Program-made: the position numbers and the translations under genes
Virus record (IMG/VR): IMGVR_UViG_3300009537_002640
Location: 142,496 to 206,495 of that record
Reading direction: 5' to 3' (one strand)
Length of the DNA: 64,000 nt
Shown: piece after piece, positions 1 through 64,000 of the stretch
Layout: every line of letters starts with the position of its first letter
Position numbering within the stretch: position 1 is the first letter of the stretch
The notes under the pieces: generated by a model
What the model was told of the DNA's origin: nothing
Databases searched by the model: none
What the model saw: only the letters and a program-made list of their open reading frames with translations

Positions 1-939
1 GCGAGCACGGTGACTCAAACCAACAACTCTTACATTTGCAGGAATATGCACGGTGGATTCATAGGTATAGTTTCCTTCTTTGACGTATACAGTTCCGCCA
101 AGTGTAGCTAATGAATCTACAGCCATTTGCATAACAGAGCTGGTTGGCCCATAGTAGTTACCGTAACTGTCTGTACCATCTCCAACTGTAACAATATTTA
201 CATCATCTGCATCGACCAGGGTTGGGCCAGTGTATCTATAGAAAGTAGCGAATAGGCTGAACCTACCGCTTGCATTTGTTGTACCATCTCTGTCGCCGAA
301 CACATTAAATGGATTAAATACACTACCCTCCCCGCTTATTGGTGAACCAGTTAGTCTAACTATACCATTTGCATAGTCAACAGTCCAACGTGCGTCACTA
401 CCAATTCCATTTTGAGCTGTAGGGTCAGCAGTGATTGGAATAGCTCCATAGCCTACGTATGCATCTAGAGTTCCACCATTATCATAAGCGGGGAATAATG
501 CCAGTTCGAAACCACGAGTTGTGACGTCATCATCGGCTGCGTGACCTCTGCCGGGAGACAAATCAGGTGGCACCAAATGCTTTATGCGCACTCGTTCTAC
601 ATCTACCGGGTCATCAGACTCGGGAACGGAATGAACTGCCATGAATGTTTGTGAACTTTGAGTATCATCTATACTTGAAGATGGGACAGAATACAGTAAT
701 GTTTTATTGTGACGAGTTGCAACAGCACCGCCACCGTATCCATCGTCGCCGTAATCAGGAGAGGCAAAATTACTTAGAGCAGTAGGGGTCTCACTGAAGA
801 TATCATCTCTTAGTACAATAGTAGATGTACCAAAAGGCTCTTCGTGAACGGAGTAATCAGGACCCAGCGTATTTGCTTTACGCTGAGCAAGCTTATCTGC
901 TAAAGCAATTTTTTCCTTTTCCAAGTCAGTAGTTGACAT
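1..939 (-). CDS. Partial (runs off left edge) tail/tailspike-like protein; C-terminal part begins a right-handed beta-helix
   Basis: Not in the ORF track; hand-translated. ATG at 939 with GGAGAG upstream, open to position 1 (MSTTDLEKEK...GGTVYVKEGNYTYESTVHIPANVRVVG). GGTVYVKEGxY is typical of the start of pectate-lyase-like beta-helices. Contains DDGY and LDAY. Confidence 0.65.
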   Translation of the reverse strand, partial: MSTTDLEKEKIALADKLAQRKANTLGPDYSVHEEPFGTSTIVLRDDIFSETPTALSNFASPDYGDDGYGGGAVATRHNKTLLYSVPSSSIDDTQSSQTFMAVHSVPESDDPVDVERVRIKHLVPPDLSPGRGHAADDDVTTRGFELALFPAYDNGGTLDAYVGYGAIPITADPTAQNGIGSDARWTVDYANGIVRLTGSPISGEGSVFNPFNVFGDRDGTTNASGRFSLFATFYRYTGPTLVDADDVNIVTVGDGTDSYGNYYGPTSSVMQMAVDSLATLGGTVYVKEGNYTYESTVHIPANVRVVGLSHRAR

Positions 940-953
940 TTACACTCTCTCCA

Positions 954-3620
954 TTACGGTAACAACTGTAACAAAGTCATTATCTTTTGTTTTGAAACTT
1001 CTCTTTCTTCTTCGTGCTGTCCAAAGTATGTAACTTTAACAGCAATCTTATTTTCGGTATTAGCGTTATTTCTAGGGCCAAAAGTAAAAGGCACGGTAAA
1101 ATCACCGGCAGTTCCAGTTACTGCTCCTGCCAATGCCCCATCACCATTTTTATAATGTCCGGTTCTAAACAAACGCCCTATATCAAGCCAACCAGTGCTA
1201 TTAGAATCCCATCCAGGAATCTTTACTTCGATTTTTCCAAACCTATCTCTTTCGTTAGCTTGTTTGTACCTAATGTCCTCAAAAGATATTAGTGAATTAC
1301 CATCGCTCATAATTCTTAATTTACCACCGCTTATAGCATAACCTAAGCTAAATGTTCTGCGATAAGTTCTGTCACCAGTAAGAGCACTGTAGTCTCTGGT
1401 GGTGGAAGAATTATTGGGGACAATACCGTTGCCCACTGTGTAATCATCCTGTGGATAAATCAACCCAGGAATATGTGCTTCATCTGGCACAAATCTACCC
1501 CCGCACTGTAGACTGGGGGTTGATGCTATACTGTCTGTACTAGTTATCACAGTCGCAGCATATCCATCTGTAGGACCTAAAAACTCATGTGTGTCTACAA
1601 CCCTATAGCTTTCGTCTGTAAACCACTCAGTCGTATCTGTAGATCTGCTACTACTATATCCATTAACCAATATTCTGTTTACAAAATCCACGCCATACGC
1701 ATCATAACCATCGCCAGGGCCAAAAGGATAGTATATAGTTGCCCTAATATATCCCCTTGTAGAAAATACATTGGGAGCTGGATGCAACCTGGTATCTATT
1801 GATGGAATGCCGATAGCTACATCACCAGCATCTTTAGCAAAATAAAATGCCTGGTCGTTGTGATCAGGAAGATTTGATGCGGAATATTTAGTGTATCCAT
1901 CGTCAAGCAATTCGCTAGCGTCAACTTGGGCACCGAAGACACCTGCATCAGTACCATGCGGAAAATTAAACACATTGGTGTCGAATTTTAATATCTCTTC
2001 CCGCAAATATGTTTTGTTAAACACATTATTGTCAGAACGTAATTCCACTTCAAACTTATTATTATCTGTTACTATAGAAGTATAATAGGCAATTCCAGAA
2101 AGAAATACTAAATCGCTAGTGGGAGATATTGGATTATGAGCATCATTAATATCCGTTCTAACAGGAATTAAGTTTACATGTTCTATTCCTGGCCTAGTAG
2201 GACTGTTATCTACATAAAAATTAACTATGCGGGTATAGTTCTGCGGGTCCTCATTAAAGTCCGGAACTGAAGTTTCTAAATTGCTGTATACTTCAGCTAG
2301 TGCGGGTTCTCCTCCAAAATCGCCAGCAGTATCTTCAGTCACATAATGAACTATACGGTAAGCTGATAGATTATCGTTTGCGTCTGTTTCCGTGATACCT
2401 TCTGGGGAAGTTAGCTCCCCACCAACAATGTCAGGGTTTGAAAGTGGAATTAGATATCTAGCCATTTGGAGACGGCTAAAGTCATTCTCATAATCATCGA
2501 AAATGTTTTCTCCGCTAGCATTAATGTTAGAGCTATAATCTTCAAACACCGGTTTTCGATCGTAAAGCAATATACTATCGAAATTGGTTAATGTAGGGGT
2601 ATAAACCTGTTGTCCTGCAGCACGTATGTTTTCGTTAAATATATTCTTTAGGTTCAAGACTGCTATTGGGAAAAACTCAGACGCACCACGCAATTTACGC
2701 TGAAGTACCAAAGTTCCACGGTCAGCAGGGAAAATTATTCCGCTCATCATTGCCTGAAGTCTACTAGTACTATCTTTGTCAATTGCAGTCCTAGTAATAA
2801 ACTTAGTCTCTTTAAATCCAACCGATGGTAGGGAAAAGAATCCTGGAACAGCATCCATCCTGTATACTTCAAACTCATCTTCTTTAGGCGGAACCCGTAA
2901 TGGATCCGACGTTCTAGCTATTCGAATTTTTTTAGTTGTATCTCCACCAGATGATATAGTTTCTATATCACCAGCATCTAGTCCAGAAATATCTACAGGC
3001 GTGCCATCAGATTCTCCGGGTGCTCTCCAGGTTAGTGTTTCTGTTCCTACACCGCCTCCCATTTTGAGAAAGGCTCCAGTGCCAGGGTCGGTGTTGCTAC
3101 TTACGTCAATAATTTGAATTCCGCGAATACCAGCATTTCTTGGCTGAGTTTTCTTCATAACATTCTCGCCATTTCCGCCAGTGGTATTGAAAACATGCAA
3201 GCGTCCATAACCATCATACCAGTCAGGAATGCCATCGTTAGGAACTTTAGAATTGTCGAATCCTATTTGATCAGGACGAGGAGGAACTAGAGAGCCTAAT
3301 TCTGAAAGAACGCCCTCGACATCATCTTCGAAATAGTTGTCATCTGAGTCTAGCACAGAAATGGCACTTGCATCGTGAGCATCTTCTGGGTCAGCTTCGT
3401 GTGCTAAAATCAAGGCACGCACATCACCGATTTCATCCAGTCGGGCCCTAACGGTCGCAAATGTACCCGAAGGCTGAATGCCCAATTCCTGCTCGATTTT
3501 TACAATCGCGTCTCGCAGTCTATTGGGGACCTCAGCCCGAATTTCATCAATCTGATTACGGACCAGTGGTAAGGTCGCGTAACCATCAATTGCCTCGGGA
3601 TATACAGAAAAATTAGCCAT
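954..3620 (-). CDS. Virion structural protein (tail/baseplate-like), 888 aa
   Basis: Long ORF; HEADPEDAHDASAIS motif common in phage tail proteins; beta-rich; 5 DGY motifs; tail-gene context. Confidence 0.6.
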   Translation of the reverse strand: MANFSVYPEAIDGYATLPLVRNQIDEIRAEVPNRLRDAIVKIEQELGIQPSGTFATVRARLDEIGDVRALILAHEADPEDAHDASAISVLDSDDNYFEDDVEGVLSELGSLVPPRPDQIGFDNSKVPNDGIPDWYDGYGRLHVFNTTGGNGENVMKKTQPRNAGIRGIQIIDVSSNTDPGTGAFLKMGGGVGTETLTWRAPGESDGTPVDISGLDAGDIETISSGGDTTKKIRIARTSDPLRVPPKEDEFEVYRMDAVPGFFSLPSVGFKETKFITRTAIDKDSTSRLQAMMSGIIFPADRGTLVLQRKLRGASEFFPIAVLNLKNIFNENIRAAGQQVYTPTLTNFDSILLYDRKPVFEDYSSNINASGENIFDDYENDFSRLQMARYLIPLSNPDIVGGELTSPEGITETDANDNLSAYRIVHYVTEDTAGDFGGEPALAEVYSNLETSVPDFNEDPQNYTRIVNFYVDNSPTRPGIEHVNLIPVRTDINDAHNPISPTSDLVFLSGIAYYTSIVTDNNKFEVELRSDNNVFNKTYLREEILKFDTNVFNFPHGTDAGVFGAQVDASELLDDGYTKYSASNLPDHNDQAFYFAKDAGDVAIGIPSIDTRLHPAPNVFSTRGYIRATIYYPFGPGDGYDAYGVDFVNRILVNGYSSSRSTDTTEWFTDESYRVVDTHEFLGPTDGYAATVITSTDSIASTPSLQCGGRFVPDEAHIPGLIYPQDDYTVGNGIVPNNSSTTRDYSALTGDRTYRRTFSLGYAISGGKLRIMSDGNSLISFEDIRYKQANERDRFGKIEVKIPGWDSNSTGWLDIGRLFRTGHYKNGDGALAGAVTGTAGDFTVPFTFGPRNNANTENKIAVKVTYFGQHEEEREVSKQKIMTLLQLLP

Positions 3621-3665
3621 TTATGATCCTCTAGATATAGGTGTAGCGTTCAAATTAATGTGAAT

Positions 3666-3675
3666 TTATTAGTAT
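3666..3675 (-). promoter_or_regulatory. Putative phage late promoter motif (ATACTAATAA)
   Basis: One of six intergenic copies of TAYTAATA on the coding strand; 46 nt upstream of the ATG at 3620. Confidence 0.55.
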
Positions 3676-3683
3676 ATTCATAG

Positions 3684-5396
3684 TTATAAGCCGCTAGGAT
3701 ATTGATATATAACATCCGTCTTATCGTGCCTTCTCATACGAAATTGCTGTCTTCCTGAGTCGCCCAAAACCAAAATGTTTCTGGTAACATCCAGCACTTC
3801 ATACCTAAATTCCTCAAAGAATTCACCGGTATTCTTATCTCTATTAAATAGTATGATTAAATCTCTGTCTTTTAGTGTAGGAATAGTGATTGTCCATGCT
3901 GTCAGTTCACTTGGGTGTGTAAGTCCTTGGTCTCCTTTGATTTCAAGGTCATCTGTGTATGGATGAACCCTTACCATTATCATTCCAAACACATTACGCC
4001 AGTGCTCTGAAATTGGACGGGTATTGTTATAACGGTCATATCCGCCGTCAAAACCTACACCATAACAATATGCACATCTGGTACGCTGGTGCTCCCGGCG
4101 CATACTGATACAAGCACAGCGTTTTCCTGTCCATTTTCTCTTCAATAAAATAGCAGGCATTCCGGTTACTTGTAGCTGTAGGTCTAGTCGAGCAAGATTT
4201 CTTTCCTGCAGGTCTAAACCGCGCACACCATTAAATTCGCCGCCTACATAGCTGTTTACACATCGCCCATCCAGCGTGTCTTGTAGGCTGGGGCGATGAT
4301 ATCCTTTAAAATCGTACGCAGGGAAATCTTCATTCTCAGCATCCGATATAGAAAAATCTGGGGTTATATCGTCGGCATTAGCTGCCCTATAACCATCCTC
4401 GTCTACATTGTAATCTCCAATAGCGTCGACATTGCGAGGAGTTCCATTATCTTCATGCCACGCCGCCGTATCGTTCAGTATTACAGTATTACCGTCCTCA
4501 ATACCTCTAAACAATTGAATGGCTGAACCAATTGCGTGGGTAGAGATTAAAGTAGTGAATGCGCCTCTTCCGGTGTCCTCTATATAGAAGTTCTCGCCAT
4601 CCTTAGATTCATATTGGATTACTTCGGAGCCAATATGTAAAAATCCTTTCTCAGGATATCCATTAGTGGTACTAACATTAATAGTTGCCCCGTAAGCATC
4701 AATGTCATTCTCTAGAGTTAAAACCTCTGGGTACTGATATAAATCCTCGCCTATTTGCTCAAGCTGAGTTAAGTCAAAATCGTTAGGGTCGTATTCAACC
4801 GCTCTTACTGCAAAGTATCTTAGTTTACCAGGCGGGACATTGATAACAACCTGGCGGGCTGTAGTAATTGCCCTTGGACCAGAATTAAAAACACCAAATC
4901 GAGTAGATGATACATAAATGTTGTAATGTATTTGTTTATTAGAGTCAGCAGGAACAGCCTCGCCCCAAGTTAGACGAAGCCCCATTCCATTTCCAACGTC
5001 TTCAATTCTACGCACTCCCACCAAATGCAACCAGGTAGGTTTTTCACGACAGCCAACATGTGCTGATGCTGCTTGCCCACCTGATGCTCCTGATGGAATA
5101 CCCGCTGGAGCCATTGTGAAACTATAGCGCTGAGTATTAGAGGTCATACCATCTTCAGCGACCCACTCCCATTGGTCATAATAAACGCCTGCATCTAGTG
5201 TTTTTGGAGAATCCCACGTAGCTTGATAAAAACCAGTGGACAAACGAGTAACTGGCAGTACGGCAATTAAGTTCCCACCAGACGCAGCATCATATATTCT
5301 AACCGCATTCACTGTGAATGGGTCGAACAAAGAGCCGTTCTCGTAGAACTTTATGCCGACATCTATTTCTTGTCCTATTAGACCACTGCGTGCCAT
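3684..5396 (-). CDS. Putative head-closure/neck protein with N-terminal Ig-like domain and Cys cluster, 570 aa
   Basis: N-terminal Ig/BppU-like strand pattern; C-terminal KRKWTGKRCAC...RCAYCYGVGF zinc-binding insert followed by a beta-rich domain resembling large-phage head-closure proteins. Confidence 0.55.
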   Translation of the reverse strand: MARSGLIGQEIDVGIKFYENGSLFDPFTVNAVRIYDAASGGNLIAVLPVTRLSTGFYQATWDSPKTLDAGVYYDQWEWVAEDGMTSNTQRYSFTMAPAGIPSGASGGQAASAHVGCREKPTWLHLVGVRRIEDVGNGMGLRLTWGEAVPADSNKQIHYNIYVSSTRFGVFNSGPRAITTARQVVINVPPGKLRYFAVRAVEYDPNDFDLTQLEQIGEDLYQYPEVLTLENDIDAYGATINVSTTNGYPEKGFLHIGSEVIQYESKDGENFYIEDTGRGAFTTLISTHAIGSAIQLFRGIEDGNTVILNDTAAWHEDNGTPRNVDAIGDYNVDEDGYRAANADDITPDFSISDAENEDFPAYDFKGYHRPSLQDTLDGRCVNSYVGGEFNGVRGLDLQERNLARLDLQLQVTGMPAILLKRKWTGKRCACISMRREHQRTRCAYCYGVGFDGGYDRYNNTRPISEHWRNVFGMIMVRVHPYTDDLEIKGDQGLTHPSELTAWTITIPTLKDRDLIILFNRDKNTGEFFEEFRYEVLDVTRNILVLGDSGRQQFRMRRHDKTDVIYQYPSGL

Positions 5397-5407
5397 AAGT
5401 TACTCCA

Positions 5408-5788
5408 TTAAACTGGTTCTGACTCGTAGACTCTCACATCTTGTTCACGTGAAGTGTGTATATCTACATCTATTCCTTCTGCTGTGGGAAAGTTTTCTAT
5501 GCGATAAAACATCACATACCTGTCTTCTCTCGTGTTACCTGTGTTTCCTGGAAGATTATATGTGTATCTTCCAGGCTCATTAGTAGAGTCCACCTCGAAA
5601 ACATCCAATTCTGTGCGAGCTGATACCCAAGCAGTACCGCTCCAATACTTAGTATCAGAATCTCTTTTTATCGTAAGAGTGATATACGGAATCTGCCCAG
5701 TTATACCATCGCCAGTAGTCGCGTCTAGTATGAGCAATTCAGTTATTATATCATCTCCAACATTCCAAATGTGCGGTCCACCACTCAT
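5408..5788 (-). CDS. Small Ig-like virion protein, 126 aa
   Basis: Intact ORF with GGAG RBS; strand pattern resembles the N-terminal domains of the 570-aa and 301-aa proteins (PGRYTY vs PGLYHF / TGFYQA). Confidence 0.55.
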   Translation of the reverse strand: MSGGPHIWNVGDDIITELLILDATTGDGITGQIPYITLTIKRDSDTKYWSGTAWVSARTELDVFEVDSTNEPGRYTYNLPGNTGNTREDRYVMFYRIENFPTAEGIDVDIHTSREQDVRVYESEPV

Positions 5789-5800
5789 ATATCAAACTCC

Positions 5801-8800
5801 TTAGTAGAAATCGTTCCAGGTTGTACCATCCCAACCCTGATGCTTCTTAGTAGATGTATTGAAAATTACCATGCCCTCAATTGGCTCTAGAGCGTCTCTT
5901 TCAGTTGTAGTAAGTCTTGGTGGTAAGAAGACACTCCCAACTGTTAGCTCATTACCCACATCTAGATTGCCATCGATGCCAGAATCTCCACCAACACTAA
6001 TTCCTGATGAGAAAGTTGTATAACCGTCAGAAGCTATATTGACTTGCTCTGCACCAGCTGTAATTAATGACAACTCATTTGCGCCAGCAGAACCTATTCC
6101 AGTGTCATAGTCAGACCAAGCAGGAACTAATGTAGGATTAGTTGCACTGGCTGCCTCATTCATTACTGTTCCAGAGCCACTTGTTGCGCCCGATATCTGA
6201 GATGCATTAATGAAGAATGCATTTATGCCCAGAGCAGCTATTCCTATCGTATCATCTTGAGTTTCATAAAACCCTGTATCGCCATCTCCAAATGATATTG
6301 TTGGAGTAGCAGCATCATTTTCTGAAGGTAGGGATAGTTTAGAACCTGTAACTGGAGCTTGTCCAATACCTATATTGCCAGATGTATCTATGGTTAAATG
6401 TGTATTAGTTCCTACTGTTGCATTGCTACCAATTTTGAATGCCTCGGAATCATCATTGTCAATACCTACAGTCCAATCCTGTGTAGCAGAAACACTCAGT
6501 TCTAGCTTGGGATCGCCGCCAGCTGATTGTGCCTCAGCCAAAAATACTGAATCGCTTCCAGCAGTAGAATTAGTGTTGTATACTCGAATGTCTGTATAGG
6601 CGCCATCATTAGCTTGTTGTACATCCCAAGTGGCAGCAGGAGCGGCAGCTATACCGGCATCACCACCAGTAGGGCCAATGCGCATACGAATATTACCACC
6701 AGGTATACTGCTATCCCCTATTACAAACTCTCCACCCAAAGATCTATCTAGCCCAACATACCATAAATCTCCTCCGCTTAGAGAGATATATGGGTCGCCA
6801 CCAGAAGTAGCTAAATCAAGTCTGGCATGACTACTGCTGCCTGAATCCAAATTGGCTATATTGGCAACTACAGATCCTACTGTGGTTTTGCGCATCGACC
6901 AATCCCAAATACCAGTAGTAGTGTGGCCTATTGCAATAAACCCTAGAGAGTCAATACGCATTACCTCACTACCAGCTGTTGATAGTGCTAGTACATCATC
7001 AGATGCCTCCCACCAGCCAGTATCACCGTCACCTAAATTTAATAGAGGAGTTGTTTCGCTTCCGGCGCCTGGTATATTTACAGCTGTAGCCCCACCAGTT
7101 TCAGTGATAGTCAGTCCTTCTACTCCGCCAGCTATTAGAGATATCGCGTCCGCTGCTCCTGAACCCACACCGGTATCCAAATCAAATCTAAAACAATATA
7201 CTGGATTGGTTGCAGTGCTTATTTCGTTACGCATATGCCAGCCACGAGTAGATTGCGCTGCGGCTAAGTCATCAAAACTAGCCCACCATCTAGATGTACC
7301 AACGGAACTGAAGTACACAGCATCGTCGGTAAGTTCGAAGAATCCAGTGTCACCATCACCAAAAGCTATAGTCGGTATCGCCTCGTTGTTCACAGACGGC
7401 ACTATTAAACGACTGCCACCCTGTACTTGTAAATCACCATAAGCATCAATTGTTGGTTGACCCGAGCCACTTGTAATGCGCAATCCTTCAATAGAATTAC
7501 CTATTAGGCTTACAGAACCTCCAGCGTCTATGTTTATATCACGAGTACCTAGAGCTTTTACTACACCAGGATCTGGCCATAACACAATGCCCTCTGAATC
7601 TACTTCTGCTTTAACTCCGGAGCCTGTACTAAATCCTAATCTATTGGATCCGATTCTGTATATTCCTGTATCTGTATCAGATAGGAATGAAATGCTAGGC
7701 AATACAGAGGTTCCATCTGCTACAAATAAACGCCCACCACCCTGAATATTGACATCGCCATAAGCATCTACGGTTGAATTATCGCCTTCAGTATTTCTAG
7801 TGAAACGCAAAGCCTCTTGCCCATCTACTATAGCAGATAGATTATATATACTTCCACCAGCACCTAGACCGGAATTTATACCGCTACCAGTTCTTACACT
7901 AGCATTAGTGTCTGATGGCGAACTAGCTGACAAATTACCACCACCAGCTGCAGAACCAAATTCTGATGATGTAAATGACCAAGCATTCGAACCACTTATA
8001 GATACACCTATTACGGTATCACTAAATGCATTAAATCCAGTATTTCCAGAGCTGCCGAAACCTATAGTTGGTGAAGAGAACCCTTCGACACCAGTTGTAT
8101 TCGGAAATATCAATCGATGATTCAATTGTAGGTTGTTGTTAACCCTATCAAAGTACAAGTCATTATCGCCAGCCAAAGTGCCGGAACTAGTAAAGAATGC
8201 CACATAGCCATCAGCACCTTCTTCTGCCGTAAGTCCACCACCTCCGCCGTAACCATCTAGAGCCTGTAGAATGACCTGAAATGTTTCTGATAGGTCATCG
8301 TTATTTATGGCTCCAGCTACATTTAGATCTCCATTAACATTTATGAATGGTGACCCAGTAGCATCAATTCTTATGCCCTCAATATTATTGGCGATGAGTG
8401 AAAGTTGACTTGTGCCAGCCGTACCAATACCAGTGCCAGAATCCAATGCATCTGGATTGAACGTAGGGGTGGTAGCAGTGGCATCAAAACCACGCATACT
8501 TGGGCCACCCGAAACAGTAGACGAATAATTGACACCGCTCCACGTAAATCTAGCAAAACCACCAAGAGATATTTGTATAGTGTCATCAGCAGATTCATAG
8601 AAGCCAGAATCACCATCACCAAATGTTATTGTAGGCGTTGATGGAGCATTTATCTGTGGGACAAAAAATCTGCTTCCAGTATTAACATGTAGTCCTGTGC
8701 TACTAACATAAGCTCGGGTACTTCCGGCTGTACCAATCTCTAGCTGATTAGTACTATGGTCGAAAATTATGTTTCCGCTCCAAGTTGAATCGGCATCAGC

Positions 8801-11800
8801 AAAAAGCAATGCTCCAAACCCAGTAGTGCTAGAGCCTATAGTAATTCCAACATTACTACCACCCTGGACAGTAAGATCATCATACAGAGCAGACGGAGTG
8901 CCACCATAGCTTGCACCCATAGTAACAGTAGTGGCACTACCTGATTCTGTTATTCGTATGCCTTCAACGCCACCAGCTACCAAGGACAATTGATTAGCAG
9001 CAGCTGAACCTATGCCAGTATCGGTATCGTTTCTACGCGGTACTAGTGTAGGATTGGTAGCGCTAGATATTTCATTCAATATACCTGGACCACCAGTATT
9101 GACATTTTCCATACCTATGCTAGAAAAATCGAATATCTTACTTCCACCAGTAGCAAGGCTTAGAACATTATCTAGAGCAGCATAAAAGCCAGTATCTCCA
9201 TCACCAAAATTTATGGTTGGTGTACTTGCAGTCCCACCAGTTGGAAAATTAACATCAGTTGATCCACCCGATTCAGTAATACGAAATGCCTCAACACCAC
9301 CAGCTGCAAAACCCAATATATCTGCACCGGCTCTAAACATACCAGTATCAAAATCTGATGCAGTGGCAAACGAGTATCCAGGAGTAGATGCAGAGCCACC
9401 AGCTGATGCTACAACGCCACTACTGGAGAACCATCTATCTGATGAATCTATTGTCCATTTCAAATTGCCAGATACGGAAAATGCAAGACTGGTAGAACCA
9501 AACGGAATGCCCATACCAGTTCCAGTGGCTGTATGAAACGAATACCCTGGAGTTGCTACTCCGCCACCACCACCAGCAAATAGACGACCCTCGACATGCA
9601 ACCCATCAGTAGGAGCAGTATCAACACCGGCATCTCCACTACCAATAACTACACCGCCAGCAACATCGAGTTTATTTAGTGGAGCAGTAGTTCCTATACC
9701 TAGTCGGTTATTAGGTCTATCCCAGAATAAATCGTTATCACCAGCTATACTATCACTACCAGTAAAGAAAGCAATATACCCATCAGCACCTTCGGTAGCT
9801 GATATGCCACCACCTCCGCCTCCACCAGCAGGGAAAGATGCTCCAGTACTAGAATTAAATTCAGCTACTGGGACACCATCATCGCTTAAGCACAAAGAGC
9901 CATCTTCAGTGACACTCCAAGTGAATGTGCGATTCGGCCTTCCTTCAGCAGTAGTAGAAACTATGTGCAATGATTCTGGTCCGAGATACAAGTCACGCCA
10001 ACGCAAATCAGGAGTGCCCAATCCCCACATATTATCCGTATGGGGCATCAAGTAACCATCAAAGTATCCATCGCCAGCTACATGCAGCTTAGCTTCAGGA
10101 GACCCAGTGCCAATGCCAACCTCTCCAGTAGTAGATAGCGTCATATTAACAACGCCACCAGAACGGAATCTTAGTTCTTCGTTAACATCGGCTGTTCCAT
10201 ATTGTACATAGTTGCCGGAATTTCTTAATAATACGGAGGAGGTGCCTATACGATAGTCAGAAGCTGTATTAATAGCGCCAGTAGTGGTAATTGAATGATT
10301 AGCTAATGCTACTGTTGGATCTTCGCCAAAACCTACTCTTCTGGCATCTGGACTTATAGATATTACTGGAGTACTACCAGCATATAGTCGCAAGAAACCT
10401 TGTGTGGTCCCGGGTGTCTTTTCAATCTTCCAGGAATAGTCCCGGCCAGTAGTTGTTTCAGCGTCAGTAGATATTATATGTATTGAATCCGTACCAAGAT
10501 ATAAGTCTCTCCATCGCAAATCAGGAGTACCTAATCCCCACATATCATCGGTACGTGGCATCAAGTAGCCGTCGAAATAACCATCGCCAGCTACATGTAA
10601 AAGTGCATCTGGAGCGTTAGTACTAATACCAACTCTCTGGGTATCTGTTATTCGTATAGCCTCTGTTCCACCAGTAACAAATCCTAATTGATTAATGGTA
10701 GCGCGATACATACCAGTATCGCCATCATTATTAAAGCCATAACTTACTACACTAGTGCTTCCAAAACCACTCTGTATTCTTGCTCCAGAATCAGCTGCGC
10801 TAAATATAGACGAGCTATTGGATATAGACCAAGCAGCCTGATTGTTTGTGGCAAAACGTAATGTTGCTCCGCTAGCATATATTCCAGTTCCATTACTAAA
10901 CGTAATTGCAGGATTGGTTGGTTCATCTAATGTTGGTAGAACTATTTGTTGTGCATAAACAGATCCAGTGATAGTAGAATCTCCAACCAAACTAGTGTCA
11001 CCATTTACAGTTACATACCCATCTTCAACACGGATGCTCTCAACTCCACCGGCAATCATAGATAATTGATCAGCACCAGATGAACCAATTCCAGTATTAG
11101 AGTCTGATTTATTAGGGACCAATGTAGGATTTGTAGCTGCAGCATTTTCACGCAAAAGTGCTGGTCCACTAGTTAAATCTGCTTGTATGCTAACATATGT
11201 GGTATACTGACCAGCGTCCCATGAGCCTCTAATAGACCCAAGGGTAGAAACAGCCAGGACATCATCACTACTTTCATAAAAGCCGGTATCAGTATCTCCA
11301 AAATTAATCGCAGGAAGACTGGCGGTTCCAGCAGACGAAAATGTAGTGTCTTGACTTATTACAACTGCAGCAGAGTATGCAGCAATTTTAGATCCTCCTC
11401 CAACAATAATAGCTACCTCTCCTGCGGCCCCGCCAATACCATTGCCGAAAGAACCCTTTCTGGGTATTATTGTCGGATTAGTACTTGATGAAGTCTCGTT
11501 TAGAAGCTGAGCCCCTACACTAAATGCAGAAAAGGAGCCACCTGACATCCTCCATGCTTCTGTACCATTAAAAGTGAACACAAAATCCGTAGTATCTAAA
11601 TCAATATTGTATGTAGAAGCAGAATCAAAAGATAATAAATCAACGTTAACTATGCTATTGCTGCCCATATCCAAGGAGTTACCCATAGTTAGGGTGCCAG
11701 ATATTGCAGTTTGTCCTATAACCCCTAGTCCTGCACCAACACTTAGGTATCCATCTGTACTAACAGTTATATTACCACTAGATTCAGATATTCTTAACCC

Positions 11801-14800
11801 CTCTACCCCGCCAGCAATTAGGGATAGTTGGTCAGCACCAGCACGGCCAAGCCCAGTATCAAGATCTTGTTTATGCGGAGTGATTGTAGGAACGGTGCTT
11901 GTGGCCTCCACATGTCTTATAACAGGACCGCCCGATAATGCAGAAAGTAAACCAAGTCCGGTATTTATTCCGAAAGCCCATGTGCCACCAGATGTAAATC
12001 CAATCGTGTTTGTAGTAACATGATAAATACCAGTATCAGTATCAGAGGCAAAAGTAAATCCTGGTTCTGATACTGACCCCGGCGAGACGGTTATTTGTCC
12101 GGCTACTTCCAAAAGCGTAGACGGAGATGTAGTTCCGATACCCAATCGATTATTTGTTCTGTCAAAGAATAAATCATTGTCCCCAGCTATTGAGTTGGCA
12201 CTAGTAAAGAATGCTACATATCCATCAGCGCCTTCAGACGCTGTAATGCTGCCACTACCATACCCATCAAGAGCCTGTGTGATAACTTGTAGCGTTTCAG
12301 ATAAGTCGTTATTTAATATTGCACCGCCGATGCTTAAATCACCGCCAACACTAGCATCATACAGGAGATTGATATCTGTAGTCCCATCCGCAACTGTTAA
12401 AAGAAGCGTGTCTGTACCACCACCATCACCATCAGTTGTCCAGAGTTCTAATTCGCTAGATGAAGAGTTATATATCCACCAATATCTTGTGATAAATCCA
12501 GCACCAACATTTTGTCCAATACCAAGTCTTCTATCATCATACGCAACCGAATTGCTAATAAAGGTTATGGTAGTGGCGTTAGCCTGAAAAGCAAGAGAAT
12601 TATGGTGGTAAAATTGCATATTACCACCAGTGTCTTTTATATAGGTGTCTGCTGTTGTATCTAGATTAAGGATAAATCTAGCATTTTCTTGCATTTGTAA
12701 ATTACCATAGGCATCTATAGTTCCACCACCGCTGCCATCACCAGTAATGCGTAGTCCTTCCCAGCCACCAGCTATAAGTGAAAGTTGATCAGTAGCAGCA
12801 GCTCCAATACCGGTATTTGAATCTATCCACATTGGAAGAAGAGTTGGAACAGTACTGCTGGCATTTACTCTTGAAAGAGCTGGTTGGGAACTATTGGAAG
12901 AGCCTAAGTAACTGCCATTTGCAAGCCAGAGAGAAGTTCCAGCAATTGCTATTCTAAGATTATCATCGGATGTTTCATAAAAACCAGTATCTCCATCACC
13001 AAATGCTATTGTTGGCATAGAAGCATTATTTACAGATGGTACTATAAGCCTACTATTTCCATGTACTTGTAAATCACCATAAGCATCTACTGTTGCTCCA
13101 GCTACATCTAAGTCGCCAGTTATTCGTAAACCTTCATAGCCACCAACTATAAGAGATAATTGATCTTGAGTAGGAAACCCACCATGACCAATGCCAGTAT
13201 TGCTATCGAACCTTGATGGTAATAAGGTTGGTGTAGTTGGGCCTGCACCAGTATCAGGAAAACCTGCCGCAGTAGATGTAGACGGACCAGATTGCCCGTT
13301 TGATTGAAATACCCAGCGTCTATTTCCTGCCACTGCTACATCTAGTTCATCATCTACTCTTTCATAGAATCCAGTATCGCCATCACCAAAGGCGATGGTA
13401 GGCATAGTGGCATCATTAATCTGTGAAACTATTAGGCGACCATTGCCTTGTACCTGCAAATCACCATAAGCGTCTATAGTTCCGCCACTATCACCATTTG
13501 GTGTCACATACAATAGATAATTGTTAGCCGCAGCGAGCGCTAAACTCCCCAACCCAGTATTTACTATGCCTTCAGACTGATTATGTGTTAGTAACAAATA
13601 TTCATTAGGGTTAACACTAGTGTCATTATTGCTATGTATAATAACCGTAGGATCTGCAAAAGCTCCATGTCCATGATCGACAGCTGTATTTGCGTGAGTG
13701 GTGAATATCATGCTTTTGGCAGTATCACCAAGTGCCCATACCATTGTTGGTTCTGTTTGCTGAGTAGACCAATCTATGAACACATCATCATCAGAACCAA
13801 ATGTGAAATTAACATTATCTTGGGTTACTGGTCTAGCATAAAACCTAGAGATAGCATCAAAATGTACCTCACCATCGACTTCAAGTGCCCCACCTATAAT
13901 AACACTGCCACTTGTAAGACTATGACTAGAACTTGCGCTGGTTCCTAATTGAAGTGCAACAGCGCTATCTGTGATTAGATTGCCATTGAAATCCAGGTCG
14001 GTTGTTCCATCTGTCACTGATAGTAGAAGGGTATCTGTACCTCCGCCATCTCCATCAGTTGTCCATAGCTCAAATTGGGTTCCACCAGAATTATATTCGA
14101 ACCAATAAACCGGGGCTGCTGATACAATACCTACCCCTAGTGGCATATCATTTGATGTTTTTAAGCCAGTTGTAAATGTTGCTGAATTACCGCCAGCAGC
14201 TTGAAAAACATTAGCGCCATTATGTACAAATTGAAGGGTGGAGCCAGTAGAATGAATATAAGTATCAGAATCATCATTGGAATTAAGTATGAGTCGCTGA
14301 TTATCTCTTAGACTAATATTACCATCGACAATTAGATTATCTTGTATTCCAACACTATTGTGAACAGCTAAATATCCATCAACTATTAAGTCACCATAAA
14401 TATTGGTGACAATTGTGCCACTTTCTGTAATACGTATGCCTTCAACTCCACCCGCAATTAGAGATAAAATATCACCTGTAGTGGTATCTGCACCTAAACC
14501 GGTATCATTATCTAAACTAAAGGCGTAAACAGGGCTAGTCGTTGATGCGGGCTGGTTTCGCATCTGGGGTCCGTTTGAAGTTGTTCCAGAAAATGCATTT
14601 CCTACTATTTTGAATCGTGCGCCACCACCCGTAGCAAAACCAATCTGATCAGCTGAAAGATTAAATATACCAGTATTGGGATCAGATATAAATGCTATAC
14701 CTGGTAACGATTGAGAGCCATCTGCCACTAATAATTGCCCAGGAACTCCTACTTCACCAGTATCAGTAATAGACAGATATTCATCAGCAGCTTGTCGTAT

Positions 14801-17236
14801 TCGCAATGTGCCTTGCGATGTAACGCCAAAGTTCCAATCTCGCAATTCCCCCACATCAGTTTCATCAGGATTGGTTCTGATATGAAGTGAGCCTGGGCCT
14901 AGAAATATGTCTTTCCATCGTAAGTCTTCGGTGCCTAATCCGTAAGCATCGTCTTGCACAGGATTCACATAACCATCAACGAGATTTTCTACTGTATTAG
15001 ATATTAGATATCCATCTACCTCTAGAACCCCAACTATAAGCCTACCCGTTACAAAAGCGTCACCAGAAACAGAAAGTTCATATTCAGGGTTATCGAAACC
15101 TATCCCTATACGACCATTATCTACATATAATGAGCCTTCTGCAACATGTAATCGTGTTGCAGGAGAAGAAGTTCCTAAGCCAAGGCGATTATTCATTCTA
15201 TCCCAATAGAAGTCATTATCACCAGCAAGAGCCCTGGTTCCAGTAAAAAATGCTACATAGCCGTCAGCACTTTCGGTGGCGGTAGTATATCCATCTAGGT
15301 CTTTGGTTATAGTTTGAAGAGATTCGGTTAGGGCGCTGTTTATTAGGTCTCCACCAACACTTAGGTCACCAGCTATATCAACAGAATTATCGAAAAACGA
15401 TTGCCCGCTTACAGCTAAAACATAGGGGGAAATAGTAGCACCACCAATACCCACTCGTTGGAAGTTGTCTATTCTAACTGCCTCGCTGCCACTAGTTATT
15501 AGAGATATTTGGTTGGTAGTGTTAGCACCTATACCAGTTGTGGGATTATTGCGTCTAGGCAATAGGGTGGGATTCGTGCTAGATGCAGCCTCATTTAGTA
15601 TAGAACCACCTGTTGTTGTGGAACTTTGTATATAGCCAGCACCTATTATCCAGCTTTCGGACCCAGCGAATGTTAAGCTTATAAGGTCATCTGATGATTC
15701 ATGTATTCCAGTGTCGCCATCACCAAACACTATCGTTGGCTCATTTACAGCGGTTCCGCCAGGCACCAATATTCTATGACCAATAACCAAATTATTATTG
15801 GCTCGATCAAAGTATAAATCATTGTCTCCACCTATAGTACCGTCACCAGTGAAGAAAGCCACATAACCATCCGCCCCTGCTGATGAAGTTACATATCCAT
15901 CTAGACCTTTAACTATAGTTTGTAATGCATCAGAGTGTTGTGTGTAGTGCTCAGATTCAGTAGACACCAGTCCTTGTAAATCAGACGATAGGGCATAACC
16001 ATCCAGGGCGTCACGGATTTCCTGGCGCTGTTGTGAGCTATCAACCCAACGCTGGTCTTCTACCGTCGATAAAGCATATCCATCTAAATCCTTAGTTATA
16101 GATTCAATTGCACCAGCATGTTGTTGATAATGCTCTTGTTCTGTTTGATAAATACCCTGTAAGCTAAATGCATATCCGTCAGACGCATCGCGCAAATCCT
16201 GCAATTGTTGACTACTATCAGACCACCTTTGGTCCTCAATAGAAGTCAGTGCATACCCATCAAGGTCACTTAATATAGTTTGAATGGCGACTGAAACTTG
16301 AGTATGGTGTTCTTGCTCTGTTTGACCATAGCCATCTAGGTCTTTAAGTATAGTTTGTATGGTCTCAGCAATTTGTTGCTTATGTTCTTCTACAGTTTGA
16401 GCCAATCCAGTGTCCGAAGAGTATCCGTCCAAGTTGGATATAATTGTTTGAATTGCTTCTGAATGCTGAGAATAGTGTTCTTGTTCTGTAGTAACCAATC
16501 CTTGCAGATCAGTATCTAAAGCATAGCCATCTAGAGAGTCTCTAATCTCTTGTAATTGTTGTGATGAATCAATCCATCTTTGATCTTCCACCACAACAGA
16601 CGCATAACCGTCTAGATCTTTACGAATAGTCTGCACTACATCACTGTGTTGTAAATAATGCTCTAATTCTGTTTGCACTTGTCCCTGTAGGTCAGATGCC
16701 AGAGCATAACCATCTAATGCTGTTCGTATATCTTGTAATTGTTGTGAGGAATCAATCCAACGTTGATTCTCTATGGTGAGAATTGCATAACCATCTAAAT
16801 CAGATAAAATGATTTGCAATGCTTGTGAAAATTGTGTGTAATGTTCGCTTACAGTTTGATCTGACGCATAACCATCCAAAGCTCCGGGAGGGATTTCTGC
16901 TGTGCCATAACCATCTAGGTCTTTAAGTATAGTTTGGATTGCGCTAGATAATTGAGAATAGTGTTCACTTTCAGTTTGGTCAGTAGCGTATCCGTCTAAT
17001 GCACCGCCAAAGTCCACATTAGTTTGGGTAATATCCTTAATGGTTCTTATGCCAGTAGAATCTTTGAAGACAATATTTTTGTCTTCATCGACAGTAATGT
17101 ATACCTCGTCGCTACCCAGTCCTAACAGTCCTGCTGGGTTGTCCGTACCAATACCAACATAGCCATCAAGCCTATAAATATCACCCTGACTATTTATGGC
17201 CCATCTGGTAATACCTATAGCAGGAATAGTAGCCAT
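5801..17236 (-). CDS. Giant modular tail-fibre-like protein, 3811 aa
   Basis: 11.4-kb ORF; recurrent GIGTxxP, PTIxFGDGDTGFYExxDD and TNPTLxP..TGIG..DQLSLIAGG.EG.RI fibre repeats; five GADGYVAFFT..GDNDL modules; C-terminal PPRLTTTERDAL..GMVIFNT..WDGTTW motif. Confidence 0.85.
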   Translation of the reverse strand: MATIPAIGITRWAINSQGDIYRLDGYVGIGTDNPAGLLGLGSDEVYITVDEDKNIVFKDSTGIRTIKDITQTNVDFGGALDGYATDQTESEHYSQLSSAIQTILKDLDGYGTAEIPPGALDGYASDQTVSEHYTQFSQALQIILSDLDGYAILTIENQRWIDSSQQLQDIRTALDGYALASDLQGQVQTELEHYLQHSDVVQTIRKDLDGYASVVVEDQRWIDSSQQLQEIRDSLDGYALDTDLQGLVTTEQEHYSQHSEAIQTIISNLDGYSSDTGLAQTVEEHKQQIAETIQTILKDLDGYGQTEQEHHTQVSVAIQTILSDLDGYALTSIEDQRWSDSSQQLQDLRDASDGYAFSLQGIYQTEQEHYQQHAGAIESITKDLDGYALSTVEDQRWVDSSQQRQEIRDALDGYALSSDLQGLVSTESEHYTQHSDALQTIVKGLDGYVTSSAGADGYVAFFTGDGTIGGDNDLYFDRANNNLVIGHRILVPGGTAVNEPTIVFGDGDTGIHESSDDLISLTFAGSESWIIGAGYIQSSTTTGGSILNEAASSTNPTLLPRRNNPTTGIGANTTNQISLITSGSEAVRIDNFQRVGIGGATISPYVLAVSGQSFFDNSVDIAGDLSVGGDLINSALTESLQTITKDLDGYTTATESADGYVAFFTGTRALAGDNDFYWDRMNNRLGLGTSSPATRLHVAEGSLYVDNGRIGIGFDNPEYELSVSGDAFVTGRLIVGVLEVDGYLISNTVENLVDGYVNPVQDDAYGLGTEDLRWKDIFLGPGSLHIRTNPDETDVGELRDWNFGVTSQGTLRIRQAADEYLSITDTGEVGVPGQLLVADGSQSLPGIAFISDPNTGIFNLSADQIGFATGGGARFKIVGNAFSGTTSNGPQMRNQPASTTSPVYAFSLDNDTGLGADTTTGDILSLIAGGVEGIRITESGTIVTNIYGDLIVDGYLAVHNSVGIQDNLIVDGNISLRDNQRLILNSNDDSDTYIHSTGSTLQFVHNGANVFQAAGGNSATFTTGLKTSNDMPLGVGIVSAAPVYWFEYNSGGTQFELWTTDGDGGGTDTLLLSVTDGTTDLDFNGNLITDSAVALQLGTSASSSHSLTSGSVIIGGALEVDGEVHFDAISRFYARPVTQDNVNFTFGSDDDVFIDWSTQQTEPTMVWALGDTAKSMIFTTHANTAVDHGHGAFADPTVIIHSNNDTSVNPNEYLLLTHNQSEGIVNTGLGSLALAAANNYLLYVTPNGDSGGTIDAYGDLQVQGNGRLIVSQINDATMPTIAFGDGDTGFYERVDDELDVAVAGNRRWVFQSNGQSGPSTSTAAGFPDTGAGPTTPTLLPSRFDSNTGIGHGGFPTQDQLSLIVGGYEGLRITGDLDVAGATVDAYGDLQVHGNSRLIVPSVNNASMPTIAFGDGDTGFYETSDDNLRIAIAGTSLWLANGSYLGSSNSSQPALSRVNASSTVPTLLPMWIDSNTGIGAAATDQLSLIAGGWEGLRITGDGSGGGTIDAYGNLQMQENARFILNLDTTADTYIKDTGGNMQFYHHNSLAFQANATTITFISNSVAYDDRRLGIGQNVGAGFITRYWWIYNSSSSELELWTTDGDGGGTDTLLLTVADGTTDINLLYDASVGGDLSIGGAILNNDLSETLQVITQALDGYGSGSITASEGADGYVAFFTSANSIAGDNDLFFDRTNNRLGIGTTSPSTLLEVAGQITVSPGSVSEPGFTFASDTDTGIYHVTTNTIGFTSGGTWAFGINTGLGLLSALSGGPVIRHVEATSTVPTITPHKQDLDTGLGRAGADQLSLIAGGVEGLRISESSGNITVSTDGYLSVGAGLGVIGQTAISGTLTMGNSLDMGSNSIVNVDLLSFDSASTYNIDLDTTDFVFTFNGTEAWRMSGGSFSAFSVGAQLLNETSSSTNPTIIPRKGSFGNGIGGAAGEVAIIVGGGSKIAAYSAAVVISQDTTFSSAGTASLPAINFGDTDTGFYESSDDVLAVSTLGSIRGSWDAGQYTTYVSIQADLTSGPALLRENAAATNPTLVPNKSDSNTGIGSSGADQLSMIAGGVESIRVEDGYVTVNGDTSLVGDSTITGSVYAQQIVLPTLDEPTNPAITFSNGTGIYASGATLRFATNNQAAWSISNSSSIFSAADSGARIQSGFGSTSVVSYGFNNDGDTGMYRATINQLGFVTGGTEAIRITDTQRVGISTNAPDALLHVAGDGYFDGYLMPRTDDMWGLGTPDLRWRDLYLGTDSIHIISTDAETTTGRDYSWKIEKTPGTTQGFLRLYAGSTPVISISPDARRVGFGEDPTVALANHSITTTGAINTASDYRIGTSSVLLRNSGNYVQYGTADVNEELRFRSGGVVNMTLSTTGEVGIGTGSPEAKLHVAGDGYFDGYLMPHTDNMWGLGTPDLRWRDLYLGPESLHIVSTTAEGRPNRTFTWSVTEDGSLCLSDDGVPVAEFNSSTGASFPAGGGGGGGISATEGADGYIAFFTGSDSIAGDNDLFWDRPNNRLGIGTTAPLNKLDVAGGVVIGSGDAGVDTAPTDGLHVEGRLFAGGGGGVATPGYSFHTATGTGMGIPFGSTSLAFSVSGNLKWTIDSSDRWFSSSGVVASAGGSASTPGYSFATASDFDTGMFRAGADILGFAAGGVEAFRITESGGSTDVNFPTGGTASTPTINFGDGDTGFYAALDNVLSLATGGSKIFDFSSIGMENVNTGGPGILNEISSATNPTLVPRRNDTDTGIGSAAANQLSLVAGGVEGIRITESGSATTVTMGASYGGTPSALYDDLTVQGGSNVGITIGSSTTGFGALLFADADSTWSGNIIFDHSTNQLEIGTAGSTRAYVSSTGLHVNTGSRFFVPQINAPSTPTITFGDGDSGFYESADDTIQISLGGFARFTWSGVNYSSTVSGGPSMRGFDATATTPTFNPDALDSGTGIGTAGTSQLSLIANNIEGIRIDATGSPFINVNGDLNVAGAINNDDLSETFQVILQALDGYGGGGGLTAEEGADGYVAFFTSSGTLAGDNDLYFDRVNNNLQLNHRLIFPNTTGVEGFSSPTIGFGSSGNTGFNAFSDTVIGVSISGSNAWSFTSSEFGSAAGGGNLSASSPSDTNASVRTGSGINSGLGAGGSIYNLSAIVDGQEALRFTRNTEGDNSTVDAYGDVNIQGGGRLFVADGTSVLPSISFLSDTDTGIYRIGSNRLGFSTGSGVKAEVDSEGIVLWPDPGVVKALGTRDINIDAGGSVSLIGNSIEGLRITSGSGQPTIDAYGDLQVQGGSRLIVPSVNNEAIPTIAFGDGDTGFFELTDDAVYFSSVGTSRWWASFDDLAAAQSTRGWHMRNEISTATNPVYCFRFDLDTGVGSGAADAISLIAGGVEGLTITETGGATAVNIPGAGSETTPLLNLGDGDTGWWEASDDVLALSTAGSEVMRIDSLGFIAIGHTTTGIWDWSMRKTTVGSVVANIANLDSGSSSHARLDLATSGGDPYISLSGGDLWYVGLDRSLGGEFVIGDSSIPGGNIRMRIGPTGGDAGIAAAPAATWDVQQANDGAYTDIRVYNTNSTAGSDSVFLAEAQSAGGDPKLELSVSATQDWTVGIDNDDSEAFKIGSNATVGTNTHLTIDTSGNIGIGQAPVTGSKLSLPSENDAATPTISFGDGDTGFYETQDDTIGIAALGINAFFINASQISGATSGSGTVMNEAASATNPTLVPAWSDYDTGIGSAGANELSLITAGAEQVNIASDGYTTFSSGISVGGDSGIDGNLDVGNELTVGSVFLPPRLTTTERDALEPIEGMVIFNTSTKKHQGWDGTTWNDFY
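15856..17014 (-). repeat. Protein-level repeat array (EHYxQHSxAIQTIxxDLDGY alternating with EDQRWxDSSQQLQxIRDxLDGY)
   Basis: 15 DGY motifs in about 390 aa at the N-terminus of the giant fibre; repeats are degenerate at DNA level. Confidence 0.85.
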
Positions 17237-17250
17237 GTATATTAAGTCTC

Positions 17251-17772
17251 CTAATCAGTTTCCATTAATTCCTCTTTCTTGTCTTTACGGTCCTTTCCAT
17301 CTATATCGTGATAGTCTAATAAACCATCAACATAATCTTCAGCCTTTGCAGGAGACTCGTCGCGCTTTTTATAATCCACCTGAGACTGAAATGCTTCCAT
17401 TTCTGTTTCTCTATCTAAATATTCTTTTTCCCCTTTATTAGGGTCAACATTGTCAGTGAATTGCTGAAGGAAGTGCACCAGTTCGTGCACCAGATAGTGA
17501 GTAGGATCCTGTCCCTTTTCTACTAGCTTCTTATTAATGTAAATCTTCTTGTCTTTAGTTTTTGCTGATACATCTAAATCAGCAAATTCTACAGGCACAT
17601 CATCTATCTTGGATAGCGGGACATTATACTTGTCAAATTTTTCTTTAACCTCAGGATCAGATTTTATCTTATCTTTCATCTTCTGAACCAGCTTGGTCCA
17701 ATCCGGTCCCGCCCTCTTCGAGATTCTGGTTATTGTCTGGTGTCTCTTCGACAGTTTGCGCATCTTTTTCAC
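17251..17772 (-). CDS. Zincin-like metallopeptidase (HExxH), 173 aa
   Basis: YLVHELVHFLQQ plus downstream ETEMEAF glutamate; GTG start, with an alternative ATG three codons later. Confidence 0.75.
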   Translation of the reverse strand: MKKMRKLSKRHQTITRISKRAGPDWTKLVQKMKDKIKSDPEVKEKFDKYNVPLSKIDDVPVEFADLDVSAKTKDKKIYINKKLVEKGQDPTHYLVHELVHFLQQFTDNVDPNKGEKEYLDRETEMEAFQSQVDYKKRDESPAKAEDYVDGLLDYHDIDGKDRKDKKEELMETD

Positions 17773-17932
17773 CCATCAAGTATAGTTGTCTGCTTTGCTC
17801 TAAGCTAGCTATTCGAGATTGGGCTGCCGCAACTGCTGTCTTTAATCCCAAAATCTCTAACTCTAATTCATCCATTGTTTCTGGTTGGCGATAACCTACA
17901 TATTCTACAAAAACTTTCTCTGGCTTTCTCAT
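17669..17932 (-). CDS. Hypothetical coiled-coil protein, 87 aa (overlaps next gene by 104 nt)
   Basis: GGAG RBS before the ATG; heptad-like central helix; acidic tail. Confidence 0.55.
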   Translation of the reverse strand: MRKPEKVFVEYVGYRQPETMDELELEILGLKTAVAAAQSRIASLEQSRQLYLMGEKDAQTVEETPDNNQNLEEGGTGLDQAGSEDER

Positions 17933-17942
17933 TACTTACTCC

Positions 17943-18407
17943 TTATTCGCCAAGAAAAAACTTGGCTAAAACTAGACCTAACGCCAATAAGCCCGGAACT
18001 ATAGTTGCCACAAGCTTTAAGAACCCAAGAGTTTTTTCTCTCTTAAATTCAGCTTCGGTCTTCTTATCCTGATTTACTAGATTTTTTACACCACTAACTC
18101 TTTCGTGTAGTGATTTTTCCATCTCTTTATCGTCTTTAGTATGTTCCTCTAACTCTTTCTCCAAGTCAGATAGGTCTTTCTCCAATAATGCTAGTCGAGT
18201 GATAATAGATTTTTCTCCATTACCATCTCTAACTACGTGAGACAAATACTGAACTTTTTCCTCTATGCCATCCAGCTTTCCTTTGAGCACAGCCATAGCT
18301 GTAGCATTCTCTCGCAATTCTCCCAGCAACGTTTGCACTAATGACGTAGTGGCCTGTAAGCTTTTTGCAAGATCTTCAGCGAGCGCATTATTCTCCGAGG
18401 TGCTCAT
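17943..18407 (-). CDS. Coiled-coil protein with C-terminal transmembrane helix (XhlA/holin-like architecture), 154 aa
   Basis: Long heptad region, then hydrophobic FLKLVATIVPGLLALGLVLAKFFL. Confidence 0.6.
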   Translation of the reverse strand: MSTSENNALAEDLAKSLQATTSLVQTLLGELRENATAMAVLKGKLDGIEEKVQYLSHVVRDGNGEKSIITRLALLEKDLSDLEKELEEHTKDDKEMEKSLHERVSGVKNLVNQDKKTEAEFKREKTLGFLKLVATIVPGLLALGLVLAKFFLGE

Positions 18408-18582
18408 GTAATTCTCCAGCCCTCTTAGCCATTTCCTTACAGTGTTCCTTGTTCTCCTTTAGTTTGGAAAGGGTGCCGTTACCTAATTCATGGGTAAGCT
18501 CTTTAAGATACTCTATTAGTTCTGCCAAGGTCTTATCTTTGGTATTTTCGCTAAGTAGTTCATCAAGTGATTTGTTGCTCAT
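18388..18582 (-). CDS. Small hypothetical helical protein, about 64 aa
   Basis: Start refined to ATG at 18582, coupled (TAATG) to the stop of the upstream 77-aa ORF. Confidence 0.5.
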   Translation of the reverse strand: MSNKSLDELLSENTKDKTLAELIEYLKELTHELGNGTLSKLKENKEHCKEMAKRAGELHEHLGE

Positions 18583-18815
18583 TATGCCTGTGCTCCTATT
18601 ACGCCCCAATCACCCCCGCTAGCTGAAACATAAACGATAGACGTTGGTCCTATTTTGATACTGTATAATCCAGGCGGTACCGGCACAAAATTAACCCCAT
18701 CTAAGCTAAAGGCAAATGTGACGCCGGAATCTACCCCAATATTAAGTTGTCCGATGGGACGGTCAAACTCAAGAGTAGCATCGGTTGTTCCTGAAAAAGA
18801 TGTATTGGCTGCCAT
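18582..18815 (-). CDS. Small beta-rich hypothetical protein, 77 aa
   Basis: GGAG RBS; intact ORF. Confidence 0.55.
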   Translation of the reverse strand: MAANTSFSGTTDATLEFDRPIGQLNIGVDSGVTFAFSLDGVNFVPVPPGLYSIKIGPTSIVYVSASGGDWGVIGAQA

Positions 18816-18825
18816 TGGTTTCTCC

Positions 18826-19731
18826 TTAGATAATTTGCCGTTGTCTCAGATGGCGTAGTCTTAAGAAATTAGGACTCACGGCGGTAACCCTAAATGTTCC
18901 CAATCCTAATGGCCCAGGCTTCATATTTACCTTAATGAACTTAAGCTTTTCTCTGTAAGCCTGCATCTGGGTACTAAATTGACTATTAAGAAGTTCAGAT
19001 ACTTGCGGTGGTTGGTAACTCACCCCATTATCTGTAATAGTAAACTCGCGGCCCCGTTCAATAAGGGCTTGTGCTGCGAGTGCTAAAATTAACGCCCCCT
19101 GAATCAGTATGTCCATAAATTGGTTAACAAACATATCATCAGCGAACGTAAAATGTGTAAAGTGCGGGGTTTGGTTAAATTCAGACAGGCTGTTTATCAA
19201 AAAACAGATAAGCTCGTTGTTGCTAAAAATAGGACAATCAACAAGCTCATATCCACCGGCTCCATCAGGAACCTTAACTTTGCCATCACTTTTTAATCTC
19301 TTTTTAAGAACAGCAAGAAGTTTGTTTATATTACACACTTCTGCCTTACTGAAAATGAAATCATATTCATCTCCTGGCTCGTGGTCAGGAGCATCTGCTT
19401 GTTCCATAGAGCCAGAGGACAATACCAAAAACTCGAATTCATGTTCGACTTCTTCGTTGCCTATTAACGCAACCCACCTGTCTGCCCAGTAACCATCTGG
19501 CGCAGTTAGGGGAACTTCATACGAAAAATGATACAACCCTGGATCGTCGGCAAGAGATATGCCGATATTTGTAAGTGCCTGTCTAACTGTGCCAGTCGAA
19601 TCTCGAATCTCAACCCTGGGAATATTGTCAGCATTAACTGGCTCGCCCAATTGGTTTAAGAATCTAACGTATAGGTCTACTACCTGCCCTCGTAATGCGA
19701 TACGACTGATAGGTTTGATATCCGTTGACAA
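18826..19731 (-). CDS. Putative head-tail adaptor/neck protein with N-terminal Ig-like domain, 301 aa
   Basis: TTG start with GGAGG RBS; C-terminal helical domain (PIFSNNELICFL...EFTITDNGVSYQPP...) resembling large-phage neck adaptors. Confidence 0.55.
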   Translation of the reverse strand: MSTDIKPISRIALRGQVVDLYVRFLNQLGEPVNADNIPRVEIRDSTGTVRQALTNIGISLADDPGLYHFSYEVPLTAPDGYWADRWVALIGNEEVEHEFEFLVLSSGSMEQADAPDHEPGDEYDFIFSKAEVCNINKLLAVLKKRLKSDGKVKVPDGAGGYELVDCPIFSNNELICFLINSLSEFNQTPHFTHFTFADDMFVNQFMDILIQGALILALAAQALIERGREFTITDNGVSYQPPQVSELLNSQFSTQMQAYREKLKFIKVNMKPGPLGLGTFRVTAVSPNFLRLRHLRQRQII

Positions 19732-19758
19732 GAAAATCCTCCAGGATTAAAGTACTCA

Positions 19759-20709
19759 TTAGGAGGCGTCTTCCTCACCAACCTCCTTAATCTTCATCAC
19801 AGTAGCGCCTTCAGCAGTTTTGGTGGCCACCTGAGAATCAAATCTTTCCTCGGCTTCGTCCTCTATGATTTTATCACCAATGACTTGTGCCTCAACTTCA
19901 ATGACGGTAGCCTCGGGCAAATCATCCACTTTTACACCCAGCTCTTCTGCCCTTTTGTTAAGAGCCTGAATTAAATCCATATCCCGTTCCGCTAAAAATG
20001 TACCCTCTTGCGGAGTTATTACATTTCCTCGAACACTAGGCTTAATTTCTTGCTGAACTGGTGGAATTGGCAAATCCTCAGGTTCATCAGCTGGTGGCTT
20101 TGTTACCACAAACGGCTGCGACTGATTAACTTGATTAGCTGGTTGTGCCACTTTGCCCATCGGATGACTTAGTGCTGCCTGCTGTGCTTGCATAGTAACT
20201 ACAGACTGCTTGCTGATTGGGTTAGTAGTCCCAACAGGTTCTGCTTGTGCCTCAGCAGGTGGAGCAGGTTCTTCGTCCTGCTTAGCTGATACTACAACTG
20301 CAGCACCAACTCTTTCCTGCGACACGGCCTCACCCAAGTCATTAATCCCATAATCGGCGAACCCAAAACCTTCAGAGCTTTCTTCCTCCTCAAGCTTAGG
20401 ATTTCCTGGCTCTACCACTACCGAAGTATTGGTCTTCTTAACTAGAACAGGCTCATTGCTCTGCTTAATATGATCCAATGTTGCAGGACGTGGAGTGCTT
20501 GGCCCCTCTACAGGAACAAGAACGCCACTGCTCAGTCTTTTTGCCAAAGAACCACTTTCTAGCGAAGCCTTAACCTTATCTTGAGTTAGATAAGGATTAA
20601 CCTTGAACACATTAACTGTCTTGCCACGAGGAACCTTGACACCCAAATCACTGAGACTAACATCGGACGCACTATCATTTCTTAACCACAGCGTTGCTTC
20701 CTTAGTCAT
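19759..20709 (-). CDS. Hypothetical protein with folded N-terminal domain and acidic/Pro-rich tail, 316 aa
   Basis: Intact ORF with GGAG RBS. Confidence 0.6.
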   Translation of the reverse strand: MTKEATLWLRNDSASDVSLSDLGVKVPRGKTVNVFKVNPYLTQDKVKASLESGSLAKRLSSGVLVPVEGPSTPRPATLDHIKQSNEPVLVKKTNTSVVVEPGNPKLEEEESSEGFGFADYGINDLGEAVSQERVGAAVVVSAKQDEEPAPPAEAQAEPVGTTNPISKQSVVTMQAQQAALSHPMGKVAQPANQVNQSQPFVVTKPPADEPEDLPIPPVQQEIKPSVRGNVITPQEGTFLAERDMDLIQALNKRAEELGVKVDDLPEATVIEVEAQVIGDKIIEDEAEERFDSQVATKTAEGATVMKIKEVGEEDAS

Positions 20710-20711
20710 AC

Positions 20712-20957
20712 TTACTCTCCTTGATCTTCTGGTGCTTCTTCGGTAACCTTAACTTGCTCTGCCTGCTCTCCGTGATGGTTAGCGCCTAGAACATAGGATA
20801 CCTTCTGTCCGGGCTTTAGGGTCTTGAAACCGCCCATATCTATATTGCTCCAGTGTACAAATAAATCACCGGAACCGTCATCCTTGGTTATAAAACCAAT
20901 ACCCTTTTTTGGGTCGAACCAGCACACTTTGCCGGTCAATACTGTATTATCTGACAT
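20712..20957 (-). CDS. csp: Cold-shock domain protein (CspA family), 81 aa
   Basis: GKVCWFDPKKGIGFI (RNP1) and DLFVHWS (RNP2), GGFKTLKPGQKVSY. Confidence 0.93.
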   Translation of the reverse strand: MSDNTVLTGKVCWFDPKKGIGFITKDDGSGDLFVHWSNIDMGGFKTLKPGQKVSYVLGANHHGEQAEQVKVTEEAPEDQGE

Positions 20958-20983
20958 CTTCTGTCTCCTCTTTATTTCTTCAT

Positions 20984-21044
20984 AAAATGCGCGGATTTAT
21001 ATACCGCGCTGAAGCTTAATTGTGGCAGAATATACACCTCTGCC
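20984..21044 (-). promoter_or_regulatory. Two stem-loops in the leader of the cold-shock gene
   Basis: GGCAGA/TCTGCC (21024-21044) and GCGCGG/CCGCGC (20989-21009), the latter followed by AUUUU on the mRNA. Confidence 0.45.
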
Positions 21045-21060
21045 TACACTAATATGAGAA

Positions 21061-21070
21061 ATATTAGTAG
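21061..21070 (-). promoter_or_regulatory. Putative late promoter motif (CTACTAATAT)
   Basis: Intergenic TAYTAATA copy, 104 nt upstream of csp; forms an inverted repeat with ACTAATAT at 21048-21055. Confidence 0.55.
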
Positions 21071-21071
21071 T

Positions 21072-21371
21072 TTACTCGTCGCTATTATTTGAATCAGTGG
21101 AATCCTGTTCAGGCTGTGGAGGAGGAGCGATTAGCCCTTCTTCCTCGGCTGCCAGCTCCAGCACAACAGAAATAGCGCCTCGGGTTCTGAGTAGGTCTTC
21201 TTCTATGCCCTTAAGCCTCAGACGAAGCGATTTCAGCTCTTCCTGCTGTATATTTTGGAGGGTTTCTAGCTCTTTCAACTTCTTCACATACTTCCTGGTA
21301 GAGTCCTTTAATGCGCTATCTTCTCCTGCACGTTCATTCAAGTACCCTATTACATCTTGCTCTGTAACCAT
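21072..21371 (-). CDS. Coiled-coil hypothetical protein, 99 aa
   Basis: GGAG RBS; heptad pattern. Confidence 0.6.
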   Translation of the reverse strand: MVTEQDVIGYLNERAGEDSALKDSTRKYVKKLKELETLQNIQQEELKSLRLRLKGIEEDLLRTRGAISVVLELAAEEEGLIAPPPQPEQDSTDSNNSDE

Positions 21372-21374
21372 ATC

Positions 21375-22022
21375 TTACTCTCCTATAATCTTATGGTAAA
21401 CCTTACCATCTTCAATTATCAGGTAAGTTCCATCCAGCATTATGCTACCGCTATCATGGATGTGCTTACCGTCCTTATATTGGGTTCCTGTTAAGTGTGT
21501 ATGTCCCATAAGGATATTGTCGCCAGGATTCCCAAAATTGTCTATGATTTCCTCTCGTTTTCTTCTGGTTCTTTCTTCGTATAAGGGGTTATCTCTCATC
21601 ATCGTCTGAAAGTCTAACTTGAACAAACGATGGCCCCAAGAATGGATATTCGCTAGAATTTTAGAATACCACGCTTGGTCATAAAATGGATACACCTGAT
21701 GCCCATGCAGAGCCAAAAAGTGCTTATCGAATCTATACATATTAAACACTTTAGCGCCAGGAATATAGTGTTGGTCAGCCTTTACTGGGTCGTGATTTCC
21801 TGCGACCCAGATGACCGGAATATCTCTTGCTATATCGACTATCGCATCTATCACCTTGCTTTCTCTAACTGCTCGACGATAACCTAACATCCAACAGTCC
21901 ACTATATCACCATTTAGGAGTAGTCTATCATAGTCTTCTTTCTTCAACAACTCAACAATGTCGTCTTCGTTTCTTAGACGTGCATCACCAACATGCAGGT
22001 CAGAAAAGACTAATGTTCTCAT
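21375..22022 (-). CDS. Calcineurin-like metallophosphoesterase (LpxH-like motif set), 215 aa
   Basis: SDLHVG, GDIVD, GNHD, HGH and GHTH motifs in canonical order. Confidence 0.9.
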   Translation of the reverse strand: MRTLVFSDLHVGDARLRNEDDIVELLKKEDYDRLLLNGDIVDCWMLGYRRAVRESKVIDAIVDIARDIPVIWVAGNHDPVKADQHYIPGAKVFNMYRFDKHFLALHGHQVYPFYDQAWYSKILANIHSWGHRLFKLDFQTMMRDNPLYEERTRRKREEIIDNFGNPGDNILMGHTHLTGTQYKDGKHIHDSGSIMLDGTYLIIEDGKVYHKIIGE

Positions 22023-22023
22023 T

Positions 22024-22884
22024 TTACTGTGCCTTTTTAGCCACCATATAACCGTGAGAAATCATCTTCTGGATTTCGTCCGGATTGAATTCCAGTAGGC
22101 TTTCGCTTAGGATTTTCTCGGGACGATAAACATTAATCTTCACATACTTTTTGTCAGGACGCGCCCCTACTTTAACTAGCTCATTTATTAGTAGAGCAAT
22201 CCTAACATCATTTTGTGCAGTTTCGTCTGACATGATAGACACGCTTCGGAGTGCAACTTCCAAAGTGTTTCCTGGATTAGCTTGAATCTGATCCATGCTT
22301 TCTGTTGAGCAAAGAATAACATCTACTTCGTCTGCACCCAAACCAATAACATTACCAAGAGGAGTAACATCACGAACTCCGCCATCTGTATAAAGTTCGC
22401 CCTCTAGCTCGACAGGTAAAAGCATTCCTGGAAAAGCTGCACTACCAAGAACAGCATCTGCTAAACGTGGGTAATCTTCGCCAAACATCCTATAATCTCC
22501 AGACTTCAAAGATACCGCGCCAACTCGTAATGTGTTGCCAGATGCTAAAATTTTCTTTTGGTCAAGGGTTCTATATATCATTTCTTGTAAAGGCTTCGAG
22601 TTGAAAAGTGCATTTTTCCAAAGCCCATGCAGTTTTCCAAAAGGACACCATCTCTTATAGACACTTTTAGTATCTATTTTAGACCACAAACCCTCAAGAC
22701 CAGCAATAGCCTGACCCTTTTGTTCTGGCTTAAACATGGCTAGATAGGCGGCGTTAATAGCGCCTACCGAAACCCCCAAATAAGTATCGTACTGTAATCC
22801 TTTGTCACCCATAAGGTGCTTCAATACTCCAACTTGAAACGCGCCGAACTGTCCCCCGCCGCTCAATATCAGTGCTCTTTTCAT
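22024..22884 (-). CDS. Patatin-like phospholipase, 286 aa
   Basis: LSGGGQFGAFQVG oxyanion loop, GVSVG nucleophile elbow, DGG catalytic Asp. Confidence 0.92.
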   Translation of the reverse strand: MKRALILSGGGQFGAFQVGVLKHLMGDKGLQYDTYLGVSVGAINAAYLAMFKPEQKGQAIAGLEGLWSKIDTKSVYKRWCPFGKLHGLWKNALFNSKPLQEMIYRTLDQKKILASGNTLRVGAVSLKSGDYRMFGEDYPRLADAVLGSAAFPGMLLPVELEGELYTDGGVRDVTPLGNVIGLGADEVDVILCSTESMDQIQANPGNTLEVALRSVSIMSDETAQNDVRIALLINELVKVGARPDKKYVKINVYRPEKILSESLLEFNPDEIQKMISHGYMVAKKAQ

Positions 22885-23744
22885 TATTCATCCTCCGATG
22901 TTCCATAGAAAGTTGCTACCGCTATATCTCCAGTAAAAGCCATATCATTTTCAAGTTTAATCCTAATCTCCATTCCGTACGACGACACTAAGTCTGTAGT
23001 TCCGCGATCTTTGTAGTGCCATCTAAATATGTGTATAGGGCCCTTCATTGCCCTCCATCCGGACCCACCCATTTGCGGAATATTTGGATAAGCCAGTTGT
23101 GCATCGTTTATGTAATCTTGCATGGTCTGATAATAGGTTGCGCTACCTATTGGTATCTTTGTCCCAGACGGTATTCCGGGCATTAGCTGTGGTGCGAATA
23201 CATCTACAAACCCATAGGCTTGGAATACCACAGTATCGGTAAGTACTATTGTTTCAGCACTAAACTGAACTTCTACTTCAGTCACCCTTAATACCTTGCC
23301 ACTATCCGGTGCAATAGTCCAAGAAGAACCAGTCTCATAATAATAGGTCATTAGCACCTCTGGGTCTCCGACCAACGCTGAGTTGAAAATTACCTGACCA
23401 TTGTCGTAGTCTATAGTGTAATCACCATCATAGGCATCCGGGCTGTTTTCAGTTTTAGCATATCCGTCAACTGTTATGGTTGGACTATATTGTGCACGTA
23501 GCTTTCGCTCACCAGTTATTTTGCCGTGATTGACATCAATAAGATAATCGTTCGCTATAGAAAAAGTGGTAGCATCACCATCATCGGTAAGAACTTCATC
23601 TTCTACCAGTGTAGAAGAAGGATACCAGGTTGTACGATCGCACCAGTTTACTGATATAATATCCACCCTTTTTTCTTCGGGCGCAGATATATCAATTTTA
23701 GGATACCCCCTAGTAGAGGTAGGAGTTTTTCTAAAGTCTGTCAT
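22884..23744 (-). CDS. Virion structural/tail-associated protein, 286 aa
   Basis: Beta-rich; DGY motif; translationally coupled on both sides. Confidence 0.6.
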   Translation of the reverse strand: MTDFRKTPTSTRGYPKIDISAPEEKRVDIISVNWCDRTTWYPSSTLVEDEVLTDDGDATTFSIANDYLIDVNHGKITGERKLRAQYSPTITVDGYAKTENSPDAYDGDYTIDYDNGQVIFNSALVGDPEVLMTYYYETGSSWTIAPDSGKVLRVTEVEVQFSAETIVLTDTVVFQAYGFVDVFAPQLMPGIPSGTKIPIGSATYYQTMQDYINDAQLAYPNIPQMGGSGWRAMKGPIHIFRWHYKDRGTTDLVSSYGMEIRIKLENDMAFTGDIAVATFYGTSEDE

Positions 23745-25003
23745 TATGTTAGATCCTCCTTGCCATAATGAATGAATGCTCTAAATCTGGTTAGACTTGA
23801 TAAATCATCTTTTATAACTATGTCCAACCTCTTATTACCATCTATTCTTATAGATGCTGGTTCTGGCTCTAGCTTAAAGGTTACCATCTTTTCATTGTCA
23901 AAAAAGTCTATTATGTTTTTGGCATCAAATCTTCCAAATAAATCAGTGTTATCCTTTATAGTTATCGACCATCTTACTGGAGAAGATTCATACGCATCAG
24001 GATTGTATTGTCTTATGATAATTCCGTTTTCTAGTCCACCAGCGATGTTAGCAAATGCCGTAGAACTCCACCCTGAGTCACCAGTAGCTATAACAAAACA
24101 TATGGACCCTACATGCCAAGCCTCATACGCATCGGGTGTTACGGAAAAAGTGTATGGCCCATTTGCTGCTCCGCTATCAAGCAACTCTATGTCGTCAAAG
24201 TAAAAGTGTTGTCCGCCCTTGCTCGCGTACTTAAAATGTAGTTTTTGAACCAAATTACTACCTAGTTCAAAATCAGCAATAGGGATTGTTACTTTCTGCC
24301 AAACATCTAAATCAAAATCAGCAACATAATCGGCCACACTTAAAGCAGTGCCTTTGGTTGAACCGCCTGATGCTTTCCATAATACCTGTAAGTCAGAGCC
24401 AGCAGGATAAGCCTTAGGTTGCATCCAGAAAGACAAGGTAGAGTAGTTGGCAGCAATATCTAGTTCACTTCCATTATCTAGTTTAGTCTGATTGCCTGCC
24501 GAAGTGGTGGTTGAGTCTAATCCATCTGTTCCACTATGTGCTGCTGAAGCCGAGTTCTCTCCCTGTCCAGTTAGCTCCCAATCATCACCAGCATCAGCGG
24601 TTCCATTCCATACTACTGTAGCTGAGCCAGACAAACTAGCATCCATTGCCAACTCTTCATATCCATCAGGGGTTTGTAAGAATTTCGCTTGGCTTAAACA
24701 TAACTCTCTATGTGCGGTTACAGGGGTGTTATTAGAGGTTACTGGTTTTGGACGAATATTCTCAAGCCCAACTATTGTGGCTATAGCATCATCCCTGCGT
24801 CCAACCTCAATAACATCATCATAAAAATTAGCCTCAAAGTCGCCCCAGGTGTCAGCAACTACCCGTGTCTCATAAACAGTATCGCGGTTACCTGCCCAAA
24901 GAGTGCCCTTTTGATAGCCGTCCTCCCAGAAGTATACCTGGAAGCTATTGTTTTGAACTACTTGTTTCCAAACAGAGTAGCTGGTATGAAGTATATCTGT
25001 CAT
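23744..25003 (-). CDS. Tail-associated protein with galactose-binding/CBM-like beta-sandwich, about 419 aa
   Basis: Start refined to 25003 (ATGA overlap); TLSFWMQP...WQKVTIPIADF...HFYFDDIEL pattern typical of CBM-like jelly rolls. Confidence 0.55.
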   Translation of the reverse strand: MTDILHTSYSVWKQVVQNNSFQVYFWEDGYQKGTLWAGNRDTVYETRVVADTWGDFEANFYDDVIEVGRRDDAIATIVGLENIRPKPVTSNNTPVTAHRELCLSQAKFLQTPDGYEELAMDASLSGSATVVWNGTADAGDDWELTGQGENSASAAHSGTDGLDSTTTSAGNQTKLDNGSELDIAANYSTLSFWMQPKAYPAGSDLQVLWKASGGSTKGTALSVADYVADFDLDVWQKVTIPIADFELGSNLVQKLHFKYASKGGQHFYFDDIELLDSGAANGPYTFSVTPDAYEAWHVGSICFVIATGDSGWSSTAFANIAGGLENGIIIRQYNPDAYESSPVRWSITIKDNTDLFGRFDAKNIIDFFDNEKMVTFKLEPEPASIRIDGNKRLDIVIKDDLSSLTRFRAFIHYGKEDLT

Positions 25004-25581
25004 AGAGCCCTCCAAACTATAATGCCACTTTGTATATCTCGGCTAGTACTATTATCTGTAGATTTCATTTTGACTTGTAATGATGTATCTATGCACAATG
25101 GGTCAGGCGGCACCCACATCCAACGATTAGGTGCATATTGAAAAATATCAAAATTGCTTGTCGAATTACCGGAGCTACCATAACTATAATAGCCACTGTT
25201 ACCGCCGGTTCCTAACTGCATATCCTCTAACTCCTCTAAATCAAATCCATCACCTGTTGGAAACACATCTGTGCCATCAATGGTTACTTGAATATATATG
25301 TGGTCTGAGTCTACCTCAAATAGCAACTTGTAAAATATAGCTGGACCGTTAATAGTATGAACAACATCAAACCCGCTACTGTATTTGGGTAAATCATGAT
25401 CATCCAATCGTTCGTATTTGAGGTTTTCTACACACCCTCCTCCATCACTACCAGGAAAAGGCCGCGTTTTGGCAGAGACAAGCACCCTATTAGCATCTAT
25501 AGCTGCATCTCTCTCTACACTAATGGGATTCCCATATCCATCAGTAGCTGTAACTGGATTTAATACTACTACTCCGCTCAT
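25000..25581 (-). CDS. Virion structural protein, 193 aa
   Basis: Beta-rich ORF in fibre cluster; DGY near N-terminus. Confidence 0.55.
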   Translation of the reverse strand: MSGVVVLNPVTATDGYGNPISVERDAAIDANRVLVSAKTRPFPGSDGGGCVENLKYERLDDHDLPKYSSGFDVVHTINGPAIFYKLLFEVDSDHIYIQVTIDGTDVFPTGDGFDLEELEDMQLGTGGNSGYYSYGSSGNSTSNFDIFQYAPNRWMWVPPDPLCIDTSLQVKMKSTDNSTSRDIQSGIIVWRAL

Positions 25582-26405
25582 GTTAATGTCCTCGTGATAC
25601 TAGTGATTCTGTTGCCTTGATAAGTAAACGTCTCAGTTAGAGTTTCAACTGCAACCCCGCTAGAGTTATATTGGATTGTTACAGCCTGAGATACACGGTT
25701 ACCGTTTGTGTAGCTAAACTGCTCCTCTCTTATCTTGGTGGTTTTTCCTACGTCAGTCCAAACTGTAATGTTTGATACTTTGTTGCCGTTTACATAGGTA
25801 ATTTCTTCAAAAGAATCTTCGGCTATGTTGTGAACTAGCTCATCCAAACCTCTATGATTAGTAGTTTGTAAATATCCATCCAGTGTTCCAGGGGGTAATC
25901 CAGAACCTCCTGAATACCCGTCTAGTGCATTCTGTAAGACGGTGAGCTGGTTGCTTAATATATTTACGTCAGAGACAAGCGCGTATCCATCCAGCAGCGC
26001 TTGAGATATGTATCCATCTAACAAAGCAGAAGATAGGTATCCATCCAGGAAATTCTGAACAAAAGTTACCTGTTGTCTTAGTGCTCTACCAGCATAGCCA
26101 TCTAGGTCTCTTAGAGGAATTCGTTTATGTGTGCCAGTACTCGCATCATAAATCGGTATAAGATGAATGTTTTCATCTGACTCTTGGGTTATTGGAAGAC
26201 TAGATAAATCTAATACTATTTGCACACTGCCTAAAGAGTAGTCTGGCCTAGCATCTCTCCAATCTAAAGAGAGTTGAGAGTAGCCGTCAGTTAGCTCATA
26301 ATCCCCTTGTATGCGCACACCCTCACCAGCTTCCAATGTAGGGCTATCGGGGGTTTGGCCAATGATAATCTCATCAGTTATTGTAGCAGGGTTTGTAACA
26401 GCCAT
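25578..26405 (-). CDS. Fibre-like protein with 7 DGY motifs, 275 aa
   Basis: LDGY repeats in a helical segment; C-terminal beta-repeat (YVNGNKVSNITV / YTNGNRVSQAV / YQGNRITSIT). Confidence 0.6.
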   Translation of the reverse strand: MAVTNPATITDEIIIGQTPDSPTLEAGEGVRIQGDYELTDGYSQLSLDWRDARPDYSLGSVQIVLDLSSLPITQESDENIHLIPIYDASTGTHKRIPLRDLDGYAGRALRQQVTFVQNFLDGYLSSALLDGYISQALLDGYALVSDVNILSNQLTVLQNALDGYSGGSGLPPGTLDGYLQTTNHRGLDELVHNIAEDSFEEITYVNGNKVSNITVWTDVGKTTKIREEQFSYTNGNRVSQAVTIQYNSSGVAVETLTETFTYQGNRITSITRTLT

Positions 26406-26408
26406 GAT

Positions 26409-27398
26409 TTATGCCACCCTCGACATCTGAAACGTTAGCCTATAAATACCACCAAAAAAACTAACAGCAGAACCATTGCCATTGTAAACTCTCATTGTCA
26501 TATAGTCGTTCGCAGATAATTGAACCATCCTAGAGTGTTCTCCGTTCAACTCAATCACATCACCCTGATGCTCATAATGAAGAGAATGAAATGCATCATT
26601 CTTGTAAAAATATATACCCACAACACTTGCTGTATAGGATATAGAACAATGACCAGTAACCTGATATATACCATCTACAGGGGCCACAAGTTTATGAGAA
26701 TTTGCGCGAATTTCATAAGTAGTAGTTCCATCCGGAGTCGTGTCCCATGCATTTCCAACGGTCAAAGTATCAGATGTATTACTAGAAACCTTTCTCCATT
26801 GGCCGGAACCAGTGCCGCCTGTTAGTAAAACTATATAGCCTGTATATGCATTAACAGTCCAAGTTTGGGTTGTATCCTGCAGAGTGGTAGAGGTTTGAGT
26901 TCCAGTAGCCGTTCCACTATCAGTAAGAGACGGATCATGCATCGAAGATTCAGTTTCAAACTCAGTACTATTAAACGGAATATCAGTTGACGCACCAGAT
27001 TTAGTTACTAGTGAAAAAAAATCACTATAAGCACCTACAGCATATGACAGACTCTTCCACGTGCCCACCCCTGTACTATCAGCAGTTAAGACGTACCCAT
27101 CCTGTGCCCCAGGAGGAAGCTGGAAGCCTTGGACTTTAGCTAGCCCATCTACATCCAATTTTTCAGTAGGGGATTCAGTTCCGACACCAAGATTTCCGGC
27201 CACATAACCATCGCCATCACTCTTGGCAAAAAAGGTAACGCCACCAGTGGAGTTGACAGCTCTAACCCCACTGGTGCCATCGTTTGTTGTGACTGCCAGA
27301 AAGACATTATAACCATCAACACCTAACTCATCATTGTCATCACGGATCCACCCTTCGCGGACCCCATCTTCGGGGTCTATTTTACCAAAGGTGCCCAT
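26409..27398 (-). CDS. Tail-fibre-like protein with C-terminal C1q/TNF-like domain, 329 aa
   Basis: GNLGVGTESP fibre motif; C-terminal LVAPVDGIYQV...IYFYKND...VQLSANDYMTMRVYN matches the C1q-like pattern. Confidence 0.65.
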   Translation of the reverse strand: MGTFGKIDPEDGVREGWIRDDNDELGVDGYNVFLAVTTNDGTSGVRAVNSTGGVTFFAKSDGDGYVAGNLGVGTESPTEKLDVDGLAKVQGFQLPPGAQDGYVLTADSTGVGTWKSLSYAVGAYSDFFSLVTKSGASTDIPFNSTEFETESSMHDPSLTDSGTATGTQTSTTLQDTTQTWTVNAYTGYIVLLTGGTGSGQWRKVSSNTSDTLTVGNAWDTTPDGTTTYEIRANSHKLVAPVDGIYQVTGHCSISYTASVVGIYFYKNDAFHSLHYEHQGDVIELNGEHSRMVQLSANDYMTMRVYNGNGSAVSFFGGIYRLTFQMSRVA

Positions 27399-27411
27399 TA
27401 GTTATAGCCTC

Positions 27412-30303
27412 TTATACTATATTTTGTGCTACATAACAAACCTTAACTAGATGCACATTAGCATCCTTAGGATATGTATCTGTTCCAGCATCACCCCTAC
27501 GTACCAGGTTGACCACTATCAGGTCATCAGTGAGGCTTACATCTCCTGCTGATATCGCAAGGTTGTCTTCTGTACTTTGTAATTCATCAGCTGTTCCTGC
27601 CGCAGTTTGCAGATAATCAACATTTGTAGATGCTGAGGAAGCTAATTCGGTCAAAGCAAGAGATTTGTATTCAAGTCTCCACTCAACATCTCCAGCATCA
27701 GCAGTCTCTGGAGACCATATTACTTCTAGCTCGATGTCACTCAACCCATCCCAATCTGCAGGAACAGGCATTGTCCATTGAGTCCTAGAAGTACTCTTTT
27801 CTTTGTATGCCAGTCCGGGTGTGCCAGAAATATTGGTAACGTTAACTACACCGTTCTTTACGCCGCCGTCTATATCTAGCCACAAGCACTTCTTATATGT
27901 AGTGTCTAGGTTTTCCAGGCTTAGGTCACTTAGATAGCCATCAATTGCCTCAAGGGCAGATTGAACAGTATCATCTGTCATGTCTGGGCCAAACGTTGTG
28001 AACACAAGGTTGTTAGTTCCAACCAAGTCAGCACCTGCAGTAGCATTGTGCTTTGTAGTTCCACCGGCATCACTCAAGGCAATAACTGTTCCGCCATGGT
28101 TCGCATTATTTAGGTAGATGTCTGTCCAACCATTAGTTGCATTACCAAGTGAATCAGTGTTATCTGTAGCAGGTATAACATCTGAGCCATTGCCGTCTAG
28201 AACAACTCCGCCAGCACCATCTAGTGTTAGCGCACCAACCGAAGTGCTGAAGTTTGAAGCAGCATCAGCATCGATACTAACTGGGCCTATGGTATCAACA
28301 TCCATACCGCCGTCAGCAGTTACTCGGAATTGCTCAGTACCAGCTATAACCACATCGCCATCTACAGCGTTGGTTGTTATTGTTGCATCTCCACCGTCTG
28401 CATCATTATCATATGCAGTCTGGAGTGTTGTTGCCTGTGATACACCAACTGATAAATACTGGAGATAACCATCAATAGCCTCAAGAGCAGATTGTACTGT
28501 ATTGTCAACCATGTCTAATCCGAAGGTCAGACTAAAGTTTTCAAAATTTGTGCCTACTAGATCAGCACCAGCGGTAGTATTATGAGTAGTAGTACTACCA
28601 GCTGCACTTAGGGCTATAACAGCTCCACCATGTAGCGCATTGTTTAGATATATATCAGTCCAACCATTAGTTGCACTACCCAGGGAATCTGTATTGTCTG
28701 ATGCAGGGATTACATTAGAGCCATTGCCGTCTAGAACAACTCCACCGGCACCATCTATAGTGACCGTACCAGCTGTGGTTGTAATATCAGAAGAAGCACC
28801 GGCATTTACAGTGAATGCGCCAGATAAGCTTGCATCAAATGTTGCACCGTCTTGGTCAAAGTCGCTATCCAAGTCTATACCGCCTGTAGCAGTTACTTGG
28901 AACGCCTCGGTACCAGCTATTACAACATTACCATCTGTAGCATTAGTTGTAATAGTAGCATCCGAACCATTTGGATCATTATCGTATGCCCGCTGTAGTG
29001 TTACAGCATCAACCTCAGCATTGATGAAATCGCTAAAGTCGCTAAAATAAGCATCAATTGCCTCAAGAGCAGACTGGACGGTGTTGTCAAACATATCACC
29101 GCCAAAAGTCTCGAAATTGGTATAATTGGTACCAATCATATCGGCACCAGAGTAATCATTATGTATCTCTGGTCCACCTGTACCAATATCACTCAAATCT
29201 AGAGTCGCCGCATCTTCTGCAAGATATGGCAACGGTCTAAAGGTTTGAGCCTCTGGGGTTACATTGCGGTCTATAGAAATTTCCCATCTGCCCTGAGTAT
29301 CATCCCAGTGAAACTCTACGTAACCATCTGAGCCTACTTCCATCTCTATACCGGTTGTGCCAGAGAATGAGGGCTCGGTACCAACATTCAATCGCACTAA
29401 TCGGTCTTCAACGAATAGGTCTTCAGTGTTTACTGTAGTGGTGGTACCTTGAACTGTAAGGTCACCATCAATAACCATATCGGAAAGAACTCGAACATCA
29501 ATTTGTTCGGGGGAAAGATCACCAAGACGAAGTTCATTAACGCTTGTCTCGGCTCGTAAGAATTCAGAACCAGCTCCTTGGTCAACTACGAAGTCTGAAC
29601 CAGGAGATTCTAGTCTGTTTATGATATCACCAGAACTGGTAACCTCAAAAGTAAGATTAGCACTATCTACGGTGAAGTTTGAGTCTAGGTCAGCAGCTAT
29701 TGTTACTGCGCCTACGGTATCTACATCAACACCACTATCAGCTGTAACCCTAAATGCCTCGCTACCAGCGATTACAACGTCGCCGTCTAGTGCATTGGTG
29801 GTGATTGTTGCATCTCCACCATCATCATCGTTATCATAGGCTTGTTGTAGAGTAGTTGCGCTTAGAGCTGCTACTTGGGAAGCAAACGCGACACGCTCCC
29901 ATGCAAAAGCGCCATCAGAGTTTACGTAGAGATAACCATCGTTGTAGTTTGTACCAAATGAACCTTGATTTCCGGCTATAGTGCCATCTGGATTAACATT
30001 GAACATATGAATATCAATGCCAGTTACCTCATCCTCTAGACTTACAAATGCCTCATTAGCTTTGCTTTCACCTCTAACTAGAACATTGCCGCCATGAACT
30101 TCAGCATTACCAGCTATGGACAAGTATCCGTCACTGGTGCCTACTATAACGCCAACGTTGTCAGAGTCCAAGACACGAAATTCGGTGCCGCCGCCCGAGT
30201 CGCCGAGTTTTATCTCAATATTTTGGACTTCAACATTCCAATCATTGGTTTCTACGTCGCGGTTAAAACCCTGTTGTACCGCATTTTCATAATCAAAAGC
30301 CAT
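27412..30303 (-). CDS. Tail fibre protein with internal repeats, 963 aa
   Basis: Three copies each of TLQxAYDNDxxGxDATITTNAxDGxVVIAG and DNTVQSALEAID[GA]Y; C-terminal domain paralogous to the 312-aa neighbour. Confidence 0.75.
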   Translation of the reverse strand: MAFDYENAVQQGFNRDVETNDWNVEVQNIEIKLGDSGGGTEFRVLDSDNVGVIVGTSDGYLSIAGNAEVHGGNVLVRGESKANEAFVSLEDEVTGIDIHMFNVNPDGTIAGNQGSFGTNYNDGYLYVNSDGAFAWERVAFASQVAALSATTLQQAYDNDDDGGDATITTNALDGDVVIAGSEAFRVTADSGVDVDTVGAVTIAADLDSNFTVDSANLTFEVTSSGDIINRLESPGSDFVVDQGAGSEFLRAETSVNELRLGDLSPEQIDVRVLSDMVIDGDLTVQGTTTTVNTEDLFVEDRLVRLNVGTEPSFSGTTGIEMEVGSDGYVEFHWDDTQGRWEISIDRNVTPEAQTFRPLPYLAEDAATLDLSDIGTGGPEIHNDYSGADMIGTNYTNFETFGGDMFDNTVQSALEAIDAYFSDFSDFINAEVDAVTLQRAYDNDPNGSDATITTNATDGNVVIAGTEAFQVTATGGIDLDSDFDQDGATFDASLSGAFTVNAGASSDITTTAGTVTIDGAGGVVLDGNGSNVIPASDNTDSLGSATNGWTDIYLNNALHGGAVIALSAAGSTTTHNTTAGADLVGTNFENFSLTFGLDMVDNTVQSALEAIDGYLQYLSVGVSQATTLQTAYDNDADGGDATITTNAVDGDVVIAGTEQFRVTADGGMDVDTIGPVSIDADAASNFSTSVGALTLDGAGGVVLDGNGSDVIPATDNTDSLGNATNGWTDIYLNNANHGGTVIALSDAGGTTKHNATAGADLVGTNNLVFTTFGPDMTDDTVQSALEAIDGYLSDLSLENLDTTYKKCLWLDIDGGVKNGVVNVTNISGTPGLAYKEKSTSRTQWTMPVPADWDGLSDIELEVIWSPETADAGDVEWRLEYKSLALTELASSASTNVDYLQTAAGTADELQSTEDNLAISAGDVSLTDDLIVVNLVRRGDAGTDTYPKDANVHLVKVCYVAQNIV

Positions 30304-30322
30304 TTGAAAGCCTCCGTTGAGT

Positions 30323-31261
30323 TTACTCTATTCCTCTTCCTGTGTATTCCATTCTAACCAAGCCCACTTGTGCTGCAGCTCCGTATGTATCGCTGCCATC
30401 GTGTACTCTCTCTACGTTTATTATTAGAATGTCACCAGCATTTATATCTAATGATGATATAGCTAAATTTTGCCCCGTATCGGTTAGCCTATTTGCTACT
30501 CCCGGGGACGCTTGAACAAATGAAACCGAAGTCATAGTGCTATCTACATCATCAGAATCACTTGTAAGGGATCTATATCGGATATTCCAGTGTACATCTC
30601 CTGCGCTTGCATTTCTCGGAGACCAGAATACCTTGACGACTATATCTGTCCCGAACACATAATCCTCTGGAACAGATGCAGAGTATCTCACTCTGCCTAC
30701 GCCGCTGGGTTTGTCTAAAAATCCAAGAACTGGGGAATCATTTACATGGCCTATTTGAACATTGCCATTTTTCATGCCTCCAAATATATCAAAATCCTTA
30801 TATTTGGAGAGGTCTTGACCAACACTAAAGCTGAGGTTTGCTACATATGCATCTAGTGACTCCAGGGCCTCTTGAACCGTATCTCCTTCTGCAAGGAAAG
30901 AGTTAGAGTCGTCATAGAGTACCTGGTAGCCATCTATCAGTCCATTTATAGATGCCCGCTCATCAATAACTTCCAGCACTATGCCGCTTGCTATTTCTAC
31001 CCGAGCTATCTTGGTGCTGAGAGTAGGAAAACCAGTGGTATTATCTAATACCAGCTGGTCATACTCATCTAGATAAACATAAAATGTAGCCGTTGCCCCG
31101 ACCCAGCTCGGATCAGACACATTCACAATGCCAGCAAAAGTCTTCCCGCTAGCGTAATTGCCGCCAGCGATATTTATCGCGTCGGCGCTAGCGTAGGACT
31201 TGGTAGCACGGAGGGCATCAAAATGCCCCTGTAACTGTCCTGAAGTGGGTTTATTGGTCAT
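30323..31261 (-). CDS. Tail-fibre-associated protein, 312 aa
   Basis: TVQEALESLDAY motif; C-terminal domain similar to that of the 963-aa protein. Confidence 0.65.
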   Translation of the reverse strand: MTNKPTSGQLQGHFDALRATKSYASADAINIAGGNYASGKTFAGIVNVSDPSWVGATATFYVYLDEYDQLVLDNTTGFPTLSTKIARVEIASGIVLEVIDERASINGLIDGYQVLYDDSNSFLAEGDTVQEALESLDAYVANLSFSVGQDLSKYKDFDIFGGMKNGNVQIGHVNDSPVLGFLDKPSGVGRVRYSASVPEDYVFGTDIVVKVFWSPRNASAGDVHWNIRYRSLTSDSDDVDSTMTSVSFVQASPGVANRLTDTGQNLAISSLDINAGDILIINVERVHDGSDTYGAAAQVGLVRMEYTGRGIE

Positions 31262-31300
31262 AGATTCGCCTTAGACCACGGCCCTTATCTATACCGTGGA

Positions 31301-31310
31301 TTATTAATAG
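31301..31310 (-). promoter_or_regulatory. Putative late promoter motif (CTATTAATAA)
   Basis: Intergenic TAYTAATA copy, 40 nt upstream of the ATG at 31261. Confidence 0.5.
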
Positions 31311-31341
31311 AATTATCCCTGTATTAAATTGTACTTAGGCA

Positions 31342-31557
31342 TTATGAGATGCCTTCAATGCTCTTAATTGCTGTCACGTAGCCATCAAAAAAATCATCTA
31401 CAGTATCAGTAAAAACCGGTGTATCTACATTGAGATGAACTGTCTTAGCTAACGCCGGGTCACCATCATCACAAACCCTGTATACAAATTTCGCTGAATT
31501 GGCGCCATTTTCATCGCCCAATATAACCAATCTTACTGATTCTAGTTGCTTAGCCAT
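31342..31557 (-). CDS. Small hypothetical protein, 71 aa
   Basis: GGAGG RBS; ends FFDGYVTAIKSIEGIS. Confidence 0.6.
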   Translation of the reverse strand: MAKQLESVRLVILGDENGANSAKFVYRVCDDGDPALAKTVHLNVDTPVFTDTVDDFFDGYVTAIKSIEGIS

Positions 31558-31580
31558 CGCTTAAATCCTCCTGATATTTA

Positions 31581-33374
31581 TTATGTTAATGTAGTGGAAT
31601 ATGTAGTTCCACTAATCCTTACTTTTAACTCCCGTGTTCCGCCGTTATCTGTTATCCAAACATCGCCGTCTTCTAGCGTTGTTGGGTCAGAAGCAAAAAC
31701 TGGGACATTGAGTGGGGCCAATTCTGTATCAGCTCCTGCTCGAATCTTATTAGCTACCTCAAACTCCTCAGCTACATATCCATCTCCCTGCACATATAGC
31801 TTGGCGCTTGGGTTATTTACGCCTATACCCAAATTGCCAACACTGGTTAGGCGTATATGCTCAGTAAAAACACCATCGTCCATCAGCTCAATTGCCAGAT
31901 AGGTATTCTCTGACGAATCGGTAGCATCCTCTGTGCCTGAAGTAATCCTACTGGCATTAAACAAGGCACCACCAGTATTCTCCAATCTGGTGAGTATGCC
32001 TGAGCCAATCCCGGTTAAAGCACCTATAGGGTGAGAGGTAGTTCTCTCTACAATGGTAGAATCTACTACTGTGCTTCTACTTGCTGTATCTTTCTGTATC
32101 AACAGAGTAGACTTAGTTTCATCGATTGATTTAACCCTCAATCCCTCTGCAGCTCCCTCATGATTCACATCCAGGGTGGGAGTTGGGTTGGTGCCTGCAC
32201 TTGTTCTCAATCTTAATGCAGAGCCAGTTGTTAAAGTCTGAGTAAACCTTATTTGGCCGTCGTCTACTGTTATGTTTTTAGCACCACTTGGACTATTATC
32301 GTAAGCGTTCTGTAGGTTGGTTGTTCCTCCACCTCCTCCGCCTAGAGAGCCGGGAAGAATCATAACATCAACTACAGCATCATAATCTACATTATCGGCG
32401 AACTCTATACTGGTAGTATCTCTTTCCACATAACATTGTGGAGAGAACTGAGCGACACCATTCAGGAAGACCAATAACCTATCTTTGCCTAATGGATATT
32501 CATAGCCGTCCAGAGTGTATACTGTATTAAATGGAGTATTATCTGCATCGGAACCATACTTTCTGATATGGTATACTTGTCCAGTAATCCCTATGCTCTG
32601 CAGATACCCATCAATCTCTGTTATGGCATCCTGGACATTGTTGGCAAAGATAATGCTGTTGCCAGAATCATCATAACCTATTTGATACGCATCTATATCT
32701 ACTCTAAGCTCAGGACAATCTTCAGTTGGTACAACTATCAGACCGTCGCCAGCTATACTCTGAATATCCAGAGATACCTGAGTATATCCTTCAACCGTCT
32801 CTACGTTTATATTACATCCAGCTATAACTTCGTAGCCATCCCCACTGCCTCCTTGGTGAGGGCCTACTCCGAACGCTACCAAATCTGGGTCTAAGTCTTC
32901 AGGAGCAAACTTAAGGAACTCTCTGATGGGCGCCCAGGCATAAGTTATTTGAGTCCTAAACCCAGGAGTGGTTACAACCGGTGTATAGGTCTTAATCTGA
33001 AATGTCTTATAGTTTATAGCATACTGGCCAGCAGAAGTAAGTGTTGTAGCAAAATCTACTTCGGTGGCAAATATAGCTGCTGCAGTAACACCAGCATCTT
33101 CGCTGGTAAACGTAACAGATGTGGTTTGTCCACCAGTAGCACCGCCTATATCATCTCTAGCAGCATTTAACACGCTGCCTTCTTCAGTTAGGCCAGCTCC
33201 CGGGCCGCGCTGTAGGGTTATCAATGAACCAGGTGGCAAGGATACAATATCAGCGGCAGTGACTAATTCAAGAGTCACTTCCTCTACGATACGCTCATCA
33301 CCACTATGTTGGTGTCCGGTTCGAGCAGCAACTCGCTCTAAACGAACAACCCTGGTATCATTAATAACGGTCAT
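31581..33374 (-). CDS. Tail-fibre-like protein, 597 aa
   Basis: NVQDAITEIDGY, TTNLQNAYDN and GNLGIGVNNPSAKLYVQGDGY fibre motifs. Confidence 0.7.
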   Translation of the reverse strand: MTVINDTRVVRLERVAARTGHQHSGDERIVEEVTLELVTAADIVSLPPGSLITLQRGPGAGLTEEGSVLNAARDDIGGATGGQTTSVTFTSEDAGVTAAAIFATEVDFATTLTSAGQYAINYKTFQIKTYTPVVTTPGFRTQITYAWAPIREFLKFAPEDLDPDLVAFGVGPHQGGSGDGYEVIAGCNINVETVEGYTQVSLDIQSIAGDGLIVVPTEDCPELRVDIDAYQIGYDDSGNSIIFANNVQDAITEIDGYLQSIGITGQVYHIRKYGSDADNTPFNTVYTLDGYEYPLGKDRLLVFLNGVAQFSPQCYVERDTTSIEFADNVDYDAVVDVMILPGSLGGGGGGTTNLQNAYDNSPSGAKNITVDDGQIRFTQTLTTGSALRLRTSAGTNPTPTLDVNHEGAAEGLRVKSIDETKSTLLIQKDTASRSTVVDSTIVERTTSHPIGALTGIGSGILTRLENTGGALFNASRITSGTEDATDSSENTYLAIELMDDGVFTEHIRLTSVGNLGIGVNNPSAKLYVQGDGYVAEEFEVANKIRAGADTELAPLNVPVFASDPTTLEDGDVWITDNGGTRELKVRISGTTYSTTLT

Positions 33375-33380
33375 CTAAGT

Positions 33381-33590
33381 TTACACCTTTTTCAGAACAC
33401 TGCAGTTTATCTTTATCATCTCCCCGCAGTCAAACCTAACGCGAGTCCAACTTCTTTTGTCTCCCATGAGATTTAATACTATACTGCTGCACTCACAAAA
33501 ACATCTATGTCTGTGTAGTTCAACATACTTCTCCTCTGTTATTTCCACAGGAGCATTCTTTTTCATTTCTACAAGAGGATGCTTAGACAT
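33381..33590 (-). CDS. Small Cys-containing (possible zinc-binding) protein, 69 aa
   Basis: HRCFCEC...DCG...NC; GGAG RBS. Confidence 0.5.
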   Translation of the reverse strand: MSKHPLVEMKKNAPVEITEEKYVELHRHRCFCECSSIVLNLMGDKRSWTRVRFDCGEMIKINCSVLKKV

Positions 33591-33599
33591 AGTAACTCC

Positions 33600-36500
33600 T
33601 TATGTTAAGTACGCCAATGCAATCATATCTACCTGTGGCGCCTTACCAGATGCATTGGTTGTTAACGTTATCTCTATATAGATGTCTTTATCTATAATAT
33701 CTGTAGCTGGAGGGTCGAACGCTATGTTGATATCCTTATTCTTGCCAAACTTAAAACCAGATTGAGGGGATACTTCGAAGTCAGTGGTTAAGTACCAGTT
33801 GGCATTTGTGTGTGGAGGAATAGCTGCATAAGGATCATCTGTGCTTATACGAATATCTATCTGGCTACTATTATTACCCAAGTCAAATCTAGTGGAATTT
33901 TGGTCCCAGTCAGCAGGAGCTGTAATATTAACATTCCTATACGATGTACCAGCAGCAAATCCAAAGACCATAAATCGTATATTGGACCCCTGAACTCCTG
34001 TAGGATTAGTGGTCAGTCTTATCCTCTTGCTGCGCCACACATATTTGGCAGTGCTAGCTCCAGTAGGATTAGCTTCAGTTCCCCCGTGTGAATTAGGAAC
34101 ACTTATTTTAGAGCCCCAGAAGTTTGCAGCGAACAAATCAACTCCAACCGTACCAGTATTGTTCTCTGTAAGCTGGTCATTAGATAGGTGCTGCGAAAAA
34201 GCCTCTGGATTAGCCAGATCTATAAGCGTCAAGTTAGTAAAAGCACCATCGTTCACATAGGCCACAATACCATTGTTGGCATCCCAAGCTTGTATTTCAG
34301 CGTCTGTAACTCCTAAAGGAACAGCACGGGCATTTTGAGCGACAGTAAATTGAGATAAACTACCTCCGTCACAGAATATAGTGCCATTAGAGCCGTCTAC
34401 CTCAGAGCCACGAACAGTTCTATATACAGCTGAAGAGTTATCATCTACAATGCGAATCCTTCTGTTTATCATAAACGCTCTAAATGAATCAGAAGATACC
34501 TGAAATGCACCACCTGAAGTTCCATCAGTAATAAATGCAATCTCACTAGCAATGTTATCTATACCATTTGCTGATAATACATCTTCATTAGTTGCCTCGT
34601 CGTAACAGGTTGAGGCTTCAGTAACAGTGGCATCATTTCCAGTAGCATGGAAAATGGACGCTCTGCCGATAGCTCTTCCTTGGTCATCATTTCTGGTACT
34701 TCCAAGATTGGTAACAAATGGGCCTCTATACTGAAAAGTATCTAGCTGTGGAATAGCTACAGCCGAACTCGCTCCCCAAGGAGAGGCATCAAAGGTACAC
34801 GAATCTCCTGCGTCTATAGGGGCATTCATTCTGACCGTGACGTATACGTTTTCTCCATGCCTTGTAAGAATATCATTGGCTGTTATGCTCTGAACACCGG
34901 AACTAAAGTTATGTTCGCATGCTTGTTCAGTATTGTCCTGGTTGTCTGCATCGTCATCCATTACATTGTAGCCGTCGTAACCGTCGTTCAGATATCCATC
35001 GATAATATCTACGTCTATTTGAACATCTAAGATTTCTGGCGGAACTACATCTATACAGAACTCCTCATCATTATTATCAATAGGGTCTGCATCCAGCGGC
35101 AACTTATGGCTACAGTTTATAGCGGTATGCAAAATAAACTCTGTGCACCCACTTGTATCAGGAGGATTGCTCACTGTCAAAGTAGCTGTAAACGTATCAC
35201 CTGGAAGTGAGCCACTTAATGGAGACAGAGTTCCTTTATTTGGGTCGGCTATAGTTATTTCTGGAAGCTCACTCAAACAATCATTAAAAATGAATCTTAC
35301 TCCATGAGTTCCATCACATAGAATTGGAGAGGTTAGGTTGTATGCACCCGTATTATCTCTTCGCCATCTAATAGAACTAATCCTAGGCGGCGTATCATCT
35401 AATCTAATCTGTAAGTTTCTGGTAGTTTCTGAACAGTTAGATTGCTTTCTCGCCCTAATTCTAAAATTGGTAGTTGTGAGAGAAGTGCACCCCTGGTTTT
35501 CTTCAATGCCAGAGGCGCCTAGATCCCACGTTATCTTCTTATTCACCGCATAAACGGTAGGGTCAGGAATAGTGAACCTACCGTTCGGCGAGGAATAAAG
35601 AATTTCGGTGAAGTCAGAGACATCCATGTAGGCATCTACTGACTCCCCGAACTTAAGGCAGAACTGGCCAGCTGGGTAAATTAAGTCGAGGCTCTCATCA
35701 AATGATTCGATTACGGGAAAATCGTTATCAAATAATACTAGAGCATCGCCCACTGTAGAAGTACTTTCATTGGCTATATTGCCAAGGAAATCTTCAGCGG
35801 TTACATTAATGTCGGCGTACCCATTGGGCTGGCCAGTTCTTGCCACAACTGTCCCCGTCCAGATGCCCGAGCCAGGAGAAGTCTCGGTTAAGGCAACAGT
35901 TGATTGTATTGCATCACCTGCATCGACATCTACAGATGTAGCTAATGCGTATCCATCCGTGCTGGTTGTGACGGTGACGTCAAAGCTTTGTCCAGCTCGC
36001 ACGGCGGTTTGTTGAGTACCTGTAAAAGCACAAATGGGGTACTCGAATGTTATGCTTATTATATTAGGCCCTAAGGTGCGTCTCTCTACTACGATGGTCT
36101 TAGTGTCATTAGTGTGACTTCCCCCAAATATGAAATAGAAATATCCATCAGGGAAACCATCTACAGAATCAAATTCTGGGTCATCGAAACTAAATACTCC
36201 GGTAGTAAATTGAACCTCGCCATCCTTGCGATTGCCAGAGATAAATGTCTCGGTAGCAGTCGCGACCTCTTCAAATAAAAATTCGCCCTCAGTCAACACG
36301 GTGGTCGGCTGAAGGCTGTCGATTAGTGTAGCGTTCTTAAGAACGGTATATGTAATTGTGGGAAGAGGCTCACCGTCTATGGTGTGCCTTAGAGTTACGC
36401 CCCTTATTTCTAGGTCGCCTGAACCCATAACAAATTGGTTAAAGCCATACCTTGTGATGGAGCCGGAAGTTGCTGGGCCCGCAACATTGCCTAAGGTTCC

Positions 36501-37187
36501 TGAGCCTGCGCCAGAAACCTCTAATTCATCTACTTCTATAAAGGGATAGTAGCCATCTCCGGAAGAGACAACTATTGTGTCGCCGTCACCATCTGTTAAC
36601 TCAGTCCAACTGCGCTCTACACCAAACGGATCTACAAAGTAGAACTCGTCATTCTTGATATAGATACCACCTTTACCAAGTTCAAATGGGTTGGTGTCAA
36701 GGTTAGGAAGAACTAGACCATCGCCTAATTCTAATTGACAGGCGATATAAGCATCGCCTAATACCTGGAGCGCAAGTCCACAAGGGCTCGCATGCTCTAC
36801 AGATAGAACGGGCTCGTCAAAGAATTCGTCTGATACACTAAATTGCACTAGAGGAAGCGCAGGAGAAGGGTTGGAAGAGAACACACTAAGGCCCCTTCCG
36901 ATGTTTTCGGAATTATCAATATCTACTGCAGCATCAGCGGTAGATGTATTTCCAGTTTGTTGTACGAAAAGAGCAGAGCCAGTGCCTGCGTTGATAAGAG
37001 TAAAGACATCTCCAGCACCAGTGCCGGTCTTATTAATACCAGACGCAGGAGATGTTAAAGTACGAATCGCCGTAGTGATCAGATACTGTGGATGGTCATC
37101 ATCCAATAATCCCGTCAGTAAACCATGATCATTATAACCGTCACCGCCCGTGCCTCCCGTAAAACGTCTGCCGACAAACTTAGACAC
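33600..37187 (-). CDS. Large tail/fibre-associated protein with Ig-like domains, 1195 aa
   Basis: GTG start with AGGAG RBS; N-terminal DHGLLTGLLDDDHPQY motif typical of phage fibres; 7 DGY; many scattered Cys. Confidence 0.7.
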   Translation of the reverse strand: MSKFVGRRFTGGTGGDGYNDHGLLTGLLDDDHPQYLITTAIRTLTSPASGINKTGTGAGDVFTLINAGTGSALFVQQTGNTSTADAAVDIDNSENIGRGLSVFSSNPSPALPLVQFSVSDEFFDEPVLSVEHASPCGLALQVLGDAYIACQLELGDGLVLPNLDTNPFELGKGGIYIKNDEFYFVDPFGVERSWTELTDGDGDTIVVSSGDGYYPFIEVDELEVSGAGSGTLGNVAGPATSGSITRYGFNQFVMGSGDLEIRGVTLRHTIDGEPLPTITYTVLKNATLIDSLQPTTVLTEGEFLFEEVATATETFISGNRKDGEVQFTTGVFSFDDPEFDSVDGFPDGYFYFIFGGSHTNDTKTIVVERRTLGPNIISITFEYPICAFTGTQQTAVRAGQSFDVTVTTSTDGYALATSVDVDAGDAIQSTVALTETSPGSGIWTGTVVARTGQPNGYADINVTAEDFLGNIANESTSTVGDALVLFDNDFPVIESFDESLDLIYPAGQFCLKFGESVDAYMDVSDFTEILYSSPNGRFTIPDPTVYAVNKKITWDLGASGIEENQGCTSLTTTNFRIRARKQSNCSETTRNLQIRLDDTPPRISSIRWRRDNTGAYNLTSPILCDGTHGVRFIFNDCLSELPEITIADPNKGTLSPLSGSLPGDTFTATLTVSNPPDTSGCTEFILHTAINCSHKLPLDADPIDNNDEEFCIDVVPPEILDVQIDVDIIDGYLNDGYDGYNVMDDDADNQDNTEQACEHNFSSGVQSITANDILTRHGENVYVTVRMNAPIDAGDSCTFDASPWGASSAVAIPQLDTFQYRGPFVTNLGSTRNDDQGRAIGRASIFHATGNDATVTEASTCYDEATNEDVLSANGIDNIASEIAFITDGTSGGAFQVSSDSFRAFMINRRIRIVDDNSSAVYRTVRGSEVDGSNGTIFCDGGSLSQFTVAQNARAVPLGVTDAEIQAWDANNGIVAYVNDGAFTNLTLIDLANPEAFSQHLSNDQLTENNTGTVGVDLFAANFWGSKISVPNSHGGTEANPTGASTAKYVWRSKRIRLTTNPTGVQGSNIRFMVFGFAAGTSYRNVNITAPADWDQNSTRFDLGNNSSQIDIRISTDDPYAAIPPHTNANWYLTTDFEVSPQSGFKFGKNKDINIAFDPPATDIIDKDIYIEITLTTNASGKAPQVDMIALAYLT

Positions 37188-37207
37188 GCTATTTTCTCCT
37201 GTTTATA

Positions 37208-37519
37208 TTATGCCTGGTGTCTCCATGCCTCTACTCTAACGAGTACAGGATCGCCTGGTGTAGCCCTCCGAAACCACACTTTGTTTTGAAATCTGTTATC
37301 AAAGACTATCCCTTCGCTGGGCCTGAGCGGAGTCATATCTCCGTGTACAGTTGTCCCATCGAAAGAATATTGAATTACATCAGCCTGGTTATCACTTTCT
37401 ACCATCAGTGCTATTCCCACCGAGGTAAAATTCCAACCAACTCTGTGGTCAGAAAATGAAGTTGAGCTGACGTATAGTTTGTCAAAGAAATTGATGTCTT
37501 TGCGCCGATTAGTCGCCAT
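37208..37519 (-). CDS. Small beta-sandwich protein, 103 aa
   Basis: GGAGG RBS; beta-strand pattern. Confidence 0.6.
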   Translation of the reverse strand: MATNRRKDINFFDKLYVSSTSFSDHRVGWNFTSVGIALMVESDNQADVIQYSFDGTTVHGDMTPLRPSEGIVFDNRFQNKVWFRRATPGDPVLVRVEAWRHQA

Positions 37520-37574
37520 TGACTAAACCTCCTGTAAAAGCTGGACACACTTATAGGGTTCAATAAAGGCGAAA

Positions 37575-37584
37575 ATATTAGTAT
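37575..37584 (-). promoter_or_regulatory. Putative late promoter motif (ATACTAATAT)
   Basis: Intergenic TAYTAATA copy, 56 nt upstream of the ATG at 37519. Confidence 0.55.
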
Positions 37585-37630
37585 ATGCGGGAAGGTAAAA
37601 TAAGGTAGGACGAGCCACAAAGACTCGTTA

Positions 37631-37954
37631 TTATTGAGGTAATTGGGATATTTTAGCTATTAAATAGTCTTCATAAAACTGCTCTAATCTGGTAGGTTTG
37701 TATATTTGTCCGGTCTCGGCAAACCCTAAACCCATATCGGTAGTTATAGACTTTTCGACTAAATAACTATCTATTGGCTTGCTGTAGTCTATAAAATCGA
37801 TGGAGTTTAACTGTTTGAACCAAGGATACATGTTTATAACTACTCTCATACTCAGTGATGACTCTAGGCTTACCACAACCCTGGTGCTTGTGTCCAGCTC
37901 TACACGCCACCAGTGCAAATCGGTGCACTTCTCTAGGATATCAGATGCCCTCAT
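37631..37954 (-). CDS. Hypothetical protein, 107 aa
   Basis: Intact ORF overlapping the upstream stop. Confidence 0.5.
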   Translation of the reverse strand: MRASDILEKCTDLHWWRVELDTSTRVVVSLESSLSMRVVINMYPWFKQLNSIDFIDYSKPIDSYLVEKSITTDMGLGFAETGQIYKPTRLEQFYEDYLIAKISQLPQ

Positions 37955-38468
37955 TGTTTAATCCAGACAGTTTGTAGGCGAGCCAGTCGTGCTTTAGATC
38001 ATGGAGATGGCTGTATACCGTTCCAGTACACATAAGCTTCAGGGTATGTTGATAACTCTCACCTATAAGCTCTATTTCTGATGGCTTGGTAAGCTCCTTG
38101 AATTGCTTGGGATGCTTGTCAATAATAGTTGCTTCCTGTTCAGTTAGAAACAATATGGGGTCTGAAGAGTAAATGTCATCGCAATAGCACCTTAAGCCCT
38201 CTATTCCGAGCCGTTTCTTGATATTCTCTAGCTCTTTGGCCTCTTCCAAAGCCTGTTCTAGCTCCAAAACGTCGCCAGTGGGAGCTAAATTGTGCTGAAT
38301 GTACTCTATTTCGTCGAGTAACTTATTCAGGAAGTCGTAGTCTCTCCCCCGCAAACTTTGGAGAAGCTTATCCTTAAACGTGGGAGAGAGATGCTGCGTG
38401 AACATATCATTAGAATATTCTAATGCATCAATAAACTCTTGTCTTAAATCAGTATGTCTAAAATCCAT
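37941..38468 (-). CDS. Hypothetical helical protein, 175 aa
   Basis: Intact ORF with purine-rich RBS. Confidence 0.55.
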   Translation of the reverse strand: MDFRHTDLRQEFIDALEYSNDMFTQHLSPTFKDKLLQSLRGRDYDFLNKLLDEIEYIQHNLAPTGDVLELEQALEEAKELENIKKRLGIEGLRCYCDDIYSSDPILFLTEQEATIIDKHPKQFKELTKPSEIELIGESYQHTLKLMCTGTVYSHLHDLKHDWLAYKLSGLNNEGI

Positions 38469-38482
38469 ATCTTACTCTTTCT

Positions 38483-38836
38483 TTAGTATTCTGCTGTCAC
38501 AGCGAAGCCATTTTTAACCAGGTATTCATTTAGTGTTTCTGAGCTATCTGCTAAATATATGTAGGCGATATAGCGTCCGTATTTGCCAGTTTTATCTTTC
38601 TCAGTTTGCACGACAACATCCTTGTTCAATATCAATCGCTTAACTTCTTCTGTAGCAGCTATGCCCTTTTTGTACTCTTCAGAATCCTTTTTAACGCCAT
38701 GAGTTTCAGGAGTATTTATTCCAGCAAGCCTAACCCTTTCTTTCACATAGACTTTTAGCCCCAAATCTAAATCTAGGTCTACAGTGTCTCCGTCGACTAC
38801 ATTATAGCAATGCGCTTTATAAGTATAGAAATCCAT
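38483..38836 (-). CDS. Thermonuclease (SNase-like) protein, 117 aa
   Basis: VVDGDTV, RVRLAGINTPE, DKTGKYGRYIAYIY and LNEYLVKNGFA SNase motifs; GGAGG RBS. Confidence 0.9.
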   Translation of the reverse strand: MDFYTYKAHCYNVVDGDTVDLDLDLGLKVYVKERVRLAGINTPETHGVKKDSEEYKKGIAATEEVKRLILNKDVVVQTEKDKTGKYGRYIAYIYLADSSETLNEYLVKNGFAVTAEY

Positions 38837-38875
38837 AGTAATCCTCCTATTACATTATACCCCGTCCACGATCAT

Positions 38876-38904
38876 AAAAAAAGGAGCCACGAGGACTCCT
38901 TTTT
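38876..38904 (-). terminator. Intrinsic terminator after the major capsid gene
   Basis: mRNA GGAGUC-CUCGU-GGCUCC stem-loop followed by U7 and flanked by an A-tract. Confidence 0.85.
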
Positions 38905-38934
38905 CGTTTTATGGGTTGTTACCGTCAGCTAGAA

Positions 38935-39960
38935 TTAGCCTGCTGCTACATCCTTACGGCCAACTGCTACACCACGTGGGTTGACAATACCGATTCCGAT
39001 ATTTTCGTTCACGACCCAACCTAGCTTGAGCTGCTTGGGCTCATCAGCTGGGAGAACTTCAATATCTTGACGGATTGGCATTACACCAACGAACTCAGGG
39101 TCAGCAACACCGAAGATAGTTCCAACAGGAACAATCTTAGAAACGATGATGTCTGCGCCCCAAAGGTGTGCAAAAAGACCAGTCTGTAGGATTTCACGCT
39201 GAGTGACCATATCTACCTCTCCACCAGTGCCAGCTGCCTGACCACCGCCAGAGCCCCAGTTTAGAATATCGTTGAACTCAACGATGTTCATTAGGAACTT
39301 GGTAGTTACTAGGTCCCAACGGTCTACCTGAACTTTAATCTCAGAGAGATCGCGCTTTAGAAGACCTGCATCCGCGATATCCTGTGCAGTATTCTCGCCA
39401 CCGAGAGAATCATCACCTGCGAAATCCAGAGCTGCGAAGATGTTGGCATCCTCTTGTGCCTGAATTTCCTGACGTGCTTTCTGCTGGGCACGGTCGATGA
39501 CGTTAAATCTACGACGCTTCACCTCAGAAATACGTACAGTTGGGTTTGAAACAATCTCAAACTCAGGGACTGTTACACGGTCTGCGAAGACACGAGACTC
39601 GGGTGCGGAGCCGTTGCTAGAAATAACAACTGCGCTCACATCGATATCACGGTCATACACAGGCAGTGCACCTTGTGGTAGGGGGTCTACGACTAGAACT
39701 CGACGACCGACGCCTTGGTAATCCAAGTTACGACGAATTGGGTTCGCCATAGCCTGACCAAGAGCAACCTTTCCTTCCTGAGTCATAAGAGCACGACGAA
39801 CTAGCTCGTCCTTCTGCTCCTCTGTGAAAGAAGGCTGACCAGCAAGATTCTGGTTAGCCGATTGGTTCTGCTGGATGATAGACGCAAACTTTACAATCTG
39901 CGCTAACGCATCACGACTATCAACTGCGTTCAACTCCCCATGTGTATTAAACATACTCAT
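38935..39960 (-). CDS. Major capsid protein (HK97-like fold), 341 aa
   Basis: Start refined to ATG 39960 (GGAGG RBS). PIRRNLDYQGVGRRVLVVDPLPQGA..., PEFEIVSNPTV, RRFNVIDRAQQKARQEIQAQED and C-terminal GWVVNENIGIGIVNP match large-phage MCP patterns; position after protease/scaffold and decoration genes; own terminator. Confidence 0.85.
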   Translation of the reverse strand: MSMFNTHGELNAVDSRDALAQIVKFASIIQQNQSANQNLAGQPSFTEEQKDELVRRALMTQEGKVALGQAMANPIRRNLDYQGVGRRVLVVDPLPQGALPVYDRDIDVSAVVISSNGSAPESRVFADRVTVPEFEIVSNPTVRISEVKRRRFNVIDRAQQKARQEIQAQEDANIFAALDFAGDDSLGGENTAQDIADAGLLKRDLSEIKVQVDRWDLVTTKFLMNIVEFNDILNWGSGGGQAAGTGGEVDMVTQREILQTGLFAHLWGADIIVSKIVPVGTIFGVADPEFVGVMPIRQDIEVLPADEPKQLKLGWVVNENIGIGIVNPRGVAVGRKDVAAG

Positions 39961-40114
39961 GAAAGTACCTCCAAAAATTAACCTACGGCTCTTCTGGTCG
40001 TATATTGGTCCGTCCCATAAGAGTCCATAGAGTATCAATTAGTTTTGATTTTCTTCGTCGGTATAACCGACAGGTGCACAACGAAGTCAAATCAGGTCTT
40101 ACAGAGAATCGAAA

Positions 40115-40142
40115 TGTGGGGCCGGGCAATACCAGCCCCACA
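40115..40142 (-). promoter_or_regulatory. Strong 11-bp stem-loop between decoration-like gene and MCP
   Basis: UGUGGGGCUGG-UAUUGC-CCGGCCCCACA followed by UUUCGAUU; weak terminator or mRNA-stabilising hairpin. Confidence 0.6.
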
Positions 40143-40164
40143 ATCGTATTTAGCTTAAGCTATG

Positions 40165-40878
40165 TTATGCGTTGTGAGTTGCACCGAGATACTGGAACTT
40201 AACTCGGTCAAATGTCTCAGCAGCACCAACTAGCTTGCCAGGGGTGGTTACTAGAGATCCACTACCTGAGGTTTCTACAAACATACCGATTTTGTCAGCT
40301 GCCGCGACTGCCGCAGTAGACACGCTGAGCTTACCTGAAGTAGGCTCACGGTATAGTAGGTCACCTGGTAGAGGAGTATCATTTAGGCCACCGGGTCCAC
40401 CTGGGCTACCAGATGTATTTGGGTCTAGTGATGCATGTAGAGCATCGCTAGAAACCGCGTACAATCCTGGCTTGTCCCACGCTGTCACCTTACCAGAACC
40501 TGCTGCAGTGTGAGGTCCTAGCAAAGAACCGCCACTGGAAGTTGTGGTAGCAAGACCAACCGGCGTACCGATTAGCTCACCAAACAAGGTGCCATAGTGT
40601 GCCTGACCGTCGTCTAGCAAGTAGAAAAGCTTACGAGTCTCAGTTGCAGTATCGGCGATACGAAGCACTGGACGACTTGCAGTAGGGGTACCTACGTCAA
40701 CTTCGTCTGCAACGTAACCGTCGAGAACATCTGATGCTGCCTTTTCGCTTGCACTGTTGGTGCGAGATGCCTCGTCTAGAGTACCAACCTCACCGCCAAG
40801 GACGTTTGCTAGATCTGTGTCTAGGCAGTCAAACTGACCCAAAGGCTGAAGACCTGGCTGTAATAGATATAATGCCAT
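40165..40878 (-). CDS. Putative capsid decoration/cement protein, 237 aa
   Basis: Start refined to ATG 40878 (GGAGG RBS); immediately upstream of MCP; Gly-rich beta protein; shares GSG[KR]xTxWxxxGx[YF] with the 231-aa ORF. Confidence 0.6.
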   Translation of the reverse strand: MALYLLQPGLQPLGQFDCLDTDLANVLGGEVGTLDEASRTNSASEKAASDVLDGYVADEVDVGTPTASRPVLRIADTATETRKLFYLLDDGQAHYGTLFGELIGTPVGLATTTSSGGSLLGPHTAAGSGKVTAWDKPGLYAVSSDALHASLDPNTSGSPGGPGGLNDTPLPGDLLYREPTSGKLSVSTAAVAAADKIGMFVETSGSGSLVTTPGKLVGAAETFDRVKFQYLGATHNA

Positions 40879-40970
40879 TTTGTTATCCTCCAAATTAGTT
40901 TTTGGGTGGTAAATTCTCACTGACGAAGCAAATTCGATATAGAGAACAACCTTCTTATACTTACATCTAA

Positions 40971-40980
40971 ATATTAGTAG
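40971..40980 (-). promoter_or_regulatory. Putative late promoter motif (CTACTAATAT)
   Basis: Intergenic TAYTAATA copy, 93 nt upstream of the decoration-MCP unit. Confidence 0.6.
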
Positions 40981-40994
40981 ATTTCTTTCGCGAC

Positions 40995-42515
40995 TTAGTA
41001 GTTATTTACTATGTTAAATGCTTCAATTAGGGTATTTCGGTCGGTTATTCGGCCATCTGGGGCTACTAAGGCACCAGTCCATTCGTCGGTTTTTGACCTT
41101 TTATTGAAGTCTTGCTCTAATCTTTTCAGGGTCTGTATCGTATTTCGGTCTACTCGTCCAGTTTGCTGTATACCCAAAAGACCTTGTATCTCAGAAACCT
41201 CATTCTTACCAGGCTCTTTAATGGTCATGCCAGGAGTCTTGGATATATCGGCTGAAACACCCAGTCGTTCTGCTAATCCTACCAAAGTATTAGTTGATTC
41301 TTGAACAAAAGTAGTTATCTTCTGACCTAATTGTTTGGCTAATTCTGGATTATCGCTACCCTCTACAACCGTCTGCCAATCTCCAAGAGCGCCGTTGATG
41401 TCATTTATTTCTTTAGACATCTTAGTTACATACATCTGGATTGCCCTTTCTGCATTTTCGCCTTTCAGAGCACTATCTACACCTGCAGAAAGTCTTGCCA
41501 TATCGGATAAGGAGCCTTTAGCTTCATTAACCACTACCCTTCCTCTACCAGATACTTCTAACCTGGATAATTCAGAGGAAAGCCCATTGCTTGCTTTGCT
41601 ATTTTCTGCTGGAGGGTTATCGTCAAACCAACTATATATCTTTAACAACGCTGCCCCACCTGCCAATGCTGCAGCGGACAACCCTAATCTCCTTGCAGTA
41701 TCACCCACAGTTAGACCCATAATTTTCTGTCGAGTGGTTAGCTTTCCACCGCCTGCAATTAGGTCTGCTATTTTGTCTTTTGACATTAGCTTACTTAGTC
41801 GAGCGTTATTCTGAGGATTAGCCAGCCACAATTCCAATTGACGAGATGCCGCAGGATTCCTCTTAAGAGCTATATATTTTCTCACGAATGCCGTGTCAGA
41901 ACCAGATGTGGTTTGCTTCATAATATTCTGTGTCAGATTGAAAGCCTCTTCGTATTTTCCTCGTGCTTGTGCAACACCAGGATGAGTCATTGGGGCATCT
42001 GAGGAGCGTAATACATCAAGAGCACCTCTTACATTACCACTATTAGCATTTTGCCATGCACCAGATAGAGTTTCCATCAACTTTTGATTCTCAGTCACTC
42101 TACCCTGCAAGTCCATCAGCATCTGTTCTGCTTGTTCATGTGCAACTTGGTCTAATTGTTGTGGGTCTACTTTTTTCGTAGGATAAACAGTTCTAGTAAG
42201 CCTTTGAATTTCTCGCTGGTCTTCTAGAATTTCAGCCCTAAGTCTTTGCAAAGCTTTAGATAAGTCGCCGTGTCCAGAGCGAACAAGCTTTGTAACCTCT
42301 GCTCCAGCTTTTTCTCCGAGGTCACTAACCTGTTTAAAATCAGTCACAAGCTTTTCAGCCATTCGGGCAGCACCCTCTGCACTTTCTTCAACTGCTTCTT
42401 TTCCAGCGCGAGCCCACCATTTAGCAGATGCACGAGCAAGATCATCGCTGGCACTACCAAATGCTTTAGCAACAGCTTTAGCTACTGGGCTTACCAACTT
42501 TCTAAGTAGGCCCAC
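40995..42515 (-). CDS. Putative ejection/internal virion protein, 506 aa from GTG (probably the 3' part of a frameshift fusion with 42557-43087)
   Basis: Helical; hydrophobic LGLSAAALAGGAALLKIYSWF; C-terminal PG-binding-like EVSEIQGLLGIQQTGRVDRNT; no RBS before the GTG and the frame stays open upstream past 42590. Confidence 0.7.
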   Translation of the reverse strand: MGLLRKLVSPVAKAVAKAFGSASDDLARASAKWWARAGKEAVEESAEGAARMAEKLVTDFKQVSDLGEKAGAEVTKLVRSGHGDLSKALQRLRAEILEDQREIQRLTRTVYPTKKVDPQQLDQVAHEQAEQMLMDLQGRVTENQKLMETLSGAWQNANSGNVRGALDVLRSSDAPMTHPGVAQARGKYEEAFNLTQNIMKQTTSGSDTAFVRKYIALKRNPAASRQLELWLANPQNNARLSKLMSKDKIADLIAGGGKLTTRQKIMGLTVGDTARRLGLSAAALAGGAALLKIYSWFDDNPPAENSKASNGLSSELSRLEVSGRGRVVVNEAKGSLSDMARLSAGVDSALKGENAERAIQMYVTKMSKEINDINGALGDWQTVVEGSDNPELAKQLGQKITTFVQESTNTLVGLAERLGVSADISKTPGMTIKEPGKNEVSEIQGLLGIQQTGRVDRNTIQTLKRLEQDFNKRSKTDEWTGALVAPDGRITDRNTLIEAFNIVNNY

Positions 42516-42556
42516 AGGTATAGCTGTTTTATGTAGTGGACTTACCCGACTGCTGA

Positions 42557-43087
42557 TTACCCTTCGTCTGTCGGTGCCTCGTCGAAAGGGGGGCCAGCCT
42601 CCTCTGCAAGTAGAGCTTCTAGTTCAGCATCTATGTTGTCTGCAGAATCATTCATGGCACTCAGTGTATCAGACATCTGGGTCACAACTCTTTTCGCTGC
42701 ATCAGTTAGAGAGTTAGCTACATCAGTTGCACCAACTTCTTCTGCAGCTTCAGCCATTTTTACTAGACGAACAACAGTATGAGCATATCTACCCACCAAG
42801 GAGCCGGTTGGGCTTTTATTCAACATTTCTATGAGCTTCTTCTGCTGCTCTACTTGATTTTCTACCAAGCCACCATCACCGCGAGCTTCTGCAACATAGA
42901 CTGGCTCTGGATGAGCCTCCTCTATTATGCTCTTCTCTGGCTGGTCTAGTCTCTTCTTTCGGATAGTTTCTACATCCTCTTGGTAAGGATTAGGCTCTGG
43001 TAATGCGGTCTTCTTAAGACCTAAGACATTAGTTTCAGAAGCAATCTTTAGAAACTCTATCATAACCTCGGAATTTTCCCAATTCAT
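42557..43087 (-). CDS. Internal head protein, 176 aa
   Basis: WENSEVMIEFLKIA N-terminal motif, AHP..VEN motif and helical-hairpin tag, each shared with neighbours. Confidence 0.7.
   Translation of the reverse strand: MNWENSEVMIEFLKIASETNVLGLKKTALPEPNPYQEDVETIRKKRLDQPEKSIIEEAHPEPVYVAEARGDGGLVENQVEQQKKLIEMLNKSPTGSLVGRYAHTVVRLVKMAEAAEEVGATDVANSLTDAAKRVVTQMSDTLSAMNDSADNIDAELEALLAEEAGPPFDEAPTDEG
42584..42603 (-). promoter_or_regulatory. Candidate -1 ribosomal frameshift site (AGGAGG, 7-nt spacer, C CCU UUC)
   Basis: X XXY YYZ heptamer in the 0 frame of the 176-aa ORF; the -1 frame is the open frame of the downstream 506-aa ORF. Confidence 0.5.
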
Positions 43088-43089
43088 AT

Positions 43090-43698
43090 TTAGCTCCTTG
43101 GCCCCATATATCCTTGGGGACCATAATTTTTCGGGTCTAGCGATGGGTCTTTTGGAAGAAACTGAAAAGCACCAGCCATCTCTTCACCCTTCTCTCTGGC
43201 ACCCTCTTCATTTCCACTAGTAAACATATCGTAAATTTCGCCTATCTTGGTAAAGCCAAAAGCAAACAGTAGATACTTAGCTGCACGCCAAAGATTCTTT
43301 AGTAGTGCTCGTGGACTTATAACATATTTCCATATGAACTTAAGCACCACACTTGCGAACGCTTCCTTTACTATCTGGTTTTCCATAGAACTAGCGATTT
43401 TGTTTATTCGTTCATCGTTTAGGTTGGCTGTTGCTGGCATTCCAAAAAGCTGTGTAGTAACACCTTGTTCATCGAGCCATCTACCAAAGTCCTCTAACCC
43501 ATATCCGTAATTAGATAAAACTTTATCAAGGGCAGTTATCATCATTCCGCTCCAACCGAAAACAGATGGGGCGTATGATATCAATCTAAAAAGATTTTGC
43601 CCGGGGCCTTGATCGGTTCTCCACATACCTTGAACCATTTTCTTTATGCCTTCTGCAACAAATGCTCGTTTTGAAATATATCGCATAGCTTTGTCCAT
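43090..43698 (-). CDS. Putative ejection/internal protein with hydrophobic helices, about 202 aa
   Basis: Start refined to 43698 (TAATG coupling); ISKRA and IVKEA motifs; hydrophobic segments. Confidence 0.6.
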   Translation of the reverse strand: MDKAMRYISKRAFVAEGIKKMVQGMWRTDQGPGQNLFRLISYAPSVFGWSGMMITALDKVLSNYGYGLEDFGRWLDEQGVTTQLFGMPATANLNDERINKIASSMENQIVKEAFASVVLKFIWKYVISPRALLKNLWRAAKYLLFAFGFTKIGEIYDMFTSGNEEGAREKGEEMAGAFQFLPKDPSLDPKNYGPQGYMGPRS

Positions 43699-45347
43699 TA
43701 TAGAATCGAATTGCGTCCCTGAAAACGGCCATAGTTCCTCTTTACATAATCTTGTAGCATAGGCATGCTCCAATCAGATGGAGGGGGCAGTCCTCTTGGT
43801 CCCTTAAATACCTGTGACACCAGTCGCACTTGATTCTCTCTACTAAAACCCCTATTAGCTAGCCAAGTTTGTGCCGGTGTTCCATCAATAAACTTGTTAT
43901 TGAGTGCAGCTAAAATTTCTGCACCTGTAGGGTTCCACTTATGAGGCTGCTCTTCAACATCATAGGTTCCGCCACCATACTGAACTCCAGTCTGTCGCTC
44001 TTGTGGAGCTGCACCAGGCTGAGTACTTTGTTGCACTGTCTGTGACAGAGTATTAACCTTTTGGCTTATAGCATTCAATACAGCAGGATTTTTACCAACT
44101 ACCCTATAGTCTGTTTGTGGCACATTCATCCACTGACGCAAACGAGGAGACGAATTCATAAATGTCTCCAGCGCCTTTTGAGTATTTGGTCCATAAATGC
44201 CGTCTTCATTGATTCTGCTTGCGCCAGTACTATATGCCTGGTTAAGATAGTTCAAAGACTGTTGCATGCTTGTTACGGCTGGATTCCTTCTGGACAATTG
44301 TCGCTGAGTCCTCTCTTTCTTAGCCGCTCCAGCTGGCCCCCTAAGAGTAACTTGAGTTCCGTCGCCAAGTGTTAGAGCGCGTTTAGACAACCGCTCCTTA
44401 GAGCTTGCTGTAGTAGCAGCAGTGCCTAAGGCTTTTTCAAACAAGCCATGAAGCATAACTAAACTCTGAACGTTGTTCTTAACATCTTCAAGAGTTGCAC
44501 TCTTTGATGCCAACGCTTCTGCCAAGTTGTATCCTGCTTCTTCGCTCTTATTATCGAATTTAGGAGGTCCGCCAAAGCGCTCAGAAAGCTGGTCATACAT
44601 AGATTTTACTTTCTGCCCAAGCTCAGCAAGGTCCTTATTTAAAGTCTGCCCATATTCCTCGACAGCTTTCTGCATAACGGCCTTTTGTTCAGATGCTGCT
44701 TTTTCTTTTAGCTGTAACATAGCAGTTAGTGTCTTATCAATTGCCTGTTCAGCCTGCTCAGCATCACCAGATATCAAACCACCATAACCCCAATCGGTAA
44801 GTTTTGGCTTCAATTGCGTAGGAAACCACTCCTTAAGGCTAACAAGATACTTTGTAAGTTCTGTTAGAGCATTAAGCTTACCTTTGGTTTGTTGAAGTTT
44901 CTCTTCCTCAGACTCAGGAACATCCTGAACGCCCATAGCCGCCTTAAACTCTTTTAGTTTGCCGGTGACTTTTTCTATCTGAGCTTTGGTTTGTTCGTCC
45001 TTAGGATCTAAGTCCTCAAACCTTTCCACTAAATCATCCAAATTATCATCAGCCAGCTTAGTAGCCTGCCAAACAATAGTAGCTCCAAGAATAAGAGCCA
45101 TTGCCGCCCAGCCTGCTGGTCCTGCAGGAGCAAACATTCCAGCTACTGCAGCGGCTTTACCGGTGACACCAAGAGCTAATGCGGCTTTAGCAGCACCAAT
45201 AACTGCTGCCTCCGTAGCTACATTGCTTAATATAGCTTCGCCCCAGTCAGAACTAGCGGCTTCTTTCACTATAGCAGGGGCCATAGCAATACGCGCATAT
45301 TCCTGCATGATTTCGCTATTTTCAAACTGAGACATATAGCTCTCCAT
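43698..45347 (-). CDS. Putative ejection protein with membrane-like segment and peptidoglycan-binding domain, 549 aa
   Basis: FENSEIMQEYARIA motif; about 45-aa Ala/Gly hydrophobic stretch; VTSMQQSLN...DGIYGPNTQKAL PG-binding-1 signature; LSKRA linker. Confidence 0.7.
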   Translation of the reverse strand: MESYMSQFENSEIMQEYARIAMAPAIVKEAASSDWGEAILSNVATEAAVIGAAKAALALGVTGKAAAVAGMFAPAGPAGWAAMALILGATIVWQATKLADDNLDDLVERFEDLDPKDEQTKAQIEKVTGKLKEFKAAMGVQDVPESEEEKLQQTKGKLNALTELTKYLVSLKEWFPTQLKPKLTDWGYGGLISGDAEQAEQAIDKTLTAMLQLKEKAASEQKAVMQKAVEEYGQTLNKDLAELGQKVKSMYDQLSERFGGPPKFDNKSEEAGYNLAEALASKSATLEDVKNNVQSLVMLHGLFEKALGTAATTASSKERLSKRALTLGDGTQVTLRGPAGAAKKERTQRQLSRRNPAVTSMQQSLNYLNQAYSTGASRINEDGIYGPNTQKALETFMNSSPRLRQWMNVPQTDYRVVGKNPAVLNAISQKVNTLSQTVQQSTQPGAAPQERQTGVQYGGGTYDVEEQPHKWNPTGAEILAALNNKFIDGTPAQTWLANRGFSRENQVRLVSQVFKGPRGLPPPSDWSMPMLQDYVKRNYGRFQGRNSIL

Positions 45348-46969
45348 TAGATATTGATGAATTGCTTTATTTGATCAGGGGTTAGGCTTTTAACTGTTCC
45401 TGCAAACTCCTGCTCTAATTTGCCCATTGCAGCTTCTGGGGTAAAGAAACGAATCATAGATTTATAAGATTCTCTAGCCCTAGTACGCAAAGCTTGTTCT
45501 AATTCTGGTGCTCGGCGAAGAGGAAGTCTAGGAAATCTTTTTTGAAACGTCTGAAGCATCAACTGCTCTGCCGCTTGTGGACTCGGACCCTGTGGTTGAG
45601 CCTCCCCCGGCGCCGTCTCTTCTTTCTTTGCTGTTCCAGCACCCTGATTCTGTACTGCATCAAATATAGCTCTAAAGCCAGCCTTACTCTTTACGGCTGC
45701 CCATGCATCTGGATACTTTTGGCGTAACACGTTAGCAAGCTGCCTATCAAAAGGTTGATTTGCTTTCGGCTGTAAGCCCACCATAGTTCTAAGTCGATTT
45801 TGCAGCTGAGTTAGCCTCATCTTTTTCTTATCTTGAGTAGTAGCAGTACCAGATTCATCGAGATTAATTTCTCCTGCTCCAGCAGCCTCCCAACCCTCTG
45901 GGGTTGTAGGAAACCCTGTTTGAGGGTCAACCTTCTGCTGAGTAGTTGCTACTCCAGAATCTTGCTGTTGTCTGCGTTGAGCTAACATTTGTTGTTCTGC
46001 TTGGAGATTAGGAGACCATTGTGCAACCATTGGCTGCACAACACTAGGTAGGTCAGGAGCATTTTTGCCCCATCGAGATTGAAGTTTTTGTAGTGCACTC
46101 ATTGCTTCAGTCAAAGTAGGCATTGAGGTTCCTTGCCACTCACGAATTACCATAGGCTTATTGAATCTCCCACCCAAATCAGCTTGGTTTAGAGCATCCA
46201 ATACCTGCTTCTTAAATTGTTGTGCCGCAGGACTCGCAGCAACCTTTACTTTTTTTTTTAACAGTGAGTCAACACGGTCAGCCGCCTTAACGTACCCAAG
46301 CTTATCCAGTCGGTCAGCTAGATTTAGAAGAGCTGCGTAAGTTCCCTTGGGCATGCTTAACGCAACCTCTACATCCTTCTTTTGCTGCTCGACGATGGTC
46401 TCTACCAAATTCTCATCAGTTTTGCTGTGAGTAAGTTCGGTCCTAGTGCCACCACCCGGATGAGCCTTATCTACTAGCTGTTCGCCAGTCTCGCCAGATA
46501 CATCATAAAGCTTTTCTTCTGCGGTTTTCATATTCTCCATCTCTGCGGATTGTTGTTTGGTTAGGTCCAACTCAGGAAGTTTGGCGTGGGTAAGAGGCGT
46601 AACCCAAGCGTTTGTTACTTCTGTGTGAAACTTTTGAGCTGCAGCCTGTACTTCTGGATTATTAGCGTATGCTTTGGTCCAATGAGCAACTACGGCGTCA
46701 CGAATTCGACCCAAAAATAAGCCAAGCCTCTGATTAGGAATCTTGCCATAGTATTTGGCATGAAACTTATTCATAGCCTGAGTAGCATCCATAAATGGAT
46801 TCTTTGAGCGCATGAGCTGATTAATGGTTTGTCTCATCTCATTAGCAGCTGGACCAGCTTCTTTCAACAGCTCCTCATCTGAAGCTTGTTTGACTAAGCC
46901 CTTGTTAGCAGCAATGTTTGCAAACTCTCTCATCACTTCGCTATCATCAAAATTGTAATTGTGTCGCAT
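45347..46969 (-). CDS. Putative internal/ejection protein, 540 aa
   Basis: FDDSEVMREFANIA motif, AHPGGG-TELTHSKTD motif, helical-hairpin tag, Gln-rich linkers, degenerate PG-binding-like segment. Confidence 0.7.
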   Translation of the reverse strand: MRHNYNFDDSEVMREFANIAANKGLVKQASDEELLKEAGPAANEMRQTINQLMRSKNPFMDATQAMNKFHAKYYGKIPNQRLGLFLGRIRDAVVAHWTKAYANNPEVQAAAQKFHTEVTNAWVTPLTHAKLPELDLTKQQSAEMENMKTAEEKLYDVSGETGEQLVDKAHPGGGTRTELTHSKTDENLVETIVEQQKKDVEVALSMPKGTYAALLNLADRLDKLGYVKAADRVDSLLKKKVKVAASPAAQQFKKQVLDALNQADLGGRFNKPMVIREWQGTSMPTLTEAMSALQKLQSRWGKNAPDLPSVVQPMVAQWSPNLQAEQQMLAQRRQQQDSGVATTQQKVDPQTGFPTTPEGWEAAGAGEINLDESGTATTQDKKKMRLTQLQNRLRTMVGLQPKANQPFDRQLANVLRQKYPDAWAAVKSKAGFRAIFDAVQNQGAGTAKKEETAPGEAQPQGPSPQAAEQLMLQTFQKRFPRLPLRRAPELEQALRTRARESYKSMIRFFTPEAAMGKLEQEFAGTVKSLTPDQIKQFINI

Positions 46970-46982
46970 GATAATACCCCTA

Positions 46983-48014
46983 TTATCGGAAACGAGCTAG
47001 TCGCTTCTCTAGTAATTGTGCCGCCGAATTTATATCCTTGGCCCGACCCTTCTGAATCATTTGTTGTAACACCCTCATTAAGGTCCCTGTATCTTTATAG
47101 GGTCTTGGTACCTTTGGGTTTTGAAATACCTTCTGTCGTATTGCTTGTGCCGCCTGCTGTAATTGAGCAGGATTGGCCTGCTGTGCCGGTCTTTGCTGTT
47201 GAACAGGTTGTCGTGGAGCTTGCTGAGTCTGCTGTTGCTGCTTTCTAGCTTGCCATTGCTGTTGCATTCTTTGCTGAGGTGCAGTATTACGAGGGGGATT
47301 TTTCTCCATTTGGCCCATCTCATCCCATATATCTGCGCCCTTAGCTATAGATTCTTTGATTCCACGAATAACTTTCTCAACCTCATATGCCTCTGAATGC
47401 CTTCCTTCTGCACCTAGACGATATGCAGTGTCCTCTAGACGATTCAGAAGTATCAAACTAAGCCCTTCAGGACCAGAACCTTCTTCTGGAACACTTACAT
47501 CATGTGCCTCATCGCTAGAGCAACGAGGGCAGTCACAATCAGGCCCACATGTACACTTGCCTTCTTCACAACCGCAGTCACATTTTGCCTTAGCATCCTC
47601 AGCGTCTTGTTCCATTAGCTCTTTTAGCTTTTCTTCAGCGTCTTCCACTGTTTCTTCATCGGGCTCTTTCTTTGCAGGAACTTCATAAACCAATCTTTCA
47701 TCTTCGCTCTTCTCTTTGAGCTTTGGCAAACTACTCAAATCATAGAAATCCCCAGCGACTTTTTCAAAATCACCAGGTAAAATGACTGATTTAAGTTGGC
47801 GATGAAAGTATGCCATGTCATTTGAACCAGCTGTTTGTCCAAGGGCAACACGATGACGCATTTCTTTGATGAAATCGCCTAGTAATGTATTAACCTCTTT
47901 GCTAGAGGCCAACTTTTGTGCTACAATACGCTGCCTTTCATCATCAAGTAGATGAGCTACTATATTGATAAAAGTGTCCTTGTCGGATGCATGTATATAG
48001 TCAAAAAGATTCAT
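46983..48014 (-). CDS. Internal head protein with Cys cluster and Gln-rich segment, 343 aa
   Basis: CDCGCEEGKCTCGPDCDCPRC; degenerate hairpin tag; Q-rich linker. Confidence 0.65.
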   Translation of the reverse strand: MNLFDYIHASDKDTFINIVAHLLDDERQRIVAQKLASSKEVNTLLGDFIKEMRHRVALGQTAGSNDMAYFHRQLKSVILPGDFEKVAGDFYDLSSLPKLKEKSEDERLVYEVPAKKEPDEETVEDAEEKLKELMEQDAEDAKAKCDCGCEEGKCTCGPDCDCPRCSSDEAHDVSVPEEGSGPEGLSLILLNRLEDTAYRLGAEGRHSEAYEVEKVIRGIKESIAKGADIWDEMGQMEKNPPRNTAPQQRMQQQWQARKQQQQTQQAPRQPVQQQRPAQQANPAQLQQAAQAIRQKVFQNPKVPRPYKDTGTLMRVLQQMIQKGRAKDINSAAQLLEKRLARFR

Positions 48015-48023
48015 CGTTGCTCC

Positions 48024-48719
48024 TTAGAACCATAAAAATTCAAGAGTTTGGTCAATTCCACTCGGTGGCCCTGTAACCATTGCTATACCAGGATGACTTG
48101 CAGTTGGTGGTGCTGTAGTCAGCTTTCCCTCTGCATTGACAAACAATTGGGCATTTACCACATATCGTTGTCTTGTATCAAACTGGTCTGTCTGAAAGAT
48201 TCCTCTTGCGAACCAAATTGTCATTCTTCCGCTACCTACTGTAGTGTTGTCTCCAGGAATATTTGGTATTCTGTAGACATAGCTAACAATCACACGTACA
48301 GAGTCCGGAATCTGGTCGCCGTCTGAATCATAATTTAGCTCTGTGCCCGCTGGAGCTGTAATCACCCCATTTACATCGTTGAGCGAAAGCCCCTCGACAT
48401 CAGCAACAAAGCTGTTTCTAACCACATTAGCAAATCTAAGAGTTTGCATTTCATCTTTGGCGGATACATAAGTGTACCCATCAGCAGCTAAAACACCAAC
48501 CGCTGGTATAATAACCACTTCGTCTGTTACTGGTGCTGTAAAAGCCGAAGTATTAATGTCATCTATAATACCAAACGGTGCTGTGCCATCCGAAACGCCA
48601 CAAACAATTTCATTGCCTATAACTTTTAGCTGAGCTATTTGCCCTGGTTGAAACTCCGCAGTGGGGTCAACCGGAAAGCTTAGAGGCAAAGTATTACCTA
48701 CTTGAATCAGTCTTAACAT
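48024..48719 (-). CDS. Putative capsid decoration/cement protein (paralogue of 40165-40878), 231 aa
   Basis: FQPGQIAQL...PFGIIDD and GSGRMTIWFARGIF...LFVNAEGKLTT pattern typical of beta-tulip-like decoration proteins. Confidence 0.6.
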   Translation of the reverse strand: MLRLIQVGNTLPLSFPVDPTAEFQPGQIAQLKVIGNEIVCGVSDGTAPFGIIDDINTSAFTAPVTDEVVIIPAVGVLAADGYTYVSAKDEMQTLRFANVVRNSFVADVEGLSLNDVNGVITAPAGTELNYDSDGDQIPDSVRVIVSYVYRIPNIPGDNTTVGSGRMTIWFARGIFQTDQFDTRQRYVVNAQLFVNAEGKLTTAPPTASHPGIAMVTGPPSGIDQTLEFLWF

Positions 48720-48748
48720 AAATTAGCCTCGCAAGTGGTCAAAAACAA

Positions 48749-49096
48749 TTATTCAGTTTCTGCTTGCAAATCGCGAACGATTACACGCAACGCTTCATCA
48801 ACTGCTGAAGAAGCATCATCTGCACCAGCCTCATCCAACTCTGTAGCAAGCTTGGTAAGTTCCTGAAGAACACCTAGAACGACAGCTTTCTTTTTCTTCT
48901 TGTCATCCTTTTTGTCTTCTTTCTTCTTATCCTTCTTATCTTCCTTGTCGTCCTTCTTTTTCATAAAAGGAGGAAGCTTCTTATCATCCTTGTCGTCGTC
49001 CTTCTCATCATCTTCCTTTGCAGCAGTAACCATTAGCCCCTGCTTGCTCAAGAGATTGTGAAGTTCCAACATCATTTCATCGCCAGATCGTGACAT
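48749..49096 (-). CDS. Small K/D-rich head protein with hairpin tag, about 115 aa
   Basis: Start refined to 49096 (GGAG RBS); K/D/E low-complexity tract, then LTKLATELDEAGADDASSAVDEAL. Confidence 0.65.
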   Translation of the reverse strand: MSRSGDEMMLELHNLLSKQGLMVTAAKEDDEKDDDKDDKKLPPFMKKKDDKEDKKDKKKEDKKDDKKKKKAVVLGVLQELTKLATELDEAGADDASSAVDEALRVIVRDLQAETE

Positions 49097-49097
49097 G

Positions 49098-50486
49098 TTA
49101 TTCTCCTCTGAGTTTATCAATAAATTGACCTTCTGGACCATAATCTTCCATGTTCCACAAGTGCTCGCGGCTCTTAGTGTTTACTAAGTAGCCAGTATCT
49201 AAATCTTCTTCCGATAATTCCTCGACATCGGTTTCTCTATCAACATCTTCTTCGTTCTTAGGTTCCCATTCTTCTTCAACAAATGTCCCTTCTGGGGCCT
49301 CCTCTAAGGTTCCAAACATCGGGTCAACCATATATCGGCGCTCATCTTCCTCTCCCGGACGTCTTTTCAGCTCCTTGAAAACTCCGTGTGGCTCCCAACC
49401 TTTATCGGTGGGGTCTTTTTCTCGTTCTTCTTTAGGTCGTAAGTCTACAAAACGCTCCCAGTCTGCCGCAATCGCATCTAGTTCTGTAGCTAGTTCGTGC
49501 TGGCCTTTGACATCCAGAACTGTTGCCACTTTTGCAAGCCTCATGGCTATTTTCAAATATAATCCTTTGTTCATATTAGCCTCATGAAGAGAACGTCCAC
49601 CAGTAAGTTTTATGTACTCTTTTCCTAAATTATTTCTCCAGCCCTGTACGGCTCCTCTAAATTTACGCATCATTGGGGACTTAGGATCAGCGCCCTTATC
49701 CAACAGTTGCTTATATTTTTCCATCTCTATAGCTATGCGTGTTTTAAGTACCTTTACAACCCTATCTAGAAAAAAGTTTTTGTAACGTTCTGTCTCTTTC
49801 CCATCACCTATCTGAGCCCACATACCAATTCTTCTACCTAGCTTCTGAAATTTACTCTGGGTATTTAAATCTTTAGCAAACAGCTGTCCTTTTTCATCCG
49901 ATTCAGCCACCCTAACGATTGCTTCAAATAAATTTGGCAAATGTCTGGCTAGACTATGTGCCACACCTGACTTTTCCCAAGTATTAGATGCGTCTAGAAG
50001 CACCAGCGGATCATTTTCTATAAGAAACTTTGCACCCTCATGTATATATGGCTCAAATTGTGGGTCTGTTCTTCTACTATACTGATTAAAAAAGTAGATT
50101 ATTCGTTCTGGATTACCCATAACCTCGTTATCAAGCACCCAGCCAGTAATTGGATCGTAAAATGTCTCCTTCATATATCTGCCAGCCAAATATGCCATTG
50201 GATTTCGTCTGGCCACAGTAGCAGCATTTTGAGCATCTTCCAATTCTTCCGAACCACTATAAGTTTTTAGAACATCATCTAGGCTTAATTCATGCATCAT
50301 AGTAGGAGATATGCTTAACGATGATGAGGGAGTTTCTATGTACTTCACTCCAGGTGTCTGAGTAATATCTTCACCACTATACTCTACTGGTTCTTGCGTC
50401 TCAAATGTAGGAAGTGGTGGAATAGGAACTGGCAACTGGTCTTCGTCGTCACCCGACCACTTGAATATCATATTGCCTATTCGCAT
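49098..50486 (-). CDS. Putative internal head protein, 462 aa
   Basis: Helical core, hairpin tag LAKVATVLDVKGQHELATELDAIA, acidic tail. Confidence 0.65.
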   Translation of the reverse strand: MRIGNMIFKWSGDDEDQLPVPIPPLPTFETQEPVEYSGEDITQTPGVKYIETPSSSLSISPTMMHELSLDDVLKTYSGSEELEDAQNAATVARRNPMAYLAGRYMKETFYDPITGWVLDNEVMGNPERIIYFFNQYSRRTDPQFEPYIHEGAKFLIENDPLVLLDASNTWEKSGVAHSLARHLPNLFEAIVRVAESDEKGQLFAKDLNTQSKFQKLGRRIGMWAQIGDGKETERYKNFFLDRVVKVLKTRIAIEMEKYKQLLDKGADPKSPMMRKFRGAVQGWRNNLGKEYIKLTGGRSLHEANMNKGLYLKIAMRLAKVATVLDVKGQHELATELDAIAADWERFVDLRPKEEREKDPTDKGWEPHGVFKELKRRPGEEDERRYMVDPMFGTLEEAPEGTFVEEEWEPKNEEDVDRETDVEELSEEDLDTGYLVNTKSREHLWNMEDYGPEGQFIDKLRGE

Positions 50487-50498
50487 TAGCCATCCTCA

Positions 50499-50717
50499 TT
50501 AATTCATTTCTTTAGGTTGCTGCTTATCAGCGACCCATGAATCCGCATAAAATTCAAAGTAGCCTGCGATTTCTTCTTCACTCAGGCCCTTATTTCGTAA
50601 ATCTTCTATCTCAATTTGCATTTCCAAATCTGTTAACAGATTCTTCATATTGTCAGCGACTAAGTTGAACATAACGAGTCTCTCGATGTAAGGAGAGGCG
50701 GAGTGCCATAATGACAC
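50499..50717 (-). CDS. Small hypothetical protein, 72 aa
   Basis: GGAG RBS; intact ORF. Confidence 0.5.
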   Translation of the reverse strand: MSLWHSASPYIERLVMFNLVADNMKNLLTDLEMQIEIEDLRNKGLSEEEIAGYFEFYADSWVADKQQPKEMN

Positions 50718-50760
50718 TCCGCCCTTCGTATGAATTCTGCTCCTGAATACTAGCCCTTAA

Positions 50761-53700
50761 TTAGCGCCAATTAAGCTGTGCCAACTGCTCATTTAGGCTT
50801 GGGGCATTAACTGGTTCTGGACTTGCGGTAACAGTCATTGATTGACCGGCACCATCAGCTCCTACACGGGGTAGGGAACCGCCCTTCCTAGAATTGTAGT
50901 TAGCTACTACACGCTTATTTGACTCAAAAGCTGCGTCATCAAAGTTCATCAGCTGGTCAACGTATCCCTCAAGGGATGCCTGAGTAGAAGCGATTAGCCC
51001 CTTCTCCTGAGCCTGGAGACCTACTGCATACGCTCTGCGTAGCTTGGTCTTGTACTCTCCGTTGTCAGCTTCCTTCTTCTTAGAAGCAAACTCTTTGCTC
51101 AAGTCTGCACCGAAGCTACCAGTGTCAGGACCTTGTGCCCAGAACTTCTTCCAGTAAGAAGCTGCTGCTGAGTCAACCTTACCCTCAGCCACCAACCTAT
51201 CAACATCTTCAGCCTTGAGTGCGCCCTTAACAATTGCCTCTTGAATGAGAGCAGCTGCCTCACGCACATTTCTTGGGCCAGATTCAGCGACATCTCGCAT
51301 TACATCGTGAATCTCAGAAATGGTTTCAACATGAGCACCGTCTGTCTTGGTATGAGTTAGCTCAGTTGTAGTACCCTTTCCGCCTGGATGAGCCTCAAAG
51401 TACTCTTTCTGAGTTGCATTCTCTGCCTTGCCCAAATCCAACTCATACTTTCCAAGGATGTCACCTGCTTGAGCAAGAAGAGCATCACGCTCAGCCTTGC
51501 GAGCAGCCATTACAGAATCTAGAGCTTCGTCAACTGCGAAGTCACCATCATCTGCCATCATTGCCCCACCACATGACTCATCATGTGCATGGTCCTCGGC
51601 ACACATTGGTGCATCTGCATCATCCTCGTCTTTCTTCTTCTTTTTCTCATCCTTCTCATATTCATCTTCTTCATCCTCGTCGGACTCTTTATCCTTTGCG
51701 AGGTCAGGATGCGTAAGCTCGCCCTCTGGACCTTTTTCTTGCTTCTCTTCCTGCAGAAGCTTCATTAGAGAAGCCTCATCAGCATCAGTTAGAGCATAGT
51801 CCATCTCGTCGCCCATACCCATCATGTCCATATCACCCATAGCCTTAGCTAGAAGTGCAGCACGATTTTGAGCACGGACCCTTAGAGCTTGTTCTAGAAG
51901 TTCAGCAGCCTTCTTCTCGGCGTCAGACTTTTCGGACTTCTTATCTTCCTTCTCGTCCTCATCATCTTCATCCTCGTCTTTCTTCTTTTTCTTAGCTGCT
52001 TCTTTCTTCTTCTTATCCTCTTTGTCATCCTCATCTTTGTCTTTCTTGTCTGCCTTTTCGTCTTCCTTATCATCGTCTTTCTTCTTGGCAGCTTCTTTTT
52101 TCTTATCTTTCTTCTTCTTATCCTCTTTATCATCCTCATCTTCATCGTCGTCTTTCTTCTTCTTAGCCAAGACAACTTCAGCTTGAGCAAGTAGAGTCTC
52201 GCTGTCGGCTAGAGCTTGAACAGCTGCACTAAGAACACGGCCCTTAGTTTCACCATCAAGGTCTTCTGCCTTATCAAGAGCTTCGCTCACAAGAGCTAGC
52301 TCATCAGCAGACTCATCTAGGAGGGAGTGAACCTCCATAGCCTCATCGCGGAACGCTAGAGTTTGTTCCATTGGACTTTCGGAACCACCTTCGCCTTCCT
52401 CGTCGACCTTAACTTCAATGTCGACTAGTTTCTCACCACCCTCATCAACAGCCTTGCGGATGTCGTCTAGAGCAGTTTCAATCTTAGTGAGGCCAGCTTC
52501 TACCTTGCCCTTGAGATCAGGCTCATCTTCCTTCTTCTCTGGTGCAGGTGCTTCACCCTCAGGAGCTGCAGGAGCAGCTTCTGGTGCAGGTGCGTCTCCG
52601 CCTGGAGCTGGTGCTCCACCTGCTAGAGGGTCAGCTCCACCGGGAGCCAAAGGATCTTGAGCACCCTTTAGGAGATATGAAACCTCATCAAAGCCTTCGG
52701 TGCGGATATGGCGAATAATATCCTTTCCGTAGTCCTTGGAGCTTAGATAATCCCAGTTCTCATCAAGCTGGTCATCAAAGATTTCCTTGCCGGTTGCAGT
52801 TAGAATCAACTTGTCACCAGCATACACATCCCAACGGGATGCATCCTTGACTAGATTGCCTTGGTCATCAGCGACCTTGGTAAACTTTGCACGAAGGCGG
52901 GCACGCAACCACATCTTCTTTACTTTCTCGTCGCCAGGAACCATACCATCGGTACCGCCCATGTCGTAGATGCCTTGTAGGTGCTTATCTTCGTTATCGC
53001 GGATTTTGTCCGCTTCCTCTTTTGGATACTTTTCCTTGCCAGGGGTTGGCTCATTGATACCACCACCGCCTAGCCAGTAAGCGCGACGTCGTAGTCTACG
53101 CTCCTGTAGTTGAGCTTCAGTTAGCTTTCCATCTTCAGCTGCATCCTTGTCAGTCTTCTGAACCTGCTCTAGCAGTGCTTGACGGCGTAGTTTACGCTCC
53201 TCAATCTCTGCTTTCTTCTTGTCGGCTTTACCGCCGCCAAGATTGCGGGTTTCCCACGTTCTTCCTTCATCGCCTGGGTGAAGACCTTCGGATCCAGTTT
53301 CTAATGGCTCGCCAACCATTTGCTTATCTTCAGTGTCACGGATTTTATCCGCTTCTTCCTTCTCATACTTAGGCTTACCTGGAGTAGGCTCATTAATGCC
53401 GCCTCCACCTAGCCAATATGCTCGACGTGCTTTGGCACGGGCACGTAATCTCGCAGAATTCATATTGTCGTCCTCCTTAGAGACTGTTTTTAACTCATTG
53501 AATGATTTACTTAGTTTTTCTATCTTGGATCGAAGGAGACGTATTTCATTAAAAAGAACACCCAGGTTTCCGTCTCCCTCTAGACTAGCCAATCTCTGAC
53601 TAGGCTCGACTGATATTGGTGTAGTGGTAGTGCGATACGTACCTTCACCGTTGCCAGCCATTGGACTTACACTTGGCTCTGACCCACCACCAGTAGCTGG

Positions 53701-54789
53701 TAAAGCAGGAGGAGCCTCGTCTGTTTCAGTATTGCCGATGCCGAATTTGGCAGCTAATACCTCTTCGATTTTTTCTTTTAGAGCAGGGTTGGTTACAGCC
53801 TTCAATGCCGCGACCAATTCACCCATATCCATATTTTCTAGACCATGTATGGGTGAGCTTTTAGCCTCTACTCTTTTAGTCTTTTGTTCGAGTTTCATTA
53901 GCGTGTTAAGCTTAGTTTGCATTTCGTTGATGTTGTCAGCAAGCGCTTGTAGTTCAGTTGGGTTTACACAGGCACCAACTAGCAACTCGTCAATACGCTC
54001 TTGTTTTTGTTCAGCGTAATTCTGCAAGCTTGCGACTATTTGTCGGATTTTTGCCAGACCATCAGCGCCATTAACTACGAGGCTTAGCTCGATTGGGCTT
54101 AGGTCTAGGTTCACTTCGCCATAATTTGTGCGTCCACGAACATGATGACAATAGTCTCGTTCGGTTCTCGCTACATGGCCACATTCGGTGCATACGGAGC
54201 GACCGACTGCCGTACCCATTGATACGCAATTAGCATATCCGGTTTCTACTTTGCGTGCTAGGTCAGGGTAATTCTTCCTATCTAACGCAAATAAAGCATG
54301 AACCCTCTTAAACTTAGGGTCATAGTAAGTATCGATTATTATTCCACGAATGCCGTCTACGCTATCACTCTTGTGGTCTTTGCATAGTGGCTTTCCTACC
54401 CAGTTCTTGTAGGCTTTTAGCAGCTCATCTTCAGGAAAAATGTCACCATTAGCATTCTTGTAGGGCTTTAGTCCATCAGGAGATTCCCATTTCACAGAGT
54501 GCTCGTTGCCCTTTACCTTAATAGGCACGAAAGACCCCTTAGCTGGCTTACCATTAGAAGCTAGAACGGGCTCACCTGTATCCTGGTCTATCAAACATGC
54601 TTCAGCAGCATGCATCATAATAGCGTGGCCATAAAGAAAGTCACTAGCTCTTGGAGCAATCCTCTTTAGCTTCTTGGCTAACTTAACAAACCTTTTGGCG
54701 ATTTGTTCGTCCGCTAGAGCTTCTTTCGGTGTCATCAGATTTGTGTCTGGTGAAAAGCTTAGATTCTCTCCGATTTTCCTAATAGCCAT
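50761..54789 (-). CDS. Prohead (maturation) protease fused to a large scaffold region, 1342 aa
   Basis: N-terminal HK97/herpes-type protease signatures: NGDIFPEDEL, KPLCKDH (H139), VSMG (S190), CTECG..YCHH zinc site, IELSLV..GAD; then about 1000 aa of acidic, K/D/E-rich and coiled-coil sequence. Confidence 0.85.
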   Translation of the reverse strand: MAIRKIGENLSFSPDTNLMTPKEALADEQIAKRFVKLAKKLKRIAPRASDFLYGHAIMMHAAEACLIDQDTGEPVLASNGKPAKGSFVPIKVKGNEHSVKWESPDGLKPYKNANGDIFPEDELLKAYKNWVGKPLCKDHKSDSVDGIRGIIIDTYYDPKFKRVHALFALDRKNYPDLARKVETGYANCVSMGTAVGRSVCTECGHVARTERDYCHHVRGRTNYGEVNLDLSPIELSLVVNGADGLAKIRQIVASLQNYAEQKQERIDELLVGACVNPTELQALADNINEMQTKLNTLMKLEQKTKRVEAKSSPIHGLENMDMGELVAALKAVTNPALKEKIEEVLAAKFGIGNTETDEAPPALPATGGGSEPSVSPMAGNGEGTYRTTTTPISVEPSQRLASLEGDGNLGVLFNEIRLLRSKIEKLSKSFNELKTVSKEDDNMNSARLRARAKARRAYWLGGGGINEPTPGKPKYEKEEADKIRDTEDKQMVGEPLETGSEGLHPGDEGRTWETRNLGGGKADKKKAEIEERKLRRQALLEQVQKTDKDAAEDGKLTEAQLQERRLRRRAYWLGGGGINEPTPGKEKYPKEEADKIRDNEDKHLQGIYDMGGTDGMVPGDEKVKKMWLRARLRAKFTKVADDQGNLVKDASRWDVYAGDKLILTATGKEIFDDQLDENWDYLSSKDYGKDIIRHIRTEGFDEVSYLLKGAQDPLAPGGADPLAGGAPAPGGDAPAPEAAPAAPEGEAPAPEKKEDEPDLKGKVEAGLTKIETALDDIRKAVDEGGEKLVDIEVKVDEEGEGGSESPMEQTLAFRDEAMEVHSLLDESADELALVSEALDKAEDLDGETKGRVLSAAVQALADSETLLAQAEVVLAKKKKDDDEDEDDKEDKKKKDKKKEAAKKKDDDKEDEKADKKDKDEDDKEDKKKKEAAKKKKKDEDEDDEDEKEDKKSEKSDAEKKAAELLEQALRVRAQNRAALLAKAMGDMDMMGMGDEMDYALTDADEASLMKLLQEEKQEKGPEGELTHPDLAKDKESDEDEEDEYEKDEKKKKKDEDDADAPMCAEDHAHDESCGGAMMADDGDFAVDEALDSVMAARKAERDALLAQAGDILGKYELDLGKAENATQKEYFEAHPGGKGTTTELTHTKTDGAHVETISEIHDVMRDVAESGPRNVREAAALIQEAIVKGALKAEDVDRLVAEGKVDSAAASYWKKFWAQGPDTGSFGADLSKEFASKKKEADNGEYKTKLRRAYAVGLQAQEKGLIASTQASLEGYVDQLMNFDDAAFESNKRVVANYNSRKGGSLPRVGADGAGQSMTVTASPEPVNAPSLNEQLAQLNWR

Positions 54790-54792
54790 TGA

Positions 54793-55530
54793 TTACTCCT
54801 CGTCTTCTTTTTCTTCGTTTAACCAGAAATTTTCCATTTCTTCTTGAGAAATCTCTTCTGTCTCGTGACCAAAGTCTTCATCGTCATCAGGGCCCCATTG
54901 CGACTTATTAAGAGCATCTTCTTCTTCATCTGGGTCTGGTAAATACTGCTCTTCCTCTCCAGGTTCCACTTCTTCTACGCCACCTGGACCTGCCCTAAAA
55001 GCACCAAGCATTTCCTCTTCGTCCAAATCTTGCTTTAGATTAACGTTGGGAGAATCAATGGCCTGGTCTGAACTAAAAAAGTCTAGAGCTGCTTGGCTTT
55101 CGTCGTCATTAGCTTCGTCCTTACCCAAATCTTTACGTAGCTTTTCGAAATCAGACTTAGAGGGACGCTTGCCGAAAGTCATTGTGTAAAAGTCTTTCTT
55201 AGCAGAGTCTAAGCATTCCTGAGTCCTTTCCATATCCTTAATTACTTTATCGAGTCCTAGTTCCTTTATAGCATCAGCAATATCGAAATAACGCATACGA
55301 CGAGATAATTCGCCCAGCCCCTTACAACCATTATGCATAGCGTCTTCTGCATCCACCAGAAACACTATCAGGCTCTTCTTAACATCATCATTCAAGCCTT
55401 TTAGAGGGGCCTTTGGACGTGCAGCCTTAGACCGCAACACACCATCGACAGCGCCAGCCAAGTCGAATTTTTTCTCTTGGTCCAGTTTGTCAGCAAGCCT
55501 AATCAAAGCATTAATATGCTTAGCGTCCAT
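54793..55530 (-). CDS. Putative internal head protein, about 245 aa
   Basis: Start refined to 55530 (AGGAGG RBS); N-terminal hairpin tag; acidic tail. Confidence 0.65.
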   Translation of the reverse strand: MDAKHINALIRLADKLDQEKKFDLAGAVDGVLRSKAARPKAPLKGLNDDVKKSLIVFLVDAEDAMHNGCKGLGELSRRMRYFDIADAIKELGLDKVIKDMERTQECLDSAKKDFYTMTFGKRPSKSDFEKLRKDLGKDEANDDESQAALDFFSSDQAIDSPNVNLKQDLDEEEMLGAFRAGPGGVEEVEPGEEEQYLPDPDEEEDALNKSQWGPDDDEDFGHETEEISQEEMENFWLNEEKEDEE

Positions 55531-55702
55531 GTTCACTCTCCTCCTGATTTTCTGTGCCACACTTGCATAAGACATCGTTATTTTCACCATCCAAAGCCAC
55601 TACGGTAAGGGGTTTTCCACACTTGTCACACTTCTTTAGTTCCAAGTCGTCATCATAAAATCCCTTAATTGGCTCAGGGTCACCTGTTTTTACGAATGCC
55701 AT
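55520..55702 (-). CDS. Small zinc-ribbon protein, 60 aa
   Basis: CDKCG...CKCG; start refined to 55702. Confidence 0.6.
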   Translation of the reverse strand: MAFVKTGDPEPIKGFYDDDLELKKCDKCGKPLTVVALDGENNDVLCKCGTENQEESEHGR

Positions 55703-55703
55703 G

Positions 55704-56294
55704 TTATCCCTCAATAAGTTGTCTAATGATTCTAGAGCGCTTTTTCATGCGAAATCGCATATCGCTTAATTTCATCTTGCCTAAAATATCCTGGTCAATG
55801 TGTGTAACAAATTGGCTATCTATTACATCAACTATCGACTTTTGTCTTTTTTCGATTTGCTGGGCCAGTTGCTCTAGTGTTTTGGTAAAACCATCACGGT
55901 CGGTTTCGTTCAATAGGCTCATCATTGCTTCTGCGCCATCGGACAACTCGCCAACCTCAGCCACCAGAACTTCACGCAACCTAATCATCTCTGGGTCGCT
56001 GATTTCTGAGAGCTTCTCCAGGTTTCCCTTTACCTTTGTGAGAAATGTATTAAACTTAGTCTTTATCTTCTTCCTATATCTAAGCAATTTCCCTCGATAT
56101 TTATTCTTCAGATCATCCTTAGATGGGCGTTCATTTGCCACTGAATCTTTAAGGTCTACAATGGTTTTAACTGCTGAGTCCAAATCTTCCAAGCTATCAA
56201 CGAACTCTTTTTTTACAGCTTTGGCAACCTCACGCTCTTGGGGCGTGATATCTAAAGTCATTTGTGGTCCAGCTGTTGCGTTGGATATTTTCAT
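55704..56294 (-). CDS. Helical/coiled-coil hypothetical protein, 196 aa
   Basis: GAGGG RBS; helical pattern. Confidence 0.6.
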   Translation of the reverse strand: MKISNATAGPQMTLDITPQEREVAKAVKKEFVDSLEDLDSAVKTIVDLKDSVANERPSKDDLKNKYRGKLLRYRKKIKTKFNTFLTKVKGNLEKLSEISDPEMIRLREVLVAEVGELSDGAEAMMSLLNETDRDGFTKTLEQLAQQIEKRQKSIVDVIDSQFVTHIDQDILGKMKLSDMRFRMKKRSRIIRQLIEG

Positions 56295-56377
56295 TAGTTG
56301 CCCTCACCATATTTATATGCCCTCAGATTCCTCATAAAGAGTAGATTATACACTGGTCCGTATATATCTATCGACAA

Positions 56378-56387
56378 ATATTAATAG
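56378..56387 (-). promoter_or_regulatory. Putative late promoter motif (CTATTAATAT)
   Basis: Intergenic TAYTAATA copy, 84 nt upstream of the unit that includes the protease/scaffold gene. Confidence 0.5.
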
Positions 56388-56400
56388 ATTTCAAGGGCAT

Positions 56401-57177
56401 TTATCGAGTCGAATCCCCGTAAGGACTCTCTAAATTACCATACCCGCTGTAAAAATAGGCATCGCTAAAGCCTTGAAACATACCAGCATTCTGATTATCA
56501 GTCACTCCTGTGCCAACTCTACCGTTAGAGCGAACCAAATCATCTAGCCCGTCTAGTGCCTCATCTGAGTTGTAGTACTCTGCCATCTCTTCTAACTCTT
56601 CGTCAGTCAATTCTGGCTCAGGAGGCATATTTTCAAGTGCCTCTAGCTCTTCTTCAGTATACTCTTTAACAGCATTATCCAACTCAGTGGCTTCTTCAAA
56701 TCGACCTTTTTCATCTAAGTCAGATGCTATTTGTAGAAGCCTAGCAGCTAATCGTGCAGATTCTGGTACATTAAACATACTATAACCTCCGCCTGTGCCA
56801 TCTCCACCTATATAACCCTGATTTTCAACGTTAGATTGCTCTTCCGGAATATAATCGGATGTCAAATCCTCTAAAGATGAGTCAATTGCTGCCATTGTAT
56901 CATAAAGAACCTTTGCCTTATCTATGAATCCGGCTTCTTCCAGATACTTAGCAAGGTCTGAAAGCTTAGACAAAGTGTGGGTTTCGGCATCCATACTATC
57001 ATTAGCATCGTCGTCTTTGTGTTTAAAGTACTCTACCTGCTGCTCTCTCTTTTCAGCCTGGCCACGGGAACTATAAGGGCCGCCAAGCTGTTTACGCTTG
57101 CCGTCCTTACCCTTCTTTCGAGAGAATAGCACGTATCCTTTGTCGGTTTTCCTAATGATTGCTGTTTTTATTAGCAT
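56401..57177 (-). CDS. Putative internal head protein with two hairpin tags, 258 aa
   Basis: LIKTA N-terminus, small basic domain (GYVLFS..KQLGGPY.SRGQAEKREQQVEYFKH), two copies of the tag. Confidence 0.65.
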   Translation of the reverse strand: MLIKTAIIRKTDKGYVLFSRKKGKDGKRKQLGGPYSSRGQAEKREQQVEYFKHKDDDANDSMDAETHTLSKLSDLAKYLEEAGFIDKAKVLYDTMAAIDSSLEDLTSDYIPEEQSNVENQGYIGGDGTGGGYSMFNVPESARLAARLLQIASDLDEKGRFEEATELDNAVKEYTEEELEALENMPPEPELTDEELEEMAEYYNSDEALDGLDDLVRSNGRVGTGVTDNQNAGMFQGFSDAYFYSGYGNLESPYGDSTR

Positions 57178-57184
57178 ATCGCAC

Positions 57185-57553
57185 TTATTCCTTAGTTTCC
57201 GGTGTTAATCGTTTATCTCGTATATCTTTAGATACTTCTTTCCAGGCTGGCTGTAATACTATAATGTCGTGCTGGCCATTTTGTCTGATAGCCGCCACAA
57301 AGAAAAATGTCTTAGACTTTCTTATTTCCGCTTTTTCGCCAGAACGCAAAGTGAATCTAGTTAATGGCTCAGCATTAGCATAGTCCCAAGCCATTATCTC
57401 GTGTATATCTCTTTTTTTTAACCCTTGCATTTTAGGGTCGTTTGCAAATAGTCTTTGCCAATATTCACGCGCAGAACGGCTTACACCTACACCAGCACTG
57501 GTAGGGGTAAACACGCCGCATTTGTAAATATCGTGTCGAATAGATAACATCAT
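57185..57553 (-). CDS. Hypothetical protein, about 122 aa
   Basis: Start refined to 57553 (ATGA overlap). Confidence 0.5.
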   Translation of the reverse strand: MMLSIRHDIYKCGVFTPTSAGVGVSRSAREYWQRLFANDPKMQGLKKRDIHEIMAWDYANAEPLTRFTLRSGEKAEIRKSKTFFFVAAIRQNGQHDIIVLQPAWKEVSKDIRDKRLTPETKE

Positions 57554-58260
57554 TTTCCAACTAGTCGCAAAAATCTCTCTATCTTGTGTGATGGAATGCA
57601 TATCCCTAAATGGTCAAATGCTGTATGCCCCATGGAAAGTAGACCTATAACCTCTCCGCTATCATTGAATACAGGGCTACCGGAGTTTCCTCCTGCTGCC
57701 GCTGCCGATATGATAAGCCTATCTCGGATTAATGGAGTAACATCTTTTGACGGATTGATAACCACACCAGGCTCTTCATACATCATAAACCCCAATGGTG
57801 CGCCCACTAACATCACTTTGTCTTTTCGCTTCACTGTACTATAGTCAGCGAACTTAACAGGCTTTAGATTATGCTTTGGTAGTCTCATCAAACAAAGGTC
57901 GTTTGATTCATCCATCTCCAGCATCTCTACGCCGTTTCGTTGTATCTCTACATCTTCTAGTAGATACGTTAACTTGATATTGTCTTCTAGTATGTCCATT
58001 ACTTGAAGCTCAAATATAGCAACACAGACATGACCAGCTGTTATTAAATGGTCTTCATCATAAGCAAAAGCAGTTCCGTTGATCTCGTTAACACTTTTTC
58101 TCGCTTTTACTGAAACCATGCCCACTGAGCGGGCAAGGTTGGTTGGCAAATCCTCTCTTCTAGCTTCCTCTTGCTGAGTAACTACTACTGGCTCGGGAGC
58201 ATGTACATTTATAGAACACCCCGTAAGCATTAACACTAGTAGCACAAAGATGCGTTTCAT
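57550..58260 (-). CDS. Lipoprotein trypsin-fold (S1/HtrA-like) serine protease, 236 aa
   Basis: MKRIFVLLVLMLTG-C lipobox signal; TAGH, DLCL and GNSGSP catalytic triad motifs; no PDZ domain. Confidence 0.88.
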   Translation of the reverse strand: MKRIFVLLVLMLTGCSINVHAPEPVVVTQQEEARREDLPTNLARSVGMVSVKARKSVNEINGTAFAYDEDHLITAGHVCVAIFELQVMDILEDNIKLTYLLEDVEIQRNGVEMLEMDESNDLCLMRLPKHNLKPVKFADYSTVKRKDKVMLVGAPLGFMMYEEPGVVINPSKDVTPLIRDRLIISAAAAGGNSGSPVFNDSGEVIGLLSMGHTAFDHLGICIPSHKIERFLRLVGK

Positions 58261-58886
58261 TCGTCTGAGGAACGCTCTTTGGTTTTTGCCATTGTATCTA
58301 ACATGTCATCAAACTGACTAGCTAGTTTGGTGTCTCCTTGCTCATCTAAAAAGCTTGCAATTGAAACCAGGTCCTCTGGTTGCATCCTTAAGCCTACTCG
58401 CTGAGCCAGGTCAGCCACTACTTCATCAATAGCCCTGGCCTCGTCATAAAGACCATCCTTATCTAGCTTGTAAGCAACTTTGAATAATTTAGCTAACATG
58501 GAATCCCTCCTTAAACTAGATTCTTTTTCTAACTCCTTCTGAAGCTCAATTTCCTTCTTCAGCAAGAATGATAGACGTTTTGCCTCTTCTTCTGTTATAT
58601 CATCTCTTTCCTTTAGGCGATGTATGTTCTCTGCAACCTCATCGAGTTGCTTTCGTGTTCGTTCTTTGGATGCCTTCTTTTCTGGAACTCGGTCCCGTTT
58701 AGATATTTGCTTTCTTTTCTTTTCAGTGAGATTATGAAACCATATATCTCCTATAGTGGCAGCTATCTGTTCCTCAGAGTACTCAGGAGAGTTTTTCTTT
58801 ATCTCCTTTTTCATCTTATCAAACCACTTCTTAGGTGGGCGTTGTTTCTTTTGAGATTTTTCTTTTGCAATTACCCGTTGAGTCAT
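58257..58886 (-). CDS. Basic helical protein with two hairpin tags, about 209 aa
   Basis: Start refined to 58886 (AAGGAG RBS); LFKVAYKLDKDGLYDEARAIDEVV and LVSIASFLDEQGDTKLASQFDDML. Confidence 0.65.
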   Translation of the reverse strand: MTQRVIAKEKSQKKQRPPKKWFDKMKKEIKKNSPEYSEEQIAATIGDIWFHNLTEKKRKQISKRDRVPEKKASKERTRKQLDEVAENIHRLKERDDITEEEAKRLSFLLKKEIELQKELEKESSLRRDSMLAKLFKVAYKLDKDGLYDEARAIDEVVADLAQRVGLRMQPEDLVSIASFLDEQGDTKLASQFDDMLDTMAKTKERSSDE

Positions 58887-58897
58887 TTGAAAGCTCC

Positions 58898-59218
58898 TTA
58901 TACAATATCTCGTGTCTTTCCGTTTCGTGGACGGCCATAGTGAACAGTAGAGGTGGTGCTGTCGCTTAGGCGGAAGCCAGAACCTACTTCCCAAAACATT
59001 TTGACAAAATCTTCGCTTATGTAAAACTCATTACCTTTATCGTTCCTAAGCTTTAGAATACCACAGTCTTCATCGTAATCTATAGGGGTAGCGATAACGA
59101 TTGTGTAGGACTGTGCATCACCATCAGCATAAGATAGCCACTCAGAATCCAGGTCGATAAAAAGCTCTAACTTCTTGTTAAGAAAGTTAGTAGCTATGAA
59201 TTTGCCATTTTTTGCCAT
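58898..59218 (-). CDS. Small beta-rich hypothetical protein (possible Sm-like barrel), 106 aa
   Basis: GAGG RBS; beta-strand pattern only, fold call tentative. Confidence 0.55.
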   Translation of the reverse strand: MAKNGKFIATNFLNKKLELFIDLDSEWLSYADGDAQSYTIVIATPIDYDEDCGILKLRNDKGNEFYISEDFVKMFWEVGSGFRLSDSTTSTVHYGRPRNGKTRDIV

Positions 59219-59230
59219 TTTAATCCTCTA

Positions 59231-59629
59231 TTAAGTATTGTATCGGGCTTTTCCACGAGTACCAACATATTTTAGTCGTATATGTCTATTGGACGCATCA
59301 ACTTCCCAAATTGCCGCATAAGCTGATCTTCCGCCTGTTAAATGACAATGAAAGAGTCCAGAAGATAATAGTTTACTAAAGTTAGGCCATTTATACAGGT
59401 ATGGACTTTTTTTCAGATCCGTAATAAGATTATGTGCAGTTTCTTGAATCCGCTTGGGCAATTTCGAAATCCCCTTTAATACTGACTTCGGAATATCCAC
59501 AGTCCATTCTTTTGCAGTTTCTGGGTCGGAAGAGTATGAAATTAATATCTCATCTATTTGATCAGCAATATCATAATATCCTAGTTTGTCTAGTCTATTA
59601 GCCACATTGCACAGTGTTTTCAAAAACAT
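59231..59629 (-). CDS. RelE/ParE-superfamily toxin-like domain with N-terminal hairpin tag, 132 aa
   Basis: WTVDIPKSVLKGISKLPKRIQ...FSKL...FHCHLTGG..YAAIWEV...IRLKYVGTRGKARY matches a RelE-like pattern; GGAGG RBS. Confidence 0.7.
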   Translation of the reverse strand: MFLKTLCNVANRLDKLGYYDIADQIDEILISYSSDPETAKEWTVDIPKSVLKGISKLPKRIQETAHNLITDLKKSPYLYKWPNFSKLLSSGLFHCHLTGGRSAYAAIWEVDASNRHIRLKYVGTRGKARYNT

Positions 59630-62600
59630 TATTCCCCTCCATTTCCCTGTATAGCTCTAGTCGTCCCGCTCGTTTTGACAAAGCTTTTGGTTTAGAGCTG
59701 GCAAATCTAGAATCCCTTTTGAGTTTAGCAACAGAATCATAAAACATTACCATCTCGTATGGAACGTCCAGTACGTTTCTATTATCCTCTATTCGTATGC
59801 TCTTATGTGGAGGCATCTTTTCAAGAACATTCTGTATTGTCTTCAAGTAGCTGTCTGAAAGTGCACCAGGAACATCAAAGGTAGAAAACATATCCATTTT
59901 AGCAACCCTCATCCAACCCTTAGATAATGCATCCTCATAAGTAGGTTCTTCGTCCGGACCAAAGTAACCAAAAAACTCTGGATGGTCCTTTATAAAGAGT
60001 ATATGTCCATTAGGCGCATCATAGAGCTTGCCATCCGGAGAAAACCACCAGGCATTGTAATCTGCTCGCTTAGATAGTGATTTCTTACCAAATGGAATAC
60101 GCTTCTTATTTCCACAGCTCCATACTTGAACATGGTTAGCTGTCCAAGAACCACTTGGTACTTCGCCATCGAACTTCTCTTTAGGTGGTTCCATGTATTC
60201 AAGTGTCACGTGAGGTTTGTAGGATGGAAAATGATCATCAACCTCTACGCCTGCTTCAATCAAAGCTTTTTTCAGTGCCTTGTGCAACTTATGTAACTCT
60301 TTGGACACCACAGCCATCTTAGCAATCTTACAATTATCAGAATGCTTGGTTGCAGGAAAGTAAGTCGGCTTCTTATCTAGTTCTAACTTTATAGGGCTAA
60401 AGTCCTTGATAACATCACGTACCACGCCATACACAGTCTCCTGCTTTTTCTCAGGCACATCTCCTATGTACAATACTGTTACATGAGTGGCGCTATCGTC
60501 GTGTTCGCCTAAAGAGGGAAATTGCTTAGACATGTCTTTTGGCAGAAGTATAAACACACCAGCACCATGTTTTCTGTCCTTTTTCTTCTCGTCTCTTTTA
60601 GAAAGCTTCTTTACGCCATCCCTAATTGATAGTGATTTCTTGCTTACCATTTCCTCTGCCCACTCTGGCAGTTCAAGCTCCATCTTATTAGGGTCTTTTA
60701 TGTTGCGTGCATTATTGGCGCTCTCTATGTAGTCAGGATAGTCCTTGTCCAAACCTAAGTCAAAGAAGGAATCAGGGTTGGTATCTACTAATTGAACTAT
60801 TGCGCCGCGACCAAGCTCAGGGAACTTATGATGTAAGTGATAGTAGAAGAATGCACGTGCATCTTGCTGAGACAAAGCCTCAGCTGCAGCTTCTAGTAAC
60901 TCCTTAAACTCATCTTCTTCGCGCTCATGATACTTGAATACAAAATAGAACTTGGCATTGTCCTCTAACATGTTTTTCAATGCAAGAGCCTCTTCCTCTG
61001 GGCATTCTTTATGTAGCCCGCGATAGAAGAATGCATCAGGGTCGTTCTCTGCTAATTGTTTAGCTTCGTTGTCGCTAACATCGTGAATATCGTGCTCTGG
61101 CTCTTCCTCGTCTCTGTGTCTAAAGATAGGAGCCTTCTCAAACCAGTCACCCATCTCATCATCTTCGCCATGACCCATGTCTTCGTCATTAAGCTCATTG
61201 TTGATTTCAAATATAAGGTCTGGCACAGTTTGATTGTGTGCTATTTTGAAAGCATCAGCAAACTTGCTAACTATTTCATTAGGCACACCAGATGCCACCA
61301 TGTCTTCATACAGATACGGAGCTATGGTTATTTGGTCATAGTACTCTGGCTCTGCATAAGCTCTACCCAAATACCTCTGCTTGGCACTCGTTAAAGCCTG
61401 TGGGTCGAACTTAGCTTCGTATATGTTGACATGAACAGCATTATTTACCGGCTCAATTTTAGCCGTCATTCTCACCGGGACATCTTTGTCTCCTGACAAT
61501 ACCTTTACCGCTCTAGCTATAGCATTTAGGTCTGCTCCAGAAACATCAAATGCTGTTCCCTTAAGGTGTGCTGGATGTTTCTCTGGCACTTTAGGCGGGC
61601 CAACTATGTAGCGAAATTGCTTAGTCAGAATCCTGGCCTTTTGTGCAGGGTCAGTTACAGTAGGGTAGTATATGTTAGCACGATATCTTTTCCACGCATT
61701 TTCAATGATTTTAGTCTGGTCTTCTAGTGTGCGAGAGCCAGAAGTTAAACGTGCCCCAGGTGGTAAAAATGGGCTTAGCATTGCCCATGCACTTAGTATA
61801 GTTTCATTAATCTTAGCCCTAGGAGAAATATTTAGTGCTTTCCTCTGATCCTCAGATAACTGCACTCCTCCCTCCTCTTTAGGAACAACACTTACAGATG
61901 GAGAAAGTTTCTCTTTCATTTCCCTAACTCTCTCTGTATGCTGCTCGGTTAGCGCCCTAACAGATAGTGATTGGCGCTTAACCATACGAGGCTGTTGTTT
62001 TTGATAAAGAGCGGCAACGAAATCTTTCATAGGAGGCATGACAACACTGCTGCCCAAAACTACATGAATAGCGTTATTGGCTGGCTCCACCAAAGAGCTT
62101 ATAACCTGAATAGAGCCAGGGAACGCTGCAGCAACCTCCATAAGGGTCTTATTAATGGCCCTAAGATTACTTCCAGTAATATCAAATGCTACACCTTCCT
62201 GATGTTCAGACTCGCCAACGAAAGCTATATCTGGTACCTGTACACCCTTAGGAGACTTATTCCTAATATAGCTTACCATTTGATTGAGGCGCCTCTTCTC
62301 TCTGCGATTAAAATCCTTGTCGTTTACGGCCTTCCAATACATTACTCTCAACTCTTGGTCTGTTATCCCAAGCTCTTTAGAGAAAGTAGTATGATAGACA
62401 CCCTGGTTTCGCTTCCACTCGCCAGGCTTACCAGCGTAACTTCTCCAGTACTCCAAAACTATCTTGGCCTGTTCACCTGCGCCACGATAAGCACTACTAA
62501 GGTATGTATTGTTTGGCATAAACGGAGCTATTATTCTCCATGCGCGTTCAATGCTTGGGGTTAACGTCGCGGACTCGTACACATTAGTGACGTTTTTATT

Positions 62601-63470
62601 AACGTCTACCAGTTGTGCATAGTTCTCCCATCGAGACGGGTCAGTTACCGGCGCGTTTACATCTACAGGTGGAGTAGGAGTATGCTTAATGGTGCTTACA
62701 GGAAGCTCTTCTTCCTCCATATATGATTGCGCTCGTATGCTAAAAGCCTTCTTTTCCTTTTTCTCTTCTTTACCTTCGTGCTTTTCTACAAGTTCAGGGT
62801 CAAGATACTGATTCTTGAGAGTAGAGGCTTTGTGACCAACTATATCTGCCACCTCCTCTAGTGCCTCTTTAAAATCCTTCTTCTTTAACATTTCCTTCAT
62901 AAGACGATTGGCGTGAAACCCTCGCAAATCTTTAGCGCTGATATCAAATGGTTTCAGATATCTATTAACGGCACGATCCCAAATCTTCTTACCATCGATT
63001 TCAAATATGAAGTCATCAGCCTTTTTACCCTTCATAAGGTCTCTGATAGCCTTAATAACCTCATTATTTTCAAGCACAACGTTTTGTTCCACTTCACCTT
63101 TTCCAGGAAAATCAAAAGTCATTTTCCCTGAGCCGCCCTTAACGTGCTTTACTTTAAGAGTAGATGCTCCGTAGGTTCCTTCACGAGCAGATTCCTCATT
63201 ACCAATGCGCATAGCTGTCTCATCCATAATTCCAACTATGGCTGCAATAGCTTTGGTTCGTTCATCATCGGACTTTAGGTCTTCGCGATACTGCTTACGC
63301 ACCTTATCAAGCTCTTTTTCCAACTTCTTGAGCTTATCTTTCTTCTCTTCCCAGCGCTTTTCAACATGCTTCTCGTCGTATACCCACACGTATCCCTTAT
63401 CGGTCTTCTTCTTTTCCTTGTAAGCCGGTTTGTCAGAGGTAACTTTTGCTCGTTTACTTAGCAGGTTCAT
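59598..63470 (-). CDS. Polyvalent polyprotein: DNA topoisomerase IB + two M15 Zn-peptidases + 4 helical repeats + 2H phosphoesterase + C-terminal domain, 1290 aa
   Basis: TopIB R88, K124, K180/R183, H213, Y222; M15 motifs S[AG]xR..H..G.AFD..H twice (H423/D430/H469 and H635/D642/H680); HVT996-998 and HVT1087-1089. Confidence 0.85.
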   Translation of the reverse strand: MNLLSKRAKVTSDKPAYKEKKKTDKGYVWVYDEKHVEKRWEEKKDKLKKLEKELDKVRKQYREDLKSDDERTKAIAAIVGIMDETAMRIGNEESAREGTYGASTLKVKHVKGGSGKMTFDFPGKGEVEQNVVLENNEVIKAIRDLMKGKKADDFIFEIDGKKIWDRAVNRYLKPFDISAKDLRGFHANRLMKEMLKKKDFKEALEEVADIVGHKASTLKNQYLDPELVEKHEGKEEKKEKKAFSIRAQSYMEEEELPVSTIKHTPTPPVDVNAPVTDPSRWENYAQLVDVNKNVTNVYESATLTPSIERAWRIIAPFMPNNTYLSSAYRGAGEQAKIVLEYWRSYAGKPGEWKRNQGVYHTTFSKELGITDQELRVMYWKAVNDKDFNRREKRRLNQMVSYIRNKSPKGVQVPDIAFVGESEHQEGVAFDITGSNLRAINKTLMEVAAAFPGSIQVISSLVEPANNAIHVVLGSSVVMPPMKDFVAALYQKQQPRMVKRQSLSVRALTEQHTERVREMKEKLSPSVSVVPKEEGGVQLSEDQRKALNISPRAKINETILSAWAMLSPFLPPGARLTSGSRTLEDQTKIIENAWKRYRANIYYPTVTDPAQKARILTKQFRYIVGPPKVPEKHPAHLKGTAFDVSGADLNAIARAVKVLSGDKDVPVRMTAKIEPVNNAVHVNIYEAKFDPQALTSAKQRYLGRAYAEPEYYDQITIAPYLYEDMVASGVPNEIVSKFADAFKIAHNQTVPDLIFEINNELNDEDMGHGEDDEMGDWFEKAPIFRHRDEEEPEHDIHDVSDNEAKQLAENDPDAFFYRGLHKECPEEEALALKNMLEDNAKFYFVFKYHEREEDEFKELLEAAAEALSQQDARAFFYYHLHHKFPELGRGAIVQLVDTNPDSFFDLGLDKDYPDYIESANNARNIKDPNKMELELPEWAEEMVSKKSLSIRDGVKKLSKRDEKKKDRKHGAGVFILLPKDMSKQFPSLGEHDDSATHVTVLYIGDVPEKKQETVYGVVRDVIKDFSPIKLELDKKPTYFPATKHSDNCKIAKMAVVSKELHKLHKALKKALIEAGVEVDDHFPSYKPHVTLEYMEPPKEKFDGEVPSGSWTANHVQVWSCGNKKRIPFGKKSLSKRADYNAWWFSPDGKLYDAPNGHILFIKDHPEFFGYFGPDEEPTYEDALSKGWMRVAKMDMFSTFDVPGALSDSYLKTIQNVLEKMPPHKSIRIEDNRNVLDVPYEMVMFYDSVAKLKRDSRFASSKPKALSKRAGRLELYREMEGNNVFENTVQCG

Positions 63471-63753
63471 TAATGTTCTCCGGGTCTAAGTTGCGTACGT
63501 ATCGTTTGTTTCTTGTCATCCAATCTAATAGTTTGCCCAGGTTTCTAATTACAACTCTTCTGTGCCATGTGGGCTCCATAGTGCAAAGTGTATCGTATAT
63601 ATGTCGTGCTGTCTTAATAACCTCATCAGCGTGCGAAGGACTAGAGTGCTTTTTGGCAATATCGAACTCTATTTTGAGTGTTCGCATAGCTTTATTGATA
63701 GTGTGAGTATTCTCGTAGTCCAAGAATATGTTCATTTTTGCCAGCATATTCAT
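63454..63753 (-). CDS. Hypothetical helical protein, 99 aa
   Basis: Intact ORF, AAGGG RBS. Confidence 0.5.
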   Translation of the reverse strand: MNMLAKMNIFLDYENTHTINKAMRTLKIEFDIAKKHSSPSHADEVIKTARHIYDTLCTMEPTWHRRVVIRNLGKLLDWMTRNKRYVRNLDPENINEPAK

Positions 63754-63763
63754 GAGCTAACCC

Positions 63764-64000
63764 TTATACTGGTGGAGGACCACCAGCTCCTCCGCCACCT
63801 AGACCACCGCCACCTGGTGGAGGGCCACCCATGCCTCCGCCTGAACCGCCTCCTGGGCCTCCCATAGGTGGCATTGGCGGACCACCGCCTCCACCACCAC
63901 CTAATGGTGGTGGGCCACCCATACCGCCACCAGGACCGCCCATTCCACCTGGGCCTCCTGGCATTGCTCCAGGAATACCAGACTCTTCGGCTCCTGGAGT
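63764..64000 (-). CDS. Partial CDS (runs off right edge): Gly/Pro/Met low-complexity C-terminus
   Basis: Frame open from 64000 (TPGAEESGIPGAMPGGPGGMGGP...GGPPPV*); identity of the upstream domain unknown. Confidence 0.6.
   Translation of the reverse strand, partial: TPGAEESGIPGAMPGGPGGMGGPGGGMGGPPPLGGGGGGGPPMPPMGGPGGGSGGGMGGPPPGGGGLGGGGAGGPPPV

What the first reader, a model, noticed from the sequence alone, without database searches (positions are those of the whole stretch)
60087..60569. 2H phosphoesterase module that could be a pre-packaged anti-CBASS enzyme
Seen: two intact HxT motifs (THVTVLY, PHVTLEY) flanked by LSKRD and LSKRA linkers. Established: T4 Acb1 is a 2H phosphoesterase that destroys CBASS cyclic oligonucleotides; other 2H enzymes (ThpR/LigT) act on RNA 2',3'-cyclic phosphates. 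Inference: injection as a processed protein would neutralise nucleotide second messengers before phage gene expression.
Basis: partly seen in the sequence, partly recalled or inferred. Interest (0 to 1): 0.65.

Follow-up and report, generated by a model that had tools for sequence, protein, structure and literature searches.

The report
Virion polyprotein's 2H phosphoesterase cassette
The flagged stretch is a real, intact 2H phosphoesterase module cut out of a large multi-enzyme protein that a phage-G-like giant phage probably packs into its head, but it resembles RNA-end-repair enzymes (ThpR/LigT) more than the anti-CBASS enzyme Acb1, and in sister phages its most frequent fusion partner is a tRNA CCA-adding enzyme.

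Summary
Residues 961-1136 of a 1290-aa ORF (window 59598-63470) form a 2H phosphoesterase. Both HxT motifs are intact and invariant in 23 homologues. The module is bracketed by LSKRD and LSKRA.

The ORF is a polyvalent polyprotein: Topo IB, two VanY/M15-like peptidases, an acidic module, the 2H module and an unknown module. It sits in the head-gene block of a phage-G-like megaphage fragment, directly after the portal gene. The pentapeptide [LIF]S-x-R-[AD] occurs 8 times in it (0.09 expected). It marks module borders in relatives too, with varying codons, so it is probably a maturation-protease site.

- Structure: CPDase/ThpR-type enzymes score Z 14.8-17.0, Acb1 scores 9.6.
- Pfam: the Acb1 model scores 21.4 bits against a cut-off of 27, whereas PF13563 scores 44.7.
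- Context: in 24 non-redundant related loci the 2H module is fused to a CCA-adding enzyme in 11. LigD 3'-phosphoesterase is fused in several relatives.

My best reading is a pre-packaged polynucleotide 3'-end-healing enzyme, probably for tRNA. Degradation of a signalling nucleotide remains possible (about 25%). 2H domains in injected polyvalent proteins were already predicted in 2017. The conserved border motif and the 2H/CCA/Topo IB set are not mentioned in the papers I searched.

The parts
59598..63470 (-). Gene for the 1290-aa polyvalent polyprotein P0001 that contains the finding
   Evidence: ORF list and translation. Pfam Topoisom_I and 2_5_RNA_ligase2. Homologous 800-2600-aa multi-module proteins.
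63447..63461 (-). N-terminal LSKRA (residues 4-8), a possible targeting or cleavage peptide
   Evidence: The same N-terminal motif occurs in P0002 and P0013 and in the polyvalent ORFs of L007 and L008.
62745..63350 (-). Type IB topoisomerase catalytic module (residues 41-242)
   Evidence: Pfam PF01028 at E 7.5e-31. PDB sequence hits to type IB topoisomerases, best 6z01 at E 5e-18.
62730..62744 (-). Linker FSIRA (residues 243-247)
   Evidence: It lies immediately after the Topo IB module.
61968..62729 (-). VanY/M15-like peptidase module, copy 1 (residues 248-501)
   Evidence: Weak Pfam VanY hit. In alignment A2 the R..Q, H-x6-D and H positions are invariant.
61953..61967 (-). Linker LSVRA (residues 502-506)
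61371..61952 (-). VanY/M15-like peptidase module, copy 2 (residues 507-700)
   Evidence: AlphaFold pLDDT 91. The best PDB matches are VanYB, VanXYc, LdcB and the T5 L-Ala-D-Glu peptidase, at probability up to 0.99 but TM about 0.44.
60633..61370 (-). Acidic, helical module of unknown role (residues 701-946), conserved in relatives
   Evidence: BLAST against P0002, P0003, P0006, P0008 and P0009 at 57-73% identity.
60591..60632 (-). Double linker LSIRD-GVKK-LSKRD (residues 947-960) upstream of the 2H module
   Evidence: [LI]SKRA-type motifs flank the N-side of the 2H module in most relatives.
60078..60590 (-). 2H phosphoesterase module (residues 961-1131), the finding itself
   Evidence: Pfam, NCBIfam, alignment A1, model, fold searches.
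60477..60485 (-). First catalytic H-x-T (H996, T998)
   Evidence: Invariant in A1.
60204..60212 (-). Second catalytic H-x-T (H1087, T1089)
   Evidence: Invariant in A1.
60063..60077 (-). Linker LSKRA (residues 1132-1136) downstream of the 2H module
   Evidence: The C-flank motif is conserved in relatives.
59682..60062 (-). Module E of unknown function (residues 1137-1263)
   Evidence: It recurs in P0004, P0011, P0013, P0014, P0016 and L007. In P0004 and P0013 it is bracketed by LSKRA. No family or Atlas hit.
59667..59681 (-). Last linker LSKRA (residues 1264-1268), followed by a 22-aa tail
63764..64000 (-). Gly/Pro-rich C-terminal end of the portal gene (cut by the contig end)
   Evidence: Its homologue L037:1843-3858 matches portal phrog_16240 at E 4.5e-61.
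63454..63753 (-). 99-aa ORF between portal and polyprotein, conserved in L037
50761..54789 (-). 1342-aa protein with a prohead (head maturation) protease domain at residues 112-221. Candidate enzyme for the linker cuts.
   Evidence: phrog_18299 at E 1.3e-15. Homologous domains lie a few kb downstream of the 2H gene in L007, L016, L019, L022, L025, L028 and L030.
38935..40038 (-). Major head protein, 53.5% identical to Bacillus phage G gp27
   Evidence: phrog_2522 at E 1.2e-78. tblastn.

Best explanation
Residues 961-1136 of the 1290-aa minus-strand protein are a catalytically intact LigT/ThpR-like 2H phosphoesterase. They form one cassette of a 'polyvalent' polyprotein of a phage-G-like megaphage.

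How I think it works:
1. The polyprotein is made late and loaded into the prohead. Its gene follows the portal gene.
2. It is cut at the repeated [LI]S-x-R-[AD] borders, most likely by the prohead protease encoded about 5 kb downstream. This frees a 2H enzyme of roughly 170 aa.
3. The pieces leave the capsid with the DNA.
4. In the cell the 2H enzyme most likely opens 2',3'-cyclic phosphate (or related 3'-blocked) ends on RNA, above all on tRNAs cut by host metal-independent RNase defences. The ends can then be rebuilt by a CCA-adding enzyme and a 3'-phosphoesterase. Those activities are cassettes of the same polyprotein family in sister phages. In this phage they would have to come from the host or from the missing part of the genome.

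Shown: the domain identity, the intact and conserved active site, the fold ranking, the motif statistics, and the gene order and fusions.

Inferred: packaging, cleavage, ejection and the substrate.
For: Domain and active site:
- PF13563 at 44.7 bits and PF02834 at 27.0 bits, both above their cut-offs.
- H37, T39, H128 and T130 are invariant in 23 homologues.

Fold ranking:
- 5h7e RNA 2',3'-cyclic phosphodiesterase scores Z 17.0 over 165 aligned residues. 1iuh scores 15.9, YjcG 15.8 and E. coli ThpR 14.8. Acb1 (7t26) scores 9.6 (Foldseek).
- The only PDB sequence hit is 5h7e.
- The nearest NCBIfam model is thpR, TIGR02258.

Partners:
- Of the 19 longer relatives from the protein search, 7 carry the CCA-adding enzyme domain PF01743 and 4 carry the LigD 3'-phosphoesterase PF13298. 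In P0004 and P0014 the LigD domain lies directly after the 2H module.
- In 24 non-redundant IMG/VR loci, a CCA-adding enzyme is in the same ORF as the 2H module in 11 and within 10 kb in 13. This holds from 55% down to about 35% identity of the 2H module.

Packaging context:
- The major head protein and tail sheath lie on the same strand. The major head protein is 53.5% identical to phage G gp27.
- In the close relative L037 the order is TerL, portal, 97-aa ORF, polyprotein. The window keeps the portal tail and the small ORF.
- The polyprotein carries VanY/M15-like wall-peptidase modules.

Border motif:
- 8 observed against 0.086 expected in P0001, and 4 against 0.06 in neighbouring ORFs.
- The two polyvalent ORFs of L007 carry 7 and 6 copies, L008 carries 6 and L010 carries 5. 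They lie at module borders; in L008 the sites at 251, 742 and 918 lie right after Topo IB and on both sides of the 2H module.
- Codons differ between sites, so selection acts on the peptide.
Against: - No experiment and no virion proteome exists for this uncultured phage.
- This contig (206 kb, about 25% complete by CheckV's estimate) has no CCA-adding enzyme, no LigD phosphoesterase and no RNA ligase, and no tRNA genes. The repair partners are therefore absent here.
- Polyvalent proteins by definition mix unrelated activities, so fusion is weaker evidence than in ordinary proteins.
- The module is not a ThpR equivalog: 37.5 bits against a cut-off of 65.7.
- At the sequence level T4 Acb1 and E. 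coli ThpR score alike against the family profile (36.8 and 36.0).
- The second motif context (F-P-x-Y-K-P-H-V-T-L-E-Y) looks more like Acb1 (FDDYTPHITLSY) than like ThpR, which has Arg rather than Tyr after HxTL.
- 18 of the 23 family members give sub-threshold Acb1 hits.
- The major head protein and the protease-bearing protein contain no [LI]S-x-R-[AD] motif, so the cutting enzyme is not identified.
Confidence: 0.45

Rival explanations
1. The released 2H enzyme degrades host immune nucleotides (CBASS cyclic di- or trinucleotides, type III CRISPR cyclic oligoadenylates, or 2'-5'-linked signals) as soon as the DNA enters, as Acb1 or the viral 2',5'-phosphodiesterases do.
For: - Acb1 is a 2H enzyme using the same HxT/HxT tetrad (PMC9117128).
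- The Pfam Acb1 model gives sub-threshold hits in 18 of 23 family members, best E 1.3e-6.
- The motif-2 context matches T4 Acb1.
- Viral 2'-5' phosphodiesterases (VP3, NS2) and AKAP18 score Z 12-13.
- Iyer et al. 2017 proposed this role for polyvalent-protein 2H domains, and found no association with RNA ligases.
- No ligase or CCA-adding enzyme is present on this contig.
Against: - Acb1 (Z 9.6), the penguinpox cGAMP PDE (9.4) and the BCSR5 PDE (9.7) rank below 38 entries of CPDase, ThpR, Usb1 or AKAP type.
- The Pfam Acb1 score is below its cut-off and covers only one lobe.
- Persistent fusion with a CCA-adding enzyme and LigD 3'-phosphoesterase is not explained by signal degradation.
- Phage G, a phage whose major head protein is related, is reported to carry a separate stand-alone Acb1-like gene that was not detected in its virion proteome (PMC12484599).
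Confidence: 0.25
2. The module is an offensive or trimming RNase of the Usb1 type. It would remove 3' nucleotides from host RNAs, or aberrant 3' extensions from tRNAs, leaving cyclic-phosphate ends. This could shut off the host or prepare tRNA ends for the CCA-adding enzyme.
For: - Human Usb1 scores Z 14.4-14.6 over 158 aligned residues.
- Iyer et al. 2017 favoured an RNase role for 2H domains fused to MuF or portal domains.
- The pairing with a CCA-adding enzyme is also compatible with a trim-then-rebuild scheme.
Against: - Identity to Usb1 is only 6-8%.
- The bacterial CPDase-type entries score higher.
- Nothing here tests for nuclease activity.
Confidence: 0.1
3. The module heals DNA rather than RNA. 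It would clear 2',3'-cyclic phosphate or 3'-blocked nicks in the incoming giant genome, for example those made by the co-packaged type IB topoisomerase at embedded ribonucleotides. It would work with the LigD-type 3'-phosphoesterase and a ligase.
For: - Topo IB lies in the same ORF or within the fetched locus (up to 10 kb either side) in 15 of 24 non-redundant loci and in the same polyprotein here.
- LigD 3'-phosphoesterase modules are fused in several relatives.
- An ATP-dependent DNA-ligase-like gene lies near the P0006 polyprotein.
- From established enzymology: type IB topoisomerases can leave 2',3'-cyclic phosphates at ribonucleotides.
Against: - The CCA-adding enzyme, an RNA enzyme, is the most frequent direct fusion partner.
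- No evidence exists for ribonucleotides or nicks in this genome.
Confidence: 0.08
4. The protein is not packaged or cut. It is simply a large late-expressed cytoplasmic multi-enzyme, and the repeated pentapeptide is a structural or docking linker rather than a cleavage site.
For: - No proteomic data exist.
- The major head protein and the protease-bearing protein lack the motif.
- The nearby conserved S1 protease is an exported lipoprotein and so cannot process proheads.
Against: - The gene sits directly after the portal gene, the position of minor head proteins such as Mu F and SPP1 gp7.
- The polyprotein carries wall-peptidase-like modules.
- The motif also occurs at the extreme N-terminus of several relatives, and near the N-terminus or at a domain border in four neighbouring ORFs of the window.
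- Stand-alone 2H proteins begin where the motif would cut (P0021, P0022).
Confidence: 0.12

Closest known systems
2H phosphoesterase domains of phage 'polyvalent proteins' (Iyer, Burroughs, Anand, de Souza and Aravind 2017, J Bacteriol; PMC5512222)
   Same: A 2H domain embedded in a very large multi-enzyme protein encoded among virion genes, predicted to be injected with the DNA. Proposed roles are RNase or degrader of defence nucleotides.
   Different: - Here the partners are Topo IB, VanY/M15-like peptidases, a CCA-adding enzyme and a LigD 3'-phosphoesterase. A term search of that paper finds no 'CCA-adding' and no 'LigD', and finds 'topoisomerase' only in its reference list. 'tRNA nucleotidyltransferase' also does not occur in it.
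- Here the modules are delimited by a conserved pentapeptide rather than relying on a metallopeptidase domain inside the polyprotein.
ThpR/LigT-type RNA 2',3'-cyclic phosphodiesterases (E. coli ThpR 4qak/5ldi, D. radiodurans CPDase 5h7e, T. thermophilus TT0787, B. subtilis YjcG)
   Same: - The best structural matches, at Z 14.8-17.0 over 147-165 residues.
- Both HxT motifs align.
- PF02834 scores above its cut-off.
   Different: - 14-19% identity.
- Below the thpR equivalog cut-off (37.5 against 65.7 bits).
- Tyr instead of Arg after the second HxTL.
- A family-specific F-P-S-L-G-E-x-D-x-S loop precedes the first HxT.
- Part of a polyprotein rather than a free cellular enzyme.
Acb1 anti-CBASS nuclease (T4 gp57B; Erwinia phage FBB1, 7t26/7t27)
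   Same: - A phage 2H enzyme with an HxT/HxT tetrad.
- A similar motif-2 context.
- Aromatic residues at the positions of Y12, W74 and F107 (F14, F79 and F122 here).
   Different: - Z is only 9.6 over 130 residues.
- Pfam PF23474 scores below its cut-off and covers one lobe only.
- Acb1 is a compact stand-alone protein of about 150 aa with a C-terminal lid. No such lid is evident here.
- The same aromatic positions are also aromatic in ThpR, so they do not discriminate.
Capsid-internal, protease-processed ejection proteins (T4 internal proteins with an N-terminal targeting peptide; phiKZ/SPN3US ejection proteins cut by the prohead protease; PMC10052503, PMC7411985)
   Same: A short repeated recognition peptide, also found at the very N-terminus. 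The genes lie in the head block, and a prohead protease gene lies nearby.
   Different: - The motif here is [LI]-S-K-R-[AD]. From my own knowledge, not checked here, T4 uses L/I-x-E and phiKZ uses S/A/G-x-E.
- One polypeptide yields five or six different enzymes.
- Cleavage has not been demonstrated.
Phage tRNA repair (T4 Pnkp plus Rnl1/Rnl2; CCA-adding enzymes of jumbo phages; Iyer et al. 2021, PMC7824862)
   Same: The logic is the same: heal cyclic-phosphate ends left by host tRNases, then restore the tRNA.
   Different: - No kinase and no ligase is present in this polyprotein.
- The enzymes would be delivered ready-made in the virion rather than expressed early.

Membership tests
2H phosphoesterase superfamily | Two H-x-T/S motifs, one in each lobe | tested here: met
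   H996-V-T998 and H1087-V-T1089. Invariant in 23 homologues.
2H phosphoesterase superfamily | Bilobed alpha+beta 2H fold | tested here: met
   Model pLDDT 89.6. 68 PDB chains score Z 8 or more, and all of the listed entries at that level are 2H enzymes.
2H phosphoesterase superfamily | Pfam clan member scoring above its gathering threshold | tested here: met
   PF13563 at 44.7 bits (cut-off 27). PF02834 at 27.0 bits (cut-off 23.3) for the module alone. All 23 family members hit PF13563.
ThpR/LigT RNA 2',3'-cyclic phosphodiesterase (equivalog) | NCBIfam TIGR02258 score at or above its cut-off | tested here: not met
   37.5 bits against a cut-off of 65.7. It is the best NCBIfam hit but is sub-threshold.
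ThpR/LigT RNA 2',3'-cyclic phosphodiesterase (equivalog) | Closest structural neighbours are CPDase/ThpR enzymes | tested here: met
   5h7e Z 17.0, 1iuh 15.9, 2d4g 15.8, 5ldm/4qak 14.8.
ThpR/LigT RNA 2',3'-cyclic phosphodiesterase (equivalog) | Basic residue after the second motif (H-x-T-x-x-R) | tested here: not met
   The family has H-V-T-L-E-Y, where E. coli ThpR has H-I-T-L-L-R.
ThpR/LigT RNA 2',3'-cyclic phosphodiesterase (equivalog) | Hydrolysis of RNA 2',3'-cyclic phosphate ends | not testable with these tools
   Needs an enzyme assay.
Acb1 anti-CBASS nuclease | Pfam PF23474 at or above its gathering threshold over most of the profile | tested here: not met
   21.4 bits against a cut-off of 27, covering profile positions 76-112 of 144 only. 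18.9 bits in the genome scan.
Acb1 anti-CBASS nuclease | Acb1 structures are the nearest structural neighbours | tested here: not met
   7t26 scores Z 9.6 and 7t27 scores 9.2, at ranks 40 and 43, below the CPDase, ThpR, Usb1, AKAP18 and VP3 entries. BFVD Acb1 entries rank 36 and 46, with TM 0.51 and 0.46.
Acb1 anti-CBASS nuclease | Aromatic base-stacking residues (Y12, W74, F107) and a C-terminal lid | tested here: inconclusive
   F14, F79 and F122 occupy the aligned positions, but ThpR is also aromatic at these positions. The lid could not be assessed.
Acb1 anti-CBASS nuclease | Cleavage of 3'3'-cGAMP or cyclic trinucleotides, and rescue from CBASS | not testable with these tools
   Needs biochemistry and phage assays.
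Phage polyvalent protein (Iyer et al. 2017) | Several domains with disparate biochemical activities in one polypeptide | tested here: met
   Topo IB, two VanY/M15-like modules, a 2H module and two unknown modules.
Phage polyvalent protein (Iyer et al. 2017) | Encoded among virion or late genes | tested here: met
   The portal tail and a small ORF lie upstream. The prohead protease domain, major head protein and tail sheath lie downstream on the same strand.
Phage polyvalent protein (Iyer et al. 2017) | Packaged in the virion and injected | not testable with these tools
   Needs the virion proteome of a cultured relative.
Prohead-protease-processed capsid cargo | Recurrent short recognition motif at module borders and N-termini | tested here: met
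   8 against 0.086 expected in P0001. Border positions in L007, L008, L010, P0004 and P0013. Synonymous codon variation between sites.
Prohead-protease-processed capsid cargo | Actual cleavage at the motif by the phage protease | not testable with these tools
   Needs mass spectrometry or co-expression.

The most novel reading that the evidence does not exclude
Phage-G-like megaphages carry in the capsid a ready-made nucleic-acid end-repair kit. It would be built from interchangeable enzyme cassettes (2H phosphoesterase, CCA-adding enzyme with HD domain, LigD-type 3'-phosphoesterase, Topo IB, wall peptidases). Each cassette is bounded by the same pentapeptide [LI]SKR[AD]. A head protease would cut at these borders, so that one gene yields five or six free enzymes that enter the cell with the DNA. 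They would undo tRNA or RNA cleavage by host defences before any phage gene is expressed. The 2H module in this window would be the cyclic-phosphate-opening step of that kit.
Probability: 0.3. Interest if true: 0.7.

Novelty: new variant of a known kind. Interest (0 to 1): 0.5.

Why it matters
If the cassettes are cut out and injected, this would be a phage polyprotein strategy. A single late gene would supply a set of free enzymes at time zero of infection, and cassettes could be swapped between phages at a conserved border peptide.

A virion-delivered 2H enzyme, with a CCA-adding enzyme in sister phages, would mean that phages can counter tRNA-cutting defences (PrrC, RloC, retron/PtuAB, PARIS, HEPN RNases) before they express any gene. 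If the substrate proves instead to be a signalling nucleotide, it would be a second, ThpR-like lineage of anti-signal 2H nucleases, delivered pre-made.

Either way the module is small (about 170 aa), has clear catalytic residues and can be tested directly. The border motif also gives a practical rule for dissecting these giant proteins.

Tried and rejected
- Plus-strand reading of the given coordinates: stops throughout.
- Near-identical DNA in GenBank phages: none. Protein-level hits in phages were only Rctr197k for the 2H module and a few Topo IB hits.
- Repair partners or a second 2H/Acb1 gene on the 206-kb contig: no PF01743, PF13298 or PF09414. The only PF23474 signal is the module itself. 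No tRNA genes. The contig is a fragment, so absence proves little.
- The trypsin/HtrA-like protease (window 57550-58260) as the linker-cutting enzyme. It was attractive because P1 would be Arg and the gene is conserved next to the polyprotein in P0002 and P0004. I set it aside because it carries a conserved lipoprotein signal (LTGC here, LAGC in L037), so it should be exported. It is also absent from the IMG/VR loci.
- The pentapeptide as a DNA repeat or recombination site: rejected, because Leu, Ser and Arg codons differ between sites.
- hhalign of the family profile against single T4 Acb1 and E. coli ThpR sequences: scores 36.8 and 36.0, not discriminating.
- PDB sequence search for the M15-like module: the top hits are spurious epimerase matches. 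Motif conservation and the fold search were more informative.
- ESM Atlas for module E: nothing.
- Not run: the large profile search (search of protein representatives), because the family scans had already placed the domain. Read mapping and complex prediction were also not run, as neither was needed for the claim.


Full report
**1. Observation.**

The plus strand of 60087-60569 has no open frame. The minus strand carries a 1290-aa ORF, window 59598-63470 (P0001).

The two motifs are present as described (positions):
- THVTVLY contains H996 and T998, window 60477-60485.
- PHVTLEY contains H1087 and T1089, window 60204-60212.
- The flanks are LSKRD (residues 956-960) and LSKRA (residues 1132-1136).

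The module alone scores 44.7 bits on Pfam PF13563 (cut-off 27) and 27.0 bits on PF02834 LigT_PEase (cut-off 23.3). In an alignment of 23 homologous modules both His and both Thr are invariant. So are G12, F14, P18, D32, F79, D86 and W158 in module numbering. This is the pattern of an active enzyme under selection.

**2. The protein around it.**

P0001 is a chain of modules:
- a type IB topoisomerase core, residues 41-242 (PF01028 at E 7.5e-31; PDB 6z01 at E 5e-18);
- two VanY/M15-like peptidase modules, residues 248-506 and 507-700. They keep invariant R..Q, H-x6-D and H positions. The AlphaFold model has pLDDT 91. The best PDB matches are VanYB, VanXYc, LdcB and the T5 L-Ala-D-Glu peptidase, at probability up to 0.99 but TM of only about 0.44, so support is moderate;
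- an acidic helical module, residues 701-946;
- the 2H module;
- an unknown module E, residues 1137-1263.

Between the modules stands the pentapeptide [LIF]S-x-R-[AD]. It occurs at residues 4, 243, 502, 548, 947, 956, 1132 and 1264. That is eight copies against 0.086 in 20,000 shuffles. The strict form [LI]SKR[AD] occurs four more times in other ORFs of the window, against 0.06 expected. One of these lies just before the peptidoglycan-binding-like part of the 549-aa ORF 43698-45347. Codon usage differs from site to site, so the peptide is conserved, not a DNA repeat.

**3. The genome.**

The window is the last 64 kb of a 206,495-bp IMG/VR virus contig that CheckV estimates at about 25% complete. 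Its major head protein (38935-40038) is 53.5% identical to gp27 of Bacillus phage G. A tail sheath gene and an ORF with a prohead-protease domain (50761-54789, residues 112-221) lie on the same strand.

In the close relative L037 (polyprotein P0002; 85% identity in the 2H module) the gene order is large terminase, portal, 97-aa ORF, polyprotein. The window keeps the Gly/Pro-rich portal tail at 63764-64000 and the small ORF at 63454-63753. From general knowledge of Mu F and SPP1 gp7, minor head proteins occupy this position after the portal gene.

Together with the wall-peptidase-like modules, this fits the 'polyvalent protein' class that Iyer et al. 2017 predicted to be packaged and injected (PMC5512222). 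Packaging itself is inferred, not shown.

**4. Relatives.**

The word-based protein search found 19 further proteins of 823-1955 aa that hold this 2H module, and only 3 short ones. Among the 19 longer relatives:
- 6 carry Topo IB;
- 7 carry the CCA-adding enzyme domain PF01743, in two cases with an HD domain;
- 4 carry the LigD 3'-phosphoesterase PF13298, which in P0004 and P0014 lies directly after the 2H module;
- single proteins carry ART-PolyVal, Fic, or NUDIX with a UvrD helicase.

A scan of IMG/VR gave 31 loci, which form 24 clusters at 90% identity. In those 24:
- the CCA-adding enzyme is in the same ORF as the 2H module in 11, and within 10 kb in 13;
- Topo IB is in the locus in 15;
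- a prohead-protease domain is seen downstream in 6 and a major head protein in 5, where the contigs reach that far.

The 2H-CCA pairing persists from about 55% down to about 35% identity of the 2H module.

The border motif is conserved in the nearer clade. The two polyvalent ORFs of L007 have 7 and 6 copies, L008 has 6 and L010 has 5. In L008 the sites lie at residues 10, 251, 742, 918, 1479 and 2202. They fall right after Topo IB (49-244), on both sides of the 2H module (748-912), and ahead of the CCA module (1515-). Module E moves between proteins; in P0004 and P0013 it carries the motif at both ends. The more distant clade has a different conserved lead-in ([TV]AKATG.KTG) before the 2H module.

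**5. Acb1 or ThpR?**

The AlphaFold model of the module has pLDDT 89.6.

| Structure | Z |
|---|---|
| D. radiodurans RNA 2',3'-cyclic phosphodiesterase, 5h7e | 17.0 (165 residues aligned) |
| T. thermophilus TT0787 | 15.9 |
| B. subtilis YjcG | 15.8 |
| E. coli LigT/ThpR | 14.8 |
| Human Usb1 | 14.4-14.6 |
| AKAP18 | about 13 |
| Rotavirus VP3 | 12.5-12.8 |
| Burkholderia phage BCSR5 PDE | 9.7 |
| Acb1, 7t26 | 9.6 (130 residues aligned) |
| Penguinpox cGAMP PDE | 9.4 |

Foldseek gives the same order. In the viral library, annotated Acb1 entries rank 36 and 46.

By sequence:
- 5h7e is the only PDB hit.
- thpR (TIGR02258) is the best NCBIfam model, but below its equivalog cut-off.
- Pfam Acb1 scores 21.4 bits (below 27) and covers only the second-motif lobe.

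Two things point the other way:
- Profile-to-sequence comparisons give similar scores, 36.8 for T4 Acb1 and 36.0 for E. coli ThpR.
- The second-motif context F-P-x-Y-K-P-H-V-T-L-E-Y resembles Acb1's FDDYTPHITLSY more than ThpR's, which has Arg after HxTL. 18 of the 23 family members give sub-threshold Acb1 hits.

The aromatic residues that stack on the bases in Acb1 (Y12, W74, F107; PMC9117128) have aromatic counterparts here, but ThpR has them too. The module is therefore a distinct 2H clade. It is nearest in fold to the CPDase/ThpR group and is not a member of the Acb1 family.

**6. Mechanism.**

The most economical reading has four steps:
1. The polyprotein is loaded into the prohead.
2. 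It is cut at the pentapeptide borders. The prohead protease is the obvious candidate. The one motif-bearing relative whose flank reaches the protease gene, L007, has a protease domain very similar to the window's (E 5e-70). Motif-less loci have distant ones (E 1e-8 to 1e-13). That is a single data point.
3. The freed modules leave with the DNA.
4. From the established chemistry of 2H enzymes, the free 2H enzyme would open 2',3'-cyclic phosphates left by metal-independent RNases. LigD-type phosphoesterases clear 3' phosphates, and CCA-adding enzymes need a 3'-OH. The recurring 2H / LigD phosphoesterase / CCA set therefore reads as a 3'-end healing and rebuilding line for tRNA.

I put this at about 0.45. 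It is no higher because this contig has neither a CCA-adding enzyme nor a LigD phosphoesterase nor a ligase, and because polyvalent proteins do mix unrelated activities.

The rivals are:
- a Usb1-like RNase, at about 0.1;
- healing of DNA nicks alongside Topo IB, at about 0.08;
- independently of the substrate, a roughly 0.12 chance that the protein is not cut or packaged at all.

**7. Novelty.**

2H domains in injected polyvalent proteins, and both candidate roles, are already in the literature (PMC5512222; PMC7824862). A virion protein that blocks CBASS by another route has been reported in a preprint (10.1101/2025.07.23.666291).

I did not find the following in the papers searched:
- the conserved [LI]SKR[AD] border that delimits shuffled cassettes;
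- the 2H / CCA-adding / Topo IB / LigD-phosphoesterase set in the head module of phage-G-like megaphages. The 2017 paper holds none of the terms 'CCA-adding', 'tRNA nucleotidyltransferase' or 'LigD', and holds 'topoisomerase' only in its reference list.

I therefore rate the finding a new variant of a known kind, of moderate interest.

**8. Limits.**

Everything about packaging, cleavage, ejection and substrate is inference. The phage is uncultured and the contig is partial. The large profile search and a superfamily tree were not run.

Noticed in passing
window 57550-58260 (-): A 236-aa HtrA/trypsin-like S1 serine protease (PF13365 at 57 bits) with a lipoprotein signal (MKRIFVLLVLMLTGC). The same gene, with a lipobox, follows the polyprotein in the close relative L037, and a Trypsin_2 gene follows P0004's polyprotein. 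It is absent from the IMG/VR loci. An exported phage protease kept next to the head genes is unexplained.
   Followed up: partly
window 62745-63350 (-), and loci L007-L030: A eukaryotic/poxvirus-type topoisomerase IB core is a cassette of the presumed virion polyprotein. It is found in the same ORF or the same locus as the 2H module in 15 of 24 non-redundant related loci. A capsid-carried Topo IB in giant phages, as in poxvirus virions, would be notable in its own right.
   Followed up: partly
window 59682-60062 (-): Module E (residues 1137-1263) has no family, PDB-sequence or Atlas match. It recurs in at least six other polyvalent proteins; in P0004 and P0013 it carries LSKRA at both ends.
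   Followed up: partly
window 43698-45347 (-): A 549-aa ORF with an Ala/Gly-rich hydrophobic stretch near the N-terminus and a single LSKRA at residue 320. A weak peptidoglycan-binding or endolysin-like region follows (PF01471, phrog_1512). It is probably another processed ejection or wall-penetration protein.
   Followed up: no
window 17251-17772, 43090-43773 and 58257-58994 (all -): Three further small ORFs each carry one ISKR[AD], at residues 17, 33 and 97. This is the pattern expected for removable N-terminal propeptides cut by the same protease.
   Followed up: no
window 5801-17236 (-): A 3811-aa ORF. Its only hit is a weak match to the endosialidase tail-spike catalytic domain. The 963-aa ORF 27412-30303 has the same match. 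They are probably giant fibre or spike proteins.
   Followed up: no
window 50761-54789 (-): The prohead-protease domain (residues 112-221) sits in a 1342-aa protein with a Cys-rich, zinc-ribbon-like insert. The remaining 1100 or so residues have no match. That is unusually large for a head maturation protease.
   Followed up: no
window 63764-64000 (-), and L037:1843-3858: The portal protein ends in a Gly/Pro-rich low-complexity tail of about 80 aa, conserved between the window and L037.
   Followed up: no
whole contig G000 (206,495 bp): ARAGORN finds no tRNA genes, although the phage has a phage-G-like head protein. CheckV's 25% completeness estimate suggests a genome of several hundred kb.
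   Followed up: no
P0015 (823 aa) and L024 (ORF 3670-5091): Some relatives carry two tandem 2H modules in one protein, and P0015 also has a Fic domain. Duplication of the module hints at diversified substrates.
   Followed up: no

Follow-up and report, generated by a model that had tools for sequence, protein, structure and literature searches.

A compact type IB topoisomerase module in a putative motif-punctuated head polyprotein of a phage-G-like huge phage

Poxviruses carry a type IB topoisomerase (TopIB) in the virion core, where it supports early transcription, and the question arises whether a bacterial virus could likewise provide its incoming genome with such an enzyme. This question is raised by a locus in the IMG/VR virus record IMGVR_UViG_3300009537_002640, of which we analysed a stretch of 64,000 nucleotides (positions 142,496 to 206,495, hereafter the window). 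The original prediction placed a complete minimal TopIB, with little or no N-terminal domain, at 62775-63398 (-) of the window within a late or structural polyprotein. It interpreted the enzyme as a strategy convergent with that of poxviruses, relaxing or organising phage DNA during packaging or immediately after ejection. In the following we initially ask whether the domain is a TopIB, then examine the remainder of the protein and its genomic surroundings, and finally weigh what such a protein may be for.

The predicted interval corresponds to residues 25-232 of a single open reading frame (ORF) of 1290 aa, for which no alternative genetic code was needed (Table 1; the protein is referred to as P0001 and its modules as M0 to M8). 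Pfam PF01028 (Topoisom_I) matches aa 41-242 with an E-value of 7.5e-31 and 107.7 bits against a cut-off of 23.7, covering profile positions 10-221 of 228, and the same family was recovered with 112 bits in a search of the genome. All five motifs listed in the original prediction are present and hold the TopIB pentad, i.e. R88 (MRIGN), K124 (FPGKG), R183 (SAKDLR), H213 (VGH) and Y222 (QYLDP), the position of the catalytic tyrosine having been given exactly. These five residues are invariant in an alignment of 24 homologous modules, which are 57-93% identical across the family, and the first three align with MRVGDE, FLGKD and AKVFR of solved TopIBs, including human and archaeal enzymes. The AF2 model (pLDDT 80.3, pTM 0.76) points in the same direction: Foldseek returned 22 TopIB chains at E-values of 2.9e-11 to 2.2e-6, headed by variola TopIB (2h7f, 2.9e-11) and Deinococcus radiodurans TopIB (3m4a, 3.7e-11) and including human Top1, whereas tyrosine recombinases appeared only from 1.6e-5 (XerH). 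A closer match to tyrosine recombinases, which had been named beforehand as a ground for rejecting the assignment, was thus not found, and tyrosine recombinase identity is rejected. The claim of little or no N-terminal domain is likewise correct, since only a beta-hairpin precedes the catalytic domain, and neither PF21338, which accompanies PF01028 in bacterial TopIBs, nor any other N-terminal domain was detected even at E<=1. This clamp domain accompanies the family but does not define its catalysis, although a TopIB lacking it may bind DNA weakly. The observation behind the original prediction is therefore real.

Table 1. Features of the analysed window, in window coordinates, with supporting evidence.
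Position	Strand	Feature	Residues	Support
59598..63470	-	Whole polyprotein ORF (P0001), stop codon included	1290 aa	47 relatives
63450..63470	-	Putative N-terminal propeptide ending in L-S-K-R (site 1; cut predicted after R7)	aa 1-7	Most relatives start M-x(0-12)-[I/L]SKRA; aa 1-12 disordered in the model
62733..63449	-	Module M0, TopIB: beta-hairpin (aa 17-31), catalytic domain, then Lys/Glu-rich spacer ending F-S-I-R (cut predicted after R246)	aa 8-246	Pfam match, invariant pentad, AF2 and Foldseek (see text)
62805..62807	-	Codon of the catalytic tyrosine Y222; other pentad codons: R88 63207-63209, K124 63099-63101, R183 62922-62924, H213 62832-62834		Invariant alignment columns
61956..62732	-	Module M1a, LAS/VanY-type zinc peptidase, ends L-S-V-R	aa 247-505	Weak VanY hit; invariant R329, Q334, H423, D430, H469; AF2 pLDDT 85; LAS structural matches
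61326..61955	-	Module M1b, second LAS-type peptidase; boundary to the next module degenerated to Y-L-G-R-A	aa 506-715	BLAST to M1 modules of relatives, down to 1.7e-45
60621..61325	-	Module M3, acidic helical module of unknown function (pI 4.4), ends L-S-I-R	aa 716-950	50-69% identical to 11 M3 modules; shared with Rctr197k_173; no Pfam, NCBIfam or protein-atlas hit
60594..60620	-	Nine-residue spacer between two adjacent sites (L-S-I-R-D and L-S-K-R-D)	aa 951-959	Paired sites 9-11 residues apart recur in relatives
60066..60593	-	Module M2, 2H phosphoesterase (LigT-like), ends L-S-K-R	aa 960-1135	PF13563 3.5e-10; TIGR02258 2.5e-9; H996/T998 and H1087/T1089 invariant in 11/11
59670..60065	-	Module M8, unknown function, ends L-S-K-R	aa 1136-1267	In 4 family members in different positions; no family hit
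59601..59669	-	C-terminal 23-residue tail after the last site	aa 1268-1290	
63764..64000	-	3' end of the portal gene (Gly/Pro-rich C-terminal tail), cut by the contig end		Same tail on the portal genes of related loci L004 and L006; L004 gene is portal (phrog_16240, 1.3e-54)
63454..63753	-	Small ORF between portal and polyprotein, overlapping the polyprotein start by 17 nt	99 aa	Equivalent 51-111-aa ORFs in six loci
50761..54789	-	ORF with HK97-type prohead-protease-like N-terminus (about aa 112-262); preferred candidate processing protease	1342 aa	phrog_18299 1.3e-15; NF045541 3.8e-6; ~1264-1275-aa ORF at the same place in L004 and in the contig of relative P0009
57550..58260	-	HtrA/MarP-like S1 serine protease with lipoprotein signal (lipobox L-T-G-C); alternative candidate protease		Trypsin_2 4.8e-15; NCBIfam; orthologues with a lipobox in L004 and L011
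58257..58994	-	Head-module ORF with internal I-S-K-R-D site and two copies of the helix motif		Site conserved in the orthologue of related locus L011
43698..45347	-	ORF with L-S-K-R-A site at aa 320, directly before an endolysin-like region	549 aa	
43090..43773	-	ORF with I-S-K-R-A site near its N-terminus (likely start M-D-K-A-M-R-Y-I-S-K-R-A)		
17251..17772	-	ORF with I-S-K-R-A site at aa 17-21	173 aa	
38935..40038	-	Major head protein (context marker)		phrog_2522 1.2e-78; 53.5% identical to Bacillus phage G gp27
33600..37187		Tail sheath		

What, then, accompanies the TopIB in the same chain? Behind it follow two LAS/VanY-type zinc peptidase modules, an acidic module, a 2H phosphoesterase and a module of unknown function. 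The peptidase assignment rests on the His-Asp-His zinc ligands, which together with the conserved Arg and Gln are invariant in 23/23 modules, and on structural comparison, in which the top 12 matches of a VIA-wide search are all LAS enzymes, albeit at middling Z scores of 5.3-7.3. These include T5 L-Ala-D-Glu peptidase, Ply500 and LysB4. By contrast, the Pfam VanY hit remains below threshold (E 2-3e-3), and Foldseek gave no hit to the M1 model at E<=0.001, although its top hits were LAS enzymes. The 2H phosphoesterase profile reaches 40.6 bits against a cut-off of 27, and both H-x-T motifs are intact, while the TIGR02258 hit lies below its equivalog cut-off. Protein-atlas searches with M3, and with M8 plus the C-terminal tail, returned nothing.

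The modules are separated by a short motif, [I/L/F]-S-[K/I/V]-R-[A/D], of which P0001 has seven copies against 0.065 expected from shuffled sequences. About 40 metagenomic relatives carry the same motif, with 172 copies in 48 family proteins against 2.8 expected and a shuffle maximum of 8. The spacing of the copies is domain-sized, a Lys-rich spacer of variable length precedes each copy, and the flanks are disordered in both AF2 models (M0 and M1a). A DNA-level repeat as the origin of the motif is rejected, because the seven copies use Ser codons from both the AGY and TCN boxes and Arg codons from both the CGN and AGR boxes, so that selection acts on the peptide. Cutting the family proteins at the motif yields cassettes that recur in different orders and combinations, as seen when segments were clustered at 70% mutual coverage. 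In addition to the modules of P0001, these cassettes include ligase, LigD-PE/PrimPol, CCA/polyA-polymerase, HD and ART-PolyVal modules. The motif decays in the non-polyprotein relatives, namely a stand-alone 248-aa TopIB and fusions of TopIB with Peptidase_M23. The latter are the closest short TopIB relatives and possess the M23 domain instead of the LAS module, which argues for a pairing of TopIB with a cell-wall peptidase. The word polyprotein, a guess in the original prediction, has thereby gained real support, whereas the shuffled kit of cell-wall peptidases and nucleic-acid end-processing enzymes to which the TopIB cassette belongs had been missed.

The genomic context agrees with a late or structural location, as originally claimed. 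The order terminase - portal - small ORF - polyprotein is found in the window and five related loci, and the polyprotein lies near the genes for the major head protein, the tail sheath and a protein with a prohead-protease-like N-terminus. The small ORF lies in relative frame +1 to the polyprotein in 5 of 6 loci, which is not significant as an indication of a frameshift fusion. In the entire 206-kb contig, every other high-scoring site of the motif lies in four further ORFs of the structural region, two of them at N-termini like propeptides, and none lies in the other 142 kb. A further enzyme string of 1843 aa in the head module of related locus L010, which lacks TopIB, has six sites. However, neither the prohead-protease-like ORF nor the major head protein carries a copy of the motif, which is unusual if the same protease matures them. 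No cultured phage carries this protein, and among 50,697 phage records only one partial match was found apart from TopIB. Phage G, considered as a cultured model, had to be dropped, since its first 50 kb, from terminase to beyond the major head protein, contain neither the polyprotein nor the motif.

These findings are best explained, with a probability of roughly 0.55, by a capsid-packaged "polyvalent" polyprotein of a phage-G-like huge phage. In this view the protein would be made late, taken into the prohead and cut after the Arg of each linker into modules of 15-30 kDa, which would stay with the DNA and be ejected into the next host. The two LAS peptidases would open the peptidoglycan locally. 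The TopIB module, which needs neither ATP nor metal, would relax torsional stress in the very large incoming genome and/or reseal 5'-OH breaks before any phage gene is expressed, and the likewise cofactor-free 2H phosphoesterase would heal 2',3'-cyclic-phosphate RNA ends or destroy cyclic-nucleotide defence signals. In relatives, the ligase, LigD-PE/PrimPol, CCA/polyA-polymerase/HD and ART modules would extend the same pre-packaged repair and counter-defence kit. Our analysis establishes the domain identities with their intact active sites, the motif with its enrichment, its place in disordered linkers and its conservation at the protein level, the shuffling of cassettes and the synteny with the head module. 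Cleavage, packaging, ejection, the identity of the protease, and the enzymatic activity, substrate and role of TopIB are, on the other hand, inferred from sequence, gene position and analogy, without direct evidence of expression, cleavage, packaging or activity. Of these, cleavage appears more likely than not, packaging and ejection slightly less so, and the HK97-type enzyme encoded 5 kb downstream is the most likely but still tentative candidate for the protease. A search of its protease region against the PDB gave nothing meaningful, and a complex prediction of aa 60-320 of this ORF with a 41-residue linker peptide gave no answer (score 0.05), which is not evidence either way. The functional interpretation in the original prediction is therefore only partly supported: the domain, its completeness and its setting were right, but virion packaging and an action on DNA at packaging or after ejection, convergent with poxviruses, rest on gene position and analogy.

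Several alternatives have to be weighed against this reading. The chain could remain uncleaved and travel as one protein of ~148 kDa, like N4 vRNAP, with the motif serving as a structural linker or as a docking or targeting element, for example for capsid incorporation or portal binding. Indeed, some polyvalent proteins (N4 vRNAP, ArdC, TraC1) are noted to travel unprocessed (PMC5512222), the motif occurs at extreme N-termini where a cut would remove only 5-12 residues, it is absent from the protease ORF and the major head protein, and one boundary in P0001 has lost the site without loss of the modules. We nevertheless regard this as unlikely, because an invariant small-residue-x-Arg followed by Ala/Asp in a disordered, Lys-rich spacer of variable length is typical of protease sites, because the motif is retained at nearly every boundary through extensive shuffling while it decays in single-module relatives, and because modules with different cellular targets (periplasmic wall versus cytoplasmic DNA/RNA) are hard to reconcile with one tethered chain. 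Still less likely is a late cytoplasmic polyprotein that is not packaged, in which TopIB would relieve torsional stress on concatemers while about 500 kb is pumped into the head, the LAS peptidases would serve lysis and the other modules late nucleic-acid metabolism. A head-adjacent position alone does not prove packaging, action during packaging was one of the originally proposed options, LAS peptidases are common catalytic domains of endolysins, and in other jumbo phages TopIB lies among metabolism genes (phiRSL1 ORF108 sits between NAD-salvage and Nudix genes). However, the slot directly after portal is the classical place of head-internal or ejected proteins (PMC5512222), and a RelE-like effector, other motif-bearing proteins and the prohead protease are interleaved with it. 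Furthermore, endolysins need holin or signal routes, none of which is visible in this protein, and the family carries ART-PolyVal and other domains defined on injected proteins.

The remaining alternatives concern the protease and the use of TopIB. Processing could be carried out by the HtrA/MarP-like lipoprotein protease rather than by the prohead protease, be it in the envelope of the producing cell, in the cell after ejection, or in exclusion, where it would destroy the ejected polyprotein of superinfecting kin. Its gene lies 4-6 genes downstream of the polyprotein in the window, L004 and L011, and trypsin-fold enzymes commonly cut after Arg. This is the least likely alternative, as a lipoprotein signal would send the enzyme outside the cytoplasm, where heads assemble, the residue six positions before the catalytic Ser is Ala and not Asp in the window protein (by analogy to trypsin numbering), HtrA-type enzymes usually prefer aliphatic P1 residues, and the P0009 contig has the motif but no Pfam-recognised trypsin gene within 10 kb. 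It is also conceivable, though improbable on present evidence, that TopIB serves not as a relaxase of phage DNA but as an end-processing or strand-joining enzyme, or as a weapon, acting on 5'-OH/3'-phosphate breaks or ribonucleotide sites together with the 2H, LigD-PE, ligase and CCA modules, or nicking host DNA. The partner modules across the family are overwhelmingly nucleic-acid end-healing and sealing enzymes (PF13563/PF02834, PF13298, PF21686, PF01068/PF09414, PF01743+PF01966), and poxvirus TopIB has RNA-cleaving and DNA-RNA joining side activities. The full relaxase pentad and fold are conserved, however, and nothing in the sequence distinguishes these uses, which are compatible with packaging and differ only in the substrate.

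By homology, the protein belongs to the class of phage-type polyvalent proteins (Iyer, Burroughs, Anand, de Souza and Aravind 2017, PMC5512222), a link that the original prediction did not make. As in that class, several unrelated enzyme domains are joined in one polypeptide encoded among portal/terminase-type late genes, with a predicted role as pre-packaged early effectors, and 2H and cell-wall hydrolase domains are listed there among the phage-type polyvalent domains encoded with late/virion genes. ART-PolyVal (PF18760) occurs in the relatives P0009 and P0048, and Rctr197k_173, a GenBank relative that shares the M3 and 2H modules, carries the InPase domain. By contrast, TopIB was not found among the catalogued domains, although the word topoisomerase occurs once in that paper, in a passage that our reading did not cover. 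Neither an MPTase nor a MuF domain, the usual hallmarks of packaged polyvalent proteins, was detected in P0001, the only trace being a weak SprT-like hint (E 0.041) in module M9 of some relatives. Instead, a uniform short linker motif occurs at nearly every module boundary, implying processing in trans, and the modules behave as shuffled cassettes, each with its own site. A precedent for such processing is found in the internal and ejection proteins of T4 and of phiKZ-like giant phages (PMC10052503, PMC5694885). In SPN3US, the prohead protease gp245 recognises a short phage-specific motif (A-X-E) shared by several head proteins, N-terminal propeptides of 20-24 residues are removed, and enzymes such as the virion RNAP are ejected (PMC10052503). 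There, however, cleavage is after Glu and mostly removes propeptides from single-function proteins, whereas here the predicted cut is after Arg and would separate whole enzymes from one chain, and the candidate protease is HK97-like, not T4 gp21-like.

Both TopIB genes in jumbo phages and polyvalent proteins are already known, while the TopIB module within such a protein and the uniform linker signal are new. If the model holds, it would show how phages with genomes of about 0.5 Mb protect and manage their DNA in the minutes before any phage gene is expressed, by shipping a ready-made, energy-independent kit of topoisomerase, end-healing enzymes and wall peptidases. It would define a simple, portable processing and perhaps capsid-targeting signal, which could predict the injected proteome of uncultured huge phages from sequence alone and could be used to load cargo into capsids. 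It would likewise provide a natural catalytic-domain-only TopIB of about 27 kDa, smaller than the poxvirus enzyme and useful for enzymology and for the debate on how viral, bacterial and archaeo-eukaryotic TopIBs are related, and it would add TopIB and a trans-cleaved beads-on-a-string architecture to the catalogue of polyvalent effectors. A bolder possibility, which we consider less likely than not, is that phage-G-like huge phages use a previously undescribed polyprotein system, in which cofactor-independent repair, counter-defence and wall-opening enzymes are encoded as freely shuffled cassettes flanked by the same I/L-S-K-R-A signal (cut between Arg and Ala), matured in the head and injected with the genome. 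The smallest natural TopIB (about 225 folded residues) would be its near-universal first cassette, the first bacterial-virus counterpart of the poxvirus virion topoisomerase, and the system a trans-processed alternative to the MPTase-based polyvalent proteins.

How close is the module to other TopIBs? With the poxvirus enzyme (vaccinia/variola, 314 aa) it shares the fold, the pentad, a compact and cofactor-free organisation and a His-Tyr spacing of nine residues (H213/Y222, as in vaccinia H265/Y274), and the proposed logic of an enzyme pre-loaded in the particle is the same. The phage module is about 75 residues shorter, lacks the N-terminal DNA-binding domain, is part of a putative polyprotein and is packaged only by inference. 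By sequence, it scores better against archaeal-type TopIB (6z01, 6.6e-18) and human Top1 (~3e-12) than against variola (1e-8) or Deinococcus TopIB (6e-5). Bacterial TopIBs of the D. radiodurans and P. aeruginosa type share the fold of the catalytic domain but only about 30% identity (E about 1e-15), and always carry PF21338. Stand-alone TopIB genes, which the original prediction did not mention, are already annotated in jumbo phages (phiRSL1 ORF108, PaBG, Lu11, Xanthomonas PhiXhv, Rhizobium RHph; PMC7824862) and were noted by Iyer et al. 2021 as a "phage-specific version" of topoisomerase I. Their PF01028 domains are 24-30% identical to the module, but they are separate genes of about 500-560 aa with long N-terminal extensions. 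In a midpoint-rooted FastTree phylogeny of a mafft alignment, read without support values and containing no eukaryotic, archaeal or poxviral sequences, the bacterial enzymes form a separate clade and phiRSL1 is a long branch outside the clade that holds the polyprotein modules.

The stretch of the original prediction lies inside one uninterrupted ORF on the minus strand, and the catalytic core of a type IB topoisomerase (TopIB) was recovered there, with Pfam placing PF01028 (Topoisom_I catalytic core) on aa 41-242 at E 7.5e-31 and 107.7 bits against a gathering score of 23.7. The 206,495-bp IMG/VR viral contig, of which the window is the last 64 kb, contains no other TopIB. In an alignment of 24 homologous modules from metagenomic relatives, the residues R88, K124, R183, H213 and Y222 are invariant, while the module as a whole is 44-93% identical to that of the window protein (P0001). 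The five peptide motifs in which the original prediction had seen the catalytic residues (MRIGN, FPGKG, SAKDLR, VGH and QYLDP) are exactly these positions, and its observation is confirmed.

An AF2 model built on this alignment has a pLDDT of 80.3 and a pTM of 0.76. A Foldseek search of the PDB with this model lists 22 TopIB chains first, among them variola 2h7f at 2.9e-11, D. radiodurans 3m4a at 3.7e-11, human Top1 and the archaeal-type 6z01, while tyrosine recombinases appear only from 1.6e-5. A closer match to tyrosine recombinases, which had been named beforehand as grounds for rejection, was therefore not found. Ahead of the catalytic domain the model shows only a beta-hairpin (aa 17-31) and a long helix, and PF21338, which accompanies PF01028 in every bacterial TopIB recovered, is absent from P0001 at E<=1. 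By sequence the module scores best against 6z01 (6.6e-18) and human Top1 (~3e-12), whereas variola (1e-8) and Deinococcus (6e-5) score lower. Yet the module has the compact His-x8-Tyr arrangement (H213, Y222), which is the poxviral spacing. The vaccinia catalytic fragment 81-314 is reported to retain relaxation activity with weaker DNA binding, and the phage module looks like a natural version of that fragment.

The remainder of the protein is composed of further modules. Residues 247-505 and 506-715 are two diverged copies of a module (M1) that we assign to the LAS-family zinc peptidases. In M1, R329, Q334, H423, D430 and H469 are invariant in 23 sequences, the AF2 model has a pLDDT of 85, and the twelve best VIA-align matches are all LAS-family zinc peptidases (VldE, Hedgehog-N, VanXYg, T5 L-Ala-D-Glu peptidase, VanYB, Ply500, LysB4, Zn DD-peptidase, VanXYc and MepA). 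Their Z-scores of 5.3-7.3 are middling, so that the assignment rests on the convergence of these matches with the conserved ligands and the weak VanY HMM hits. Residues 716-950 (M3) form an acidic (pI 4.4), helical module of unknown function, which is 50-69% identical to 11 relatives but returned no hit in searches of protein families and of the protein atlas. Residues 960-1135 (M2) are a 2H phosphoesterase (PF13563 at 3.5e-10, TIGR02258 at 2.5e-9), with both H-x-T motifs invariant in 11/11 sequences, and residues 1136-1267 (M8) are a module of unknown function seen in four family members.

On reading the translation we noticed strings resembling L-S-K-R-A at every module border. The pattern [ILFMV]-S-[KIVLRAC]-R-[AD] occurs 7 times in P0001, against 0.065 in 2000 shuffles, and 172 times in the set of 48 family proteins, against 2.8 ± 1.8 in shuffles with a maximum of 8. 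The sequence logo is a Lys-rich stretch (…K-K-K-A-S) followed by [I/L]-S-[K>I,V,L]-R-[A>>D], and the spacings are domain-sized, with a small class of paired sites 9-11 residues apart. In the TopIB alignment the motif follows a Lys/Glu/Asp spacer of very variable length, and both AF2 models are disordered at their motif-bearing ends. The seven copies in the window use AGT, AGC, TCT and TCA for Ser, and CGA, AGG and AGA for Arg. The conservation therefore acts on the peptide and not on a DNA repeat.

When all family members were cut after the Arg and the pieces clustered with 70% mutual coverage, recurring modules were obtained: TopIB (M0, 24 occurrences), LAS peptidase (M1, 22), 2H (M2, 11), the acidic module of unknown function (M3, 11) and, with fewer occurrences, M8 and M9 (both unknown), M10 (PolyA_pol) and M16 (LigD PrimPol). 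These modules appear in different orders and combinations, although TopIB is usually first and a LAS module usually follows it. The precomputed Pfam content of relatives adds LigD 3'-phosphoesterase (LigD-PE), DNA/RNA ligase, HD, Tyr-phosphatase-like and ART-PolyVal domains. One border in P0001, between the second M1 copy and M3, has decayed to Y-L-G-R-A, while relatives keep a site there. The single-module relatives, i.e. a 248-aa stand-alone TopIB and the ~410-aa TopIB+Peptidase_M23 proteins, have only degenerate remnants of the motif. More distant relatives without the motif (P0039-P0048) exist, one of which (P0048) lies outside a recognisable head module.

A PSSM trained on the relatives places every other site scoring at least 12 bits in the 206-kb contig in four further ORFs, all of which lie in the structural region, and none in the other 142 kb. 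The site in the ORF immediately before the S1 protease gene in the table, E-K-K-R-K-Q-I-S-K-R-D, is identical in its orthologue in the related locus L011. In the head module of a further relative, locus L010, the TopIB polyprotein is followed by two more multi-enzyme genes, the longer of which lacks TopIB and has six sites, including an N-terminal one. In other relatives PolyA_pol (255 aa) and a DNA/RNA ligase are separate genes next to the terminase.

Coordinates of the features in the window and in related loci (L004, L006, L010, L011)
Locus	Coordinates	Strand	Feature
Window	59598..63470	-	Polyprotein ORF (P0001), 1290 aa
Window	62775-63398	-	TopIB stretch of the original prediction, residues 25-232 of P0001
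Window	63764..64000	-	Gly/Pro-rich fragment, conserved C-terminal tail of the portal gene, broken by the contig end
Window	63454..63753	-	Small ORF overlapping the polyprotein start
Window	59231..59629	-	Gene overlapping the 3' end of the polyprotein; helix motif followed by a RelE-like toxin domain
Window	58257..58994		ORF with a linker-type site; two copies of the helix motif
Window	57550..58260	-	HtrA/MarP-like S1 serine protease with lipoprotein signal peptide
Window	56401..57177		ORF with the helix motif
Window	50761..54789		1342-aa ORF starting with an HK97-type prohead-protease-like region
Window	49098..50486		ORF with the helix motif
Window	43698..45347	-	549-aa ORF with an L-S-K-R-A site at aa 320, directly before an endolysin-like region
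Window	43090..43773		ORF with a linker-type site right behind the likely start
Window	38935..40038	-	Major head protein
Window	33600..37187		Tail sheath
Window	17251..17772		ORF with a linker-type site right behind the likely start
Window	5801..17236	-	3811-aa ORF in the tail/structural region
L004	7682..9691		Portal gene with Gly/Pro-rich tail
L006	6529..9675		Portal gene with Gly/Pro-rich tail
L004	17870..18565		HtrA/MarP-like S1 serine protease
L011	16800..17489		HtrA/MarP-like S1 serine protease
L010	14764..17496		PolyA_pol+LigD-PrimPol, 910 aa
L010	18359..23890		2H+LigD-PE, 1843 aa

The genomic surroundings are those of a head module. The major head protein matches phrog_2522 at 1e-78 and is 53.5% identical to gp27 of Bacillus phage G, and the prohead-protease-like region is supported by phrog_18299 at 1.3e-15 and NCBIfam NF045541 at 3.8e-6. 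In five related contigs, up to 481 kb, the order is large terminase, portal (phrog_16240 at 1.3e-54, with inteins in three cases), a 51-111-aa ORF and then the polyprotein. The portal proteins of this clade end in a long Gly/Pro-rich low-complexity tail, and because the fragment at the end of the window is this tail, the same order holds there. The portal genes of L006, L010 and L011 carry inteins or LAGLIDADG endonucleases. In the window and in L004, L005, L006, L010 and L011 the small ORF always overlaps the polyprotein start by 4-38 nt, and the polyprotein is in the +1 frame relative to it in 5 of 6 loci. If the two were fused by frameshifting, the N-terminal motif would be a true inter-module site, but the overlap could equally be plain translational coupling. 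The S1 protease with its canonical lipobox lies 4-6 genes downstream of the polyprotein in the window, L004 and L011, i.e. inside the head-gene block of three huge phages. The role of this exported protease among head genes could be polyprotein processing, envelope remodelling or superinfection exclusion.

TopIB genes as such are already annotated in jumbo phages (phiRSL1, PaBG, Xanthomonas and Rhizobium phages) and were noted by Iyer et al. 2021 (PMC7824862), but those are separate ~500-560-aa genes in metabolic neighbourhoods. In a FastTree, which was midpoint-rooted and contained no eukaryotic or poxviral sequences, the polyprotein modules form a tight clade inside a phage-type group, together with the M23 fusions and short stand-alone huge-phage TopIBs including LR745208. 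This group is separate from the bacterial enzymes, while phiRSL1 is a long outlying branch. The overall architecture matches the 'polyvalent proteins' of Iyer et al. 2017 (PMC5512222), multi-enzyme proteins encoded with portal/terminase genes and predicted to be packaged and injected, in which 2H and wall hydrolases are typical phage-type domains and a zincin-like MPTase is the proposed processing device. A direct homology link exists in the GenBank protein Rctr197k_173 (2039 aa), which shares the M3 region and a 2H domain and carries InPase, DUF7178 and DUF5661, but has no TopIB and no motif. What P0001 adds to polyvalent, head-module effector proteins is a compact TopIB cassette and a uniform, probably trans-cleaved, linker signal that organises shuffled enzyme cassettes. 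In the incomplete literature searched, which allows no more than absence of evidence, we found no paper describing TopIB as a packaged or polyvalent module, or describing this linker motif. The best-studied functional analogy is the prohead-protease processing of head and ejection proteins in SPN3US, phiKZ and T4, where the motif is A-X-E and propeptides can be as short as 20-24 residues (PMC10052503).

Taken together, the evidence fits a head-associated polyprotein that would be cut by a phage protease at the S-x-R|A/D linkers, with the pieces leaving the capsid with the DNA. The domain assignments, the recurrent linker motif, the shuffling of cassettes and the gene order result directly from the sequences, whereas cleavage, packaging, ejection and any activity of the TopIB module are inferred without an experimental datum. 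Several features fit this view especially well. TopIB and 2H enzymes need no nucleotide cofactor or metal, a wall peptidase is paired with TopIB in two independent ways (as LAS or as M23), a protein with a RelE-like toxin domain is encoded immediately downstream, and the family's other modules are DNA/RNA end-repair and counter-defence enzymes. On the other hand, no cultured carrier exists and phage G lacks the protein in its first 50 kb, from terminase to beyond the major head protein, the prohead-protease-like ORF and the major head protein carry no motif, and no MuF or MPTase domain was found in P0001, while a single complex prediction for the processing step returned no answer. We estimate a probability of about 0.65 that the motif is a cleavage site and of about 0.55-0.6 that the products are packaged or ejected. 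The precise task of TopIB could be relaxation or end-joining. The original interpretation is partly supported, while the role it predicted, relaxing or organising DNA during packaging or immediately after ejection, is an inference from gene position and analogy.

The RelE-like domain of the gene overlapping the polyprotein's 3' end was matched by phrog_32175 at 4.9e-7 and by phrog_1213 ('RelE-like toxin') at 3.4e-3, while Pfam found nothing at E<=0.01, and its product is a second candidate packaged effector. The helix that precedes this domain belongs to a ~25-residue motif, roughly [L/I]-A-x-x-L-D-x-x-G-x-x-x-E-A-x-x-L-D, which recurs in otherwise unrelated small proteins of the head module in three phages, including four ORFs in L004 and two in L006. 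It is absent from the first 50 kb of phage G and from the polyprotein itself, and may be a shared anchoring or capsid-targeting helix. The 549-aa protein has an Ala/Gly-rich hydrophobic N-terminal region, and its linker-type site lies immediately before the endolysin-like region (phrog_1512 at 6e-5). It may be a second wall hydrolase released by the same processing.

The longest ORF of the major head protein (TTG start) is 367 aa, but similarity to phage G gp27 (282 aa) begins at residue 71, which is due either to an N-terminal propeptide or to an over-long start call; it contains no I/L-S-K-R-A site. Across the window nearly all long ORFs are on the minus strand, with steadily negative GC skew and about 43% GC, and the 206-kb contig is rated only 25% complete by CheckV, in keeping with relatives of 481-498 kb.
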